The position numbers and the translations under genes were made by a program. Source: a virus (taxonomy: Duplodnaviria > Heunggongvirae > Uroviricota > Caudoviricetes). Taken from it: a stretch of DNA of 29,926 bases. Numbering within the stretch: the stretch's first letter is position 1; the number at the start of each line of letters is the position of its first letter. The notes under the pieces were generated by a model. It was not told the DNA's origin. It worked only from the letters and a program-made list of their open reading frames with translations, and made no database searches. The DNA lies in IMG/VR virus record IMGVR_UViG_2585427792_000002; one strand, written 5' to 3'. Positions 1 through 29,926 of this stretch are shown piece by piece.

Positions 1-82
1 CGGCCTCACGAAACATCTTTTCATCGCCAATAAAAGTGGCGATAGTGAATTTAGTCTGGATAGCCATAATTGTTTGATCCAT
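1..82 (-). CDS. kil: Kil-like host-killing protein, N-terminal part (gene runs off window start)
   Basis: Minus-strand ATG at 80-82 gives MDQTIMAIQTKFTIATFIGDEKMFREA..., matching my recollection of the lambda Kil N-terminus; start overlaps the cIII 3' end as in lambda. Not in the ORF track because it is truncated. Confidence 0.55.
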   Translation of the reverse strand, partial: MDQTIMAIQTKFTIATFIGDEKMFREA

Positions 83-215
83 TTTTTGGGACTCCTGGCT
101 GATTAAGTATGTCGATAAGGCGTTTCCATCCGTCACGTAATTTACGGGTGATTCGTTCAAGTAAAGATTCGGAAGGGCAGCCAGCAACAGGCCACCCTGC
201 AATGGCATATTGCAT
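51..215 (-). CDS. cIII: CIII, FtsH/HflB protease inhibitor (54 aa)
   Basis: Manual translation of the minus strand from ATG at 213-215 gives MQYAIAGWPVAGCPSESLLERITRKLRDGWKRLIDILNQPGVPKNGSNNYGYPD, stop at 51-53; matches lambda CIII from memory. AAGGAG Shine-Dalgarno upstream. Confidence 0.85.
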   Translation of the reverse strand: MQYAIAGWPVAGCPSESLLERITRKLRDGWKRLIDILNQPGVPKNGSNNYGYPD

Positions 216-287
216 GGTGTGCTCCTTATTTATACATAACGAAAAACGCCTCGAGTGAAGCGTAATTGGTATGCGGTAACGCCGCGC

Positions 288-656
288 TCAGGCGGCCTTG
301 ATAGTCATATCATCTGAATCAAATATTCCTGATGTATCGATATCGGTAATTCTTATTCCTTCACTACCATCCATTGGAGGCCATCCTTCCTGACCATTTC
401 CATCATTCCAGTCGAACTCACACACAACACCATATGCATTTAAGTCGCTTGAAATTGCTATAAGCAGAGCATGTTGCGCCAGCATGATTAATACAGCATT
501 TAATACAGAGCCGTGTTTATTGAGTCGGTATTCAGAGTCTGACCAGAAATTATTAATCTGGTGAAGTTTTTCCTCTGTCATTACGTCATGGTCAATTTCA
601 ATTTCTATTGATGCTTTCCAGTCGTAATCAATGATGTATTTTTTGATGTTTGACAT
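288..656 (-). CDS. ea10: Ea10-like early protein (122 aa)
   Basis: ORF-track protein of 122 aa lying between ral and cIII on the pL-direction strand, which is the position and length of lambda ea10. Confidence 0.6.
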   Translation of the reverse strand: MSNIKKYIIDYDWKASIEIEIDHDVMTEEKLHQINNFWSDSEYRLNKHGSVLNAVLIMLAQHALLIAISSDLNAYGVVCEFDWNDGNGQEGWPPMDGSEGIRITDIDTSGIFDSDDMTIKAA

Positions 657-675
657 CTATTCATATCCTCATAGA

Positions 676-702
676 TAAAAAATCGCCCTCACACTGGAGG
701 GC
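676..702 (-). terminator. Putative intrinsic terminator in the pL operon (between ral and ea10)
   Basis: Plus-strand GCCCTC(685-690)/GAGGGC(697-702) stem with 6-nt loop; on the minus-strand transcript the hairpin is followed by a U-run (complement of A-run 676-681). Confidence 0.4.
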
Positions 703-838
703 AAAGAAGATTTCCAATAATCAGAACAAGTCGGCTCCTGTTTAGTTACGAGCGACATTGCTCCGTGTATTCACTCGTTGGAATGAATACACAGTGCAGT
801 GTTTATTCTGTTATTTATGCCAAAAATAAAGGCCACTA

Positions 839-1039
839 TCAGGCAGCTTTGTTGTTCTGTTTACCAAGTTCTCTGGCAATCATTGCCGTCGTTCGTATTG
901 CCCATTTATCGACATATTTCCCATCTTCCATTACAGGAAACATTTCTTCAGGCTTAACCATGCATTCCGATTGCAGCTTGCATCCATTGCATCGTTTGAA
1001 TTGTCCACACCATTGATTTGTATCAATAGTCGTAGTCAT
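839..1039 (-). CDS. ral: Ral, restriction alleviation protein (66 aa)
   Basis: ORF-track protein MTTTIDTNQWCGQFKRCNGCKLQSECMVKPEEMFPVMEDGKYVDKWAIRTTAMIARELGKQNNKAA matches lambda Ral from memory. Confidence 0.85.
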   Translation of the reverse strand: MTTTIDTNQWCGQFKRCNGCKLQSECMVKPEEMFPVMEDGKYVDKWAIRTTAMIARELGKQNNKAA

Positions 1040-1109
1040 ACGGATAGTCCTGGTATTGTTCCATCACATCTTGAGGATGCTCTTCGAACTCTTCAAATTC
1101 TTCTTCCAT
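1023..1109 (-). CDS. Small acidic ORF (28 aa) upstream of ral, lambda orf28-like
   Basis: Manual translation: MEEEFEEFEEHPQDVMEQYQDYPYDYDY, preceded by AAGGTGA Shine-Dalgarno; overlaps the ral start. Below the ORF-track size cutoff. Confidence 0.35.
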   Translation of the reverse strand: MEEEFEEFEEHPQDVMEQYQDYPYDYDY

Positions 1110-1252
1110 ATATCACCTTAAATAGTGGATTGCGGTAGTAAAGATTGTGCCTGTCTTTTAACCACATCAGGCTCGGTGGTTCTCGTGTACCCCTACAACG
1201 AGAAATCGGATAAACTCTATTCACCCCTACAGAGAGCAAAAGAGAAACGCCG

Positions 1253-1834
1253 ATGAACAACTCATGGTGGCAGGAACTAATGCATTTTTTCCTGCAAGGA
1301 ATGACACTTAAACAGTTGATTCATATGCTAATCATCCTGATCATATTGATTATTGTTATGCCGGTAAGCGTAAAAGAATGGATAAACCTGCATAATCCAG
1401 AAATCCTTCCTCATTACTGGATGTATTACATCCTGTTGTTTTGCGTTAGCTATGTGCTTAACGGCGTTGTTAATTCCGCTTATCACGCTGTGACTGAAAG
1501 AATTGAGGTATTCGCTGCTCAGAAGCGCAAATCTAAAGAAGAAAAATATGTGCAAGATTTGTTTGATTCGTTAACTCTTGGAGAAAGAGCGTATTTGGCA
1601 TTCGCTGTAGCCGCTAATAACCAGCTACAAACGGAAAAGGGCGCTCATGAATCAATTTCATTGCTCAAAAAAGGACTCCTCGTTCGAAGGCCTCCTGCTG
1701 TTGGATATCCTGATACCGACCGTTTCGTTATCCCTGAAAGCTATAGACATGAGTGCTACATTAGGTTTGCCGGGAAGGCAGACAGCCTTATGGATGAACT
1801 TATCGCTCAGGATAAGCATGGCAAAAACAAGTAA
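1253..1834 (+). CDS. sieB: SieB superinfection exclusion protein (193 aa, membrane)
   Basis: ORF-track protein MNNSWWQELMHFFLQGMTLKQLIHMLIILIILIIVMPVSV... matches lambda SieB from memory; hydrophobic N-terminal segment; opposite strand to the pL operon as in lambda. Confidence 0.85.
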   Translation: MNNSWWQELMHFFLQGMTLKQLIHMLIILIILIIVMPVSVKEWINLHNPEILPHYWMYYILLFCVSYVLNGVVNSAYHAVTERIEVFAAQKRKSKEEKYVQDLFDSLTLGERAYLAFAVAANNQLQTEKGAHESISLLKKGLLVRRPPAVGYPDTDRFVIPESYRHECYIRFAGKADSLMDELIAQDKHGKNK

Positions 1835-1850
1835 TTAGCAAATGAATTTA

Positions 1851-2123
1851 TCATCTCGCCGTCAGTTGTTTTGATTTCCGGTAGCCTGCCGCGTAAAGAG
1901 CTACGTTCGGAAGACAAGTTGAACCTTCATATTTTCTGGTCAACGTTGTCAGAGTTATCACTTCTGCTCTCATTGCTGGTTTGAGCTTGCATTGCAAGAC
2001 CACTCGTGAAGGGGTTGGCCTGTGTAGCTTGTCGGAGCTGATCGCCTCCTGACTTTGCAGATTTGCGCGACGAGCTCTACGGCGAGAAGCTGCGGTGCCT
2101 TTAAATTCTGTTTTTCTGGACAT
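1851..2123 (-). CDS. N-like transcription antiterminator with arginine-rich motif (90 aa)
   Basis: First gene downstream of the nutL-like site on the pL strand. Internal ATG at 2121-2123 is preceded by a GGGAGGA Shine-Dalgarno and gives MSRKTEFKGTAASRRRARRANLQ..., an N-terminal arginine-rich motif typical of N proteins. Not lambda N. Confidence 0.55.
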   Translation of the reverse strand: MSRKTEFKGTAASRRRARRANLQSQEAISSDKLHRPTPSRVVLQCKLKPAMRAEVITLTTLTRKYEGSTCLPNVALYAAGYRKSKQLTAR

Positions 2124-2221
2124 GGATTCCTCCCGAATAAACTTTGGCGATGCAATCTCGAAGCTCCTCCTGAGACGGTTGCTTCGGCATTGCATCCCAC
2201 AGCTTATGTGGTTGGGTGATC

Positions 2222-2267
2222 TGGCTTTTCAGCCACGTAGTCGAGAGTCGACGTTGTTTAAAGAGCC
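2222..2267 (-). promoter_or_regulatory. nutL-like site: boxA plus boxB hairpin
   Basis: Minus-strand reading: boxA-like GGCTCTTTAAACAA (complement of 2254-2267), 18-nt spacer, then boxB-like hairpin TGGCT-GAAA-AGCCA (complement of 2222-2235). Same architecture as the nutR candidate at 4903-4948. Confidence 0.5.
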
Positions 2268-2289
2268 TGCCAGTCTGTTCCATTTGGCT

Positions 2290-2420
2290 TCCAGCGTCCT
2301 GCTGACGGTTAAATAGTACGATATGTACTTTACAAGATCAATACAATTTGTTGTAAGTTGGCGTGGTTTTTTATAACGCTTTGTATTTAATAGTGTTGTT
2401 TTTTAGCGTGGATGTATTGC
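2290..2420 (-). promoter_or_regulatory. Probable pL promoter / OL operator region
   Basis: AT-rich intergenic DNA between the cargo-operon terminator and nutL. Contains ATATGTACTTTACAAG and the palindrome TACAAtttgTTGTA; the ATATGTACTTT motif recurs (reverse complement) in the OR region. Exact -35/-10 not resolved. Confidence 0.3.
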
Positions 2421-2527
2421 CTCGGCGATGTAAGGAGAGATCAGAATTGCGTGGTTTAGTGGGTTGCATCTATTTATTTTTCAATAAATATAATTGGTTA
2501 TGTGTTTTTAGGTGGGCGAACGTGAGG

Positions 2528-2554
2528 CAAAGAAAACCCGGCGCTGAGGCCGGG
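2528..2554 (-). terminator. Intrinsic terminator ending the cI-cargo operon
   Basis: Plus-strand CCCGGC(2537-2542)/GCCGGG(2549-2554) stem with 6-nt loop; on the minus-strand transcript it is followed by UUUUCUUUG (complement of 2528-2536). Lies just 3' of the 250-aa gene stop at 2560. Confidence 0.5.
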
Positions 2555-2559
2555 GTGTA

Positions 2560-3312
2560 TTATGCTGCAAGTCTCTTAACCCAAGTCTCTCTTTTGGAGA
2601 ATGGTAGAACTTGGCTTGATTCATGGAAGAGTAAGGAGAGTTGTTGCATTTGATCACCAATTGCTTCGCTGTCTATAACAACAAATCTGTTGTTATACTC
2701 CTCACTTGAAGCTTTAAGATCAATTAGTTTCCCAAGCAATGAGTAAGCACTATTCCAGCTTCCTCCGTGTTTCACGCTTGATGTAAAAACGTATTTAGGT
2801 ATGTCGGTTTTTATTGTTACAGGGACGGTAATTTGATGTCCACTCAAGCCATATACGTTTTCACGAAGAGAAAGTGCGTCTCTAAGCTCTGTGTGATATA
2901 GATAATCAATAACCATACTTTCAAACTTTTCAGCTTGAACTGGCTGATACCAGTCTAACGACAAAGTTGATGCGAGTATACCAGCTCTAATTATGTTCGA
3001 TGTAATCGCACCGACATCCTTTTCTGTTGCCCAAGCAATGATTTCTCCTCGAGCATTGAGTTCTGCGCCTTCTTTAAGCAGTAATTGTCGTATCTCATCA
3101 AGTCGTTTTTTGGTAAGCGAGATCCCTCTTGCCTCCATATTCATTAAGGCATCGCATCTGTCACTAACTAAATACCTACCATTGACTTCACGGATAAAGG
3201 CACCGACATGCTCTCCATCATCACAGTAAGTGAATGGACTGATAATTCTCAAGGTCTTGCCTATTGGATGGCATTCGAAACCTAGTTGTGAGATCACTGT
3301 TGAGCACATCAT
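2560..3312 (-). CDS. Hypothetical protein (250 aa), distal gene of two-gene cargo operon in the rex slot
   Basis: ORF-track ORF; ATGATG start overlaps the TGA stop of the upstream 185-aa ORF (translational coupling); AT-rich relative to flanking phage genes; no family I can recognise from sequence. Confidence 0.75.
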   Translation of the reverse strand: MMCSTVISQLGFECHPIGKTLRIISPFTYCDDGEHVGAFIREVNGRYLVSDRCDALMNMEARGISLTKKRLDEIRQLLLKEGAELNARGEIIAWATEKDVGAITSNIIRAGILASTLSLDWYQPVQAEKFESMVIDYLYHTELRDALSLRENVYGLSGHQITVPVTIKTDIPKYVFTSSVKHGGSWNSAYSLLGKLIDLKASSEEYNNRFVVIDSEAIGDQMQQLSLLFHESSQVLPFSKRETWVKRLAA

Positions 3313-3866
3313 ATTCCAAACCCCATTTGCCCCGACTCATCTTCAAGCGGTAAAGGTATTCTCCCAGAGTAAGTTATGTTCAGATGTTTACAGAAGTAAT
3401 TCCAATACCCTACCAGGTCATCTGGGTTTATGTCATCTTCGATTGGAAACGCTATTCTATCACTATAGTATCCAGCTTCTTCATAGTATACATGGTAGTG
3501 AGCACCGTAAATGATATCTTGGTACTTCGGATGATCGACCTTGTAACTATTCGTGTGTTTGTCAAAGTGATAGGTATCTACCGCGAAAACCCTCTTGTTA
3601 TGATAGAAAGCAATAATATTTATTTTAGGGTAAGAAATCGGGTCATCAGGTTCTGAATCCTGATCTGGTTTCCATTTCAGTTCAAACTTTAGCCCTTGTA
3701 TAGGTATACAATCCTCATCCAAGGGGATGATATGGGCTTGTAGCCACATATCAGAGCGACTTGGTTTCTGTTTCCATTTAACGCCAGAAAAGTTAACTAT
3801 TTTTTTACAATAAAGTACTTTATCAACTTCTACTTGGCTTGGCTGATAATCATCTATTTTTGCCAA
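3309..3866 (-). CDS. Hypothetical protein (185 aa as drawn), proximal gene of two-gene cargo operon
   Basis: ORF-track ORF immediately downstream of cI on the same strand. Drawn start is TTG at 3864-3866; the first in-frame ATG is 39 codons later (codon at 3747-3749), so the start is uncertain. Asp/Tyr/His-rich; no recognisable family. Confidence 0.7.
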   Translation of the reverse strand: MAKIDDYQPSQVEVDKVLYCKKIVNFSGVKWKQKPSRSDMWLQAHIIPLDEDCIPIQGLKFELKWKPDQDSEPDDPISYPKINIIAFYHNKRVFAVDTYHFDKHTNSYKVDHPKYQDIIYGAHYHVYYEEAGYYSDRIAFPIEDDINPDDLVGYWNYFCKHLNITYSGRIPLPLEDESGQMGFGI

Positions 3867-3905
3867 TGTTTACCGCCCTGTAAATTGTAGATAAAAGTGG
3901 TTTCA

Positions 3906-4565
3906 TCACCCAAACGTCTCTTCAGGCCATTGGCTGGCGATAACTTTCCCCACAACGGAACAACTCTCATTGCATGGGATCATTGGGTATTGTGGGTTTA
4001 GTGGCTGTAGAAACACCTGACCGCTATCCCTGATCAGTTTCTTGAAGGTAAATTCATCACCACCAAGTCTGGCTATGCAGAAATCGCCGGGCTCAACAGC
4101 TTGCTCAGGGTCAACCAGAATTAACATCCCGTCAGGAAAGCTGGGTTTGGAACCTGTTGGTGCGGTCATTGAGTTACCTTCAACCTCAAGCCAGAATGCA
4201 GAGTCACTGGCTTTTTTGGTTGTGCTTACCAATCTCTCCGCATCGCCTTTGGTAAAGGTTCTGAGTTCTGGAGAGAACATCCCAGCCTGAACATGAGAAA
4301 AAACAGGGTACTCATATTGTTTTTTAACTGGGGCCGATGAGTATTCGCCAACAGGTGAAAATGTCCCGTCGTGGTTGAATGATATGTTATCAATACCAAG
4401 GTATTTAAACACCACACCAATATCACTAAGAGATGGATGACGAGATCCGCGCAACCAGTGTCCAATCCCACCCTGCGTCATACCTAGCTCTTCGGCTAAC
4501 TTCTCTTGAGTTATGCCGAGCTCTTTCATTCTGGATCTAGCCAGTTCATACCATTTCATTTTCAT
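3906..4565 (-). CDS. cI: CI-type prophage repressor (HTH N-domain + LexA/S24-like autocleaving C-domain)
   Basis: C-terminal portion ([26 protein letters not shown]...[12 protein letters not shown]) matches lambda cI from memory; N-terminal domain ([37 protein letters not shown]...) is a different HTH. Start ATG at 4563-4565 chosen for the AAGGA Shine-Dalgarno; ORF track extends to 4607. Confidence 0.85.
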
Positions 4566-4676
4566 GTCCTTATTATTACGCTCTGTACTGGAACCATCCA
4601 TGCACAATGTGTATTTTTACTTGTATTCGCAAAGTACATATTGTATTTTTTTATTCGTGTTTACTATGGAGGGCAT
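4566..4676. promoter_or_regulatory. OR-type divergent control region (pRM / pR and operators)
   Basis: 111-bp AT-rich spacer between divergent cI and cro starts; contains TTGTA/TACAA half-site repeats and AAAGTACATAT, which recurs reverse-complemented in the putative OL region; GGAGGG Shine-Dalgarno before cro. Confidence 0.5.
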
Positions 4677-4892
4677 ATGAGCAACCTACGAAAATATCGA
4701 GAGTCACTGAATATCTCTCAAACAACACTTGCTAAGGCAGTTGGATGCACACAGGGAGCTATCGGACATTGGGAATCTGGTCGTCGCTTCCCAGACCTTA
4801 AAACATGCCGTGCTCTTGTTGCGTGCCTAAACAAGTTAGGCGCAAAAGTCAGTCTTGATGACGTGTTCCCGCCGGAACACAAAGCCGCTTAA
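4677..4892 (+). CDS. cro: Cro-like HTH repressor (71 aa)
   Basis: ATG at 4677 preceded by GGAGGG; product MSNLRKYRESLNISQTTLAKAVGCTQGAIGHWESGRRFPDL... has an HTH signature; divergent from cI across the operator region. Not lambda Cro. Confidence 0.7.
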   Translation: MSNLRKYRESLNISQTTLAKAVGCTQGAIGHWESGRRFPDLKTCRALVACLNKLGAKVSLDDVFPPEHKAA

Positions 4893-4902
4893 TAAGCGGA
4901 TC

Positions 4903-4948
4903 CGCTCTTTGTAACAACGGACATTCGTCCTACGTCGCTGAAAAGCGA
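4903..4948 (+). promoter_or_regulatory. nutR-like site: boxA plus boxB hairpin
   Basis: boxA-like CGCTCTTTGTAACAA (4903-4917), 17-nt spacer, boxB-like hairpin TCGCT-GAAA-AGCGA (4935-4948). Same loop and spacing as nutL, with a compensatory base-pair change in the stem. Confidence 0.55.
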
Positions 4949-4977
4949 GTTCCAAGATATCTGACCAACTAAGGCCA

Positions 4978-5000
4978 TATGCGTTTCCACGCATACCTTT
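4978..5000 (+). terminator. Possible tR1-like hairpin between nutR and cII
   Basis: Stem TATGCGT(4978-4984)/ACGCATA(4989-4995) with TTCC loop, followed by CCTTTC; weak U-tract, so function uncertain. Confidence 0.3.
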
Positions 5001-5033
5001 CAACTAACTATTCACTATTGGAAATCTTAAGAA

Positions 5034-5330
5034 ATGGAAAGAACAAGTTACAGCAAACTATCACAGCGTGACGTTGATCGCGCAGAAACAGATTTACTTA
5101 TCAATCTGTCAGCTATTACCCAGCGCGGTCTGGCAAAGATGATTGGCTGTCATGAATCGAAGATAAGCAGAACGGACTGGAGATTTATTGCTTCGGTCTT
5201 GTGTGCTTTCGGAATGGCATCAGACATCAGTCCGATTAGCAGGGCTTTTAAGTATGCGCTTGATGGACTCACCAATAAAAAACGCCCGGCGGCAACCGAG
5301 CGTTCTGAACAAATCCAGATGGAATTCTGA
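5034..5330 (+). CDS. cII: CII-like transcriptional activator (98 aa)
   Basis: C-terminus ...LTNKKRPAATERSEQIQMEF matches lambda CII from memory; N-terminal part differs from lambda; position between cro/nutR and O. Confidence 0.8.
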   Translation: MERTSYSKLSQRDVDRAETDLLINLSAITQRGLAKMIGCHESKISRTDWRFIASVLCAFGMASDISPISRAFKYALDGLTNKKRPAATERSEQIQMEF

Positions 5331-5362
5331 GGTCATTACTGGATCAATCCACAGGAGTCATT

Positions 5363-6262
5363 ATGACAAATACAGCAAAAATACTCAACTTCTGCAGAGG
5401 TAACTTTGCCAAACAGGAGCGTAATGTGGCAGATCTCGATGATGGTTACGCCAGACTATCAAATATGCTGCTTGAGGCTTATTCAGGCGCAGATCTGACC
5501 AAGCGACAGTTTAAAGTGCTGCTTGCCATTCTGCGTAAAACCTATGGATGGAATAAACCAATGGACAGAATCACCGATTCTCAACTTAGCGAGATTACAA
5601 AGTTACCCGTCAAACGGTGCAATGAAGCCAAGTTAGAACTCGTCAGAATGAATATTATCAAGCAGCAAGGCGGCATGTTTGGACCAAATAAAAACATCTC
5701 AGAATGGTGTATCCCTCAAAACGAGGGAAAATCCCCTAAAACGAGGGATAAAACATCCCTCAAATTGGGGGATTGCTATCCCTCAAAACAGGGGGACACA
5801 AAAGACACTATTACAAAAGAAAAAAGAAAAGATTATTCGTCCGAGAATTCTGGCGAATCCTCTGACCAGCCAGAAAACGACCTTTCTGTGGTGAAACCGG
5901 ATGCTGCAATTCAGAGCGGCAGCAAGTGGGGGACAGCAGAAGACCTGACCGCCGCAGAGTGGATGTTTGACATGGTGAAGACCATCGCGCCATCAGCCAG
6001 AAAACCGAATTTTGCAGGGTGGGCTAACGATATCCGCCTGATGCGTGAACGTGACGGACGTAACCATCGCGACATGTGTGTACTTTTCCGCTGGGCATGC
6101 CAGGACAACTTCTGGTCCGGTAACGTGCTGAGCCCGGCCAAACTCCGCGACAAGTGGACCCAGCTCGAAATCAACCGTAACAAGCAACAGGCAGGCGTGA
6201 CAGCCAGCAAACCAAAACTCGACCTGACAAACACTGACTGGATTTACGGGGTGGATTTATGA
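5363..6262 (+). CDS. O: Replication initiator O (299 aa)
   Basis: ORF-track protein MTNTAKILNF...TDWIYGVDL matches lambda O from memory and contains the ori iterons in-frame. Confidence 0.9.
   Translation: MTNTAKILNFCRGNFAKQERNVADLDDGYARLSNMLLEAYSGADLTKRQFKVLLAILRKTYGWNKPMDRITDSQLSEITKLPVKRCNEAKLELVRMNIIKQQGGMFGPNKNISEWCIPQNEGKSPKTRDKTSLKLGDCYPSKQGDTKDTITKEKRKDYSSENSGESSDQPENDLSVVKPDAAIQSGSKWGTAEDLTAAEWMFDMVKTIAPSARKPNFAGWANDIRLMRERDGRNHRDMCVLFRWACQDNFWSGNVLSPAKLRDKWTQLEINRNKQQAGVTASKPKLDLTNTDWIYGVDL
5711..5840. other. ori-lambda: four ~18-bp iterons plus adjacent AT-rich unwinding region
   Basis: ATCCCTCAAAACGAGGGA / TCCCCTAAAACGAGGGA / TCCCTCAAATTGGGGGA / TCCCTCAAAACAGGGGGA followed by an A/T-rich stretch (AAAAGACACTATTACAAAAGAAAAAAGAAAAG), inside the O gene. 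Confidence 0.85.
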
Positions 6263-6960
6263 AAAACATCGCCGCACAGATGGTTAATTTTGACCGTGAG
6301 CAGATGCGTCGGATCGCCAACAACATGCCGGAACAGTACGACGAAAAGCCGCAGGTACAACAGGTAGCGCAGATCATCAATGGTGTGTTCAGCCAGTTAC
6401 TGGCAACTTTCCCGGCGAGCCTGGCTAACCGGGACCAGAACGAACTGAACGAAATCCGCCGCCAGTGGGTGCTGGCTTTCCGGGAAAACGGGATCACCAC
6501 AATGGAACAGGTTAACGCAGGAATGCGCGTAGCCCGTCGGCAGAATCGACCATTTCTGCCATCACCCGGGCAGTTTGTTGCATGGTGCCGGGAAGAAGCA
6601 TCCGTTATCGCCGGACTGCCAAACGTCAGCGAGCTGGTTGATATGGTTTACGAGTATTGCCGGAAGCGAGGCCTGTATCCGGATGCGGAGTCTTATCCGT
6701 GGAAATCAAACGCGCACTACTGGCTGGTTACCAACCTGTATCAGAACATGCGGGCCAATGCGCTGACTGACGCGGAATTACGCCGTAAGGCCGCAGATGA
6801 GCTTGTCCATATGACTGCGAGAATTAACCATGGTGAGGCGATCCCTGAACCAGTAAAACAACTTCCTGTCATGGGCGGTAGACCTCTAAATCGTGCACAG
6901 GCTCTGGCGAAGATCGCAGAAATCAAAGCTAAGTTCGGACTGAAAGGAGCAAGTGTATGA
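6259..6960 (+). CDS. P: Replication protein P (DnaB helicase loader, 233 aa)
   Basis: ORF-track protein MKNIAAQMVNFDREQMRRIANN... matches lambda P from memory; start overlaps the O stop. Confidence 0.9.
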   Translation: MKNIAAQMVNFDREQMRRIANNMPEQYDEKPQVQQVAQIINGVFSQLLATFPASLANRDQNELNEIRRQWVLAFRENGITTMEQVNAGMRVARRQNRPFLPSPGQFVAWCREEASVIAGLPNVSELVDMVYEYCRKRGLYPDAESYPWKSNAHYWLVTNLYQNMRANALTDAELRRKAADELVHMTARINHGEAIPEPVKQLPVMGGRPLNRAQALAKIAEIKAKFGLKGASV

Positions 6961-7247
6961 CGGGCAAAGAGGCAATTATTCATTACCTGGGGACGCATAA
7001 TAGCTTCTGTGCGCCGGACGTTGCCGCGCTAACAGGCGCAACAGTAACCAGCATAAATCAGGCCGCGGCTAAAATGGCACGGGCAGGTCTTCTGGTTATC
7101 GAAGGTAAGGTCTGGCGAACGGTGTATTACCGGTTTGCTACCAGGGAAGAACGGGAAGGAAAGATGAGCACGAACCTGATTTTTAAGGAGTGTCGCCAGA
7201 GTGCCGCGATGAAACGGGTATTGGCGGTATATGGAGTTAAAAGATGA
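6957..7247 (+). CDS. ren: Ren (Rex exclusion-resistance) protein (96 aa)
   Basis: ORF-track protein MTGKEAIIHYLGTHNSFCAPDVAALTG... matches lambda Ren from memory; start overlaps the P stop. Confidence 0.8.
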   Translation: MTGKEAIIHYLGTHNSFCAPDVAALTGATVTSINQAAAKMARAGLLVIEGKVWRTVYYRFATREEREGKMSTNLIFKECRQSAAMKRVLAVYGVKR

Positions 7248-7272
7248 CCATCTACATCACTGAGCTAATAAC

Positions 7273-7304
7273 AGGCCTGCTGGTAATCGCAGGCCTTTTT
7301 ATTT
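7273..7304 (+). terminator. Intrinsic terminator (tR2-like) between ren and ninB
   Basis: 8-bp GC-rich stem AGGCCTGC(7273-7280)/GCAGGCCT(7289-7296) with 8-nt loop, followed by TTTTTATTT. Confidence 0.6.
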
Positions 7305-7320
7305 GGGGGAGAGGGAAGTC

Positions 7321-7761
7321 ATGAAAAAACTAACCTTTGAAATTCGATCTCCAGCACATCAGCAAAACGCTATTCACGCGGTACAGCAAATTCTTCCAGA
7401 CCCAACCAAACCAATCGTAGTAACCATTCAGGAACGCAACCGCAGCTTAGACCAGAATCGAAAGCTTTGGGCTTGCCTTGGTGACGTCTCTCGTCAGGTT
7501 GAATGGCATGGTCGCTGGCTGGATGCAGAAAGCTGGAAGTGTGTGTTTACCGCAGCATTAAAGCAGCAGGATGTTGTTCCTAACCTTGCCGGGAATGGCT
7601 TTGTGGTAATAGGCCAGTCAACCAGCAGGATGCGTGTAAGCGAATTTGCGGAGCTATTAGAGCTTATACAGGCATTCGGTACAGAGCGTGGCGTTAAGTG
7701 GTCGGACGAAGCGCGACTGGCTCTCGAATGGAAAGCGCGATGGGGAGACAGGGCGGCATGA
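7321..7761 (+). CDS. ninB: NinB (146 aa)
   Basis: ATG at 7321 preceded by a GGGAG/GGAAG Shine-Dalgarno; product [23 protein letters not shown]... matches lambda NinB from memory (ORF track starts 18 nt earlier). Confidence 0.85.
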
Positions 7762-7940
7762 GACGACAGCGACGAAGTATCACCGACATCATCTGCGAAA
7801 ACTGCAAATACCTTCCAACGAAACGCTCCAGAAATAAACGCAAGCCAATCCCAAAAGAATCTGACGTAAAAACCTTCAACTACACGGCTCACCTGTGGGA
7901 TATCCGGTGGCTAAGACATCGTGCGAGGAATACAAGGTGA
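7758..7940 (+). CDS. ninE: NinE-like protein (60 aa)
   Basis: ATG at 7758 overlapping the ninB stop; product [34 protein letters not shown]...; length and sequence fit lambda nin orf60 from memory. ninC and ninD appear absent. Confidence 0.65.
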
Positions 7941-8107
7941 TTGACCCAAATCGAAGTTACGAACAAGAAAGCGTCGAGCGGGCTTTAACGTGCGCTAATT
8001 GCGGTCAGAAGCTGCATGTGCTGGAAGTTCACGTGTGTGAGTACTGCTGTGCAGAGCTGATGAGCGATTCGAATAGCTCGATGCACGAGGAAGAAGATGA
8101 TGGCTAA
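7937..8107 (+). CDS. ninF: NinF-like protein (56 aa from GTG; alternative ATG at 7895 would give 70 aa)
   Basis: CxxC...CxxC motif ([20 protein letters not shown]); a GTG start at 7937 overlaps the ninE stop and gives a 56-aa product consistent with lambda orf56. Confidence 0.55.
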
Positions 8108-8711
8108 ACCAGCGCGAAGACGATGTAAAAACGATGAATGTCGGGAATGGTTTCACCCTGCATTCGCTAATCAGTGGTGGTGCTCTCCAGAGTGTGGAAC
8201 CAAGATAGCACTCGAACGACGAAGTAAAGAACGCGAAAAAGCGGAAAAAGCAGCAGAGAAGAAACGACGACGAGAGGAGCAGAAACAGAAAGATAAACTT
8301 AAGATTAGAAAACTCGCCTTAAAGCCCCGCAGTTACTGGATTAAACAAGCCCAAAAAGCCGTAAACGCCTTCATCAGAGAAAGAGACCGCGACTTACCAT
8401 GTATCTCTTGCGGAACGCTCACGTCTGCTCAGTGGGATGCCGGACATTACCGGACAACTGCTGCGGCACCTCAACTCCGATTTGATGAACGCAATATTCA
8501 CAAGCAATGCGTGGTGTGCAACCAGCACAAAAGCGGAAATCTCGTTCCGTATCGCGTCGAACTGATTAGCCGCATCGGGCAGGAAGCAGTAGACGAAATC
8601 GAATCAAACCATAACCGCCATCGCTGGACTGTCGAAGAGTGCAGGGCCATCAAGGCGGAGTATCAGCAGAAACTCAAAGACCTGCGAAACAGCAGAAGTG
8701 AGGCCGCATGA
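8097..8711 (+). CDS. ninG: NinG / Rap recombination-promoting protein (204 aa)
   Basis: ORF-track protein [28 protein letters not shown]... matches lambda NinG (orf204) from memory. Confidence 0.85.
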
Positions 8712-8754
8712 CGTTCTCAGTAAAAACCATTCCAGATCACAAGGGAGAAGGCGC

Positions 8755-9243
8755 ATGGGCATAAGAGAACTAAACCTCACCAAAGAACAGCACGAGTGGC
8801 TGAATGGCTGGCTTGAACTGTGGGGCGCATGGGTTTATTCAGGTCGTCTGGAAAAGCGCATGAGCAGCGTAATAGCTAAGTTCATGGAGAGCGTAGAGCC
8901 GGGAAGAGTTATGACAAGGCCAATGTGTAATGATGATGATGGAATGTTGATTTCTCAGGTCGTCGATTCCGTCATGTACATTGACAAGAAAGCCTTTGGC
9001 ATCCTCCTCAGCTACTACGCCCACGGCTCTTCCAAGCACGCCATTGCATCTTACTATCATCGCGTCGCAAGACCTCGCAAGATGTTATGCCGGGGCGGCG
9101 GGCGCATTCAAAAACCATCGCTCGCAACCTGTCGACGGGAAGTTGACGAAATCCTCAATGCCTCGTTGTTTATGATTTACCCGGTTCTGGATAGTGCGTT
9201 TAAAAACCGGAAACGTGTAGAGAAAATTAAACATGTAGCATAG
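8755..9243 (+). CDS. Q: Late-gene antiterminator Q, non-lambda type (162 aa)
   Basis: ATG at 8755 preceded by GGAGAAGG; the WGAW...RPMCNDDDGMLI motif resembles the phage 21/82-type Q family, not lambda Q; sits between the nin genes and the lysis cassette. Confidence 0.65.
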   Translation: MGIRELNLTKEQHEWLNGWLELWGAWVYSGRLEKRMSSVIAKFMESVEPGRVMTRPMCNDDDGMLISQVVDSVMYIDKKAFGILLSYYAHGSSKHAIASYYHRVARPRKMLCRGGGRIQKPSLATCRREVDEILNASLFMIYPVLDSAFKNRKRVEKIKHVA

Positions 9244-9288
9244 AACGTGTTGACATCATTGAGCAAATGAGCAACACTATTCGCATAA

Positions 9289-9333
9289 GCTGCCGTTAGT
9301 GACTCTTAAGTTGCAACGGTGGCTTTTTTTATT
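9289..9333 (+). terminator. Intrinsic terminator downstream of Q (tR'-like)
   Basis: Roughly 9-bp stem (9289-9297 with 9315-9323, two G-U pairs) around a structured loop, followed by TTTTTTTATTT (9324-9333); a TTGACA hexamer at 9250-9255 could be the -35 of pR'. Confidence 0.45.
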
Positions 9334-9334
9334 T

Positions 9335-9409
9335 GGGTCAGTCGTATAAAGGTCATTACGGAAGGCTGTTAACCTTCTTATCGTGGTTCGAGTCCACGCT
9401 GTCCCGCCA
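9335..9409 (+). tRNA. tRNA-like element, anticodon loop CTGTTAA (GUU, Asn-type), 75 nt, non-canonical D-arm
   Basis: Manual fold: acceptor stem 6 of 7 pairs (GGGTCAG/CTGTCCC), perfect anticodon stem GAAGG/CCTTC, T-arm CGTGG-TTCGAGT-CCACG, 3' CCA encoded; D-arm is short or shifted. May be a pseudo-tRNA. Confidence 0.4.
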
Positions 9410-9414
9410 AATAT

Positions 9415-9490
9415 GCTGGTTTAGCTCCAATGGTAGAGCGGTCGCCTTGTAAGCGAATGGGTAGCGGTTCAAGTCCGTTAACCAGCACCA
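9415..9490 (+). tRNA. tRNA-Thr (anticodon UGU), 76 nt
   Basis: Manual cloverleaf: perfect 7-bp acceptor stem (GCTGGTT/AACCAGC), D-stem GCTC/GAGC with GG in the loop, anticodon loop CTTGTAA, T-arm AGCGG-TTCAAGT-CCGTT, discriminator A plus encoded CCA. Confidence 0.6.
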
Positions 9491-9608
9491 TAACTGAGCC
9501 GTAGCCACTGGATGTCCTGAATTCATCAGTGATAGTTATGCTGCGGTCTTCTTTTTCTCCCTTCCCAATATAAGAACTACGCAATCCGTTACTGGCGGAG
9601 GCGTTGCT

Positions 9609-9824
9609 ATGAAATCAATGGACAAAATCTCAACTGGCATTGCCTACGGAACATCCGCTGGTAGTGCGGGATACTGGTTTTTGCAGTGGTTGGATCAGGT
9701 CAGTCCATCACAGTGGGCTGCGATTGGGGTGCTTGGAAGCCTTGTGTTGGGCTTTCTCACCTATCTGACAAATCTGTACTTCAAAATCAGAGAAGACAGA
9801 AGAAAGGCTGCGAGAGGTGAATAA
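9609..9824 (+). CDS. S: Pinholin, phage-21 S-type (71-aa form; dual start Met1/Met4)
   Basis: Product [71 protein letters not shown] matches S21 from memory; two hydrophobic segments; GGCGGAGG Shine-Dalgarno. Confidence 0.8.
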
Positions 9825-10321
9825 TGCCTCCATCATTACGAAAAGCCGTTGCTGCGGCTATTGGTGGCGGGGCTATTGCTATAGCATCTGTGTTAATCAC
9901 TGGCCCAAGTGGTAACGATGGTCTGGAAGGCGTCAGCTACATACCATATAAAGATATCGTTGGTGTATGGACTGTATGTTACGGGCATACCGGAAAAGAC
10001 ATTATGCTCGGTAAAACGTATACCGAAGCAGAATGCAAAGCCCTCCTGAATAAAGACCTTGCCACTGTCGCCAGACAAATTAACCCGTACATCAAAGTCG
10101 ATATACCGGAAACAACGCGCGGCGCTCTTTACTCGTTCGTTTACAACGTTGGTGCTGGAAATTTCAGAACATCGACGCTTCTTCGCAAAATAAACCAGGG
10201 CGATATCAAAGGCGCATGTGATCAGCTACGGCGCTGGACATACGCTGGCGGTAAGCAATGGAAAGGGCTGATGACTCGCCGTGAGATTGAGCGTGAAGTC
10301 TGTTTGTGGGGGCAACAATGA
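9824..10321 (+). CDS. R: SAR endolysin (lysozyme with N-terminal signal-arrest-release domain), R21-like
   Basis: Hydrophobic Gly/Ala-rich N-terminus ([20 protein letters not shown]) followed by a lysozyme-like body; start overlaps the holin stop; classic pairing with a pinholin. Confidence 0.8.
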
Positions 10322-10755
10322 GTAGAGTAACCGTGATTATCTCCGCTCTGGTTATCTGCATCATCGTCTGCCTGTCATGGGCTGTTAATCATTACCGTGA
10401 TAACGCCATGACCTACAAAGAACAGCGCGATAAAGCCACATCCATCATCGCTGATATGCAGAAGCGTCAACGTGATGTAGCAGAACTCGACGCAAGATAT
10501 ACAAAGGAACTTGCTGATGCTAACGCGACTATCGAAAGTCTCCGTGCTGATGTTTCTGCTGGGCGTAAGCGCCTGCAAGTCGCCGCCACCTGTGCAAAGT
10601 CAACGACCGGAGCCAGCAGCATGGGCGATGGAGAAAGCCCAAGACTTACAGCAGATGCTGAACTCAATTATTACCGTCTCCGAAGTGGAATCGACAGGAT
10701 AACCGCGCAGGTTAACTACTTGCAGGAATACATCAGGACGCAATGCCTTCGATGA
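10318..10755 (+). CDS. Rz: Rz inner-membrane spanin (145 aa)
   Basis: ATG at 10318 overlaps the endolysin stop; N-terminal TM helix then a coiled-coil-like periplasmic region; embedded Rz1 in the +1 frame. Confidence 0.7.
10511..10702 (+). CDS. Rz1: Rz1 outer-membrane lipoprotein spanin, embedded in Rz
   Basis: +1-frame ORF entirely inside Rz; signal peptide with lipobox VSAC, then a proline-rich mature region ([12 protein letters not shown]). Confidence 0.6.
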
Positions 10756-11197
10756 TAGCGATAATTTTACTCATCATCCTTCACATCTGGCTCTGTAGAC
10801 AGGGTGGTGATCACTTCTGGAGTGAATCCAGATTAAACATCTCATTGCTGATGCTTGAAGTTGAGCATCTGGCGCGCGGTAAGGGGCTGCGTTGAGATAA
10901 GAGCCAGTTCATTACAAAGCCTATCTACGGGTGGGCTTGATAATGAAACCGGAATTTATTCTGGGCAACCAGTTACGGCAGTACAGCGAAACAACCCAAG
11001 CCAGTAAGTGGGGAAATAACACTGGCAGCCACTGAAAGATGAACCTCCAGCCTTATGGCAAAAAAGATTCTTTGTGGTGGCGGACTGATGGAAAGACATC
11101 GGTTATTGCAGAGACCATTCAATGAGTGGTCTCGACAATGGCTTATATCCTGCTAAGAGTGATTAACTGGGTGGCAAAAGTTCACCACCAACATCAA

Positions 11198-11629
11198 TTA
11201 GATTAAATTATTTCGATAAGCAGAATCGATTAGAGCGTTCATAAAGAGATACTCAACATCTTCGGTATAGTCGATGTCTATTGGAGCTGTTGAGTCAAGC
11301 GCCCCAAAATGCATGCAATTGTTCCAATCAAGAAAAATTTTATGAAACTCCTGTTTTTTTCCATCTCGCGATGTGTAAAAAGTAATAACCCCAATTAATG
11401 AGCCTTCGTGAAGTGAAAGCTTACTTTCTGTAAAACACTTAAAGCGTAGCTGTGGAATTGAAACCTCAAGCTCTCCATCATTTAGCTCTATGGAAATTTG
11501 CTTATTAAGGTCTCGTTTGTTATTCCATGCGGTGTTAACACGTTCTAATAAATCATTCGTATTTTGCTGTAATAACTCACCTTTCCTAGAAAGTAACTGT
11601 GACAATCCGATAAACGTTAATGAGCTCAT
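11198..11629 (-). CDS. Hypothetical protein (143 aa), antisense moron between lysis and packaging modules
   Basis: Minus-strand ORF with ATG at 11627-11629 preceded by AAGGTGA (the track's longer GTG start at 11656 is rejected); AT-rich; opposite orientation to all flanking late genes. Confidence 0.65.
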   Translation of the reverse strand: MSSLTFIGLSQLLSRKGELLQQNTNDLLERVNTAWNNKRDLNKQISIELNDGELEVSIPQLRFKCFTESKLSLHEGSLIGVITFYTSRDGKKQEFHKIFLDWNNCMHFGALDSTAPIDIDYTEDVEYLFMNALIDSAYRNNLI

Positions 11630-11649
11630 AAATTCACCTTTGAGAAAAA

Positions 11650-12201
11650 ATGGCACTCACAGACAAGCAAGAGATGTTCTGTCGCGAGTACCTCATCGAT
11701 TTAAACGCCACGCAAGCGGCTATTCGGGCGGGGTACAGCGCAAAAACAGCCAACCGTACCGCATCCGAAAACCTGTCAAAACCTGACATCAAGTTAAGAA
11801 TCGCCGAACTGAAAGCGCAACGCAATGATCTTGTTGGTATTAATGCAGAATATGTACTTAATCGCCTTATTGAAATCGACCAGATGGATGTGCTTGACAT
11901 TCTCCTGCAAAACGGTGAGCTAAAACCCATTAAAGACTGGCCTAAGGTATGGCGCACAACGTTATCAGGAATGGATGTCGTGGAGATGGCATCCGCAGAT
12001 AGCGCCGCACTTCTGAAGAAAATCAAATGGCCTGATAAGGTTAAAAACCTTGAGTTGCTCGGGCGTCATGTTTCTGTTCAGGCGTTTAAAGACAATGTCA
12101 AAAATGAAGTGACTGGTGCTGACGGAGGACCAGTCAGAACAGAAATTACCAACTTAACGCCGGAGCAGGTTGCAGAAGCGTATAGAAAAATGATGGGCTA
12201 A
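11650..12201 (+). CDS. Terminase small subunit (non-lambda type)
   Basis: 183-aa ORF immediately upstream of and nearly abutting the large terminase; N-terminal region ([30 protein letters not shown]) resembles small-terminase DNA-binding domains; not lambda Nu1. Confidence 0.65.
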
Positions 12202-12203
12202 GT

Positions 12204-13826
12204 ATGCCGTTACCATTCCCCTTCGATTTTAAAAATCCTGATTACCAGATGGTTTTTGAATGGCGGATGGAACGCTTACAGCGCATTCGCCAGAACCCTG
12301 AAATATTGCCAGCACTAAAACAGTTTTACCGAACCAATCCGGCTCAGTTCATCATCGACTGGGGCATGACAACGGACCCGCGTAATATTGATTATGGCCT
12401 GCCGGTGACCATTCCGTTTTTACTCTTCCCTAAGCAGGAGGAGTGGATCCACTGGATTATGGAACGCTGGAGCAATCGGGAGAATGGTATTACCGAAAAA
12501 TCCCGTGAAATGGGGCTCAGTTGGACCGCGATCGGACTGGCATGCTCGCTTTGTCTCTTCAACAAAGAAATGGTTATCGGTTTTGGCTCCCGTAAAGAGG
12601 AATACGTCGACAGCACTGGTGACCCGAAAGCATTGTTCTGGAAGGCGCGCAAGTTCGTGGAAACGCTACCTGTAGAGTTTCGCGGTTCGTGGAGTGAGAA
12701 GAAGCACGCGCCATATATGCGTGTTGAGTTTCCTGAAACTGGTGCCGTTATCAAAGGCGAGGCTGGCGATAATATTGGTCGTGGTGACCGTACCACGCTT
12801 TATCTGGTTGATGAGGCTGCATTCCTTCAGCGTCCTCTGCTGATTGATGCGGCGTTGTCACAAACGACGCGTTGCCGTATCGACCTGAGTTCAGTTAACG
12901 GCATGGCTAACCCGTTCGCTCAGAAGCGTCATGGCGGGAAGATACCGGTATTCACATTCCACTGGCGGGATGATCCTCGCAAGGATGAAGAGTGGTATCG
13001 CAGGGAATGCGAGAAAATCGATAATCCGGTGGTGGTGGCACAGGAACTTGATCTGAACTACAGCGCATCAGCGGAAGGCGTCCTGATTCCATCCGAATGG
13101 GTACAGGCTGCCGTTGATGCGCATATCAGACTGGGTATCCAGCCAACAGGCAAACGACTTGGCGCGATGGATGTCGCTGATGAAGGCAGGGACAAAAATG
13201 CCTTTTCCACCCGTCATGGCTTCCTCCTGGAAAATGTGCGGGAATGGTCCGGTGTGGGCAGCGACATTTATCAGTCCGTCGAGAAGGTTTTCGGCTTTTG
13301 CGAACAGGACAACCTCGAAGAGTTTCGCTTTGACGAGGACGGGCTGGGCGCTGGCGTTCGCGGCGATGCACGCGCTATCAACGAACTGCGTAACGCTGCG
13401 CGTCGACCGTCAATACTTGCCACACCGTTTCGAGGTAGTGGCGCGGTATTTGATCCGGATGATGAAGCTGTTCGCGGGGACAACGGGCAAGCCGCACGTC
13501 TGAACAAGGACTTCTTCGCTAACGCCAAAGCCCAGAGCTGGTGGCGGTTACGTAAACTTTTTCAGAATACCTGGCGCGCCGTGGTTGAAGGTATGGCTTA
13601 CAACCCGGACGAAATCATCTCAATCAGCAGTAGCATGGCACTCAAAGATAAACTCATCATCGAGCTTTCGCAGCCGACCTATTCCATTAATGGTGTGGGA
13701 AAAATAGTTATTGATAAACAGCCTGATGGAACCCGATCGCCAAACCTTGCCGACTCGGTGATGATCAACTATGCCCCAATGAATTCAGCCCTGAACATCT
13801 GGGAGCTGCTAGGGAGACAGGCCTGA
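12204..13826 (+). CDS. Terminase large subunit (540 aa)
   Basis: Size and position (after the small subunit, before the portal); acidic motifs consistent with an ATPase/nuclease, but no HMM was run. Confidence 0.7.
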
Positions 13827-15292
13827 TGGCACGAAACAAACAAGCCCTGCGGCGAACTGCGCAGGCCACAGCTGATGGTTATGAGAATTTTATTGCCCGC
13901 GTAGGGATGCAGACAACTAACCAGCACTCAGCATCCACCTACCGGGCTAATTTCACCAGTCGTAACCGCATGCTGGTGGAATGGTCCTATCGTTCGTCCT
14001 GGATCATCGGCGAAGCGGTCGATGCTATCCCGGATGATATGACCCGCAAAGGCATTCGCATCACTTCGGAAATTGATGCAAAAGATCGCGGCATTCTCGA
14101 ATCACAACTGGATGAGTTGCAAATCTGGGATGCGCTGAATGACGTGCTGAAATGGTCGCGCCTCTACGGCGGCGCGGTGGGTTTCATCATGATTGAGGGG
14201 CAGGCACCAATGACCCCGCTGCGACCCGAAACCATCGGTAAGGGCAAGTTTAAGGGGATTCTCCCGCTCGACCGCTGGATGATTGACCCGGTACTGACCC
14301 GCCGCATTAAAGATATGGGGCCGGACCTGGGTAAACCTGAGTTTTACGATGTGGTGACCACAGCAACGGGAATTCCTGCCTGGCGCATTCATCACAGTCG
14401 ACTGATTCGCTTTGATGGCGTCACGCTGCCATTTCAGCAGAAGATGACCGAGAACGAATGGGGAATGTCGGTTGTAGAGCGTATCTGGGATCGTCTTACC
14501 GCGTTCGACAGCGCTACTGTCGGCGCGGCGCAGCTGGTCTACAAAGCGCATTTGCGTACCTACAGCGTGGAGAAGCTACGCGAGCTTATCGCACTTGGTG
14601 GTCCTGCGTATGAAGCGTTGCTGAAGAATATTGACCTGATTCGACAGTTCCAGAGCAATGAAGGCATGACTCTCATGGACTCGCGGGATAAGTTTGAAAC
14701 CCATCAGTACAGCTTCAGTGGTCTGGATGACATCCTTTCACAGTTTGCAGAACAGATTAGTGGCGCTGTTGGTATCCCACTGGTGCGGTTGTTCGGACAG
14801 TCCCCGAAGGGATTTTCTACCGGCGATGCAGACCTTGCCAACTATTACGACCGGGTAAGCTCGTTGCAGGAGAGGCGTTTACGTCTTCCGGTGCGGCGGA
14901 TACTGGACATCATGCATCGTTCGGAGCTTGGCAAGCCGCTGCCGGACGATTTCACGTTTGAGTTTAACCCGCTCTGGCAAATGTCTGATGTCGATCGCTC
15001 AACGGTGGCGTTAAACACTACCAACGCAATCAGTACAGCGCTGGGTGATGGTCTGATGACACTGAAAGCCGCTATGACTGATTTGCGAGAAAATTCTGAC
15101 GTAACCGGCATCGGGGCATCCATTACCGACGAGGACATAGAGAATGCCGAAGACGAAGCGCCGCCCGGCATCGGCGAACCTGATGACGAACCGCAGGAAC
15201 CGTCAGGCGGAAATCCGGTATCGAACCAGCCTACGCAGGATAGCGCGGGCGGTAGGGGACATCGTAAATGGTCACTACGATGGTTCAAATGA
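13826..15292 (+). CDS. Portal protein (488 aa)
   Basis: Position directly after the large terminase (ATG overlaps the terminase TGA), size, and acidic disordered C-terminal tail. Confidence 0.7.
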   Translation: MARNKQALRRTAQATADGYENFIARVGMQTTNQHSASTYRANFTSRNRMLVEWSYRSSWIIGEAVDAIPDDMTRKGIRITSEIDAKDRGILESQLDELQIWDALNDVLKWSRLYGGAVGFIMIEGQAPMTPLRPETIGKGKFKGILPLDRWMIDPVLTRRIKDMGPDLGKPEFYDVVTTATGIPAWRIHHSRLIRFDGVTLPFQQKMTENEWGMSVVERIWDRLTAFDSATVGAAQLVYKAHLRTYSVEKLRELIALGGPAYEALLKNIDLIRQFQSNEGMTLMDSRDKFETHQYSFSGLDDILSQFAEQISGAVGIPLVRLFGQSPKGFSTGDADLANYYDRVSSLQERRLRLPVRRILDIMHRSELGKPLPDDFTFEFNPLWQMSDVDRSTVALNTTNAISTALGDGLMTLKAAMTDLRENSDVTGIGASITDEDIENAEDEAPPGIGEPDDEPQEPSGGNPVSNQPTQDSAGGRGHRKWSLRWFK

Positions 15293-15917
15293 CAGTATCA
15301 CGGAAATTATTGAGGCGCTGGAACGCTACAGTGAAATCATCACCCCCTGGGCGACAAAGGTCGCGGAAAACTTTACCGCCGATATTGTGCGCAAGAATGA
15401 TGAGCAGTGGCGTAAACACAGCAAAACCATCAGCCGTGAGCTACGCAATCTGGTAAACAGTGCCCCGCCAGGGCAGGTGATGAAATCCATCGTTGCTGAA
15501 CAGGTTAAGTACATTAAATCGCTACCCCTCGAGGCGGCTGACAGGGTGTACGACATCCAGAATCGGGCGATTGAAGCTGTTGTGACCGGTGGGAGAGCGG
15601 AACATTTTGCTAAAGAAATAGCCGCATCGGGTGATATAGCAAAGTCCAGAGCTGACCTGATTGCCCGTACTGAACTTGGACGTGCAACCGGCGCGCTGGA
15701 TCAGGCGCGTGCGCTGGCAATTGGTTCGAATGGTTATATCTGGCGTACAGCCGAAGATGGTGACGTCAGGCATTCTCATCGGGAAATGGAAGGTAAATTT
15801 GTCGAATGGGGCAAACCTCCAACGCTTGATGGCATGACCGGTCACGCTGGCGAGCTCCCGAATTGTCGCTGTTATAAAGAAATCGTTTTTCCCACCTCCC
15901 ATTCTTATCCCGCCTGA
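15144..15917 (+). CDS. Head morphogenesis protein (Mu F / SPP1 gp7-like), start uncertain
   Basis: ORF after the portal in a different frame; the only in-frame ATGs (15144, 15183) lie inside the portal 3' end, giving a 110-149 nt overlap. Confidence 0.55.
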   Translation: MPKTKRRPASANLMTNRRNRQAEIRYRTSLRRIARAVGDIVNGHYDGSNDSITEIIEALERYSEIITPWATKVAENFTADIVRKNDEQWRKHSKTISRELRNLVNSAPPGQVMKSIVAEQVKYIKSLPLEAADRVYDIQNRAIEAVVTGGRAEHFAKEIAASGDIAKSRADLIARTELGRATGALDQARALAIGSNGYIWRTAEDGDVRHSHREMEGKFVEWGKPPTLDGMTGHAGELPNCRCYKEIVFPTSHSYPA

Positions 15918-15931
15918 ATCGCAGGTAACAC

Positions 15932-17152
15932 ATGAAATATTTTTTCAATACCCGGCTGGGGGAAACCCGCTATCAGCTGGCTGACGGCTCGTTGCTGTGC
16001 AAAGACGTGCCGATAGGACGAACAGGTAAGCAGCTCTATGGTGCTGATGACCTGCCAAAACTGAAACCCGATAAGTTCGGTGAAATAGTCGTCACGCGTT
16101 CTCCTGAGCAGGTATTCCATCCCGCCACGCTTGCCTCATTCGAAGGAATGAGTATCACGGTGTTGCATCCCGAGGATGAAAACGGGGATGTGCGGCTGGT
16201 GAATCCAGAGAACTGGAAAGAGCTCGCGGTCGGGCATCTTCAGAATGTCCGGCGCGGGACGGGTGTGCAGTCTGATTTGATGCTGGCTGACCTTATCGTC
16301 AAAGACGAAAACGCCATTCAGCTGATCGAAGATGGCCTGCGCGAAGTGTCGTGTGGCTATGACGCGGAATATAAGCAGACTGAGCCGGGTAAGGCTGAGC
16401 AGGTTGATATTACCGGAAACCATGTGGCTCTTGTCCCTAAAGGCAGAGCCGGAAATCGTTGTGCAATTGGAGACAGAGACACAATGGCAAATCAAAAGAA
16501 AAGCTGGTGGACCCGCATGCGCACGGCCATCAAAACGGGTGACGCTGACACCATGAACGAACTGGTGGAGTCGGCTCCCGCATCGGTTACAGGAGATGAG
16601 GGGGATTTGCCGCAGGGCGTTAATCTCAACATCAACCTGTCCCCGCAGCAACCGCTACCGGACAAAGCACCAGAGATGGGCGGAGGTCCAACGGGCGACA
16701 GTGATGATGACCTCAAAACATTACTGAAAGCCCTGCTGGCTAAGCTGGAAGGAAATGCGACGGGCGATAACGACAATAAGCCTGACGATAATCCGACCGG
16801 TGACGGCGAGGACGATGAAGAGGAAACCACGATTACTGGTGACTCAGCCTGGCGTGCCGAAGTTATCGTTCCGGGTATTGATCTGAGCCGTAAGATGAAA
16901 CCGACCGCGTTCAAACGTGAGGTTCTGGCTTCTGCTGACAAAACGCTGGTTCGCCAGATAGTCGGTGATGCGGATATCCGCAAATTGCCGAAACAATCAG
17001 TCGACATGGCGTTTAATGCCGTGTCTGAGATTGCCAAAGGGCGAAACACCCGCGCCACCACCGGCGATGCACAGCGCCCAAATATGGGCATGACCAGTAT
17101 CGCTTCCCTGAACAAACAAAACGCTGAATTCTGGGCAAACCGTAAAGGGTAA
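15932..17152 (+). CDS. Putative prohead protease / scaffold fusion protein (406 aa)
   Basis: Position between head-morphogenesis and capsid genes; highly acidic, low-complexity middle region (GDSDDD..., DGEDDEEE) typical of scaffolding domains. Confidence 0.5.
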   Translation: MKYFFNTRLGETRYQLADGSLLCKDVPIGRTGKQLYGADDLPKLKPDKFGEIVVTRSPEQVFHPATLASFEGMSITVLHPEDENGDVRLVNPENWKELAVGHLQNVRRGTGVQSDLMLADLIVKDENAIQLIEDGLREVSCGYDAEYKQTEPGKAEQVDITGNHVALVPKGRAGNRCAIGDRDTMANQKKSWWTRMRTAIKTGDADTMNELVESAPASVTGDEGDLPQGVNLNINLSPQQPLPDKAPEMGGGPTGDSDDDLKTLLKALLAKLEGNATGDNDNKPDDNPTGDGEDDEEETTITGDSAWRAEVIVPGIDLSRKMKPTAFKREVLASADKTLVRQIVGDADIRKLPKQSVDMAFNAVSEIAKGRNTRATTGDAQRPNMGMTSIASLNKQNAEFWANRKG

Positions 17153-17155
17153 AAA

Positions 17156-17662
17156 ATGAATAATGTATTTCTGTACCGGATGCCTGTTGGCATTGCCGGG
17201 GCTGTCTCTCGCCCGCAGGACTTAACCGTCGAACCGGTGGTCCTTAAATCCGATAACGCCTTTGCTGCCTATGGGCTGGCTGGTAAATACGATGATGACG
17301 GTTTTTTCGTGCCGCTGGCAGATGGTGATACCGCAGACAAGGTGAAGGGGATCTACGTGCGCCCTTATCCGACCACGTCGCAGCCGGACATGGTTCGCCA
17401 GGTGGGAACAGGCAAGAACTTCCCGGGCGACGCAATGAAGCGTGGCTACGTGACCGTTAATCTCGGTTCTGATTTTGATGCCAGCACCATCAAAAAAGGC
17501 GACCCGGTATACGTTGTCGTCTCCACTGATGAATCCATCAAAGTGCCGCTGGGTGGATTCATGGCCACGTCAGTCAGTGGCAAAAACGTGGTGCTGACCA
17601 ACGCTGAATTCACAGGTGCCGGTGATGCTAACGGCAATGCAGAAATTTCCTGGAAGATTTAA
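17156..17662 (+). CDS. Head-associated protein (possible decoration/cement protein, 168 aa)
   Basis: Compact ORF immediately upstream of the major capsid gene; assignment by position only. Confidence 0.45.
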   Translation: MNNVFLYRMPVGIAGAVSRPQDLTVEPVVLKSDNAFAAYGLAGKYDDDGFFVPLADGDTADKVKGIYVRPYPTTSQPDMVRQVGTGKNFPGDAMKRGYVTVNLGSDFDASTIKKGDPVYVVVSTDESIKVPLGGFMATSVSGKNVVLTNAEFTGAGDANGNAEISWKI

Positions 17663-17673
17663 GGAACAGACGA

Positions 17674-18615
17674 ATGATTACTTTTGATCAGGCAACCGTT
17701 GACAGCTCTGGTGCCTTTCTCATCGGGGAGCTGGAGCGACTCGACCAGACGCTGAACCTGCCACTGGTGGGGTACACCTGGACCCGCGATATCCAACTGC
17801 GTGAAGATGTCTCCATCGCAGATGACATTTCCAGCTGGACGAATACCAGCTTCGCCGCTGCGGGTACTGGTGCAAATCCGAATGGCAAAAACTGGGTAGG
17901 CAAAGACTCAACCGCTATTGCTGGCGTGAACGTGGATATCGGCAAATCTGGTAACCCGCTGAACCTGTGGGGGATGGAACTTGGCTGGACGGTCATAGAA
18001 TTGCAGGCTGCTCAGCAGGTCGGCCGCCCGATTGATACGCAGAAGTATGACGGTATGCAACTGAAATGGCAGATGGATAACGATGAACAGGTATATGTTG
18101 GCGATTCCGCATTAAACCTGAAAGGCCTTGTTACCCTGGACGGCGTGCCTGTCAACAACGCTGCCAAAACGTGGGCAACCTCAACACCGGACGAAATCCG
18201 CGCAAGCATTAACCAGGTACTGTCTGATGCGTGGGCCGCTTCCGGTTACTCTGTGGTTCCGCGTGATTTGCTGATCCCGCCTGAGCAGTTTGCTCTGTTG
18301 TCCAGCATCATCGTTTCATCTGCGGGTAACCAGTCCCTGTTGACGTACCTTCAGACCAACACCATCAGCTATCACCAGAACGGTATTCCGCTGAATATCC
18401 GCGCGGTTAAATGGCTGAAAGGCCGTGGTGTGGGGAATAAGGATCGCATGGTTGCGTACACCAACGATAAAAAATACGTCCGCTACCCGCTGGTTCCGCT
18501 TCAGAGCGTGCCGGTGCAGTATCGCGGTCTGTATCAGATCGTCACTTACTACGGCAAGCTGGGTGCAGTCGAGCCAGTGTACAAAGAAACCATTTCGTAC
18601 GTTGATGGCATTTAA
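17674..18615 (+). CDS. Major capsid protein (313 aa)
   Basis: Position and size within the head module; followed by a strong GC hairpin. Confidence 0.6.
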   Translation: MITFDQATVDSSGAFLIGELERLDQTLNLPLVGYTWTRDIQLREDVSIADDISSWTNTSFAAAGTGANPNGKNWVGKDSTAIAGVNVDIGKSGNPLNLWGMELGWTVIELQAAQQVGRPIDTQKYDGMQLKWQMDNDEQVYVGDSALNLKGLVTLDGVPVNNAAKTWATSTPDEIRASINQVLSDAWAASGYSVVPRDLLIPPEQFALLSSIIVSSAGNQSLLTYLQTNTISYHQNGIPLNIRAVKWLKGRGVGNKDRMVAYTNDKKYVRYPLVPLQSVPVQYRGLYQIVTYYGKLGAVEPVYKETISYVDGI

Positions 18616-18622
18616 CAGCCAC

Positions 18623-18643
18623 ATGGCCCCCTGGCGGGGCCAT
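18623..18643 (+). promoter_or_regulatory. GC-rich stem-loop immediately 3' of the capsid gene (no U-tract)
   Basis: ATGGCCCC(18623-18630)/GGGGCCAT(18636-18643), 8-bp perfect stem with 5-nt loop; next gene's AAGGA and ATG follow directly. Confidence 0.3.
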
Positions 18644-18656
18644 TAAGGATGACCCG

Positions 18657-18878
18657 ATGGCAAAAAATAATGCAGTAATACACGTACATACCCCGTTTGT
18701 GCTCACGCTTCCCGACGGTTCACGGCGCGAGTTTGTTAAAGGCCGTCATGCTGTGGAGGAAGACGTTGCCACGCACTGGTTCACTCGTGCGCACGCGGAA
18801 GTATCCGTTGGCAAAGCCACAGACGCGCGTAACGAGGTAAAAAATGCCAAAGAATCAAAGTCTGCCAGCGGTAAGTGA
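18657..18878 (+). CDS. Hypothetical small protein (73 aa)
   Basis: ORF with AAGGA Shine-Dalgarno directly after the capsid-gene hairpin. Confidence 0.5.
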
Positions 18879-19251
18879 TTTTCGCCGCGACTTCCCGCAG
18901 TTTGCTGACCCTGCCAAATATCCCGAAGCGCAAATCCAGTTTCGTCTGAATCTGGCCGATGAACTGCTGAGCGAAAACGTCACCGGCAAAAAGTTGTTTC
19001 CGTACTTTGCCGGGTTGTTCGTTGCGCACTACATGACGCTCTGGGCGGCAGACAGCCGGGCGATGCTGGCTGGTGGTTCGGGCGGTTCAACCAATGGTGT
19101 TCAGTCCTCAAAGTCCGTGGATAAGGTAAGCGTCAGTTATGACACCAGCGCGACGCTGAATCCTGATGCAGGTTTCTGGAATAACACCCGATATGGCGCT
19201 GAATTTTATCAGTTGATCACGATGTTCGGTGCAGGCGGTCGCCAGCTATGA
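18844..19251 (+). CDS. Putative head-tail connector / head completion protein (135 aa)
   Basis: Position in the head-to-tail joining block; overlaps the upstream ORF. Confidence 0.5.
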
Positions 19252-19802
19252 GTTTCAAAAGCGGTGTAACAACGAGGGTGGATAACGCTAAGGCCATTCT
19301 GGATGCGCTCAGGTCGTTAACCAAAAAAGATGTGCTGGTCGGCATCCCTTCGGAAGACAGCGAGCGGGATGATGTTCCGTTTGGTAATGCGGGCATCGGT
19401 TACCTCAACGAATACGGCTCACCAGAGCAGAACATCCCGCCACGACCTCACCTGATCCCCGGCGTTAAATCGGTAGAGGAACAGACGTTGCCGCAGCTCA
19501 AAACAGCGGCGCAGGCTGCGCTTGATGGAAATGCGGCGGGGGCGGAAAGAGCGCTCAACCGCGCCGGAACGCTGGCCGCTAATGGCGTCAGGCGTTACAT
19601 GACTATTACCGGCTTTACACCGCTTGCTGATAGCACCGTTGAAGCCCGCGCGCGTCGAGGGCGTAAAGGGGCGAAAGCGGAACTTGCCCGGCGTGCTGCT
19701 GGCGAATCTCCCGGAACCGATCTGGCGAAACCATTAATTGACACCGGGCAATATCGCAGAGCTATTACCCATGTAGTGAGGGATAAAGATGCCGACTCTT
19801 GA
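19248..19802 (+). CDS. Putative head-tail adaptor protein (184 aa)
   Basis: Overlapping start/stop with neighbours; position between head and tail genes. Confidence 0.5.
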
Positions 19803-20178
19803 TGTAACAGATGTGCTTTTTGACCCCGATTTTTGCGACTTCAATTTGTGGGTAACACGCCGAGTGCAAACGGTGGATGAGGACGGGATCGGCAGCGACA
19901 GCGAAGTTAAAAAGCAGTTTGCCGGAGTCGTAACTGTTGATCGCTCTCTGGAAAACCGCCGTATGCAGGCAGGGCAGGTAATCAGCGGTGCAATTCTGAT
20001 TGTGACGACTGAGCGACTGACGCAGGGACAGACTGGCCGTGATGCCGATATCGTGACGTATCAGGGCCGTGATTATCGTGTGACCTTCGTCGACCCGTAT
20101 ACAGCTTATGGTGCCGGATTCGTTCAGGCGCATTGTGAGTTGCTGCCGTTTGATGGGGGAATTCCGGTTGAGCAATAA
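19789..20178 (+). CDS. Putative head completion / tail attachment protein (129 aa)
   Basis: Co-linear overlapping ORF in the head-tail joining block. Confidence 0.5.
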   Translation: MPTLDVTDVLFDPDFCDFNLWVTRRVQTVDEDGIGSDSEVKKQFAGVVTVDRSLENRRMQAGQVISGAILIVTTERLTQGQTGRDADIVTYQGRDYRVTFVDPYTAYGAGFVQAHCELLPFDGGIPVEQ

Positions 20179-20716
20179 CACCAGTACAGAGCGCGGATGG
20201 CTGATACCAACCAGTGGCGATCCGGATTATGACGAAGCGCTCGACAGGCTGTTAAGCCAGTGGATGCGTAACGTTTCCGGTCTGTCTGCCGGGATGGTTC
20301 GCCCGCGCTGGCAGAAAGAGCAGCCGCCACTGCTACCGGCTGAAACGAACTGGTGTGCGTTTGGGGTTATCGGATGGTCAGGTGATGACAGTCCGGCATT
20401 CACCAGACAGACCGATGATGGCTCTAAGCTCTGGCGGCATGAAACGATTGAGTGTATGGCTTCGTTTTATGGTCCGGCGGGGATGGTGTATGCGTCCCGG
20501 TTTCGTGACGGTATATCTGTACCGCAGAACAATGCAGCACTGAATGCGCTGGGGCTGTCTCTTGGCGATTACACAGGTCTGACCCCCTTCCCTGAACTTA
20601 TTAATCAGCAATGGGTCCGCCGCTACGATATGACGGTGCGCCTGCGCCGGAAGGTTGTGCGCGAGTACGGTATTAAATCGCTGGTGGAAGCACCAGTCAT
20701 CTTTTTCGGAGATTAA
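20153..20716 (+). CDS. Putative tail completion / neck protein (start uncertain)
   Basis: ORF-track frame; ATG at 20153 overlaps the upstream gene by 26 nt; the track's 20108 start overlaps further. Confidence 0.45.
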   Translation: MGEFRLSNNTSTERGWLIPTSGDPDYDEALDRLLSQWMRNVSGLSAGMVRPRWQKEQPPLLPAETNWCAFGVIGWSGDDSPAFTRQTDDGSKLWRHETIECMASFYGPAGMVYASRFRDGISVPQNNAALNALGLSLGDYTGLTPFPELINQQWVRRYDMTVRLRRKVVREYGIKSLVEAPVIFFGD

Positions 20717-20719
20717 GCT

Positions 20720-21865
20720 ATGGCACAGGGCTTGCCTGTATCAAACGTTGTTAATGTTGATGTGATCATGTCGCCGCGTGCAGCATCAGGGCGAAATTTT
20801 GGTGCATTACTCATTCTCGGCCCGTCCACAATCATTCCGGTAAGTGAGCGCATTCGCCGTTATTCTGCCGCGGAAGATATTGGAAAAGATTTTGGCGTGG
20901 AATCACCAGAATATAAGGCTGCGCAGGTGTTTTTCTCACAATCACCGAAACCTCAGGAGGTTTTTGTTGGTCGTTGGGTGAAAACGAAGGGTGACAGCGA
21001 ACAGGCCACGCCTGAGACGCTGGAGCAGGCTGTGAATGCCATGCTCGATTATACTTCATGGTATGGGCTGGGGATTGCAGACGATGAAGATATTCCGGAT
21101 GCAGACTGGCTGAAAGTGGCTGCGGCGATCGAATCCTCTTCTGTAAGCCGTATTCTGGCGATTACGACAAGCGATGATAAATGCCTGCAGACTGCATCCA
21201 GCGATGATTTGGCATCAAAACTGAAAACCGCCGGATATTCACGCAGTTTTATTCAGTATTCATCGGGTAATAAATACGCTGCGTTATCTGCATTTGGCCG
21301 GGTATTCACGGTTAATTTCAATGGCAGTAATACCGCGATTACGCTCAAGTTTAAGCAGGAGCCGGGTGTCGGGTATGAAACACTGACAGTCAGCCAGGCA
21401 TCGGCACTTGATGCAAAAAACTGCAATGTATTCGTGTACTACCAGAATGATACGGCTATCCTCCAGCAGGGAGTGATGGCTAACGGCGATTTCTTTGATG
21501 AACGCCACGGCCTGGACTGGTTACAGAATTATGTGCAGACCAACCTCTATAACCTGCTTTATACCAGCACCACGAAAGTTCCCCAGACTGAAGCCGGTAT
21601 TACCCGACTGTTATCAAATGTTGAAAAATCACTGGATCAGGCCGTTCAGAATGGACTGATTGCTCCGGGCGTATGGAACGGGGGCGACCTTGGTCAGTTG
21701 TCATCAGGTGACACACTGCCCAAAGGTTATTACGTATACGCCCAGCCGCTGGATGAACAGGCACAATCAGAACGTGAAGCCCGTAAGGCTCCGGTGATTC
21801 AGGCTGCAATAAAACTTGCAGGCGCGGTTCATTACGCTGACGTACAGATTAATGTTGTTCGCTAA
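20720..21865 (+). CDS. Putative tail sheath-like protein (381 aa)
   Basis: Gene order large (381 aa) - small (146 aa) - chaperone with frameshift - tape measure is typical of sheath-tube-chaperone-TMP in contractile tails; no HMM confirmation. Confidence 0.5.
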
Positions 21866-21875
21866 GGGGAAGTGA

Positions 21876-22316
21876 ATGTCTACCTATTCTTTTATGGATG
21901 TCACTGCGACGCTGACCGGCCCGACCGGTTCGATTGACCTCGGGTACGGTTCTGCAAGTTCTGAAGAGGGGATTGTGGTTGCGATGGGCGGTCCTAAAAA
22001 CACCATGACCATCGGTGCTGATGGTGAAGTGATGCACAGCCTCCATGCAGATAAAAGCGGGACGATTACCGTTAACCTTCTGAAGACATCACCGACAAAT
22101 AAAAAATTGTCGCTGGCGTATAACGCACAGAGCCAGTCTTCTGCCACATGGGGGAATAACGTTATCGTGATCCGCAACAAGGTCAGCGGCGACATCATCA
22201 CGGCACGCAGTGTTGCGTTCCAGAAACAACCGGATAATGCCAACGCTAAAACCGGTAATACGATGCCGTGGGTGTTTGACTGCGGCAAGATTGACCAGGT
22301 TCTCGGGGAGTTTTAA
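21876..22316 (+). CDS. Putative tail tube protein (146 aa)
   Basis: Position directly after the sheath-like gene and before the tail assembly chaperone. Confidence 0.5.
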   Translation: MSTYSFMDVTATLTGPTGSIDLGYGSASSEEGIVVAMGGPKNTMTIGADGEVMHSLHADKSGTITVNLLKTSPTNKKLSLAYNAQSQSSATWGNNVIVIRNKVSGDIITARSVAFQKQPDNANAKTGNTMPWVFDCGKIDQVLGEF

Positions 22317-22319
22317 TAC

Positions 22320-22772
22320 ATGGAGTTCGAAATCAAAGGCGTGAAATATCGCGTGGCAAAACTCAGCGTTTTTGACCAACTGAAAGTGACCCGCAAACTT
22401 CTGCCGGTGCTGGCAGGAATGATGTCAGATTTCGGGAGCATTCGCTCCCGTTTGCCTGCTGATGGCAAAATCGACACCGTGAAATTCGAGCAGTTAAAAC
22501 CGGTGTTTGAAACCATGCTCCCGCGTATCGCTGAGGAACTGTCTTCCCTGACCGAAGATGACACCAGTGCGATTATTCATCCCTGTCTTGCGGTGGTATC
22601 GCGGCGTCATATGGACGGATGGGTTCCGGTATTTACCCAGGGCGAACTGATGTTTGATGATATTGACTTGCTGGTCATGCTGCAGCTGGTGGCGCGGGTG
22701 GTCGCCGATTCGCTGGGAAATTTTTTGCCTACACCCCTTACCAGCACGACGCAGAGCCTGCAACAGGGCTGA
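22320..22772 (+). CDS. Tail assembly chaperone (150 aa); -1 frameshift product predicted to extend to 22960
   Basis: Slippery sequence GGGAAATTTTTTG at 22715-22727 near the 3' end; the -1 frame is open from 22667 to a TGA at 22958-22960, overlapping the tape-measure start. Arrangement analogous to lambda G/GT. Confidence 0.6.
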   Translation: MEFEIKGVKYRVAKLSVFDQLKVTRKLLPVLAGMMSDFGSIRSRLPADGKIDTVKFEQLKPVFETMLPRIAEELSSLTEDDTSAIIHPCLAVVSRRHMDGWVPVFTQGELMFDDIDLLVMLQLVARVVADSLGNFLPTPLTSTTQSLQQG

Positions 22773-22949
22773 CGTTTAACAGCCTGCCGGACGGGCTGTC
22801 CTACCTTCTCAATCCGGTTGACGCCGGGTTAATTCCTTATACAGCACTTAAAGATGGCTCTGTCGATTTGTACGATATTGCTCTTTTGAATGACCATCTG
22901 GCGGTAAAAGCGGATAACCAGCGGCGCATTGAGAAATGGAGAGAGGATA

Positions 22950-24938
22950 ATGAACGCTGAAACTATTAAAGATTTCCTCGTCTCGCTTGGCTTCAGTGTG
23001 GATGATGCAGGAGCGAAAAAGTTCGGTTCTGTCCTCGCCGGTACAACTGCAAATGTCATCAAAATGGGGCTGGCCGTTGAAGGAGCCGCGCTGTCCGTGG
23101 TGGCCTTCACGGCTAAGATCGCCTCCGGTCTGGATAATCTTTACTGGGCGTCACAGCGCACTGGAGCGACAGTCCAGGGAATTCAGTCTATTGGCTATGC
23201 GGTTTCGCAGGTTGGCGGCAGCGTGGACGCTGCGCGATCTTCTCTGGAAAGCCTCTCCCGGTTTATTCGTAATAATCCCGGTGCAGAGGGATTTCTGAAT
23301 CGCCTGGGGGTACAGACACGGGATGCCAGCGGTAACATGCGTGACATGGCCGCTATTTTTACAGGTGTAGGCCAGAAGCTCAGCGGCATGCCGTATTACC
23401 GGGCTAACCAGTATGCGCAGATGCTGGGCATTGACGAAAATACCCTTATGGCGATGCGTCGGGGTGTGGGTGGTTTCTCCGGGCAGTACAGCGCAATGGC
23501 GAAAGCTATCGGCTTCAATGCTGACGAGGCGGCCAGAAGCTCCAACAAATTTATGACCTCCCTGCGTGAGTTTAGCGCGATGGCAGGCATGGCCCGTGAC
23601 AAAATCGGCTCTAATCTTGCGGGTGGGCTTGCGGGTTCGCTGGACCCCCTGCGCCGCCATATCCTGGACAACTTCCCTCGTATCGAGCTGACCCTGACGA
23701 AAGCCATAAAAGGCATTCTGGCGCTCGGGGATATTATCGGGCGGCTGTTCTTCAGACTGATTGAAGGAACATCAGGTCTCATCACCTGGTGGCAATCGCT
23801 GGATAAGCAAACGCGGCAGTTGATCTCGCTGTTTGGCGCACTGACGATTGCGCTGCGCATTCTGAACAGTACGTTCTGGATGTCGCCGATTGGCCTTATT
23901 ACTGCGCTGGCGGCGGGGATTGCCCTTCTGTGGGAGGACTATCAGACCTGGAAGGAAGGCGGCGACAGCCTGATTGACTGGGGCAAGTGGAAACCGGAGG
24001 TCGATGCCGCGTTGAAGATGGTTCGTGACCTTAAAACAACCGTTAACGACCTGGCGAAAGCGCTGGCGAAACTGCTCAATATTGACCCCAAATCATGGTC
24101 CCTGAAGTGGGATTTCAGCAACTTCATCGACCAGATGGGCGAATTCAGCAAAATGCTGAACATGATCGCCGACCTGCTCAACGCTATCAAAGATGGCCGC
24201 TGGGCTGATGCCGTCAGCATCAGCAAACAGATACTTAATCAGGGCAGCGAAAATCCGTCAGCGATGCCGATGGTTACAGACAGCGCTAACAGTACTGCCG
24301 ACTGGATTAAAGAGCACTGGGGATTCGATCCTCGCAGCGTGGGCCGGACGGTACGCGGCTGGTTTGGTGATGATGAGCCGGAACAATATGCACAGGCTAC
24401 GAAACGAGGAGAACGGAATAACAATCCGGGAAACCTTAATTTTGCTGGTCAGGCAGGGGCTTCTCTTGAACGCCCGGGCGGGCGATTTGCCAGATTTGAA
24501 ACTGCTTTTGATGGATTACGGGCTCTTGCTCGTCAGTTAATGCTGTACGCCGGACGGGGAATAAACAGTGTGGAGAAAATTATCTCTACCTGGGCACCTG
24601 CGTCTGATAATAACAACACAACTGCGTATATCAGGGCTGTATCGCAACGACTGGGAGTGGATCCCCGGGCTGCCCTGAATATGAGCGATCCGCAAACCAT
24701 GTCAGCATTGATGAGCAGCATTATCCAGCATGAAAATGGAAGAAATATCTATTCCCGAGAGCTGATTAATAAGGCTGCCGTGGCAGGAATTAGTGGCAAA
24801 GTGACAGAGGTTAACCAGCAAAATACCTACCACATTTACGGTGGCGGAGATCCGCACGCTGTCGGTAATGAGGTTGCACGTCGGCAACAGTCTGCAAATG
24901 CTCAGGTCATGCGAAGTAATCAGGTGAGGGTGGGTTAG
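22950..24938 (+). CDS. Tail tape measure protein (662 aa)
   Basis: Largest gene in the tail block, directly after the frameshift chaperone; Ala/Gly-rich helical N-terminal part with hydrophobic segments; ATG at 22950 preceded by GAGAGG. Confidence 0.7.
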   Translation: MNAETIKDFLVSLGFSVDDAGAKKFGSVLAGTTANVIKMGLAVEGAALSVVAFTAKIASGLDNLYWASQRTGATVQGIQSIGYAVSQVGGSVDAARSSLESLSRFIRNNPGAEGFLNRLGVQTRDASGNMRDMAAIFTGVGQKLSGMPYYRANQYAQMLGIDENTLMAMRRGVGGFSGQYSAMAKAIGFNADEAARSSNKFMTSLREFSAMAGMARDKIGSNLAGGLAGSLDPLRRHILDNFPRIELTLTKAIKGILALGDIIGRLFFRLIEGTSGLITWWQSLDKQTRQLISLFGALTIALRILNSTFWMSPIGLITALAAGIALLWEDYQTWKEGGDSLIDWGKWKPEVDAALKMVRDLKTTVNDLAKALAKLLNIDPKSWSLKWDFSNFIDQMGEFSKMLNMIADLLNAIKDGRWADAVSISKQILNQGSENPSAMPMVTDSANSTADWIKEHWGFDPRSVGRTVRGWFGDDEPEQYAQATKRGERNNNPGNLNFAGQAGASLERPGGRFARFETAFDGLRALARQLMLYAGRGINSVEKIISTWAPASDNNNTTAYIRAVSQRLGVDPRAALNMSDPQTMSALMSSIIQHENGRNIYSRELINKAAVAGISGKVTEVNQQNTYHIYGGGDPHAVGNEVARRQQSANAQVMRSNQVRVG

Positions 24939-25525
24939 TGGATATTCTCTCTACACTTTTTCATCAGCAGAGCAGAAAAATAGGAATGATTGTTCCCAGT
25001 GTTGTTATTTCAGAGAAGCATACAGATATGCTTGAAATAACAGAGCATCCGGTAGAGGTCGGGGCTGCTGTCGCTGATCATGCCTATAAAAAACCGTCAG
25101 AAGTGGTGATGGAGGTTGGTTTCGCCGGTGGCGGCGCATTGCTGGATTTTGCCAGTAACCTGACGGCTACCAGCCTGCTCGGCCTGAGTCCTCAGCAGAC
25201 GTATCAGGAGCTACTGGATCTGCAGGAAAGCCGTATCCCCTTCGATGTGGTAACCGGTAAACGGCTGTACAGCAACATGTTGATCCGGGCGCTGGAAGTG
25301 ACGACGGACAAGACAACCGAAAACGTCCTGTCCGCCGTCCTCACCCTGAGGGAGGTCCTTATCTCCCGGACACAGCAGATCACCGTCGCTGATAAAACCA
25401 ACATGAAGGAAGGGGCCAGCACGTCGGCGGTACAGAACAGCGGCAACAAAACCACAAAGCCTCCAGATACTTCACTGCTGAAAAGCATCACGGGTAACGT
25501 GGTGTCATTACTGGGAGGCGGATAA
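24938..25525 (+). CDS. Tail protein (post-tape-measure), family undetermined
   Basis: ORF-track ORF with GTG start overlapping the tape-measure stop; an alternative internal ATG is 16 codons downstream (24986). Confidence 0.45.
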   Translation: MDILSTLFHQQSRKIGMIVPSVVISEKHTDMLEITEHPVEVGAAVADHAYKKPSEVVMEVGFAGGGALLDFASNLTATSLLGLSPQQTYQELLDLQESRIPFDVVTGKRLYSNMLIRALEVTTDKTTENVLSAVLTLREVLISRTQQITVADKTNMKEGASTSAVQNSGNKTTKPPDTSLLKSITGNVVSLLGGG

Positions 25526-25827
25526 TGACAATTCAGGAAATTCCGCTGACAGCGGACAACCAGCAGTTCAGCATCGTCCTGGGTGGTGTCACCTGGCGGA
25601 TTAGCATCATATGGCGCGATCCTTACTGGATTATGGACCTGCAGAACGACAGAGGGGAGCCGGTAATCTCCGGTATACCTCTCGTCACTGGCGCTGACCT
25701 GCTGGCGCAGTACGCCTGTATGGGACTTGGTTTTAAGCTGTTGGTGGTCTGCGATGACAACACACAGGATTATCCCACGAAAACTGACCTGGGCGGGCGC
25801 AGTCATTTACTGGTATCAACGGAGTAA
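25525..25827 (+). CDS. Small tail/baseplate-associated protein (100 aa)
   Basis: Start overlaps the upstream stop; position in the distal tail block. Confidence 0.45.
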   Translation: MTIQEIPLTADNQQFSIVLGGVTWRISIIWRDPYWIMDLQNDRGEPVISGIPLVTGADLLAQYACMGLGFKLLVVCDDNTQDYPTKTDLGGRSHLLVSTE

Positions 25828-25829
25828 GC

Positions 25830-26897
25830 ATGACACAGAACTGGATGAGACATTTCGAGCTGCAGCTTGTGGACGGGAACGGTCAGGGAATTGAGCTAAG
25901 TGATTTCAAAGTCACCTTTACGATCGACTGGTTCAACATCAGCAGCGCGTCCCGGGTAGGGACTATCAAAATTTATAACCTCTCGGCAGATACTGTGAAC
26001 CGAATTACCGGGCAGGAGTTTTCGAAAGTGCGTCTGATTGCGGGTTACGACGGTATCGCGCCGGAGGTGTCGGCAAGCGATGTCGGGACCGTGCGGGAGG
26101 TTGATGCGGCGGACGTGGGCCAGAGTGATGGCCGCAACTACGGACTGATTTTCAGCGGTGAAATTCGCTACTCGGTCACAGGAAAAGACAGCCCGGTTGA
26201 TTCCTACGTCCTGATTCAGGCAGCCGATACAGATCTGGCTTTTGCCACCAGTATAACCTCACAGACGCTGGCTGCCGGTTACACGGTCGCTGATGTGAAC
26301 CGTGCGCTGATGAAAGACTTCGAAGCCAAAGGTGCGACCGAAGGCCTGACGCCTGAAATGCCTGCTACTGTATTCCCCCGGGGGCGGGTACTCTTTGGCA
26401 TGACGCGGCATCTTATGGATAATGTAGCCGGGCAATGTGGCGCAACATGGCAATTCGTGGATGGTCAACGCCAGATGGTGGCGAATAATGAATATGTTCA
26501 CGAAGCGATTGTGCTCAACAGCGCTACCGGGCTTATTGGCATGCCGCAGCAGACTATCGGTAACGGCGTAAACGTCCGCGCGCTTATTAATCCGAACATC
26601 CGGGTTAACGGGCTCATTCAACTGGATCAGGCTTCAGTGTATCGTACCGCGTTGTCGAACAACGATATCGCGATGGCCGGTGGGCAGATCACCGACCAGA
26701 ACACGGACGGAAATATTACGCTAAGCGGCACCACATCGCAGCCTGCCAGCATCGCAACGGATGGCGTTTATATTGTGCGTGGGATTATGTACACTGGCGA
26801 CACAAGGGGGCAGGCGTGGTACATGGATATGATGTGTGAAGCACGTGGCGCGGCTGATCTACTTTCGTCCTCAGCGCAGCAAAGGATTTATTCATGA
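25830..26897 (+). CDS. Tail/baseplate protein (355 aa), family undetermined
   Basis: ORF-track ORF co-linear with tail genes; last phage-like structural gene before the AT-rich cargo. Confidence 0.5.
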   Translation: MTQNWMRHFELQLVDGNGQGIELSDFKVTFTIDWFNISSASRVGTIKIYNLSADTVNRITGQEFSKVRLIAGYDGIAPEVSASDVGTVREVDAADVGQSDGRNYGLIFSGEIRYSVTGKDSPVDSYVLIQAADTDLAFATSITSQTLAAGYTVADVNRALMKDFEAKGATEGLTPEMPATVFPRGRVLFGMTRHLMDNVAGQCGATWQFVDGQRQMVANNEYVHEAIVLNSATGLIGMPQQTIGNGVNVRALINPNIRVNGLIQLDQASVYRTALSNNDIAMAGGQITDQNTDGNITLSGTTSQPASIATDGVYIVRGIMYTGDTRGQAWYMDMMCEARGAADLLSSSAQQRIYS

Positions 26898-27241
26898 AGC
26901 GTATGAAGTTAGTTTTGACAATTTCGTTATTATTTTCTTGTTCAGCAGCTTTTGCTGATTTGCAATGCGGCGGATATCTACTTCATGCAGCTGATAACGG
27001 TTGGACAAAAATCAACGGTGAGCAGGTAACATCACAGAAGATTACGTTTCTTGGTAAGAAAGATGACTGGGACAACGTTAAAACTAACATGGGCCTGATG
27101 CCTTCTCGCGATGGCAACAATTACGGCTTTGAGTTTGTGAAGCGTAACGGAAAAGCTTTCCTGAACGTCCAGCTTCTGCAGAACAGCATGGATGCGCCTA
27201 AAATCATCGGATCATTCCCTTGTAAAAAGGCGTTACGCTAA
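26894..27241 (+). CDS. Small secreted/periplasmic protein with Sec signal peptide (115 aa)
   Basis: N-terminus MKRMKLVLTISLLFSCSAAFA-DLQ has a basic n-region, hydrophobic core and AxA-like cleavage site; the mature part (about 94 aa) has two Cys; AT-rich codon usage unlike the tail genes. Confidence 0.65.
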   Translation: MKRMKLVLTISLLFSCSAAFADLQCGGYLLHAADNGWTKINGEQVTSQKITFLGKKDDWDNVKTNMGLMPSRDGNNYGFEFVKRNGKAFLNVQLLQNSMDAPKIIGSFPCKKALR

Positions 27242-27336
27242 AGTTTGATGTCAATCTTCCGAGATGAGCGCTTTAAGGTTGACGAGATATTGTTCAAAGT
27301 TCACAATCACAATCCCTTTAGTAAGAGAAATAATCC

Positions 27337-28110
27337 ATGGCGGCAGGCATCCCATTAGAAAAAGCGCAAAAATATATTGAACAATTCAATGCGCTTCTAT
27401 TGGATAGGGAAAGTTTAGATCCCTTCACTGAAAAGAAAATTCGAGAGGAACTTTCTGTCTCTCCAACGCCTGCTACCAACATTGCACTATCTTATCTGGA
27501 TGCAATAACCGGAAAGATTGAAAGCGCGTTACGTTATCTCAGGATAAGCCTAGAAGTAAACGATGTAACGTTGGCAATGCACTATCATCACATTTTAATT
27601 AATACATTTAGCTATAATGAACTCAAGGATGTCTATGTCCCGCTGGCAAAGAAGTATCGGACAAAACTCTTTAGTCACAACGCATACAGTTGGGCGTACC
27701 GTTGCGGCGAGCGTGAACAGTTAAAATTTTATATGGAAGAGCACATTAAGCTTCTTTCTGAATCAGAAGGCAGGAGTAATGCTATGAAGCACAAAGAAGA
27801 ACTCCTTGCAGAAATGGATAATTTCTATAGCGCCACACAGTGCTCGAAGGAACAGTTCCAGACCTTAGCATCCATAATCTGGGGCTTGCTAAGTGAATAC
27901 AAGGCTACGACAGGTTTCGTTCAGCTTAGTGGAAGCGGTTGCTATGTTGTTGATATTAAAAATCTTGAGCCTAAAACTATTGCCAAAATGAACTTCGACT
28001 TGGCTGATAGAGTCTGCGCTGAATCTAAACTGGATGATTGTTCCCTGTTAGCTAGATTTACCTCTCCGCGTCAGTTGCATACGGGGGTGAGCTACCATGT
28101 CGGTAACTAG
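27337..28110 (+). CDS. Hypothetical protein (257 aa), first gene of AT-rich two-gene cargo module
   Basis: ORF-track ORF; AT-rich; predicted largely helical by composition; overlaps the downstream ORF by 14 nt (co-translated pair). Confidence 0.6.
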   Translation: MAAGIPLEKAQKYIEQFNALLLDRESLDPFTEKKIREELSVSPTPATNIALSYLDAITGKIESALRYLRISLEVNDVTLAMHYHHILINTFSYNELKDVYVPLAKKYRTKLFSHNAYSWAYRCGEREQLKFYMEEHIKLLSESEGRSNAMKHKEELLAEMDNFYSATQCSKEQFQTLASIIWGLLSEYKATTGFVQLSGSGCYVVDIKNLEPKTIAKMNFDLADRVCAESKLDDCSLLARFTSPRQLHTGVSYHVGN

Positions 28111-28378
28111 CAATCAGATTCTCGATACCGCTCGATTATGTCTGTCTGAAAATATTGAGAGTGGATTTCGAAGCGCTATCTCAAGGGCGTATTACAGTAT
28201 GTTACATGAGTCTATTAGCTCACTTACTGCCATACCGCATTTTACCCATGAGCATCACAAAAATACTGTGGGTTATATGTCAACGCCCTCAGAGTGCAAA
28301 TCAGAGCCATACCCGACAAATACACTGAAATCCCTAGCTTTCGTACTTCGCCAGTGGCGGGATGCTAGAAATGAATAG
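28097..28378 (+). CDS. Hypothetical protein, C-terminally truncated by the IS2 insertion (93 aa as read)
   Basis: The stop codon TAG (28376-28378) is formed by the first three bases of the IS2 left inverted repeat (TAGACTGG...), so the native 3' end is probably displaced beyond the IS. Confidence 0.5.
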   Translation: MSVTSNQILDTARLCLSENIESGFRSAISRAYYSMLHESISSLTAIPHFTHEHHKNTVGYMSTPSECKSEPYPTNTLKSLAFVLRQWRDARNE

Positions 28379-28805
28379 ACTGGCCCCCTGAATCTCCAGA
28401 CAACCAATATCACTTAAATAAGTGATAGTCTTAATACTAGTTTTTAGACTAGTCATTGGAGAACAGATGATTGATGTCTTAGTAGACTGGCCCCCTGAAT
28501 CTCCAGACAACCAATATCACTTAAATAAGTGATAGTCTTAATACTAGTTTTTAGACTAGTCATTGGAGAACAGATGATTGATGTCTTAGTAGACTGGCCC
28601 CCTGAATCTCCAGACAACCAATATCACTTAAATAAGTGATAGTCTTAATACTAGTTTTTAGACTAGTCATTGGAGAACAGATGATTGATGTCTTAGGGGC
28701 CGGAGAAACGCAGAAGCTCCAGACAACCAATATCACTTAAATAAGTGATAGTCTTAATACTAGTTTTTAGACTAGTCATTGGAGAACAGATGATTGATGT
28801 CTTAG
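28376..28805 (+). repeat. Tandem array: about four copies of a 107-bp unit derived from the IS2 left end
   Basis: Copies start at 28376, 28483, 28590 (exact 107-bp period, identical) and 28697 (109 bp, leading 18 nt replaced by GGGCCGGAGAAACGCAGAAG). Each carries the 89-bp core CTCCAGACAACC...ATGATTGATGTCTTAG including the orfA start codon. Confidence 0.85.
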
Positions 28806-29155
28806 GGCCGGAGAAACGCAGACGGCGTACCACACAGGAAAAGATCGCAATTGTTCAGCAGAGCTTTGAACCGGGGATGACGGTCTCCCTCGTTGCCCGG
28901 CAACATGGTGTAGCAGCCAGCCAGTTATTTCTCTGGCGTAAGCAATACCAGGAAGGAAGTCTTACTGCTGTCGCCGCCGGAGAACAGGTTGTTCCTGCCT
29001 CTGAACTTGCTGCCGCCATGAAGCAGATTAAAGAACTCCAGCGCCTGCTCGGCAAGAAAACGATGGAAAATGAACTCCTCAAAGAAGCCGTTGAATATGG
29101 ACGGGCAAAAAAGTGGATAGCGCACGCGCCCTTATTGCCCGGGGATGGGGAGTAA
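28790..29155 (+). CDS. insC: IS2 transposase OrfA (InsC-like, 121 aa)
   Basis: Product [40 protein letters not shown]... (HTH) matches IS2 OrfA from memory; the ORF track's longer 28745 start runs through the repeat. Confidence 0.85.
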
Positions 29156-29926
29156 GCTTAGTCAGCCGTTGTCTCCGGGTGTCGCGTGCGCAGTTGCACG
29201 TCATTCTCAGACGAACCGATGACTGGATGGATGGCCGCCGCAGTCGTCACACTGATGATACGGATGTGCTTCTCCGTATACACCATGTTATCGGAGAGCT
29301 GCCCACGTATGGTTATCGTCGGGTATGGGCGCTGCTTCGCAGACAGGCAGAACTTGATGGTATGCCTGCGATCAATGCCAAACGTGTTTACCGGATCATG
29401 CGCCAGAATGCGCTGTTGCTTGAGCGAAAACCGCTGTACCGCCATCGAAACGGGCACATACAGGCAAAGTGGCCGTGAAAGAAAGCAATCAGCGATGGTG
29501 CTCTGACGGGTTCGAGTTCCGCTGTGATAACGGAGAAAAACTGCGAGTCACGTTCGCGCTGGACTGCTGTGACCGTGAGGCACTGCACTGGGCGGTCACT
29601 ACCGGCGGCTTCAACAGTGAAACAGTACAGGACGTCATGCTGGGAGCGGTGGAACGCCGCTTCGGCAACGATCTTCCGTCGTCTCCAGTGGAGTGGCTGA
29701 CGGATAATGGTTCATGCTACCGGGCTAATGAAACACGCCAGTTCGCCCGGATGTTGGGACTTGAACCGAAGAACACGGCGGTGCGGAGTCCGGAGAGTAA
29801 CGGAATAGCAGAGAGCTTCGTGAAAACGATAAAGCGTGACTACATCAGTATCATGCCCAAACCAGACGGGTTAACGGCAGCAAAGAACCTTGCAGAGGCG
29901 TTCGAGCATTATAACGAATGGCATCC
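29113..29926 (+). pseudogene. insD: IS2 transposase OrfB (InsD-like, DDE domain), apparently frameshifted; partial at window end
   Basis: The N-terminal frame (29113...) stops at 29476-29478 (...[18 protein letters not shown]), while the recognisable continuation ([15 protein letters not shown]...[10 protein letters not shown]...) runs in the frame one base back, from about 29472 to the window end. Confidence 0.55.

Follow-up and report, generated by a model that had tools for sequence, protein, structure and literature searches.

A strictly paired two-gene cassette in the rexA-rexB position of prophage immunity regions as a candidate anti-phage module

Locus layout and borders of the cargo slot

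The window of this study, i.e., the whole stretch of 29,926 nucleotides of a Caudoviricetes record (IMGVR_UViG_2585427792_000002) representing a lambda-like phage of E. coli, carries two minus-strand genes behind a cI-type repressor, which are here termed A and B. Gene A (3309..3866) starts with TTG and encodes a protein of 185 aa, and gene B (2560..3312) starts with ATG and encodes a two-domain DUF1828 protein of 250 aa. Both ORFs were found exactly where the first-pass annotation had placed them on the cI strand. The repressor gene (3906..4607, minus strand; Pfam HTH_3 and Peptidase_S24) is located upstream of A on the same strand at a spacing of 39 nt, and a scan of this gap detected no terminator-like site. 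For cI, GenBank records give 3906-4601 and the ORF of the window 3906..4607; in PhiR57_1 and ev017, which are identical phages, the counterpart of this ORF is labelled either as cI or as a LexA-family regulator. The C-terminal S24 domain of the repressor is similar to that of lambda cI, and its N-terminal HTH domain represents a different immunity type. From this geometry, we infer that A and B are transcribed together with cI from pRM/pRE. A further promoter in front of A or B has no support, since promoter-like matches did not exceed their frequency in shuffled sequence.

On the plus strand, positions 3307-3312 read CATCAT, corresponding to ATGATG in the coding direction, and the start codon of B (ATG, 3312-3310) and the stop codon of A (TGA, 3311-3309) overlap within the four nucleotides ATGA. 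This ATGA overlap (3309..3312, minus strand), which had already been described as a coupled stop/start, implies translational coupling; each of the 55 unique modules retains an overlap, which is ATGA in 43 of them and 13 nt long in the other 12. Behind the pair, an intrinsic terminator homologous to the lambda-type Timm (2529..2554, minus strand) delimits the cargo slot on the left. It consists of a 6-bp hairpin made up entirely of GC pairs (2554..2537, minus strand) followed by TTTTCTTT, in agreement with the hairpin and U-run predicted before, and does not differ from the sequence annotated as Timm in mEp332, a phage of lambda immunity, or from the corresponding sequence of PhiR11_1. Homology between phages ends exactly at the hairpin, at its cargo-facing edge. 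Moreover, an operator-like 15-mer, AAAGTACATAT[T/C]GTA, is present in two copies, one in the gap between cI and cro (4631-4645) and a matching one at 2317..2333, which places the oL/pL region left of the terminator. The genes N (1851..2195) and sieB (1253..1834) lie further to the left.

A and B occupy the whole interval from the stop codon of cI to Timm, i.e., the position of rexA-rexB in lambda, and in some IMG/VR prophage contigs the same pair replaces rex behind a lambda-immunity-type cI. The original assignment to the rexA-rexB slot was correct. A-B can be regarded as a clean, sharply bordered natural replacement of rexAB. The AT-richness attributed to the block was confirmed, although the block shares it with other parts of the window: with a GC content of 39.6%, A+B is lower than cI (46.3%), N (49.9%) and the entire window (49.3%), but similarly low values were obtained for sieB (41.1%) and for positions 1-1250 (41.4%).

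A mobile and strictly paired cassette

A-B is a real, mobile and strictly paired cassette that has moved among many immunity types and phage backbones. Gene A was located directly upstream of B in all 99 loci containing B, and the two genes thus travel together throughout. The nearest upstream ORFs on the same strand comprised 55 distinct sequences. Clustering at 50% identity reduced them to about 16 groups, most of which are HTH repressors. The pair was nearly always positioned directly behind the repressor, which was usually of the RecA-cleavable S24 type, and some cassette-bearing loci featured short HTH-only repressors without an S24 domain. In E. coli, a module of at least 99% identity was found behind at least three unrelated repressors.

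Hosts of the cassette are prophages of Enterobacterales, Aeromonas and Pasteurellaceae. All loci examined were prophage immunity regions except for a chromosomal site in Mannheimia, where the pair lies outside any recognisable prophage. Remote relatives of A (in Pasteurella, Rodentibacter and metagenomes) are likewise followed by a DUF1828 gene and are mostly located right after an S24 repressor. Among complete E. coli genomes, 241 of 5426 (about 4%) contained the cassette. Extra-intestinal and commensal strains of the B2 type often carry it, e.g., the probiotic Nissle 1917, ABU 83972 and ATCC 11775; sequenced phages with the cassette include ev017, ev207, PhiR57_1 and PhiR63_2.

Purifying selection is strong on both genes (median dN/dS: A, 0.089; B, 0.051), and A changes at about 1.5 times the rate of B. 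Furthermore, A uses a non-ATG start codon in 54 of the 55 unique modules, suggesting a tightly limited expression.

The slot behind the cI type of the window holds at least three other cargoes in other phages, and one of these, behind the same cI, encodes an NYN-domain nuclease-like protein. Most of the other cargoes are themselves without an assigned function, and their comparison with known defence systems gave no match apart from a weak one to NYN/HEC-09.

Protein features and similarities to known systems

The N-terminal part of B (residues 26-110; 2983..3237, minus strand) is a DUF1828 domain, recognised by Pfam with 33.5 bits at a gathering cut-off of 22. Its fold is similar to YbjN, DUF2170 and type III secretion chaperones, and its invariant motifs are DDGEH (31-35) and D51/D54/N58/E60/R62. 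The C-terminal part (residues about 125-250; 2563..2940, minus strand) is predicted to adopt a restriction-endonuclease-like fold (AF2 model of B, pLDDT 84.9). Its elements follow each other as in the PD-(D/E)xK core (alpha-beta-beta-beta-alpha-beta), and its invariant residues are H159, K173, D198, R209 and D214. In both the alignment and the AF2 model, strands 2 and 3 lacked the canonical D...(D/E)xK: H159 precedes strand 2, and K173 opens strand 3, but the position two residues ahead of K173 is not a conserved acidic one. As the canonical residues are missing, this domain may be catalytically dead; on the model, D198 of the next helix could mimic the arrangement of Cfr10I/NgoMIV. B ends with LAA (2563..2571, minus strand) and 42 of 43 unique B sequences with L-[A/V]-A, a tail resembling the ssrA/ClpX recognition tail, which we take to be a putative degron and treat as a lead only.

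Protein A is rich in Asp (10.8%), Tyr (8.6%) and His (4.3%), as had been noticed before, and its AF2 model (pLDDT 81.8) is mostly beta-strand. A fold search matched no known fold, and Foldseek against viral structures returned nothing but one uncharacterised siphovirus protein. A match to 8pjr, the designed protein “SAKe” (E 4e-6, no stretch passing alone), was dismissed as compositional. The family is small, with 20 representatives among 1.84 billion; Pfam DUF6978 matched A below threshold (E 2e-4; 22 bits at a gathering cut-off of 29.6), and some remote relatives have a precomputed match to PF22398. Family alignments highlighted residues 121-129, GAHYHVYYE (3480..3506, minus strand), the GxHxH core of which is invariant throughout the family. 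Judged by this conservation, D97, H104 and N106 likely form a metal-binding or catalytic cluster together with GxHxH. A cupin assignment via GxHxHxxxE was rejected, as the fold search returned no cupin and the Glu is not kept in remote relatives.

The extreme C-terminal tail of A is conserved as well (residues 178-185, SGQMGFGI; 3312..3335, minus strand) and lies within a segment predicted to be disordered (residues 175-185, pLDDT <50). A Q-x-x-hydrophobic pattern is present inside the last 7 residues of 46 out of 48 family members, with variants such as QMGFGI, QIGLGL, QMSLL and QGRLLL. The consensus of beta-clamp-binding motifs is QLxLxL or QL[SD]LF, and we assume, as a lead only, that the tail of A resembles such a motif.

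Searches of both proteins against NCBIfam gave nothing meaningful, and searches against PDB sequences with single sequences and profiles gave chance-level matches only; neither A nor B has a characterised relative. The initial statement that they match no family was nevertheless too strong: B passes the DUF1828 threshold, A and B fall into PHROG families without assigned function (phrog_2017 and phrog_1960, respectively), and both weakly resemble PDC-M24. With E values up to 1 allowed, PADLOC yielded models of PDC-M24 alone and no named defence system. B aligned to PDC-M24B with residues 2-249 on model positions 4-254 of 256 (E 4.7e-10), and A gave a weak partial match to PDC-M24A (E 4.8e-4, 18 bits; residues 104-163 on model positions 79-134 of 148). 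PDC-M24 (cassette CAS_00098) is a phage defence candidate of PADLOC (Payne et al., 2024, preprint), and its embedding in BREX, DISARM or type I RM loci was the ground for its proposal. It shares with A-B the arrangement of two neighbouring, co-oriented genes with A preceding B; however, the similarity is remote, A probably remains below the PADLOC calling thresholds, and A-B is situated in prophage immunity regions instead of a BREX, DISARM or type I RM neighbourhood.

A comparison with RexA-RexB of lambda revealed a similar setting, i.e., two genes in the cI-to-Timm slot on the cI strand that presumably share a transcript with the repressor in the lysogen. In agreement with the first reading of the sequence, no homology of A or B to RexA or RexB was detected by PADLOC (E up to 1), Pfam or NCBIfam. 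Moreover, RexB is a polytopic membrane protein, whereas A and B have no transmembrane segment (Kyte-Doolittle maximum in a 19-residue window of 0.45 and 1.19, respectively). Effectors combining a sensor with a PD-(D/E)xK nuclease, such as Can2/Card1 and, more loosely, Shedu, differ from B in several respects: B has no CARF domain and lacks the canonical catalytic D...(D/E)xK, with H159 and K173 on the expected strands, and it requires A as a dedicated partner protein. BstA, one of the repressor-adjacent defence genes of prophages, is likewise reported to adjoin the repressor and to be switched on in lysogens (PMC8585504), but it is a single protein.

No work on the A or B proteins came up in a literature survey covering PDC-M24, DUF1828, DUF6978, the rex slot and clamp-motif defence, and the Genome Research 2025 paper on lambdoid phages does not mention the cassette phages. 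A paper on a Nissle “phage repressor” was set aside as a source on the locus, as it concerns the cII region and not cI or A-B.

Possible roles of A-B in lysogens

Exclusion systems encoded by prophages are classically found among the cargo linked to the repressor, and to our knowledge the mechanism of rexAB itself is still incomplete after 60 years. The most likely role of A-B is that of a lysogen-expressed anti-phage module acting by exclusion or abortive infection, a reading to which we give an even chance and which draws on the position of the cassette, on analogy and on the weak PDC-M24 match. In temperate phages of Gammaproteobacteria, A-B would be part of the sole operon that stays on in the lysogen. 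B would be the more conserved working part, with the invariant acidic/His patch of its DUF1828 domain binding a ligand or partner and its restriction-endonuclease-like domain binding or cutting nucleic acid. The faster evolving A, with its invariant D/HxN/GxHxH cluster, could serve as specificity or regulatory partner, and its disordered C-terminal tail might dock the complex on another protein, namely B or the beta sliding clamp of the host. Once triggered by an invading phage, A-B would stop DNA replication or degrade DNA.

A more specific proposal, which we hold to be unlikely, is a replication-directed immunity relying on two tails that dock to host machinery, namely the clamp and ClpXP. 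The C-terminal motif would seat A on the host beta sliding clamp, and ClpXP would hold B, a degenerate nuclease fold with an ssrA-like tail, at low levels or degrade it. An invading phage could disturb this balance, e.g., by host transcription shut-off, protease interference or clamp loading on foreign replicating DNA; clamp-dependent replication would be arrested or clamp-loaded DNA cut, and infection by any phage dependent on host Pol III would be aborted. A would in this case be the first representative of a new fold, with D/HxN/GxHxH as its metal site. A possible parallel is SocAB of Caulobacter, in which the clamp-binding toxin SocB is controlled through ClpXP. As a lead only, the conserved clamp-binding-like C-terminus of A and the conserved ClpX-type LAA/LVA tail of B are reminiscent of this system; in SocAB, however, degradation affects the toxin, and SocA is the adaptor.

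Position alone is no proof of defence, since genes of the lambda slot also tune the lysis-lysogeny switch, with RexA biasing lambda toward the lytic state (PMC11077077). A-B could accordingly modulate the switch of its own prophage and aid commitment to induction or stability of lysogeny, e.g., by fork sensing via the clamp, as the clamp-like tail of A and the close association with mostly RecA-cleavable repressors might suggest. The diversity of repressors in front of the cassette, including HTH-only types without S24, counts against a specific partnership, and nearly identical modules behind unrelated E. coli repressors, the prophage-free Mannheimia pair and the relatives flagged within BREX/RM loci also argue against this role, which appears unlikely. 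For a toxin-antitoxin-like addiction module stabilising the prophage, with the anti-phage effect being secondary, we see a still smaller chance. The translationally coupled two-gene layout, the restrained start of A, the degron-like end of B and the clamp-binding-like tail of A, which is reminiscent of the toxin SocB, would all fit such a module. However, searches of Pfam, NCBIfam and PADLOC with A and B matched no toxin or antitoxin family and no DNA-binding antitoxin domain, both proteins exceed the size of typical type II partners, and the degron-tailed B is the better conserved partner, which is the reverse of the usual pattern. Least probable, and in our view quite improbable, is a lysogenic-conversion moron that acts on the physiology of the host, such as its stress tolerance, metabolism or colonisation, without relation to phages. 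The AT-rich nature of the cargo, its place in a slot expressed in lysogens and the frequent occurrence in extra-intestinal and commensal strains would be compatible with a moron, but neither protein contains a signal peptide, membrane segment or metabolic-enzyme signature, the predicted folds point to nucleic-acid and protein binding, and the cassette is almost confined to phage immunity regions across distant hosts.

The anti-phage reading is directly testable by cloning or deletion, as the cassette is available in about one in 25 E. coli genomes, in Nissle 1917 and other reference strains, and in sequenced lambdoid phages. If A-B turned out to be protective, DUF1828 and the A family would gain their first function, a candidate family of PADLOC would be validated, and a defence acting via the sliding clamp might come to light. 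In Nissle, resistance to lambdoid phages has been ascribed in part to the cassette-bearing prophage (Bury et al., 2018), and a protective A-B could perhaps explain part of it.

A cassette in the rexA-rexB slot

The window is lambdoid early-region DNA, whose positions 2300-4700 match the Escherichia phages ev017 and ev207 (genus Jouyvirus), and likewise PhiR57_1 and PhiR63_2, with 100% identity; annotated phage records give the order ral, sieB, N, two unnamed genes, cI, cro, cII, O, P and ren. ORF calling confirmed the two genes exactly as drawn in the first-pass annotation, namely A (3309..3866, minus strand, 185 aa) and B (2560..3312, minus strand, 250 aa), with the TGA of A and the ATG of B overlapping within ATGA. 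As claimed there, A and B share the strand of cI (Pfam HTH_3 and Peptidase_S24), which ends 39 nt upstream of A, and a terminator consisting of a GC hairpin and a T-run (2554..2537, minus strand) lies downstream of B. Base for base, this hairpin equals the element that GenBank lists as “Timm” for the lambda-immunity phage mEp332, and in a five-phage alignment similarity stops exactly at its cargo-side edge. An operator-like 15-mer common to the cI-cro interval (4631-4645) and to 2317-2333 places oL/pL left of the terminator. A-B therefore takes up the interval between the cI stop and Timm, which in lambda is used by rexA-rexB.

The proposed AT-richness of the block was reproduced (39.6% GC vs. 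46.3% for cI, 49.9% for N and 49.3% for the window), but it is not distinctive, since the sieB/ral side is roughly as AT-rich. The superinfection-exclusion gene sieB itself (1253-1834, plus strand, between ral and N; Pfam E 2.5e-22, phrog_1301) consequently brings the candidate exclusion functions of this phage around pL to at least two.

In three phages, the window's own cI is followed by other slot contents: a pair of 283 and 163 aa in PhiR11_1 (L003 3257-4637) and a 173-aa protein in Stx2a_WGPS8 (L106 2053-2574), both without assigned function, and a 285-aa NYN-domain protein in phage E212 (L107 1763-2620; Pfam E 7e-9, weak PADLOC HEC-09 match). All three are further candidates. The same cI with other cargo, and A-B with many repressors, identify the slot as a cargo hotspot and A-B as one of its mobile cassettes.

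Pairing, linked repressors and distribution

Homologous loci were collected from a species-representative genome scan (eight loci from Izhakiella, Yersinia, Providencia, Xenorhabdus, Pantoea and Thorsellia, and one probable contaminant), from IMG/VR (114 relatives, 80 of them kept) and by exact-sequence look-up (Aeromonas, Klebsiella). The probable contaminant, a 518-bp contig of an Actinomadura rugatobispora assembly (NZ_JBHSON010000334.1, L019), bears the A/B junction with a B segment 82% identical to the E. coli protein and almost certainly reflects enterobacterial contamination. The expectation that the pair travels together was borne out, as A lies directly upstream of B in 99 of 99 loci having B and the stop/start overlap is kept in all 55 unique modules (ATGA in 43, a 13-nt overlap in 12). 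In codon alignments, the median dN/dS was 0.089 for A (46 unique sequences) and 0.051 for B (52 unique sequences), and at Aeromonas distance A (37% identity) is the faster diverging protein compared to B (54%). Of the 55 unique modules (homologues L004-L100), 54 use GTG or TTG as the initiation codon of A (TTG at 3864-3866 in the window), and this persistently weak start suggests selection for low expression of A and the coupled B. One IMG/VR contig (L047 3588-4001) has intact B and cI but an A that aligns over residues 48-185 only; this may reflect a disrupted A, which would be a natural test of whether B by itself is tolerated, or an error in sequencing.

Almost always, the nearest same-strand gene upstream of the cassette encodes a phage repressor, and the 55 distinct upstream sequences form about 16 clusters at 50% identity, mostly repressors of either the long HTH+S24 type or the short HTH-only type (about 130 aa) of Rac-like prophages. 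One belongs to the lambda-immunity group, its gene being 97-99% identical to cI of mEp332, CL707, HK244 and HK542, all annotated in GenBank with oR and oL operators of lambda type; in the contigs with this repressor A-B takes the place of lambda rexAB. The E. coli module (at least 99% identical) is linked with at least three different repressors. The non-repressor clusters comprise a few short, probably spurious ORFs and a 113-aa DUF3024 gene, which is a second small cargo gene of the same operon, located between repressor and A in several Izhakiella- and Providencia-type prophages (L012 4044-4385, L014 4053-4394, L015 4052-4393 and L059-L064).

Searched exhaustively with HMMER, 1.84 billion proteins yielded only 20 representatives for the A profile (E <=1e-3), and a second profile built from remote members retrieved 34 clusters. 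These remote relatives stem from Pasteurella, Rodentibacter, Mannheimia, Thiothrix and metagenomes; every one looked up is followed by a DUF1828 gene, usually with an S24 repressor right in front. The only such pair found outside a prophage, in Mannheimia indoligenes (L110, L111), has a YadA-type adhesin gene on one side, housekeeping genes on the other and no upstream repressor.

Protein features and candidate function

The model of A is mostly beta-strand (pLDDT 81.8, pTM 0.80), and the protein scores under the DUF6978 threshold. D97, H104, N106, G121, H123 and H125 are kept by every family member, even those at about 20% identity, and form a putative metal- or catalytic-site signature. The last eight residues are predicted to be disordered yet are conserved, with 46 of 48 family members ending in SGQ followed by x-hydrophobic patterns (e.g., QMGFGI, QIGLGL, QIGLPL, QMSLL, QGRLLL). 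Bacterial beta-clamp-binding motifs include QLVLGL of DinB, QMSLL of MutS and QLSLPL of Hda, and we take the likeness of the A tail to the patterns QL[SD]LF and QLxLxL as a lead by resemblance; alternatively, the tail may bind the chaperone-like domain of B.

B matches Pfam DUF1828 above threshold (residues 26-110). Its second fold group comprises PD-(D/E)xK nucleases (Can2 9.7, PspGI 9.4, NgoMIV 9.2, Cfr10I 7.4), and from the order of secondary-structure elements we infer that the N-terminal half would correspond to the first group (YbjN, DUF2170, type III secretion chaperones) and residues of about 125-250 to the second. Invariant charged residues of the N-terminal domain (DDGEH at 31-35, D51, D54, N58, E60, R62) suggest a binding or active site. 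The canonical D...(D/E)xK motif is absent from the nuclease-like domain, whose invariant residues are H159, K173, D198, R209 and D214; the domain may hold a variant active site or be a non-catalytic nucleic-acid-binding module. The C-terminus reads L-[A/V]-A in 42 of 43 unique sequences, which we likewise take as a lead by its resemblance to the ssrA-type ClpX recognition tail.

PADLOC gave no Rex match and neither protein has a membrane segment, so that, as proposed, neither is RexA or RexB. The further claim that no family is recognizable proved too broad, as DUF1828, PHROG families and a remote match to the two-protein candidate PDC-M24 exist (A, E 4.8e-4, partial; B, E 4.7e-10, full length; same gene order). 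PDC-M24 is one of 145 PADLOC “phage defence candidates” (CAS_00098, 153 occurrences), selected because the cassette lies within BREX, DISARM or type I RM loci, and the match is an independent, though weak and remote, genomic pointer to a role in defence.

A defence function appears plausible, and A-B belongs to the repressor-linked prophage cargo, probably of a defensive kind. The best-supported reading, to which we give an even chance, is a lysogen-expressed two-protein anti-phage cassette, in which B would act as conserved sensor/effector on a nuclease fold and A as faster-evolving partner giving specificity or docking the complex. A RexA-like modulator of the switch would suit the shared slot, but is weakened by the promiscuity of A-B across repressor families and appears unlikely. 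A toxin-antitoxin-like addiction module is rated lower still, and a lysogenic-conversion function unrelated to phages is the least probable of these options. While A-B is one of many defence candidates, a new fold may be involved, and possibly a mechanism directed at the clamp. Full-text literature searches retrieved no paper on the two proteins, their DUFs or accessions.

Prevalence and E. coli Nissle 1917

The cassette occurs in 241 of 5426 complete E. coli genomes, always as one chromosomal copy of at least 99% identity, including ABU 83972, the type strain ATCC 11775 and Nissle 1917. It is easy to test and, through Nissle 1917, visible clinically and biotechnologically. In Nissle 1917 the pair (L020 2025-3630, NZ_CP058217.1) belongs to a lambdoid prophage next to icd. 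A frameshifted IS3-family element truncates the integrase of this defective prophage, and the whole stretch separating sieB from the integrase remnant is lost, but the immunity region is intact.

The Nissle “phage repressor” gene pr was reported to protect about 200-fold against lambda and stx phages, with a stated amplicon of 410 bp (Bury et al., 2018). The reverse primer has no match in the window within one mismatch; the forward cloning primer PR_P2_fwd has an exact match at 4988-5006, shortly before the cII ORF (5034-5330), so that the protective gene seems to be the cII homologue, not cI.

Follow-up and report, generated by a model that had tools for sequence, protein, structure and literature searches.

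The cI-cro-cII region at 3906-5330 of the window, by which we mean the whole 29,926-nucleotide stretch of viral DNA analysed here, is very probably the lysis-lysogeny switch of a natural lambdoid prophage, of an immunity type that has been sequenced many times before. Its 1425 bp were found with 100% nucleotide identity in the phages ev207, ev017, PhiR57_1 and PhiR63_2 and in E. coli Nissle 1917, ATCC 11775, NU14 and others, and the Stx phages Nil2, 2851 and 1717 and the Stx1 phage AP005153 (source paper probably Sato et al. 2003, J Bacteriol) are 96.7-97.8% identical to the module. At least 80% of the region was covered in 631 of 5426 complete E. coli genomes. An assembly chimera was ruled out, as the identical module is present in many independent complete genomes. 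The original prediction had described the region as a mosaic in which recombination within genes produced a phage heteroimmune to lambda. Every element that it named was located where it had been placed, and breakpoints relative to lambda do exist; on the other side, the module is identical over its full length to a described type, and the hybrid cannot count as new when phages already sequenced and a large number of E. coli genomes have its 1425 bp unchanged. The immunity module is known, widespread and classified, and its repressor and cII patchworks are textbook phage mosaicism and no new system. Lambdoid phages are well known for mosaic joints that fall inside genes at domain boundaries. 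The module is a clean worked example, of small value as a discovery.

We considered whether the module is a decayed, non-functional remnant of a cryptic prophage. In Nissle 1917, the prophage that carries this very module has an IS-interrupted, truncated integrase and was reportedly not inducible (PMC5987069), so function of the switch in the window is not guaranteed. However, the N, cI, cro, cII, O and P ORFs are all intact, the four phages named above carry the identical module as viable particles, and the window carries on downstream into complete lysis and structural modules, with a SEN34-like late region, which together make a remnant very unlikely.

The repressor gene cI (3906-4565, minus strand) encodes 219 amino acids within an ORF of 3906-4607, and its likely start is the ATG at 4565. 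As had been predicted, the protein combines a lambda C-terminal domain with a different N-terminal HTH. Codons 84-219 (3906-4316) are of lambda type and comprise the hinge, the Ala94-Gly95 cleavage site and the S24 peptidase/oligomerisation domain (Pfam Peptidase_S24, PF00717, E = 1.1e-28). Residues 84-219 are identical to residues 102-237 of lambda cI at 135 of 136 positions, the sole change in the C-terminal domain being W130L (lambda numbering with Met1), and they gave an exact match to the PDB lambda CI hinge/C-terminal-domain fragments 8GMU, 2HO0 and 1F39. The corresponding DNA (3905-4316) is 93.4% identical to lambda 37226-37637 (E = 1e-179), and 26 of the 27 changes in this 6.6% divergence are synonymous, leaving one non-synonymous. 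QAGM at residues 93-96 aligns to lambda A112-G113, Ser132 (in GNSMT) to S150 and, by the same 18-residue offset, Lys175 to K193 (lambda Met1 numbering). Because the hinge and C-terminal domain are those of lambda, they should supply dimerisation, pairwise and long-range cooperativity (between OL and OR, about 2.3 kb), and RecA-stimulated self-cleavage at Ala94-Gly95, for which Ser132 and Lys175 would serve as the equivalents of lambda Ser150 and Lys193.

Codons 1-83 of cI (4317-4565) encode a non-lambda HTH_3 DNA-binding domain, the determinant of immunity specificity, with a Pfam HTH_3 match at residues 11-58 (E = 1.9e-10); its identity to the counterpart in lambda is about 20%. These 83 residues are 100% identical in at least 56 phage records by tblastn, and the nearest diverged N-terminal domains are those of the Salmonella phages g341c/epsilon34 (52%) and L (55%). 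This CI is the 'Clade I' Stx-phage repressor, reported to be 61% identical to lambda CI (Fagerlund et al. 2022, PMC8951638).

At the cI junction (4316/4317), the 93% identity to lambda gives way within about 3 bp to sequence that cannot be aligned, and cII switches at 5266-5268. Abrupt junctions inside both genes require recombination, which had been proposed from the domain boundaries, and the relationships of the N- and C-terminal parts are also discordant in 121 cI homologues. Among these, the identities of the two domains were correlated with r = 0.19 and 123 pairs were strongly discordant: 40 pairs combined an identity below 35% in the N-terminal domain with one of at least 95% in the C-terminal domain, and 83 pairs showed the opposite, with at least 75% in the N-terminal and below 65% in the C-terminal domain. 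The C-terminal-domain allele of the window cI (at least 97% identity) was found with at least three unrelated types of N-terminal domain, and P0028 has an N-terminal domain of the same type as the window with a C-terminal domain just 57% identical. It might be supposed that cI never recombined and that its N-terminal domain diverged fast under diversifying selection while the C-terminal domain was conserved. The very strong purifying selection on the C-terminal domain (26 synonymous changes versus 1 non-synonymous) and the homologous HTH_3 folds of the N-terminal domains in the family agree with this supposition, yet the collapse of DNA similarity within about 3 bp, the single allele behind unrelated N-terminal domains, the P0028 combination and the incongruence of the two domains are all contrary to it. 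Since gradual divergence cannot be the cause of the N-/C-terminal discordance, we regard it as extremely improbable. In the recombinational reading, the exchange in the inter-domain hinge, at codons 83/84, would be one case of an exchange point that recurs in the repressor family; other enterobacterial C-terminal-domain alleles of cI are likewise each common to at least three types of N-terminal domain.

The cro gene (4677-4892, plus strand; 71 aa) was likewise found to be non-lambda, as predicted. Its product is of the all-alpha HTH_3 type (Pfam HTH_3, E = 4e-12), unrelated to lambda Cro, with which no meaningful alignment was obtained. Cro is 100% identical in at least 59 phage records by tblastn, and its closest diverged relative is that of Salmonella phage L (69%). 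An all-alpha Cro in the style of P22 and 434 would compete with CI for the same operators.

Comparison of OL with OR gave three candidate operators at each, in agreement with the claim that the two regions share sequence: ATATGTACTTT occurs at 2321 on the plus strand and its reverse complement at 4631. The six 17-bp operators have the consensus AAGTACAATTTGTACTT, with a dyad of about AAGTAC-N5-GTACTT. To rank them, leave-one-out scans with a symmetrised PWM were run over 29,905 positions of the window, and each of the six ranked between first and fourth, far beyond chance. At OL, the OL1-like operator nearest N (TAGTACGATATGTACTT, 2314-2330) overlaps the -10 of the PL candidate, is identical to a 'putative operator' of AP005153 and ranked first; the middle operator (CAATACAATTTGTTGTA, 2339-2355) and the distal one (TATAACGCTTTGTATTT, 2372-2388) each have one substitution relative to the AP005153 operator and also ranked first. 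At OR, the OR3-like operator (TATTACGCTCTGTACTG, 4574-4590) lies within the PRM candidate, is identical to an AP005153 operator and ranked second, the OR2-like operator (ATGCACAATGTGTATTT, 4600-4616) abuts the -35 of PRM and ranked fourth, and the OR1-like operator (AAGTACATATTGTATTT, 4632-4648) overlaps the -10 of PR, ranked first and had the top PWM score in the window. GenBank record AP005153 already has six putative operators annotated; four of the window operators are identical to that set and the other two are one base off. An operator pattern with the wrong spacing, TACNNNNNTGTA, gave only three matches, at chance level, and none of them at OL or OR. Lambda operators (of the TATCACCGC...GGTGATA type) are absent from OL and OR, where the consensus differs, and lambda OR1 with up to three mismatches had no match anywhere in the window. 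The operators are spaced by 32 and 26 bp at OR and by 25 and 33 bp at OL, versus 20-24 bp in lambda, and because this spacing is unlike that of lambda, lambda-like pairwise cooperativity of CI is an assumption here.

Candidate promoters accompany these sites. The PL candidate, TTGATC-17-TACTAT (2313-2341, minus strand), was found in a relaxed scan with 8 of 12 consensus matches and agrees with the -10/-35 of AP005153; the PRM candidate, TGGATG-17-AATAAT (4572-4600, minus strand), also has 8 of 12, with its -35 and -10 at the positions annotated in AP005153; and the PR candidate, TTTACT-17-TATTGT (4616-4644, plus strand), again has 8 of 12. A strict scan (at least 9 of 12 matches) missed PR, PL and PRM alike, so the promoter positions, which we infer together with operator occupancy, rest on the 8/12 matches and the AP005153 annotation. 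The predicted start of the PRM candidate, at about 4565, coincides with the cI ATG, so a leaderless cI mRNA would result, as in lambda, and the OR2-like site stands beside the -35, also as in lambda. In the proposed scheme, CI dimers would bind the six dyad operators through the non-lambda HTH and repress PL and PR, and CI at the OR2-like site adjoining the PRM -35 would autoregulate cI. As the N-terminal domain, Cro and the operators are all non-lambda and no lambda operator is present, we soundly infer that this CI would be heteroimmune to lambda, and annotation pipelines should call it so despite more than 60% overall identity.

The cII gene (5034-5330, plus strand) has a full-length Pfam Phage_CII match (PF05269, residues 1-92, E = 7e-34) and matches lambda CII in the PDB (1XWR) with E = 9e-10. 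Codons 1-78 (5034-5267) are of the HK022/H-19B/Stx-phage type and codons 79-98 (5268-5330) encode a lambda-type tail: the last 20 amino acids, LTNKKRPAATERSEQIQMEF, are identical to lambda, and the remainder is unalignable with lambda at the DNA level. The N-terminal part has 87-96% identity in at least 260 phage records by tblastn. Over residues 1-77 the identity to HK022 is about 90%, this part being the widespread HK022/H-19B-type CII, and the DNA at 5200-5265 is the same as in HK022 and Nil2. Eight of the 20 residues at 79-98 are not those of HK022; HK022-type sequence does not extend across the whole of cII, and the gene is a chimera. The prediction of a lambda C-terminus on a different N-terminus therefore holds for CII. 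The further claim, that a lambda effector domain was joined to DNA binding of a new specificity, does not, since what comes from lambda is a C-terminal tail of 20 residues, in the stretch where cII and the antisense oop gene overlap.

At nucleotides 10-23 of cII we found a candidate CII box of PRE, TTGCTGTAACTTGT (5043-5056, minus strand). This TTGC-N6-TTGT box is one base off the CII consensus, lies at the position of TTGC-N6-TTGC (TTGCGTTTGTTTGC) in lambda and is kept in HK022 and Nil2. Within the window, TTGC-N6-TTGC with one mismatch allowed is no commoner than chance predicts (36 found, 38 expected), and the evidence for the box is its positional conservation at the 5' end of cII. Because the box is at the same place as in lambda, the specificity of CII is probably unchanged, with lambda-like recognition of the TTGC repeat, and HK022-type CII would activate PRE through this box in the first cII codons. 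A lambda-type oop antisense RNA gene (5279-5388, minus strand) was identified by promoter and terminator scans, with P_O, TTGAGT-17-CATAAT, at 5388-5360 and the terminator at 5306-5279 followed by a T-run, both on the minus strand. The level of CII would be controlled by its C-terminal tail of lambda type and by the antisense oop RNA that overlaps cII.

Lambda homology begins at 5268, just past the T-run of the oop terminator, and similarity to Nil2 and HK022 stops at 5370, inside a conserved P_O/oop box of 33 bp (5339-5371 in the window) described in PMC3349717. From 5268 to 7761 (O, P, ren, ninB) the window is 97.9% identical to lambda and from 7765 to 8736 (ninE-ninG) 97.5%, which bears out the expectation that the lambda O/P replication and nin modules had been kept; the lambda-type replication genes O (5363-6262) and P (6259-6960) occupy 5363-6960 on the plus strand. 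Kil through ral are 98.4% identical to lambda. The non-lambda immunity substitution spans 1233-5267. Its left part holds an N-like, non-lambda antiterminator gene (1851-2195, minus strand; PHROG 271, E = 2.3e-24) with no lambda DNA match, and N through OL is 93% identical to Nil2 and the Stx1 phage. The end of the immunity operon (2435-2554, minus strand) is lambda-like, 90% identical to lambda 35708-35824, with a t_imm-like terminator hairpin at 2537-2554 followed by a T-run. In the position of lambda rexA-rexB lies a two-gene cargo (2560-3866, minus strand), consisting of one gene at 3309-3866 (185 aa) and another at 2560-3312 (250 aa, Pfam DUF1828). The pair also has a weak Pfam DUF6978 match and matches the PADLOC candidate defence system PDC-M24 (component B, 4.7e-10; component A, 4.8e-4), and no DNA match to it was found in lambda or the Stx phages.

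The original prediction implied that one cross with lambda yielded both junctions. A single recent cross between a heteroimmune phage and lambda itself would account for the lambda-like DNA that borders both junctions and for the 97.9% and 98.4% identities of O-ninB and kil-ral to lambda. However, the C-terminal-domain DNA of cI is only 93.4% identical to lambda, versus about 98% in the flanking lambda modules. Phages whose N-terminal domain is of the window type share this DNA at 98% identity or more, and they include Stx phages in which the replication genes are non-lambda and the cII tail is of HK022 type. The window allele belongs to a separate clade from the lambda-immunity phages (HK97, HK106, HK542 and lambda), which form a 93-95% group of their own by cI C-terminal-domain DNA. 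Such a cross is highly improbable on these grounds. The junctions are of unequal age and separate origin: all carriers, Stx phages with non-lambda replication genes included, have the one in cI, whereas the one in cII was confined to the lineage that has lambda O/P, and Nil2 and HK022 have a diverged tail of HK022 type instead. Since the cI C-terminal-domain DNA is further from lambda than the flanks and is shared with the Stx phages, the old cI junction predates the younger cII/O-P junction and is independent of it. Both would have arisen by homologous or illegitimate recombination, and the younger one, at the 3' end of oop in cII, would have joined the immunity cassette and a lambda-type oop-O-P-ren-nin module, in either direction.

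Compared with known systems, the window lacks the lambda-type CI N-terminal domain, Cro and operators that define the imm-lambda group and has the CI DNA-binding domain, Cro and operator set of the Nil2/AP005153/2851 immunity type. Phages ev207 and ev017 (genus Jouyvirus), PhiR57_1 and PhiR63_2 and the icd-adjacent prophage 3 of Nissle 1917 show no difference from the window within 3906-5330 and, like it, carry the DUF1828 gene pair where lambda has rex, together with O, P, ren and ninB of lambda type, but their downstream nin region and late genes are unlike those of the window. The Stx phages Nil2 (AJ413274), AP005153, 2851, 1717 and YYZ-2008 share 100% identical proteins over cI residues 1-83 and Cro. 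The C-terminal-domain DNA of cI in Stx phages of the Nil2/AP005153 type is 98.5% identical to the window; their cII tail and oop, however, are of HK022 type where those of the window are of lambda type, and they have non-lambda replication genes (HK022-like O, DnaB-like P) and other cargo in the rex position. Lambda shares with the window the gene order, the 3+3 arrangement of 17-bp operators and the t_imm region (90%), and differs in that the window has rexAB replaced, non-lambda N/nut and sieB, wider operator spacings and a Cro of another fold class (all-alpha HTH_3). Salmonella phage L (and SEN22) has the closest diverged specificity elements (Cro 69%, repressor N-terminal domain 55%); its C-terminal domain and replication genes are different, a c1 of P22 type stands where the window has a cII of HK022 type, and the operator specificity of phage L presumably differs from that of the window. 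The classical hybrids lambda imm21 and lambda imm434 also carry a non-lambda immunity substitution amid lambda-type recombination, replication and nin genes, and the right end of the imm21 substitution is likewise inside cII; these are laboratory crosses with phages 21 and 434 as donors, and their repressors are not known to carry the lambda C-terminal domain. Genomes of both hybrids have been reported (PMC9119081).

The C-terminal domain of lambda CI functions in dimerisation. Because two heteroimmune repressors that co-circulate in the same E. coli populations have near-identical hinge and C-terminal domains (135/136), mixed dimers, tetramers or octamers of lambda CI and the window CI could form between co-resident prophages or superinfecting phages, although we consider this rather unlikely. 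Artificial heterodimers of the 434 and P22 repressors have reportedly been published. If mixed dimers do form, they might bind neither operator set well, and the outcome might be negative dominance ('anti-immunity'), a coupling of induction thresholds, or cooperativity that reaches across unrelated immunity systems. The repeated recombination in the hinge could then be maintained by selection that favours or opposes this cross-talk, or that favours a match to host RecA. The identical C-terminal domains of heteroimmune repressors offer a natural system in which to study heterodimer cross-talk.

The chimeric cII also has a published counterpart. An insert from Nissle 1917 in pUC19, containing the cII ORF, reduced the plating of lambda and of an Stx phage more than 200-fold (PMC5987069), and the primers of that clone map to 4988-5355 of the window. 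The 'phage repressor (pr)' of Nissle 1917, described as protective against lambda and Stx phages, is the chimeric cII, so the published phenotype is to be read differently: the plating phenotype of the pUC19 clone fits CII acting on heterologous lambdoid phages.

The window was compared with lambda by blastn, and about 1230-5270 proved to be a lambdoid immunity region set within lambda-type DNA. Five segments matched lambda: kil, cIII, ea10 and ral at 1-1232 (lambda 33249-34480, 98.4% identity), the downstream end of the rex operon at 2435-2554 (lambda 35708-35824, 90%), the C-terminal part of cI at 3905-4316 (lambda 37226-37637, 93.4%), the cII tail, O, P, ren and ninB at 5268-7761 (lambda 38591-41084, 97.9%) and ninE to ninG at 7765-8736 (lambda 42097-43068, 97.5%). 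The last two bear out the original prediction that the O/P and nin modules were kept, and the stretches between the five segments had no lambda DNA match in this search. On its minus strand the region carries an N-like gene (1851-2195), a pair of genes at the rex position (2560-3312, 3309-3866) and cI (3906-4565, counted from the ATG of MKMKW; Pfam HTH_3 and Peptidase_S24); its other ORFs are cro (4677-4892; HTH_3) and cII (5034-5330; full-length Phage_CII).

The 1425-bp stretch from cI to cII (3906-5330) is 100% identical in phages ev207, ev017, PhiR57_1 and PhiR63_2 and 96.7-97.8% identical in Nil2, 2851, 1717, YYZ-2008, the Stx1 phage and many other Stx phages. Of 5426 complete E. coli genomes, 631 contain 80% or more of this stretch; Nissle 1917, NU14 and the type strain ATCC 11775 are among those with a 100% copy. 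Its CI type is the 'Clade I' of Stx-phage CI proteins of Fagerlund et al. 2022 (PMC8951638), who gave 61% overall identity to lambda CI without treating its domain structure. That lambdoid phages are mosaic in general, and pass on cI and cro together as one unit, is also established (PMC9836094). Considering these copies and the published clade, the mosaic immunity region is an accurate description of a known module; the predicted intragenic recombination is real, the immunity type is old and widespread, and the reading of cII needs correction.

In the case of CI, residues 84-219 equal lambda CI 102-237 except for one change, W130L, whereas over residues 1-83 identity to the N-terminal domain of lambda falls to about 20%, as expected for a lambda C-terminal domain joined to a different HTH domain. 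The lambda-identical block coincides exactly with the crystallised lambda hinge and C-terminal-domain fragments (8GMU, 2HO0, 1F39) and contains the predicted Ala-Gly cleavage site, A94-G95; Ser132 is the equivalent of the catalytic Ser150 of lambda, and Lys175, derived from the same 18-residue offset, that of Lys193. Codon 112 (4230-4232; lambda W130 in Met1 numbering), where this single Trp-to-Leu change lies, falls in the cleavage-site region, and P0001, a homologue representing a large database cluster, has Trp at the equivalent position.

Lambda DNA identity stops sharply at 4316/4317, between cI codons 83 and 84, inside the inter-domain hinge and ten codons upstream of the cleavage site. 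The same two domains are joined in at least 56 phage records, and the junction is not confined to this phage. In the DNA of the C-terminal domain, phages that share this N-terminal domain match the window at 98% or more, whereas those of lambda immunity (lambda, HK97, HK106, HK542, HK544) stand apart as a group at 93-95%. Since 26 of the 27 differences from lambda in this DNA are also synonymous, the two lineages have been apart for some time, with very strong purifying selection acting on them.

To compare the hinge more widely, we searched a large protein database and aligned 121 CI homologues domain by domain. N-terminal domains below 35% identity were paired with C-terminal domains of at least 95% in 40 pairs, the reverse (N-terminal at least 75%, C-terminal below 65%) held in 83 pairs, and the two identities were almost uncorrelated (r = 0.19). 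A second C-terminal allele, that of homologue P0049, is common at 97-99% to three N-terminal types: a lambda-like one, that of the window (P0003, P0004, P0005) and a third (P0061). Gradual divergence cannot give this pattern, whereas recombination at the hinge can explain it. Together with the break at 4316/4317, the discordance upholds the proposed exchange at a domain boundary and shows exchange at the hinge to be recurrent. The C-terminal alleles (P0002-P0120) seem to be grouped by host genus, Escherichia versus Enterobacter, Citrobacter and Salmonella, rather than by N-terminal type, which hints at repeated local exchange or a host-specific constraint such as RecA.

The GenBank record of the Stx1-converting phage AP005153 lists six putative operators of 17 bp, half of them at OL and half at OR. 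Mapped onto the window, they lie at 2314, 2339, 2372, 4574, 4600 and 4632, four identical and two one base apart, with the symmetrised consensus AAGTACAATTTGTACTT. The operator sequence predicted to be common to OL and OR was recovered: ATATGTACTTT occurs at 2321 and its reverse complement at 4631. Each operator kept a rank of first to fourth out of the 29,905 positions of the window when it was omitted from the PWM, which establishes the family as real and restricted to OL and OR; no lambda operator was found in the window with up to three mismatches. Measured between centres, the OL operators lie 25 and 33 bp apart and the OR operators 26 and 32 bp. Because these spacings are wider than in lambda, lambda-style CI cooperativity is only plausible.

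Relaxed matching gave candidates for PL (TTGATC-17-TACTAT, 2341-2313), PR (TTTACT-17-TATTGT, 4616-4644) and PRM (TGGATG-17-AATAAT, 4600-4572), all putative positions with 8 of 12 consensus matches that a strict scan did not pick up. The PRM candidate has its -35 adjoining the OR2-like site and a predicted start at the cI ATG at 4565, an arrangement resembling that of lambda, in which the cI mRNA would be leaderless. Public records differ in the cI start, with 231 aa from an ATG at 4601 (RefSeq, AP005153) or 217 aa (Nil2); the PRM candidate favours a 219-aa CI, as the longer N-terminus would fall upstream of it.

Cro gave no alignment to lambda Cro, and among its diverged relatives the nearest is the Cro of Salmonella phage L (69%), in agreement with the predicted non-lambda cro. 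The ev207 RefSeq record (NC_049949) annotates no cro CDS in the interval from cI to cII, even though the 71-aa HTH_3 ORF there is unbroken and conserved at 100%. Between cro and cII, a boxA-like CGCTCTTTG (4903-4911) and a small hairpin at about 4935-4948 with a GAAAA-containing loop, read by eye, could be nutR for a non-lambda N.

CII ends in 20 residues (LTNKKRPAATERSEQIQMEF) that match lambda exactly, and its first 77 are HK022-type, with about 90% identity to HK022 and 87-96% to cII of H-19B, HK106 and many Stx phages. Both halves therefore are as originally described; their interpretation as an effector domain and a new DNA-binding specificity needs correction. The window equals HK022 and Nil2 up to 5265 and lambda from 5268. 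A promoter and terminator scan placed a lambda-type P_O at 5388-5360 and the oop terminator at 5306-5279, both on the minus strand, so lambda homology starts just past the terminator's T-run and the 'lambda C-terminus' is the part of cII overlapping the antisense oop gene. In lambda CII these residues are the flexible C-terminal tail that directs the protein to FtsH proteolysis, and not a separate effector domain. The tail appears to have arrived with the lambda-type oop-O-P-ren-nin block. It marks a sublineage of the window, ev207, ev017, PhiR57_1, PhiR63_2 and the Nissle 1917 prophage. In contrast, Nil2, with the same cI, cro and operators, kept the HK022-type tail ITKKKSPAATEDFKQIDMQF. Its sequence does not part from that of the window until past 5370, a point within the 33-bp P_O/oop box that is reported to be conserved in lambdoid phages (PMC3349717).

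As the common HK022/H-19B/933W-type first 77 residues occur with several immunity types, they are not an immunity determinant. A TTGC-N6-TTGT box at cII nucleotides 10-23 is placed exactly as TTGC-N6-TTGC in lambda, so CII specificity is probably conserved rather than changed; phage L has TTGC-N6-TTGC one base further on. Bury et al. 2018 (PMC5987069) reported that the 'phage repressor (pr, EcN_1294)' of Nissle 1917 lowered the permissiveness of MG1655 to lambda and an Stx phage by a factor of more than 200. Their primers for qPCR and cloning fall at 5231-5289 and 4988-5355, on the chimeric cII ORF, which rules out pr as cI; repressor immunity is a less likely cause of its phenotype than CII (or the oop region).

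Taken together, the module is very probably a working lambda-style bistable switch. The non-lambda CI N-terminal domain and Cro would set operator specificity and hence heteroimmunity, the lambda-type C-terminal domain would allow CI to oligomerise and to form a loop from OL to OR (about 2.3 kb apart) and would make induction RecA-dependent, and HK022-type CII on a TTGC-type PRE would establish lysogeny under control of the lambda-type oop and tail.

The lambda rexA-rexB position (2560-3866, minus) is filled by two unrelated genes, bordered by a lambda-like t_imm on one side and the cI stop codon on the other. The 185-aa protein has a weak DUF6978 match and the 250-aa protein is a DUF1828 protein; in the PADLOC candidate defence system PDC-M24 they matched its two components, A (4.8e-4) and B (4.7e-10), respectively. 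The flanks are lambda-like on both sides. Considering that a different gene is found there in Stx phages with this immunity type, the position looks like a swappable defence-cargo slot. Relative to lambda, ninC-ninD (lambda 41085-42096) is missing between ninB and ninE (7761-7765), whereas ev207 and Nissle 1917 have a DNA methyltransferase at this point. The late region (12019-25000) is non-lambda, with 97.6% identity to vB_EcoM-type E. coli phages and 82.6% to Salmonella phage SEN34, and includes a tail sheath, a myovirus-type module, so that the phage joins a lambda-type early region to a contractile-tail structural module.

Follow-up and report, generated by a model that had tools for sequence, protein, structure and literature searches.

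An antisense 143-residue gene next to the small terminase gene of a lambdoid E. coli prophage occupies a swappable cargo slot

Why does a lambdoid prophage carry a single gene that runs against its late operon, exactly between lysis and packaging? The DNA analyzed here, called the window, is a stretch of 29,926 nt from a lambdoid E. coli prophage that, over the 1-kb segment compared, shares 99.8% identity with the prophage of strain SCU-301. In the SCU-301 prophage the lambda-like early genes are followed by Q, by tRNA-Asn and tRNA-Thr, and by holin, RrrD lysozyme and Rz; after Rz come TerS, TerL, a DUF1073 portal and myovirus-type tail genes. The gene in question comes after Rz (10306-10755) and before the small terminase of the Terminase_2 type (11650-12201), and in the annotation of the SCU-301 prophage it is the sole minus-strand gene of the late region. 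It starts with the ATG at 11629 and encodes 143 residues beginning with MSSLTFIGL. Its Shine-Dalgarno sequence, AAGGTGA, occupies 11640-11634 on the minus strand, 4 nt ahead of the ATG. The N-terminus MS(x)LTF is common to all homologues. A longer GTG start at 11656 was rejected; it overlaps terS, and its extra residues are absent from every homologue. The GC content of the ORF is 0.359, compared with 0.464 for terS and 0.493 for the window. The RefSeq counterpart of the protein (WP_000097127.1) is annotated 'hypothetical protein'. An earlier sequence-only reading had described an AT-rich, minus-strand ORF with a good Shine-Dalgarno sequence, placed between Rz and terS and opposite to the late genes. 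The sequence, the translation and the starts of the homologues agree with that description, as do the base composition and, for position and orientation, the SCU-301 annotation.

The prophage shows several further features around this gene. An Rz1-type o-spanin frame with the lipobox LLGVSAC is embedded in Rz (10511-10702, plus strand) and is unannotated in the SCU-301 RefSeq record (L001). Overlapping the end of Rz is a 50-aa ORF whose N-terminus is hydrophobic (10743-10895, plus strand); it is hypothetical protein WP_001139681.1 in the same record. From this ORF to 11151 the DNA is 92-98% identical to many P22-like phages (epsilon34, Sf6, CUS-3 and others). Its distal part, 10908-11151, is largely non-coding and is conserved with P22-like phages and with sibling prophages that lack the 143-aa gene; it contains a hairpin at 11111-11133 with a perfect 7-bp stem, GAGACCA...TGGTCTC. 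tRNA-Asn(GTT) at 9335-9409 and tRNA-Thr(TGT) at 9415-9490, both on the plus strand, follow the Q antiterminator and precede holin. An Rfam match to the lambda cIII thermoregulator element at 170-228 on the minus strand (88.5 bits) confirms a lambda-like early-left region. In two remnants of the E. coli C type (L018:4677-5435 and L032:3977-4152), a truncated DUF1073 portal is labelled 'anti-CBASS protein Acb1 family protein' by PGAP, and this label looks like an annotation artefact.

The 143-aa ORF is a genuine gene under purifying selection. The dN/dS between the copies in loci L004 and L005 is 0.18. Between the window and L004, pN is 0.18 and pS is 0.83 in the coding frame, and the shifted frames show no such asymmetry (pN/pS 0.33/0.31 and 0.34/0.21). 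All 15 clusters of close homologues (68-99% identity; the named sources include Enterobacter, Citrobacter and Klebsiella) are exactly 143 aa long with zero indels. An exhaustive profile search of 1.84 billion representatives returned about 16 stand-alone proteins of 143-148 aa and two fragments, and no fusion of the family to other domains was seen in it. Profile matches of 357-752 aa consist of multiple stretches and were treated as spurious; two of them are confirmed repeat proteins. Members from Kosakonia, Pantoea and C. koseri, at 20-27% identity, came from a word-indexed profile search. All members belong to Enterobacterales; the family is small, ranges from 143 to 152 aa with identities down to 20%, and keeps its length across six or more genera. 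Positions M1, L20, P59, F63, F84, A137 and I143 are invariant or nearly so, and the positions conserved family-wide are predominantly hydrophobic, of the core type.

This family has no counterpart in the resources searched. Pfam, NCBIfam, PHROGs and PADLOC gave nothing reproducible for the window protein and up to 20 members, and the PADLOC-DB 2.0 defence models assigned 0 families to the window protein and six distant members. One marginal PHROG match (phrog_2665, E 0.02, 50 residues) was not reproduced with 20 members at E<=0.01. Searches of PDB sequences, with the single sequence and with the profile, gave chance-level matches only, and these results together bear out the earlier view that no family is assignable. 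A tblastn search of 50,697 phage records found no homologue of the protein. The sequence-only reading had named homology to a characterised structural or packaging protein as the observation that would count against it; neither PHROGs nor the tblastn search revealed any. A close-alignment profile search of IMG/VR identified nine contigs with the family gene, and a close-alignment search of species-representative genomes gave no family match. In the literature searched there is no mention of the 143-aa protein, of the sibling cargoes described below or of the TerS accession.

The protein is soluble and acidic (pI 5.0, net charge -6), and across members of the family the net charge is -3 to -9 with a pI of about 5. 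It has no signal peptide, lipobox or TM segment (maximum Kyte-Doolittle value 0.61; the first Cys is residue 65). With a diverse alignment (A2), AlphaFold2 predicts its structure with a pLDDT of 90.3 and a pTM of 0.85, and the five models reach 88-90. This model supersedes an earlier run with close homologues only, which was unstable (79.6, the other four models 47-60). The predicted fold is an α/β sandwich in which a helix of residues 6-36 is followed by six antiparallel strands within 46-108 and a helix of residues 125-139. A Foldseek search of the PDB with this model gave nothing significant. The sole significant viral structural match is a 151-aa protein of Burkholderia phage Mana, A0A873WDE3 (Foldseek E 1.5e-5, TM 0.74), which we take to be gp15 (QPB09410.1), the only 151-aa protein in that record. 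Gp15 is likewise uncharacterised. It is encoded by a terminator-flanked extra gene that separates gpV from the tail-completion genes in the late operon of a P2-like phage (L037 9269-9724, plus strand), another accessory-looking position. Unlike the 143-aa gene, it lies on the same strand as the late genes and away from any terminase, and no relation between the two is detected at the sequence level (hhalign probability 0.2%).

The predicted model is also an α/β sandwich in the manner of the Frataxin/CyaY family. The likeness to Frataxin/CyaY and to T3SS-chaperone-like sandwiches is at the level of the fold only, with 9-13% identity. The first helix is longer than in CyaY (31 residues) and the protein is larger by about 35 residues. 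Pfam Frataxin_Cyay matches neither the window protein (E<=10) nor any of 20 members (E<=1), and CyaY/frataxin chains are absent from the results of the PDB sequence search. Since the conserved positions read as core residues, the protein is probably a stoichiometric, non-enzymatic binding protein rather than an enzyme. An acidic protein without a DNA-binding motif argues against a classical DNA-binding regulator.

Comparison with related prophages delimits the foreign segment precisely. Pairwise breakpoints and junction sequences define an exchangeable cassette of 494 bp that contains this gene alone (Table 1). The right boundary falls within 11643-11650 of the window in 11/11 comparators; the left boundary is at 11151, and the match to P22-like phages extends through this position. 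The foreign segment is thus 11152-11645 and not the entire gap between Rz and terS. Its GC content is 0.364, compared with 0.486 for the flanks, and low GC relative to the own locus is also found in six other loci with a family gene. No terminal direct or inverted repeats were found at the cassette ends. In the empty site of prophage L034 the flanks are 47 nt apart, with a small hairpin and a GGAG RBS between them, against 494 bp in the window. The hairpin, GGGATA...TATCCCTTTT, stands ahead of terS. Presence and absence among close relatives with sharp boundaries and a deviant base composition, both hallmarks of a moron, are therefore found at this locus.

Table 1. Coordinates of the gene, its cassette, the neighbouring signals and the alternative slot contents (positions refer to the window unless a locus is given)
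Feature	Position	Strand	Basis
143-aa protein-coding gene	11198..11629	-	ORF, purifying selection, homologues, AlphaFold
Exchangeable cassette, 494 bp, only this gene	11152..11645	.	Pairwise breakpoints vs 14 loci, junction sequences
Left flank, outside cassette	10908..11151	.	Conserved with L033 and L034, which lack the 143-aa gene
Stem-loop, 8 bp on RNA, GGUGGUGA/UUGCCACC	11170..11189	-	RNAfold of 3' flanks
Spacer between divergent start codons, 20 nt	11630..11649	.	Sequence
Terminase small subunit, terS (PF03592 Terminase_2)	11650..12201	+	Pfam E 7e-40, contexts, breakpoints
terS first ~57-60 nt	11650..11708	+	Upstream-region alignment, TerS N-termini
terS 5' remnant upstream of family gene	L010:~6920-6985; L008:~6920-6980		Alignment
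Cargo: 182-aa ORF, 91 genomes incl. E. coli C	L017:1933-2481	-	
Cargo: 90-aa two-TM ORF, 11 genomes	L016:2204-2476	-	
Cargo: 151-aa ORF, 6 genomes	L030:1323-1778	-	
Cargo: YodC (DUF2158) + DUF6953 pair, loci L033, L036	L033:1308-1774	-	
Cargo: YkgJ-like CxxCxxCC Cys-cluster protein, locus L035	L035:1243-1776	-	
Slot without annotated gene	L020, L034		

The same slot holds other genes in other prophages. This terS is present at >=80% coverage in 217 of 5,426 complete E. coli genomes, and the 143-aa gene in 7. Sibling prophages with 94-100% identical terS carry one of five other unrelated antisense cargoes or an empty site, and all five cargo types start 19-28 nt from the terS ATG. An identical 183-aa TerS is found with three states of the slot: the 143-aa gene, the 90-aa gene and no called antisense gene. 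The 182-aa and 151-aa cargoes were considered as divergent members of the 143-aa family, and hhalign against the family profile showed no relation. Pfam gave no match for the 182-aa, 90-aa and 151-aa cargoes, and PADLOC no significant match for the 182-aa and 90-aa cargoes. The 182-aa cargo has motifs (YRG...WTTD...ENEF) reminiscent of R-S-E ADP-ribosyltransferases; this assignment was dropped for want of Pfam support. Four of the six functionally uncharacterised cargoes, including the 143-aa one, fall into no described family; for the remaining two the matches are limited to domains of unknown function or to a marginal CxxCxxCC motif. The literature searched contains no description of a terS-proximal cargo hotspot. 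The cargo slot is multi-allelic, with the terS start codon as its fixed edge, and the 143-aa gene is one of its alleles. This gene encodes a new, uncharacterised protein family on a well-delimited moron, which is not a categorically new kind of element.

The linkage of the family to the terS start codon is tight and family-wide, a point absent from the earlier reading. Nine lineages were examined (percent identity in brackets): the window, L004 (68%), L005/L006 (69%), L048 (36%), L049 (34%), L015 (28%), the Pantoea loci L012-L014 (25%), the Kosakonia locus L008 (22%) and the C. koseri locus L010 (20%). In all nine the family gene and a small terminase of the Terminase_2 type (PF03592) point away from each other. 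Wherever the contig is long enough, a lambdoid lysis cassette lies on the other side of the family gene. Different large terminases are found in these loci (Terminase_3, Terminase_6 or unclassified). The first ~57-60 nt of terS are nearly identical in DNA sequence across genera, from Escherichia to Pantoea. The two start codons are 20-28 nt apart in seven of the nine lineages. The exceptions, L008 and L010, have a different, long TerS (324-343 aa), and directly upstream of the family gene both still carry ~57-60 nt left over from the 5' end of a standard terS. This remnant has decayed in L008 and is almost complete in L010, where a further 156-aa ORF separates it from the real terS. In the lineages examined, the family is confined to the terS-proximal slot across Enterobacterales.

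The gene and TerS do not co-evolve. Among the loci with standard TerS (21 pairs) the identity of the gene is uncorrelated with that of TerS (Spearman 0.03, p 0.89). Genes that are 81% identical stand beside TerS proteins of 59% identity, and genes that are 24% identical stand beside TerS proteins of 83% identity. Slot confinement, the absence of co-evolution with TerS and the terS remnants in L008 and L010 find their simplest explanation in recombination anchored on the terS 5' end. A separate observation comes from two genomes (L005/L006:7408-8432) with a heavily degraded prophage. Its family gene (69% identity) has survived intact and terS is present as well; it has no large terminase or portal any more, and there are IS (rve) fragments next to it. 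Retention of the gene in this remnant is compatible with selection or with chance. A 65-aa late-strand ORF that follows the family gene in L004 and L005 has no homologue in the window.

The spacer between the divergent start codons holds AAGGTGA for the 143-aa gene on the minus strand and a weak RBS for terS, GAGA, at 11642-11645 on the plus strand. The sequence-only reading had seen a classic moron slot and considered a promoter of its own, to be looked for at 10756-11197 and 11630-11650. The slot itself stands: sibling cargoes, the empty site and base composition identify an accessory, exchanged gene in a variable position. A promoter at 11630-11650 is physically impossible, because the 20-nt gap is filled by two back-to-back RBSs. 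A sigma-70 consensus was not found in 10756-11197 either, and 10600-12300 contains 0 sigma-70-like sites on both strands against 3.3 expected by chance. Relaxing the threshold revealed no promoter in the 400 nt upstream of the gene, neither in the window nor in four other loci; L010 and L012 supplied the only two 8-of-12 matches, at 250-315 nt upstream, and these are not conserved. A possible extended -10 element (TGcCATTTT) over the terS ATG, in antisense, was recognized by eye in 5 of the 7 standard loci and rejected as too weak; it is absent from L012 and L015. Rfam, run on the window and permissively on 10600-11900, gave nothing in or near the cassette. A spacer of ~20 nt with two RBSs means that transcription of every cargo would have to begin inside the 5' coding sequence of terS, and from this geometry we predict an antisense transcription start inside terS.

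On the other side of the gene, the stem-loop listed in Table 1 starts 8 nt after the stop codon and has no U-tract. It is a weak candidate for the 3' end of the transcript and was not called in the terminator scan. A hairpin behind the stop codon is thus present in the window, and L004, L005, L010, L012 and L015, five of the six further loci looked at, have one too. In these five the hairpins are clearer, GC-rich and terminator-like, and some are then followed by U-runs, for example AAGGGCGC...GCGCCCUUUUGAAUU in L012. Together with the strong Shine-Dalgarno sequence, such hairpins would suit a self-contained unit.

How may such a locus work? We propose that cassettes are exchanged by recombination, with the invariant terS 5' end serving as one homology anchor. 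Transcription would start within the terS 5' coding sequence and run away from terS, against the late operon. With this direction of transcription, the gene could be expressed while the late operon is silent, i.e. in the lysogen. The 143-aa protein would act non-enzymatically by binding another protein, and its likeliest role would be in phage-phage or phage-host conflict, either exclusion and defence or the neutralization of a host or competitor factor. Allelic divergence, cargo turnover, an acidic and non-enzymatic-looking product and antisense orientation together point to a binding protein that is independent of the late operon and acts in conflict. Such a role would explain the deeply diverged alleles and the rapid turnover of cargo. 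That the gene is a single-gene moron cassette at a recombination hotspot is very probable. The conflict role, argued from context and evolutionary pattern, is tentative and by itself somewhat short of an even chance. The joint statement of cassette and binding-protein/conflict role is our preferred reading, and we hold it with modest confidence.

The closest classical comparison is bor of phage lambda, for which, as for the moron concept, we follow Juhala, Hendrix et al. 2000, as cited in PMC12829572. Like bor, the 143-aa gene is an addition to a lambdoid phage genome, placed antisense to the late operon where the lysis cassette gives way to the packaging genes. As with bor and the classical morons, its base composition is deviant, and it is present in some relatives and absent in others. 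The slot here is tighter than that of bor; it abuts the terS ATG with a 20-nt gap and has no recognisable promoter. The products differ as well. Lambda Bor is a lipoprotein, whereas the 143-aa protein lacks both signal peptide and lipobox and is not matched by the Pfam model for Bor (E<=10), and in this respect the earlier judgement 'not bor-like' is upheld.

Within the conflict theme, the protein may be a counter-defence factor, a small acidic inhibitor of host or competitor immunity in the style of anti-CRISPR or anti-restriction proteins. As a specific assignment this is unlikely, although it heads the alternatives considered here.

Another alternative comes from Listeria. In the TERi locus of phage phi10403S (TerI, TerI-80, TerI-180), an antisense prophage gene in the lytic module is transcribed in lysogeny from behind a conserved upstream promoter region that carries alternating unrelated cargo, and several of these cargoes block the packaging of invading phages (bioRxiv 10.1101/2025.02.27.640495). 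An antisense gene behind a conserved region with alternating cargo is also what we find here, with six cargo types and an empty site. Self-immunity genes of the TERi type (anti-TerI1/2) are not found; the cassette has one ORF, and across the loci there is no conserved partner on the same strand. The two systems differ in other ways. TERi belongs to another host phylum and to the early lytic region, whereas the 143-aa gene is at the lysis/packaging junction; the TERi gene encodes 65 aa instead of 143 aa and is accompanied by two self-immunity genes. Lysogenic transcription and packaging inhibition are demonstrated for TERi, while the 143-aa locus is known from sequence only. Among the systems found, TERi is the closest architectural precedent, and we use it as a lead and not as a test.

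By this analogy, the 143-aa protein might bind the TerS or terminase of an invading phage or satellite and block packaging of its DNA, as Listeria TerI does, so that its location would reflect its function. This is about as unlikely as the counter-defence assignment. Recombination on the invariant terS 5' end accounts for adjacency to terS equally well, and five unrelated cargoes have the same adjacency. The gene does not co-vary with TerS. The cassette is monocistronic with no conserved self-immunity partner, while TERi needs two, and no match of the protein to a known terminase binder was found in sequence or fold. A bolder form of the analogy would make the invariant terS 5' end an outward expression platform as well as a recombination anchor, an enterobacterial counterpart of TERi, with the 143-aa family as a new class of prophage-expressed inhibitors that bind the terminase or another assembly protein of competing phages or satellites, and the other cargoes as further conflict genes. 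We consider this speculative picture similarly improbable.

A further possibility gives the transcript the same weight as the protein. With a transcription start inside terS, the leader would be complementary to the terS RBS and first codons, and the antisense leader together with transcription head-on into the late operon might hold down leaky expression of terminase in the lysogen. The start codons are 19-28 nt apart for every one of the six cargo types, and the leaders would begin inside terS; the two RBSs are back to back, and L008 and L010 have kept the terS 5' remnant upstream of the gene. All of this would fit. Against it, the empty-site prophage L034 has intact late genes, the protein is under clear purifying selection and is not a mere spacer, and the decay of the remnant in L008 argues against a strong sequence constraint. 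We regard this as distinctly doubtful, more so than the readings drawn from Listeria.

Strict physical linkage to terS could also mean that the protein is a dedicated helper of the phage's own packaging or late development, such as a TerS cofactor or an accessory factor at the pac site. An identical TerS works without the gene, and also occurs with unrelated cargo, which makes a dedicated packaging role unlikely. The gene is in only 7 genomes, against 217 with terS; it has the opposite strand to the late operon, a foreign base composition and no co-evolution with TerS, and no homology to PHROGs or structural proteins at a meaningful level. Taken together, these points leave the helper role very improbable. 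Finally, a spurious ORF or decaying, functionless pseudogene would agree with the lack of a family, a promoter and a literature mention, but it is effectively refuted by the dN/dS of 0.18, by a length kept across six or more genera down to 20% identity and by an AlphaFold confidence that climbs to 90 with the family alignment, with five models agreeing.

The preferred reading, a single-gene moron cassette whose product would act as a binding protein in conflict, has consequences beyond this prophage. Prophage morons have proved to be a source of new functions in virulence and against phages. The comparison presented here defines a compact and easily clonable unit of 494 bp, an empty site and five alternative cargoes, all in one precisely bounded slot. 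If nothing is expressed from it, the gene would be merely one more hypothetical prophage ORF. If the promoter is inside terS, a coding sequence would double as shared promoter and recombination anchor for swappable cargo. If the cargoes act in phage-phage conflict, the slot would be a new hunting ground for defence and counter-defence genes in E. coli and its relatives. The 143-aa gene is a good but unproven candidate for a phage-conflict factor expressed by the prophage.

Follow-up and report, generated by a model that had tools for sequence, protein, structure and literature searches.

An exported, polymorphic protein predicted from the baseplate hub operon of SEN34/Brunovirus-like prophages: a tentative candidate for type-specific blocking of incoming phage tail tips

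The Spackle protein of phage T4 (Sp, gene 61.3) is a small periplasmic phage protein exported by the Sec pathway. The product of the gene described here, designated sec, is also small and is predicted to be Sec-exported, and by the logic proposed below it would likewise meet an incoming tail tip in the periplasm. Lom and Bor of phage lambda and Cor of phages phi80 and N15 are outer-membrane proteins or lipoproteins that are transcribed from their own promoters and expressed in lysogens. The sec product resembles them in being an envelope-targeted accessory protein encoded at a fixed place beside the tail-tip genes of temperate phages. It differs in that these proteins belong to other families, have their own promoters and are expressed in the lysogen, and no homology between them and sec was detected. 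The orphan immunity and cassette arrays of CDI, Rhs and T6SS loci share with the sec locus a variable module, constant recombination anchors and tandem stacking, and one sec locus (L039) retains duplicated fragments of the 3' end of the upstream gene. This likeness is architectural only; no toxin domain is evident at the sec locus, and only about 12 hub codons vary there. The MliC, PliC and PhiA inhibitors (PF09864) differ from sec in profile, in Pfam assignment and in their diagnostic loop motifs, which are absent in sec, and the similarity of sec to MliC and PliC is no better than its similarity to unrelated small barrels. In a report on phage TP-J34 (PMC3952083), polymorphism of the Ltp protein changes which phages are excluded, and Ltp is thought to act on the tape-measure protein. 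Ltp and sec are alike in that Ltp is an exported or anchored phage protein and some sec relatives are lipoproteins; they differ in that Ltp acts in a Gram-positive host, is encoded in the lysogeny module, has another fold and has no homology to sec.

The window (the whole stretch of 29,926 nucleotides that was analysed) represents a lambdoid prophage with CII, O/P, Nin and Q genes and with holin, GH24 lysozyme and Rz genes; it has a SEN34/Brunovirus-type head and contractile tail. Intact relatives of this prophage are integrated at tRNA-Thr beside proA. Upstream of the gene for the baseplate hub lie the genes for a tape-measure protein (named lytic transglycosylase by PGAP), a Dit-like protein and a plug protein. 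The hub was assigned by its PHROG match; the Pfam family E217_GP41 scored 22.8 bits on this protein, which is below the cut-off, and the NCBIfam family orf58_phage_fam scored 162.5 against a cut-off of 170. The features of the region are listed below.

25830..26897, + strand: baseplate hub gene, 355 aa (PHROG 196 'baseplate hub', E = 1.9e-88)
26870..27090, + strand: hypervariable cassette comprising the last hub codons, the signal peptide and approximately the first 45 mature residues of sec, delimited by DNA identity to L002
26882..26886, + strand: Shine-Dalgarno sequence AAGGA, 7 nt 5' of the sec ATG, read from the sequence
26894..27241, + strand: exported-protein gene sec, 115 aa, PHROG 3443 family
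26894..26956, + strand: predicted Sec/signal peptidase I-type signal peptide, aa 1-21, with cleavage between AFA and D; n-, h- and c-regions readable; a conserved feature
26957..27238, + strand: mature domain, 94 aa, an eight-stranded antiparallel beta-barrel in the AlphaFold2 model, with invariant C25 and C110
27279..27334, + strand: two promoter-like sites 5' of the 257-aa cargo gene; consensus matches, no more frequent than expected by chance
27337..28110, + strand: cargo gene 1, 257 aa, in the slot between sec and the spike gene (PHROG 17809, no function assigned)
28097..28378, + strand: cargo gene 2 (PHROG 5176, no function assigned), cut short by the IS2-like insertion at codon 93 of 131; L001 has the intact 131-aa form
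28376..28805, + strand: the first 107 bp of an IS2-like element, present as four tandem copies, and behind them its transposase ORFs, identified by comparison to L001 and L128

In the intact relatives L001, L002 and L128, the gene order is hub, sec, the 257-aa gene, the 131-aa gene, a terminator hairpin and spike, and the genes for the sheath initiator, baseplate J, wedge and fibres follow 3' of spike. The homology of the window to the intact relatives ends at 28375. Because the IS2-like element cuts the prophage at 28376 and replaces the terminator, the spike gene and the remaining tail module, the spike and later genes are missing in the window. The initial annotation described sec as inserted after the tail/baseplate genes. 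Since sec lies within the baseplate module, between hub and spike, and occupies the same place in essentially every relative examined, this description had to be abandoned. The 107-bp repeat at the cut point corresponds to the left end of the IS2-like element up to the start of its first ORF, and its copies match at 96%; the tandem array is either a real rearrangement or an assembly artefact. It was also observed that the L001 prophage (strain PK8276) is internally deleted. At 7770-9028 of this locus, the early-region genes DUF1382 and DUF1317 abut the plug gene, and the head genes and most tail genes are missing, with the segment from hub to fibres kept.

The sec ORF is a genuine gene and not a chance reading frame, because it matches PHROG 3443 (E = 1.1e-53, residues 1-112 on a profile of 115 positions), its homologues form 404 clusters at 90% identity, the identical protein is carried by 783 contigs and its export features are conserved. 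PHROG 3443 is a family with no assigned function. The protein WP_000824896.1 is 70% identical to sec and is called 'STY1065/STY2022 family phage-derived protein' by PGAP; no HMM of that name was found in the copy of NCBIfam that was searched. All named homologues were from Enterobacterales. A profile search of the whole library yielded just 67 sec-family clusters at 50% identity, and the family is therefore narrow. The start codon of sec (26894-26896) overlaps the TGA of the hub gene as ATGA. The GC content of sec is 42.5%, whereas the hub and tape-measure genes have 54% and 53%, respectively; it falls from approximately 54% in the tail genes at sec and stays low up to 28750. The mature protein has exactly two cysteines, C25 and C110, and a third one, C16, lies within the signal peptide. 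The initial annotation had thus correctly described a 115-aa, AT-rich ORF that starts within the stop of the 355-aa gene and encodes two cysteines in the mature part.

The position of sec was studied in a synteny survey of 122 loci, comprising 42 loci taken from contigs that represent one genome per species, and 80 viral contigs with the distant subfamily, in which tail genes were located by tblastn. In essentially all 122 loci, which belonged to SEN34/Brunovirus-like prophages of Enterobacterales, sec was found directly 3' of hub. The hub was present in 79 of the 80 viral contigs carrying sec, and in about 105 of 109 loci no more than approximately 20 nt separated the inferred start of sec from the end of the hub gene. 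This arrangement held down to 36% identity for sec and 46% for the hub.

The N-terminus of the sec protein reads MKRMKLVLTISLLFSCSAAFA followed by DLQCGG. The signal peptide was called by sequence rules and by conservation of its features despite sequence variation. Judged by these rules, the protein has the charged n-region (MKRMK), the hydrophobic h-region (LVLTISLLF) and the c-region with small residues at -3 and -1 (SCSAAFA, with cleavage before D) that characterise substrates of the Sec pathway and signal peptidase I. A small-residue (-3,-1) site located 1-7 residues before the invariant Cys and behind a hydrophobic core was present in 151 of 154 full-length homologues, with a mean best 9-mer hydropathy of the core of 2.8, and 147 of these 151 proteins had exactly two mature cysteines. 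These features were kept among the homologues while the sequence of the signal peptide varied freely. The Sec-type signal peptide proposed in the initial annotation is well in line with these results.

A lipoprotein (signal peptidase II) reading of the LFSC sequence in sec was also considered. It was rejected because this Cys is not conserved and a lipobox-like motif, defined as [LVI][ASTVI][GAS]C at the end of the h-region, occurred in only 19 of the 151 homologues. Two larger fused relatives, P0135 and P0156, are of the lipoprotein type with a clear lipobox and carry the sec domain at the C-terminus. In loci L072 and L076 (about 5420-6300), the sec domain is likewise C-terminal in a lipoprotein of 265-292 aa with a clear lipobox. 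All of these lipoproteins contain an unassigned N-terminal domain of approximately 190 aa.

The AlphaFold2 model of sec, which was based on a 43-sequence alignment, had a pLDDT of 85.6, and the signal peptide was modelled as a helix of lower confidence. The modelled strands span residues 23-25, 28-32, 38-40, 47-52, 62-68, 76-84, 87-95 and 104-112. Foldseek searches with this model gave no significant match in either the PDB or BFVD, and sequence and profile searches of the PDB were empty. The modelled barrel therefore appears to have no close structural relative.

Comparison of the window with L002 at the DNA level revealed 45-68% identity at about 26850-27090 and 93-100% identity on both flanks, and the same dip over the cassette was seen between the window and L017. 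The family is carried by 319 of 5426 complete E. coli genomes (about 6%). Only 19 of these 319 genomes had the window allele at full length, and in the remaining ones the match started at nucleotide 118 or 185-196 of sec. Across loci, the GC content of the variable N-terminal half of sec is 43%, as in the cargo genes downstream, and that of the constant C-terminal half is 50%, as in the hub. The N-terminal types are discrete and recur across genera, each with a matching C-terminal tail of the hub, as judged by eye. The type found in the window, together with the hub tail SAQQ(R/K)(I/V)YS, was present in E. coli, Enterobacter, Yersinia and Photorhabdus, where the hubs sharing this type were 59-63% identical to the hub of the window. 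Two related, co-resident prophages of Pantoea stewartii had a common C-terminal half of sec and different N-terminal halves. Thus, the signal peptide and the N-terminal mature half form a swappable cassette whose types are common to several genera, and the C-terminal half is nearly constant. The last hub codons belong to this cassette and contain the ribosome-binding site of sec; the co-inheritance of hub tail and sec type may therefore be passive.

In two prophage lineages, sec was found as a tandem array of paralogues between hub and spike. Serratia aquatilis (L028, 5458-10346) carries six paralogues, and an IS256-like transposase is present in the array. Pseudescherichia vulneris (L039, 629-2849; also seen as L118 and L120) carries four, and pieces of the hub 3' end are duplicated between these copies. 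The Serratia copies are nearly identical in the C-terminal half and vary chiefly in the signal peptide and the initial strands, whereas the Pseudescherichia copies diverge over their whole length and one of them is truncated. The family had previously been catalogued with no function (PHROG 3443, PGAP), and the cassette polymorphism and the paralogue arrays are described here for the first time.

A variable partner on the envelope side fits these properties best, because sec combines a predicted exported barrel with a fixed position in the hub operon, exchangeable types and tandem arrays. The tail tip of related phages would be the most economical partner of this kind. It is tentatively proposed, as a reading that falls short of probable, that sec is a type-specific periplasmic blocker of incoming tail tips; we infer both the target and the exclusion function. 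According to this proposal, sec would be an accessory gene found throughout a lineage of SEN34/Brunovirus-like temperate myoviruses whose early regions are lambdoid, and its product would be made from the end of the hub operon. Once exported via the Sec pathway and cleaved after AFA, the protein would fold in the periplasm as an eight-stranded beta-barrel stapled by a disulfide. Its C-terminal half would serve as a nearly constant scaffold, and the N-terminal half, together with the signal peptide, would be exchanged horizontally as discrete types. In the periplasm, the protein would bind a tail-tip component of related incoming phages in a type-specific manner, the candidate targets being the spike, the hub and the lytic-transglycosylase tape-measure protein. 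The annotation of the last of these as a transglycosylase makes it a plausible periplasmic target. Binding would stop penetration or DNA entry and would result in superinfection exclusion or in protection from lysis from without, by analogy with Spackle of T4 and Ltp of TP-J34. With paralogues in tandem, a larger set of phages would be excluded. A role in conflict or exclusion is more plausible than a role in virulence because of the cassette-like polymorphism and the tandem arrays.

Several points weigh against exclusion. No promoter of sec was detected, which leaves the activity of the gene in the lysogen, the state in which exclusion counts most, conjectural. Known exclusion proteins resemble sec neither in sequence nor in fold; comparison with Sp, Imm, Ltp, Llp, Cor, SieA and HK97 gp15 gave no match at the level of families, the PDB or PADLOC. 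Specificities other than exclusion would also be compatible with discrete old types under purifying selection. Literature searches found no paper or experiment on the sec family.

A range of Enterobacterales, among them E. coli, Salmonella, Klebsiella, Yersinia and Photorhabdus, commonly carry SEN34-like prophages. Being conserved, polymorphic, apparently exported and encoded in the baseplate operon, sec is a good candidate for deciding whether a related phage enters a lysogen or an infected cell. If sec does gate entry, this would bear on competition among prophages and on the host range of phages used for therapy against Klebsiella and Salmonella, and it would define a new family of entry blockers. 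A wider reading, considered unlikely, is that the hub end and the N-terminal half of sec together form a type-determining locus for self/non-self recognition or for exclusion groups. Such a locus would be organised like the orphan arrays of toxin-immunity systems, its types would be held across genera by balancing selection and its arrays would broaden exclusion. If true, it would represent a previously undescribed partitioning of hosts among competing temperate myoviruses.

It is improbable, in our estimation, that sec is instead a periplasmic inhibitor of peptidoglycan hydrolases resembling PliC, MliC or PhiA. In that case, a conserved loop at one barrel end would act as a plug in the active site of the tape-measure transglycosylase of the phage, of its endolysin or of a host or animal lysozyme, and the effect would be on lysis timing or on protection of the lysogen. 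As in MliC, one Cys lies near the start and another near the end of the mature chain, and UniRef lists one family member as 'C-type lysozyme inhibitor domain-containing protein'. The close subfamily has the loops NGExVTSQK, MPxRDGNNYGF and MDAPK between strands 3-4, 5-6 and 7-8, respectively, which would all lie at one end of the barrel given the up-and-down topology of the model, and the phage encodes both a GH24 lysozyme and a tape-measure protein of the transglycosylase type.

To compare the two families, the E. coli MliC sequence was confirmed against 2F09, its homologues were collected and hhalign was run on mature domains. The probability obtained for sec against the MliC/PliC alignment, which was shallow (53 sequences, Neff 2.1), was 0.1-0.2%, and the Pfam family MliC (PF09864) matched neither sec nor any of 43 relatives at E <= 10. 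The loop motif SxSGxxY and the following xWxKG region are visible in the MliC, Pseudomonas and Brucella sequences. The corresponding candidate in sec, PSRDGNNYGFEFVKRNGK, resembles the inhibitory loop motifs only loosely and is not conserved in the distant subfamily. Membership in the MliC/PliC family, which the UniRef name and the Cys pattern had suggested, was therefore rejected on the basis of the hhalign and Pfam scans, and sec appears to share with these inhibitors only a fold class, in a non-specific way. Moreover, a conserved active site as the target needs neither a hypervariable half nor arrays of paralogues, which argues against a hydrolase inhibitor. A spanin or lysis role for sec was considered separately and rejected, because a holin, a GH24 lysozyme and Rz are already encoded elsewhere by the phage.

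The fold may also be read as that of a ligand-binding or host-interaction factor acting in lysogenic conversion, in which the ligand of a calycin-like barrel would be a small molecule or a surface component of the host or of a competitor, with no connection to phage entry. The nearest fold neighbours of the model include lipocalin-like and avidin-type ligand binders (Tp0751, avidins and prostaglandin D synthase), and exported proteins with such roles, namely Lom and Bor of lambda, are known to be encoded beside tail genes. This alternative is regarded as quite unlikely.

That sec is a baseplate assembly factor or a minor structural protein, with a hydrophobic N-terminus that anchors it in the membrane or plays no part in export, is very doubtful. 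Its synteny with the hub is as strict as that of baseplate genes, its translation is coupled to that of the hub gene, and sec covaries with the hub and with the spike N-terminus. The signal peptide, on the other hand, is of the classical cleavable kind, with a (-3,-1) site that is conserved while the sequence varies freely; the invariant Cys pair suits the oxidising periplasm; and lipoprotein versions exist. Swapping of the cassette beside a 98%-identical hub would not be tolerable for a structural partner, nor do 4-6 tandem copies suit one. No homology of sec to tail, baseplate or assembly proteins was found in the PHROG and structure searches, in agreement with the initial view of this protein as unlike any tail component.

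The covariation itself was examined as a means of identifying the partner of sec. The strongest signal was with the first 60 residues of the spike, for which rho was 0.55-0.64, and the partial correlation controlling for the hub was 0.41-0.50, the pairs not being independent. The covariation of sec with the tape-measure C-terminus was weak, and the correlation with the hub-tail segment was low but unreliable, as this segment aligns poorly. The sec-spike covariation is more simply explained by linkage, because exchange of the cargo between these genes along with its flanks would produce it. The spike signal is thus confounded by linkage across the cargo slot, and no conclusion about the partner was drawn from it.

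Because translation of sec is coupled to that of the hub gene, expression with the late genes is to be expected by default, and in the case that sec has no promoter of its own, its transcription in a lambdoid genome would be Q-dependent and late only. No sigma-70-like promoter or terminator for sec itself was found next to the gene in the window, and the promoter search over the window and the arrays yielded nothing above chance. The expression with late genes that had been suggested initially is thus supported by the overlap of the sec start with the hub stop, whereas the additional promoter suggested for sec was not found. The best promoter-like match nearby is at 26395-26423 (9596-9624 in L001; TTGGCA, 17 nt, GATAAT; 10 of 12 positions). 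It lies inside the hub gene, approximately 470 nt 5' of sec, and such sites are as numerous as chance predicts.

That sec is a recently inserted moron with expression of its own is extremely improbable, since the low GC content of sec (with an N-terminal half that averages the GC of cargo) is outweighed by its constant position in virtually all relatives down to the lowest identity surveyed, by the hub-like GC content of its C-terminal half and by the lack of a promoter, a terminator or an intergenic spacer. Morons are recognised by a flanking promoter and terminator, an anatomy that, as promoter-like sites and a terminator hairpin, belongs not to sec but to the downstream pair of 257-aa and 131-aa genes, and by sporadic presence in similar phages, which contrasts with the presence of sec in essentially all 122 loci.

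Because the position of sec is fixed while the cargo behind it varies, the true moron hotspot is the slot between sec and spike, and sec itself is a core feature of the lineage. The distance from sec to spike ranged from 0 to 4.1 kb and was below 80 nt in twelve loci. The cargo in this slot amounted to approximately 145 unrelated ORF clusters in approximately 100 loci (L003-L127), and its GC content was below that of the hub in 91 of 91 loci. As judged by eye, it includes Doc/Fic-like, Phd/YefM-like, HEPN-like, T5orf172-like and antirepressor-like proteins as well as other proteins with signal peptides. The slot is therefore a rich and easily located hotspot of candidate defence and toxin-antitoxin cargo.

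In the window, the slot is occupied by the pair of cargo genes (27279-28378), which is a candidate toxin-antitoxin or defence pair. The 257-aa and 131-aa proteins had no Pfam or PADLOC match, and HEPN-like motifs were recognised by eye in the product of cargo gene 2. In L001, where the pair extends over 10480-11730, promoter-like sites are located in front of it and a strong terminator composed of a hairpin and T4 is located behind it.

Follow-up and report, generated by a model that had tools for sequence, protein, structure and literature searches.

An IS2-interrupted TPR-HEPN gene pair in the hub-spike slot of a lambdoid prophage: a candidate toxin-antitoxin-like or abortive-infection module

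Bacterial immunity and toxin-antitoxin systems repeatedly use HEPN RNases as their effectors. A preliminary description of a viral DNA stretch of 29,926 nt (IMG/VR record IMGVR_UViG_2585427792_000002, hereafter the window) pointed to two overlapping genes of low GC content, the second of which is cut by IS2, and raised the question of whether they are the remains of a toxin-antitoxin or defence locus, possibly with a HEPN component. Here, we ask what the two genes, designated A and B, encode, what the insertion has removed, and which function the intact pair is likely to have.

The gene pair and its genomic slot

The features of the locus are collected in Table 1. Two overlapping ORFs of 257 and 93 aa had been reported, and their coordinates agree with ours, with an overlap of 14 nt. 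Both A and B are genuine genes, as they match phrog_17809 (E 1e-115) and phrog_5176 (E 9e-40), respectively, and as 10 residues are invariant among 63 distinct B sequences that diverge to as little as 21% identity.

Table 1. Features of the A-B locus; positions refer to the window
Feature	Position	Strand	Remarks
Baseplate hub gene (gp41-like, 355 aa)	25830-26897	+	Pfam PF22759 E217_GP41, E 6e-5; left boundary of the slot
Gene of a 115-aa protein with an N-terminal signal-peptide-like segment	26894-27241	+	phrog_3443, E 1e-53
Two overlapping sigma-70-like promoter matches	27279-27334	+	TTGACG-17-CACAAT and ATCACA-17-AATAAT
Gene A	27337-28110	+	257 aa; intact in the window
Gene B as read	28097-28378	+	93 aa; codons 1-93 of a predicted 131-aa HEPN protein
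IS2 (IS3 family)	28376-29926	+	Left end first, same direction as A-B; window end inside orfB
Anomalous IS2 left-end tandem array	28376-28805	+	TRF period 107, 4.0 copies

The low GC content described earlier was also found here: the tail genes at 12204-26893 have 53.0% GC, A and B together 42.3%. GC3 amounts to 0.42 in A, 0.40 in B and 0.61 in the hub gene. The pair is not the lowest-GC part of the window, since 13.5% of equal-sized segments are as low or lower. The promoter matches fall in the 95-nt gap 5' of A and correspond to positions 6386-6441 of the intact locus L001; they agree with the consensus only, and their number in the scanned region is not above chance. Scans for Rfam families and for repeats gave no relevant match in this region.

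Gene A is the obligate partner of B. The partner was adjacent in all 125 assessable loci out of 128 retrieved with the pair as seed (some of them overlapping fetches of the same contigs), the gap between the genes ranging from -122 to +15 nt. Among 71 slots retrieved with the hub as seed, A and B occurred together in 33, and there was no case of A alone or of B alone. The layout is that of type II-like toxin-antitoxin genes: small, co-directional, overlapping or abutting, and always co-occurring.

The region is an accessory two-gene cassette of a lambdoid prophage with a contractile tail, placed in a hypervariable hub-spike slot. In intact loci the order is hub homologue, slot and spike gene, and the slot measures 372 to 1726 nt in phages whose hub proteins are at least 97% identical. 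The 115-aa gene is a semi-conserved opener of the slot, which stands outside the A-B pair and is found in 38 of the 71 slots with varied cargoes; in some genomes that keep A-B, a gene of the STY1065/STY2022 family takes its place. The view of the pair as non-structural cargo is borne out by its absence from 38 of the 71 prophages with hub proteins at least 97% identical. These carry unrelated cargo instead, e.g. a gene of a 192-aa protein followed by that of a YafO toxin (PF13957, E 4e-17).

Alleles of the pair whose B proteins are 37-43% identical still reside in the hub-spike slot. Elsewhere, the pair was found directly 3' of a CI-like repressor gene and, in a lambda-like tail region, as a neighbour of hicAB. 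A P2-like Vibrio phage carries it between its portal gene and gpA (gpA-gpQ region), and the same position in E. coli P2-like phages is a defence hotspot (Rousset et al. 2022, PMC9122126). The carriers include prophages of Enterobacteriaceae, Aeromonas and Vibrio. A DNA search of 50,697 phage records gave no match, the sole hits of a protein search were Klebsiella phage ST405-OXA48phi1.3 and a single Vibrio phage, and B was not found in a plasmid search.

These settings bear on the idea that the pair serves the lytic programme of the phage itself, either as a late RNase remodelling host or phage RNA, or with A, a TPR-like protein (see below), as a baseplate-assembly chaperone. TPR proteins are frequent assembly chaperones, the pair lies between hub and spike in the orientation of the late tail operon, and even the strongly diverged alleles keep this slot. 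However, a lytic role appears decidedly unlikely, given that prophages with nearly the same hub dispense with the pair in favour of unrelated cargo, including the YafO pair, that the same pair occupies unrelated positions in other phage types, that a terminator and promoter-like sites of its own accompany the intact locus, and that its GC3 is far under that of the tail genes.

The IS2 insertion in gene B

IS2 starts at position 28376 (TAGACTGGCCCCCTG...), and its bases 1-3 form the TAG stop codon of B (28376-28378). It had been proposed that the stop is supplied by the insertion sequence and that the native C-terminus is lost, and this proved correct. Uninterrupted copies, for which a search had been recommended, were found. 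The one in E. coli 357900, where positions 2777205-2778513 of NZ_CP038859.1 hold the intact pair, matches window positions 26894-28375 at 100% identity, and its B reads on as ...RDARNE|ADYDLTNVTVSKEMGQDAIEAAELYFERWEQLKSARVS to give a protein of 131 aa; the other possibility raised, that of a full-length 93-aa ORF with a TAG stop of its own, does not hold. As the 131-aa gene is uninterrupted in 27 of 27 carriers (among 5426 complete E. coli genomes), IS2 has taken away 38 residues of B, the cut falling after E93. The B::IS2 junction was absent from these 5426 genomes. In locus L001 the intact form occupies positions 7204-7599, and a hairpin and T-run terminator lies directly 3' of intact B. The intact gene is unannotated in 24 of the 27 complete carrier genomes.

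The left end of the element is identical to nt 1-107 of K-12 IS2, and position 28713 opens a part, reaching to the window end, that matches nt 15-1229 of a K-12 copy at 99.3% identity, with 8 mismatches and a 1-nt deletion at ~29432/29433 that frameshifts orfB. The matching places in E. coli are annotated as 'IS3-like element IS2 family transposase'. In the tandem array, IS2 nt 1-107 occurs three times without error, and an irregular joint of 22 nt then leads to a fourth, partial copy; no nt107-to-nt1 junction occurs in the 5426 complete E. coli genomes. It represents either a true rearrangement or an assembly artefact.

The odd array, which no complete E. coli genome contains, the single-base frameshift in the IS2 copy and the end of the window inside the element might suggest that the disruption of B is itself an artefact of assembly and that B is whole in the actual genome. 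We nevertheless regard an artefact as very improbable. The identical B::IS2 junction occurs in an independent IMG/VR contig, IMGVR_UViG_2585427779_000001, which matches window positions 22337-28482 (6146 nt) at 100% identity; this argues that the insertion is real. In addition, the junction lies exactly at the IS2 terminus. At the other side of the element, the right inverted repeat of IS2 should be followed by a duplication of 5 bp, probably ATGAA, and then by GCTGACTATGATCTG....

Predicted folds of the A and B proteins

Protein A is a TPR-like array followed by a small alpha/beta domain of no known relative. Residues 7-139 form eight TPR-like helices, which are followed by a pair of long helices (146-187) and by the beta-beta-alpha-beta domain (192-242); A was accordingly counted among the TPR-repeat proteins. 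The A family has few conserved positions, mostly hydrophobic. No nucleotidyltransferase match for A or its C-terminal domain was obtained in Pfam, NCBIfam or the PDB, and no recognisable DNA-binding or enzymatic domain was found in A. A minimal nucleotidyltransferase (hG[GS]...[DE]x[DE]) was considered and rejected, as the 'GSG...D' of the E. coli protein is not conserved across the family.

In two phage-borne members of the A family the C-terminal domain is HicB-like (PF08972, weak) and a HicA toxin gene comes next, which shows the A scaffold in combination with another RNase toxin. A HicB-like nature of the C-terminal domain of A itself was dismissed (hhalign against the HicB of locus L018, probability 0.07%), as was a relationship of A to the protein partnered with YafO (hhalign probability 0.4%).

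Profile and model evidence assigns B to the HEPN fold and, within it, to the AF0298-like HEPN-T type; the invariant H54 is the putative alternative histidine. The B-family profile matched the PDB entries 9xbd (E 2.6e-6) and 9xbc (E 1.1e-5), both named 'HEPN domain-containing protein', and AF0298/2hsb (E 2e-3). An AlphaFold2 model (pLDDT 89.4), made on P0001, a homologue 89% identical to intact E. coli B, has helices at residues 5-17, 21-43, 74-95 and 105-130 and an insert (44-73) between helices 2 and 3. Its best PDB match is 2hsb (probability 1.0, TM 0.66-0.68), and the later structural matches, i.e. sacsin, MntA-HepT and Csx1, are also HEPN proteins. The partners of distant A relatives scored 23.9, 18.8 and 15.5 bits against Pfam PF05168 (cut-off 22), and intact E. 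coli B gave no match to this model even at E 10.

The ten invariant residues of B are mostly charged or polar and include E21, R25, R30, Y32, Y33, H54, R91, D95 and Y96. The motif at the end of helix 3 reads R91-N-E-A-D95-Y96, with R91 invariant and an aspartate where the Rx4-6H motif has its histidine. An AF0298-type HEPN variant with aspartate for histidine and an alternative histidine in the insert has been described (Anantharaman et al. 2013, PMC3710099), and the motif of B, with H54 in the insert, agrees with this description. The earlier suspicion of a HEPN protein is thus upheld by the profile and the fold model, but the segment then cited as its catalytic motif, SRAYYSMLHES (R-x6-H), sits in helix 2. 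The true motif position is the end of helix 3, precisely at the IS2 cut.

The cut lies inside the invariant R91-x3-D95-Y96 motif, and the B of the window is without D95, Y96 and helix 4 (residues 105-130), its HEPN domain being incomplete. The loss of two invariant residues of the motif, together with that of the last bundle helix, makes the predicted effector B almost certainly dead in this genome.

The polar cluster of E21, R25, R30, H54, R91, D95 and Y96 predicts an RNase active site in intact B. As the canonical histidine of Rx4-6H is missing, catalysis would depend on the 'alternative histidine' hypothesis. B may instead be a catalytically inactive HEPN protein, a nucleotide or RNA binder or an adaptor, in which case the pair would be regulatory or serve lysogenic conversion and would be non-toxic. 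The replacement of the histidine by aspartate is in line with this, several HEPN families are held to be non-catalytic (PMC3710099), and no function was found for the nearest solved relatives, 2hsb and 9xbd; literature searches on WP_000718774, 9XBD and HEPN with UPF0332 gave no relevant report. On the other hand, ten residues stay invariant down to 21% identity, among them H54 at the place of the proposed catalytic histidine, RNase activity has been reported for the related AbiV of the alternative-histidine type (bioRxiv 10.1101/2024.05.05.592566), and the A scaffold is interchangeable with a HicB-HicA RNase toxin module. We therefore consider an inactive B unlikely.

Proposed function and related systems

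Based on this comparative evidence, a disrupted toxin-antitoxin or defence locus still appears to be the best reading of the region. We suggest that the pair is probably an uncharacterised toxin-antitoxin-like or abortive-infection module, which has been inactivated here. We infer its RNase activity, neutralisation by A, trigger and defence phenotype as follows. A would bind B and hold it inactive, and its TPR surface might sense a phage or cell signal. Freed B would then cut RNA, which would lead to aborted infection or to a penalty for prophage loss. That A is far larger than typical antitoxins counts against this proposal, as do its lack of a recognisable DNA-binding or enzymatic domain, the few conserved positions of its family and the co-orientation of the pair with the late tail operon.

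Neither A, intact B nor the 115-aa neighbour matched PADLOC-DB v2.0, the sole defence catalogue searched, at E up to 1. A and B matched no NCBIfam model and had no match in Pfam, and their accessions were absent from the DefensePredictor supplements in the parts covered.

AF0298-like HEPN-T proteins (PF05168, UPF0332; 2hsb, 9xbd/9xbc) are the closest in kind to B. They share with it a four-helix bundle of ~125-131 aa with SRxYY in helix 2. In both, helix 3 ends with R-x2-[AS]-D-Y, the aspartate standing for the histidine, and the insert that separates this helix from helix 2 contains a conserved histidine. B differs from them in that its own sequence misses the Pfam model, in that it is borne by prophages of Enterobacteria and relatives, and in having a TPR partner, being neither paired with a nucleotidyltransferase nor stand-alone.

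In the HepT/MntA system (HEPN-MNT, type VII TA) a small HEPN gene likewise lies 3' of its partner gene and overlaps it, and the B model has weak structural similarity to HepT (6m6w, 7bxo). However, unlike MntA, A has no nucleotidyltransferase signature and no conserved GS...DxD, and HepT has a canonical Rx4H where B has R-x3-D-Y.

AbiV of Lactococcus was grouped by Anantharaman et al. with the 'alternative histidine' HEPN type (PMC3710099), a type it shares with B, and is an anti-phage RNase for which a preprint gives the consensus Rx4-6H motif (bioRxiv 10.1101/2024.05.05.592566). AbiV is larger than B and is neutralised by an RNA antitoxin and not by a TPR protein. B is also without any PADLOC match, and the PADLOC library presumably carries an AbiV model.

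Prophage HEPN proteins are established as abortive-infection effectors in the case of HepS of Gifsy-1 (PMC13043305) and Tha of S. aureus prophages (PMC11087260), both of which are inactive until triggered by phage structural proteins. The pair resembles them as prophage cargo with a HEPN effector. HepS, however, acts solo, having no partner, and its motif, R100-H105, is canonical, whereas the inhibitor of Tha is a small protein encoded in antisense; the PDB profile search detected no sequence relationship of B to either.

HicAB is linked to the pair by the two A relatives with a HicB-like C-terminus and HicA and by the A-B pair that adjoins hicAB, but the A of the window has no HicB-like domain and its toxin partner would be a HEPN protein, not HicA. 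The LA2681 and AbiU2 families combine HEPN with TPR/Sel1-repeat proteins, in the same operon or fused (Anantharaman et al. 2013, PMC3710099); compared by description, these families differ from B in keeping the canonical Rx4-6H and in belonging to other clades.

We tentatively put forward a more specific possibility, namely that TPR-HEPN pairs might constitute an unrecognised family of prophage abortive-infection systems. In such a family, a TPR protein acting as antitoxin and sensor would hold a non-canonical HEPN RNase until a protein of an incoming phage binds; the scaffold would have been recombined with HicB/HicA, and the hub-spike slot would be a dedicated hotspot.

For the window, the practical upshot is a module broken by IS2. 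The intact pair, which is outside the models of PADLOC-DB v2.0, couples a poorly understood AF0298-type HEPN protein without the canonical catalytic histidine to a partner of the TPR type and not a nucleotidyltransferase. If the pair proves toxic or protective, it would provide a test of the 'alternative histidine' active-site hypothesis and would add a defence or addiction family in the prophages of Enterobacteriaceae, Aeromonas and Vibrio. In that case, the place where the baseplate hub and spike genes meet in this common prophage lineage of E. coli would be a cargo hotspot worth mining.

Truncation of the second gene by IS2

Taken as a whole, the window is a lambdoid prophage that has a module for a contractile tail. 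As stated in the preliminary description, it contains two overlapping ORFs of 257 and 93 aa, here named A (a TPR-like gene) and B (a HEPN gene), which share 14 nt on the plus strand. Their supposed low GC content is apparent when they are compared with the neighbouring tail genes (42.3% for A+B versus 53.0% for 12204-26893), and their GC3 is about 0.40-0.42, versus 0.61 in the adjoining hub gene; yet they do not form the GC minimum of the window, which has lower-GC stretches elsewhere.

The first base of IS2 is 28376 (sequence TAGACTGGCCCCCTG), and its first three bases constitute the stop codon of B. The window terminates inside IS2, ahead of its right end, the target duplication and the displaced 3' part of B; from 28713 to this point it shares 99.3% identity with nt 15-1229 of a K-12 IS2 copy. 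Megablast with 26894-28376 against 5426 complete E. coli genomes revealed 27 carriers of the module, and in all of them the stretch comprising A, B and a terminator is unbroken (identity of at least 98.2%). In strain 357900, which is 100% identical to the window as far as 28375, B continues for 38 codons, from ...RDARNE into ADYDLTNVTVSKEMGQDAIEAAELYFERWEQLKSARVS, giving a total of 131 aa, and is followed by a UUCG-loop hairpin with a T-run terminator and then by the spike gene. The earlier proposal that IS2 supplies the stop codon and that the native C-terminus is missing or displaced is therefore correct, and the 93-aa ORF is not a full-length gene with a stop independent of IS2.

The B::IS2 junction was found in none of these 27 genomes. 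As a second record, IMGVR_UViG_2585427779_000001, which is 100% identical to window 22337-28482, spans the same junction, the insertion is a real event. The cut falls between E93 and A94 and removes D95, Y96 and all of helix 4 (residues 105-130). The 93-aa remnant cannot form the four-helix bundle; the putative effector B is almost certainly inactivated in the window, with A left intact.

In 24 of the 27 carrier genomes just one CDS is annotated where A and B lie, and intact B therefore has no annotation there (7204-7599 of the 357900 locus, L001, and its equivalent in 23 other genomes); ahead of the spike gene these records thus show what looks like an intergenic gap of 440 nt.

The left end of IS2 is itself irregular. 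There are three perfect head-to-tail copies (28376-28696) of nucleotides 1-107, which hold the left inverted repeat, the orfA promoter region and the first six orfA codons; these copies are followed by a 22-nt irregular joint (IS2 nt 108-124 plus an extra G, then a switch) and a fourth, partial left-end copy (28719-28805), after which IS2 is normal. The repeat boundary of the whole array (28376-28805) is exactly the IS2 terminus. The junction of nt 107 with nt 1 was absent from the 5426 complete E. coli genomes, and in IMG/VR contig 2585427779_000001 the sequence past nt 107 is canonical IS2, the contig ending 5 nt later. The array reflects a genuine rearrangement or else an error of assembly. 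Relative to the K-12 copy, this IS2 also has 8 substitutions across 1215 nt and a 1-nt deletion at ~29432/29433, which frameshifts orfB (ERKPAVPP... to ERKPLYRH...stop); the copy may be defective, or the window may contain sequence errors.

Protein B and its partner

Intact B matched no model in Pfam or NCBIfam and none of any kind in PADLOC, and thus no link to known defence systems was found. PHROGs assigns it to phrog_5176 (labelled as of unknown function in the database). Homologues of 123-138 aa occur in Citrobacter, Klebsiella, Cronobacter, Kluyvera, Lelliottia, Rahnella, Phytobacter, Enterobacter, Aeromonas and Vibrio, some of them named 'HEPN domain-containing protein' or 'UPF0332' by their sources. 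A profile built from 22 homologues matched three solved HEPN proteins in the PDB, 9xbd (E 2.6e-6), 9xbc (1.1e-5) and AF0298/2hsb (2e-3), with alignments spanning residues 26-125. The AlphaFold2 model (pLDDT 89.4), made for an 89%-identical homologue (P0001) and not for the E. coli sequence itself, folds into a bundle of four helices, the second and third of which are separated by an insert. Its top structural match in the PDB is 2hsb (probability 1.0, TM 0.66-0.68), followed by sacsin HEPN, MntA-HepT and Csx1. At the level of profile and predicted fold, B is a member of the HEPN superfamily, nearest to the AF0298/UPF0332 type. The segment SRAYYSMLHES, which had been considered faintly HEPN-like, does belong to a HEPN-fold protein, but it is a conserved helix-2 signature of the family and not a catalytic motif.

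Ten residues (E21, R25, R30, Y32, Y33, H54, L84, R91, D95, Y96) are invariant among 63 distinct family members with identity down to 21%. R91-x3-D95-Y96, at the end of helix 3, occupies the position of Rx4-6H in HEPN proteins, and H54 sits in the helix 2-3 insert. As the canonical histidine is missing, B might be a non-catalytic HEPN protein, a rival to the toxin-antitoxin or defence reading given below. In the AF0298-like HEPN-T family and in AbiV, D replaces this H, and an alternative conserved histidine of the insert could complete the active site (Anantharaman et al. 2013, PMC3710099); B has exactly the same motif pattern.

A belongs to phrog_17809 (database label: unknown function), with no other family assignment in Pfam, PADLOC, NCBIfam or PHROGs searches. 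Its model (pLDDT 91.7) has three parts (see the table). An exhaustive profile search yielded 122 cluster representatives, nearly all of 250-260 aa and aligned end to end, and some family members reach Pfam TPR models. Conservation across the wider family is limited to an 'MN..LA' helix and some hydrophobic positions and does not extend to the GSG...D of the E. coli allele, and PDB profile searches with whole A or its C-terminal domain turned up nothing other than repeat or designed proteins. A would therefore seem to be a binding protein without enzymatic function. Identification as a nucleotidyltransferase was rejected, and with a partner that shows no such signature, A-B is set apart from HEPN-MNT systems. 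Nor was a link to HepS seen: the B motif differs from that of HepS, and the PDB profile search with B returned no chain named HepS, whose structure possibly lies outside that PDB set. An association with TPR or Sel1 is on record for other clades of HEPN proteins, e.g. LA2681 and AbiU2 (Anantharaman et al. 2013, PMC3710099); for the clade of B we found no such report in the literature. We classify A-B as a putative HEPN toxin module whose partner differs from those of the known ones; the window copy of it is broken.

Pairing and genomic settings

A or B served as the seed for 128 loci, drawn from complete genomes, NCBI, Logan and JGI contigs and IMG/VR, with some overlapping fetches of the same contigs. 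In all 125 in which both genes could be assessed, they were neighbours, A preceding B, with a gap of -122 to +15 nt. Two loci with A lost at the contig end and a HicA variant make up the exceptions. The latter concerns two phage-borne A relatives of 324 and 317 aa (L017 199-1376 and L212 5001-6157; 44% mutual identity), which share the full architecture of A (hhalign probability 99.2% for the former). Both are extended at the C-terminus by a HicB-like region (PF08972, weak) and directly precede a HicA toxin gene, so that here the TPR scaffold is joined to another RNase toxin-antitoxin pair.

A second set was seeded by the hub protein and comprised 80 IMG/VR prophage contigs (hub at least 97% identical), 71 of them with a complete hub-to-spike slot, i.e. 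the variable cargo region that starts at the equivalent of window 26898 and is bounded at its other end by the spike gene. This region is hypervariable, with a length of 372-1726 nt (loci L131-L210). A and B occurred together in 33/71 slots, in at least six divergent allele combinations, and neither was found alone; unrelated cargo was present in 38/71. The 115-aa gene is a semi-conserved first slot gene (38/71 slots), for which a STY1065/STY2022-family gene stands in in some A-B prophages.

Features of the window, of protein A and of related loci
Feature	Position	Strand	Details
Lambda cIII thermoregulator RNA element	170-228	minus	RNA element scan
Two tRNA genes	9335-9487
115-aa protein	26894-27241		N-terminal signal or lipoprotein-like sequence; phrog_3443 (database label: unknown function)
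Gene A	27337..28110	+	ORF, 257 aa
Gene B (as read)	28097..28378	+	ORF, 93 aa
A, part 1	residues 7-139		eight TPR-like helices (model)
A, part 2	residues 146-187		two long helices (model)
A, part 3	residues 192-242		small beta-beta-alpha-beta domain (model)
Other slot cargo			192-aa protein then YafO toxin (PF13957, E 4e-17), 9 loci
Other slot cargo			DUF2335 membrane protein
Other slot cargo			secreted protein, tRNA_anti-like OB fold
Other slot cargo			transmembrane protein, weak PycTM match, and 59-aa ORF
Other slot cargo			241-aa lipoprotein-like protein
Other slot cargo			170-aa protein with RNNLFH (HEPN-like) motif
A-B outside slot	directly 3' of CI-like repressor gene
A-B outside slot	beside hicAB and Bro/KilA/Arc-type accessory genes		lambda-like tail region
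A-B outside slot	adjoining Arc/Ant-type region		another myovirus
A-B outside slot	near integrase and lysis genes
A-B outside slot	upstream of tape-measure gene		Klebsiella phage ST405-OXA48phi1.3
A-B outside slot	between portal and gpA genes		P2-like Vibrio phage

In E. coli AH19B041 (L003 4490-5640) the same slot holds a very divergent pair allele: A' shares ~18% identity with A across the full length, and B' 39% with B. Divergence of this degree beside flanking tail genes that are near-identical suggests that the allele was replaced or that the cassette is under strong diversifying selection. That diverged alleles persist in this one slot, and that A-B points the same way as the tail operon, would favour a rival explanation, in which the pair serves the late programme of the phage itself. 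With regard to the settings outside the slot, the gpA-gpQ region has been described as a defence hotspot of E. coli P2-like phages (Rousset et al. 2022, PMC9122126).

Proposed function of the module

On balance, we lean towards A-B being a toxin-antitoxin or defence module. A toxin-antitoxin-like organization is indicated by the strict co-occurrence and translational coupling of the genes, by a gene order in which an apparently non-enzymatic partner precedes a small HEPN protein with an invariant polar site, and by the module's own terminator and promoter-like sites. It is further indicated by the presence/absence polymorphism in a slot that alternatively carries the YafO toxin pair, by locations typical of lysogen-expressed accessory genes, and by the fact that the A scaffold recurs in combination with HicB/HicA. 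In such a module A would restrain the predicted RNase B, and the TPR surface of A would be a candidate sensor.

[quoted passage not shown] By analogy with these systems, the biological role of A-B would likely be abortive infection or superinfection exclusion.

Follow-up and report, generated by a model that had tools for sequence, protein, structure and literature searches.

IS2, an IS3-family element that is common in E. coli and present in K-12, transposes by a copy-out/paste-in route; its left end acts as recipient during the first step and as a donor in integration (PMC3219604; PMC3299598). This left end comprises an 11-bp cleavage domain and a binding domain that spans nt 12-42 (PMC3299598), and, besides the left inverted repeat (IRL), it has a region that is marked as carrying a weak extended -10 promoter (PMC3219604). 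Tandem dimers, (IS2)2, are documented for the element, and deletions that arise from an active junction between two inverted repeats begin at the edge of one of them (PMC9333248). In such dimers, and in the minicircles of the IS3 family, the junction consists of the right end, 1-2 bp and the left end.

General literature searches returned no precedent for tandem arrays of an IS end. A possible precedent, to be taken as a lead only, is provided by IS2-6 and IS2-7, the 'mini-insertions' of Ghosal and Saedler from the late 1970s, which are said to be internal IS2 rearrangements by which some 108 or 54 bp derived from IS2 are added close to an end. They were reportedly recovered as gal-constitutive revertants and are said to consist of inverted or complex copies, not head-to-tail units.

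The locus described here lies in a window of 29,926 nt, by which we mean the whole stretch of DNA that was analysed. The window is an E. coli prophage that combines a lambdoid-type early region (CI-like repressor, SieB, NinG, lysozyme) with an E217-like contractile-tail module of the myovirus type; the SieB superinfection-exclusion gene and the CI-like HTH/S24 peptidase repressor are found at 1253-1834 and 3906-4607 (-). At 28376-28805 the prophage carries a reiterated IS2 left end. The element resembles canonical IS2 in its orfA, its A6G frameshift site and its body, and the repeated units are 100 % identical to IS2 nt 1-107. Likewise, a related contig features the usual right end and a 5-bp target duplication. 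It differs from canonical IS2 in having three extra left-terminal segments and one left end without its tip, as well as a private 1-nt deletion in orfB and a cluster of variant alleles. Structurally, the array represents a new form of a well-studied element and is of specialist interest.

Structure of the left-end array

The following features make up the array:

28376..28482, + strand: unit 1, IS2 nt 1-107, with the full 42-bp IRL (28376-28417), the weak extended -10 promoter region and the ribosome-binding site (RBS); its start codon, ATG 28467 plus 5 codons and 1 nt, lies inside the unit
28483..28589, + strand: unit 2, IS2 nt 1-107, identical to unit 1; IRL 28483-28524; ATG 28574
28590..28696, + strand: unit 3, IS2 nt 1-107, identical to unit 1; IRL 28590-28631; ATG 28681
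28697..28805, + strand: unit 4, 109 nt, with IS2 nt 1-18 exchanged for a 20-nt patch
28697..28716, + strand: the 20-nt variant patch, GGGCCGGAGAAACGCAGAAG, in place of IS2 nt 1-18 of unit 4
28717..28805, + strand: remainder of unit 4, IS2 nt 19-107, with the true orfA RBS and ATG 28790

Tandem Repeats Finder detected a single tandem array in the whole window, at 28376-28805, with a period of 107, 4.0 copies, 96 % matches and a score of 779. A separate repeat finder returned 28376-28482, 28483-28589 and 28590-28696 as 100 % identical and 28699-28805 at 89 %, with spacings between units of 107, 107 and 109. When compared with IS2 of K-12 W3110, all three full units are nt 1-107 without a single difference. 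The 42-bp IRL, which starts TAGACTGG (TA-3' terminus) and is the same as that of K-12 IS2, is present in three complete copies at 28376, 28483 and 28590, and its 27-nt tip occurs exactly three times in the window as opposed to an expected zero in shuffles. The block that contains the RBS and ATG, GGAGAACAGATGATTGATGTCT, occurs four times. The k-mer TGATGTCTTAGTAGACTGGCC spans the join of nt 107 to nt 1 (107|1) and CGCAGAAGCTCCAGAC spans the variant junction of unit 4. These results bear out the initial annotation, which had described the first 107 bp of IS2, its left end, as present three times in perfect tandem, with the RBS and ATG of orfA in each copy.

The fourth unit is less straightforward. 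It had been described as a copy whose outer 18 bp are replaced by the IS2 sequence that normally follows the unit. The replacement of these 18 bp stands, while its identity with the following IS2 sequence holds only in part, given an extra G, an aberrant 3' end and a length of 109 nt. The patch GGGCCGGAGAAACGCAGAAG can be parsed as an extra G (or a second nt 107), IS2 nt 108-124 and then AG. Relative to IS2 nt 108-127 (GGCCGGAGAAACGCAGACGG) it has one G more, with four G at 28696-28699 versus three at 28805-28807. Its 3' end reads AAG, whereas a clean join to nt 17-18 predicts AAT and the normal continuation of IS2 is ACG, and the 8-mers that span CAGAAGCTCC within the patch are not found in IS2. 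The IRL of unit 4 is left without the 11-bp cleavage domain and without most of the recognition element 12-19 (domain limits from PMC3299598), and the unit is thus unlikely to work as an end. In sum, the sequence contains three complete left ends with cleavage and binding domains and one that is crippled, four copies of the left-end promoter region with its palindrome, and three short upstream ORFs that lead to dead ends.

The palindrome in question, TATCACTTAAATAAGTGATA, lies from the inner edge of the left inverted repeat into the promoter region and is found once per unit, four times in total (28408-28427, 28515-28534, 28622-28641 and 28731-28750). Any protein that binds it would meet four sites.

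From 28806 onward the sequence continues as IS2 body and leaves the window at IS2 nt ~1229, before the right inverted repeat. A search of the window for this repeat, with up to three mismatches allowed, found none. As the window has no sequence resembling a right inverted repeat, the idea of a minicircle or dimer junction is rejected, in agreement with the earlier view that the array does not look like such a junction. The array shares with these junctions an exact IS terminus that abuts other IS DNA, and decay of a dimer is a plausible source for its founder (PMC9333248); it differs in that the terminus is joined, head to tail, to the internal position 107.

Reading frames and the state of the element

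The coding features and allelic differences of the element are as follows:

28467..28532, + strand: short upstream ORF 1, 21 codons then stop; the same peptide is encoded again at 28574-28639
28681..28740, + strand: short upstream ORF 3, 19 codons then stop; it crosses the variant patch
28790..29155, + strand: orfA (121 aa), intact; the A6G programmed-frameshift site at 29107-29113 is also intact
29113..29926, + strand: orfB, disrupted by a 1-nt deletion at IS2 position 735, between 29432 and 29433
29467..29573, + strand: differences from the IS2 of the related contig L011, namely the private G770A (29467) and 823C/840A/842A/849A/876C (29520-29573)

With an RBS and an ATG in every unit, the array might be taken for a set of extra in-frame starts that gives rise to N-terminally extended OrfA isoforms. 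The initial annotation had proposed as much, on the premise that translation from each start stays in frame across the following unit and on into full-length OrfA. Translation contradicts both the premise and the proposal. The unit length of 107 is not divisible by 3 (107 mod 3 = 2), and all three upstream ATGs run into stops, after 21 codons from 28467 and 28574 and after 19 codons from 28681, where the predicted peptide is MIDVLGAGETQKLQTTNIT*. In all three cases the stop precedes the next RBS. Given the unit length and these stops, the 121-aa OrfA is opened by ATG 28790 alone. The upstream starts are thus predicted to yield peptides of at most 19-21 residues with OrfA unchanged, and the chance that the array serves to produce OrfA isoforms is negligible.

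In canonical IS2, orfA and an overlapping orfB are joined by a -1 frameshift at the A6G site to produce the OrfAB transposase. This arrangement is broken in the window, as the deletion in orfB shifts the frame to a stop at 29476-29478 and places the rest of OrfB in another frame from 29433. With orfB frameshifted, the element would not make its own transposase, and any movement would require transposase supplied in trans. Judged by its predicted reading frames, the IS2 of the window is a non-autonomous derivative that encodes OrfA and lacks a transposase of its own.

The deletion at position 735 is not present among the best matches of ~18,000 IS2 places in complete genomes. G770A is likewise not present in the best matches among complete genomes, and neither change is present in the related contig L011. 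The five alleles from 823 to 876 are those of the IS2 subtype of strain 582, while the remaining body is K-12-like; the cluster looks like either a short conversion tract or a mosaic produced by polishing of a repeat. The 606C allele is common to the IS2 of the window and that of L011.

A scan of 28250-28950 returned no sigma-70-like site at its threshold, a result that is to be read with the blindness of the scan to extended -10 promoters such as the native P_IRL. By eye, the hexamer 17 bp upstream of the TAGACT -10 box is AGAACA, which matches the -35 consensus at 3/6 positions. A promoter created at the unit boundaries, similar to Pjunc, is unsupported on this basis.

The insertion site and related sequences

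IS2 has entered a small phage ORF:

28097..28378, + strand: phage ORF truncated by IS2, phrog_5176, 93 aa here and 131 aa when intact; matched to a PHROG of unknown function

The stop codon of the truncated ORF, TAG, is the first three bases of IS2. An intact form of 131 aa is found in NZ_CP038859 (L001:11098-11493), and in this uninterrupted relative the ORF is followed on its 3' side by a hairpin and a T-run. The ORF is the second gene of a two-gene cassette at 27337-28378 (L001:10338-11535) that is low in G+C (about 41 %) and lies between baseplate genes; the first gene encodes 257 aa (phrog_17809). The small cassette protein features RAYYSMLH, which by sequence resemblance recalls the R-x(4-6)-H motif. 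With regard to a defence or toxin role of the interrupted gene, 0 Pfam and 0 PADLOC matches were obtained, and the only PHROG matches were to families of unknown function.

Other assemblies of the prophage, Logan ERR14002508 (18,026 nt) and IMG/VR 2585427779 (18,589 nt), start at ~9900-10400 in the lysozyme/lysis region, which implies a repeat there in common with other prophages. The window spans it, which points to the use of long reads or scaffolding for the source.

Because the 93-aa ORF ends at a stop supplied by IS2, it marks this particular insertion, and it is present in several independent public assemblies. Most contigs that contain it break 30-55 nt inside IS2. One IMG/VR contig, L006, extends 112 nt into IS2 and, as far as the end of unit 1, matches the window at 100.000 % identity over 9,139 nt. 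After unit 1 it continues with GGCCG, which is IS2 nt 108-112, and therefore has a single left end. The opposite flank comes from L011, a contig of a second IMG genome, in which IS2 nt 475-1331 with the right end is followed by the 5-bp duplication, ATGAA, and then by phage DNA. Apart from 606C, the IS2 of L011 is K-12-like, and its orfB is intact. As these related contigs show one left end and a normal right end, the array would be either a derived structural variant of one IS2 copy or an assembly error.

To look for the junctions elsewhere, queries were designed that a normal IS2 end would not seed. For 107|1, no true match was obtained in 5,426 complete E. coli genomes, in PLSDB plasmids, in GTDB species representatives, in IMG/VR or in JGI metagenomes; the query matched only ordinary left ends with an 87-91 % chance extension into the flank. 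Shigella is covered in these collections by plasmids only. Neither the GTDB representatives nor the complete E. coli genomes contain the variant junction, and no two IRL tips 92-122 bp apart were found in IMG/VR. At the protein level, no ORF reading across 107|1 was found among the matches listed from a set of 5.8 billion proteins, no listed match to the peptide across 107|1 had 100 % identity with 100 % coverage, and the three minus-strand ORFs that cross the junctions had no exact-sequence record.

Shorter reiterations of the IS2 left tip do occur in other genomes. A minus-strand ORF that reads out through the left terminus of IS2 was used as query and led to three proteins that run into a second partial left end, all confirmed in the DNA; among 209 such ORFs, these three were the only ones with a reiteration. 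From the database cases, a class [nt 1-N][complete IS2] was defined, in which an outer partial left end is joined in the same orientation to nt 1 of a complete IS2. Units 1-3 of the window show this arrangement, and the comparators are L008, L009, L010 and L012-L015:

L008:1-190, GCA_050286245.1, draft E. coli: outer nt 1-50 (N = 50-53), 3-nt TAG overlap
L009:1-190, GCA_016858685.1, draft E. coli: outer nt 1-54
L010:1-160, GCA_030511535.1, draft E. coli: outer nt 1-25, one mismatch
L012:1501-2856, L013:1501-2856, L014 and L015, NZ_CP050031, NZ_CP035822, NZ_AP027829 and NZ_CM169472: N = 25 form, 1,356 bp
L016:1503-1556, NZ_CM172717, strain FCI54: solo IS2 left-end remnant, nt 1-54, with IS100 exactly after nt 54

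The three draft cases (L008, L009 and L010) occupy three different chromosomal sites. Complete genomes yielded no match to the N = 50 junction of L008, and five of them matched the N = 25 junction in a single piece. Target duplications of 5 bp, GTTTT and ACTAT, enclose the N = 25 form from its outer tip to its right end in strains 33-6 and WS4437A-1; the loci differ, and the inner elements differ at 3/1331 nt. Strain ESDR8 features the same 25-bp reiteration on a K-12-like IS2. The N = 25 form may therefore move as a unit and represent a mobile isoform, although formation in situ would likewise keep the duplications, so that these do not prove its mobility. Reiterated left tips are, as far as finished assemblies attest, heritable. 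These forms are like the window in having an outer partial left end joined head to tail to nt 1 of a complete IS2. They differ in that each has one extra partial tip and no array, N lies within or just past the inverted repeat, and none includes the promoter, RBS and ATG. No description of shorter left-tip reiterations was found in the searchable literature.

Apparent N = 54 matches in FCI54 and FCI55 were rejected as reiterations, as they consist of an IS2 remnant cut by IS100. The IS100 breakpoint in FCI54, nt 54, is the breakpoint of the reiteration in L009, and the remnant shows the IS2 left end serving as an insertion target. This suggests an insertion hot spot at nt 54, beside the IS2 palindrome. 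The FCI54 remnant differs from L009 in that the invader is another element, IS100, and no reiteration was produced.

Given these comparisons, it is possible that the array is an artefact of assembly or consensus, in which one left end or fewer units were expanded when an assembler unrolled a loop in the IS2 repeat graph, or in which polishing errors were confined to the repeat. At the same site, a near-identical related contig shows one left end only, and the junctions are absent from the five collections and from the protein matches listed. Furthermore, the body combines two IS2 subtypes as a mosaic and has two private changes beside a perfect flank, which is typical of multi-copy regions that short reads cannot polish, and three perfect 107-bp copies cannot be counted by k-mers or reads shorter than the array. 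Against this, graph assemblers cannot invent the 107|1 and variant junctions, so the reads must contain them; an artefact would be more likely to consist of identical units than to include a variant of 109 nt; and terminus-precise reiterations of the same design exist elsewhere, including in finished genomes with intact target duplications.

An origin independent of transposase must also be weighed, in which slipped-strand mispairing or illegitimate recombination during replication produced the duplication and the IS terminus became an endpoint by chance. Tandem duplications of ~100 bp are common products of replication slippage. The variant junction has a possible 2-nt GA overlap (nt 123-124 versus nt 15-16), and the L008 junction has its 3-nt TAG overlap. 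The 107|1 junction, however, has 0 nt of microhomology on both sides, as opposed to the short direct homology at endpoints by which slippage is recognized, and one of its endpoints is the exact IS terminus. In addition, the inner copy starts at, or no more than 3 nt from, the exact terminus in the N classes 25, 50-53, 54 and 107, which slippage that is blind to endpoints would not predict. We therefore consider such an origin quite unlikely.

Origin and significance of the array

The reading that we prefer, with a probability of roughly 55 %, is that the array is a derived variant in which a transposase-linked founder junction was followed by unequal recombination, and that it is not a coding or regulatory device. 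The starting point would be an ordinary IS2 that inserted into the small phage ORF with the target duplication ATGAA. In a first step, nt 107 of IS2 would have been joined to the exact left terminus, nt 1, of a complete IS2, giving a founder of the form [nt 1-107][complete IS2]. As one endpoint is the IS terminus and microhomology is zero, this join would most likely reflect transposase chemistry. Two routes could lead to the same product. The left part of a resident IS2 may have received another IS2 in the same orientation (at 107/108), followed by recombination between the two bodies. Alternatively, a tandem (IS2)2 dimer may have formed transiently, whose active junction of right and left ends deleted DNA from the edge of the inner left end to nt 107 of the left copy of the dimer.

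In a second step, the resulting 107-bp direct repeat would have expanded to three perfect copies by unequal sister-strand recombination or replication slippage. Tandem repeats of ~107 bp are unstable. As an alternative, transposase may have hit the same site repeatedly. The third step is the least secure. Here a misaligned template switch or a short repair patch at the last unit boundary would have replaced ~18 nt (nt 1-18) with ~17 nt of body (nt 108-124) from one unit away, with imprecise ends, to leave a unit of 109 nt.

This preferred account is supported by the occurrence of the same terminus-precise design at different loci with N = 50-53, 54 and 25, and by the IS100 of FCI54, which marks the IS2 left end as a target for insertion. 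Several observations weigh against it. The 107|1 and variant junctions are found nowhere else and constitute a single instance, no clean event accounts for the extra G and the T-to-G change at the variant junction, and no IS2 nested in IS2, or dimer, at nt 107 was seen directly. Moreover, the private point differences (735del, G770A, the extra G and AG) all lie inside the multi-copy IS2, while the adjoining 9.1 kb of unique DNA is free of errors, a pattern that assembly or polishing errors confined to repeats would be expected to produce as well. The initial annotation had listed recombination at the IS end, an unusual transposition by-product and mis-assembly as candidate origins, and this list still brackets the truth.

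A broader interpretation holds that left-end reiteration is a recurrent, transposase-driven outcome of IS2 self-targeting or dimer decay whose products are functional, with the 25-bp form as a mobile member and the 107-bp array as an extreme, expandable one. We regard this interpretation as doubtful. If it were true, the extra left ends would offer alternative recipient and donor ends, and the extra promoters and palindromes would retune the expression of OrfA and the transposase. For its part, the array is probably rare, neutral or harmless, and unstable, with no evident selective rationale, and its copy number and placement are putative.

For annotation, the array indicates that reiteration of an IS end can occur, and that ATGs found upstream in repeats of this kind are not to be taken as alternative starts. 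If it proves to be an artefact, it is an instructive case of repeat graphs that are mis-unrolled around IS ends. IS2 is a textbook example of an element with asymmetric ends, the left end acting only as a recipient in the first step. An allele with three complete and one crippled left ends would be a natural substrate with which to study how transposase chooses among left ends, and the same applies to the 25-bp form. Ultimately, the array and the 25-bp form could show whether IS2 attacks its own left end.
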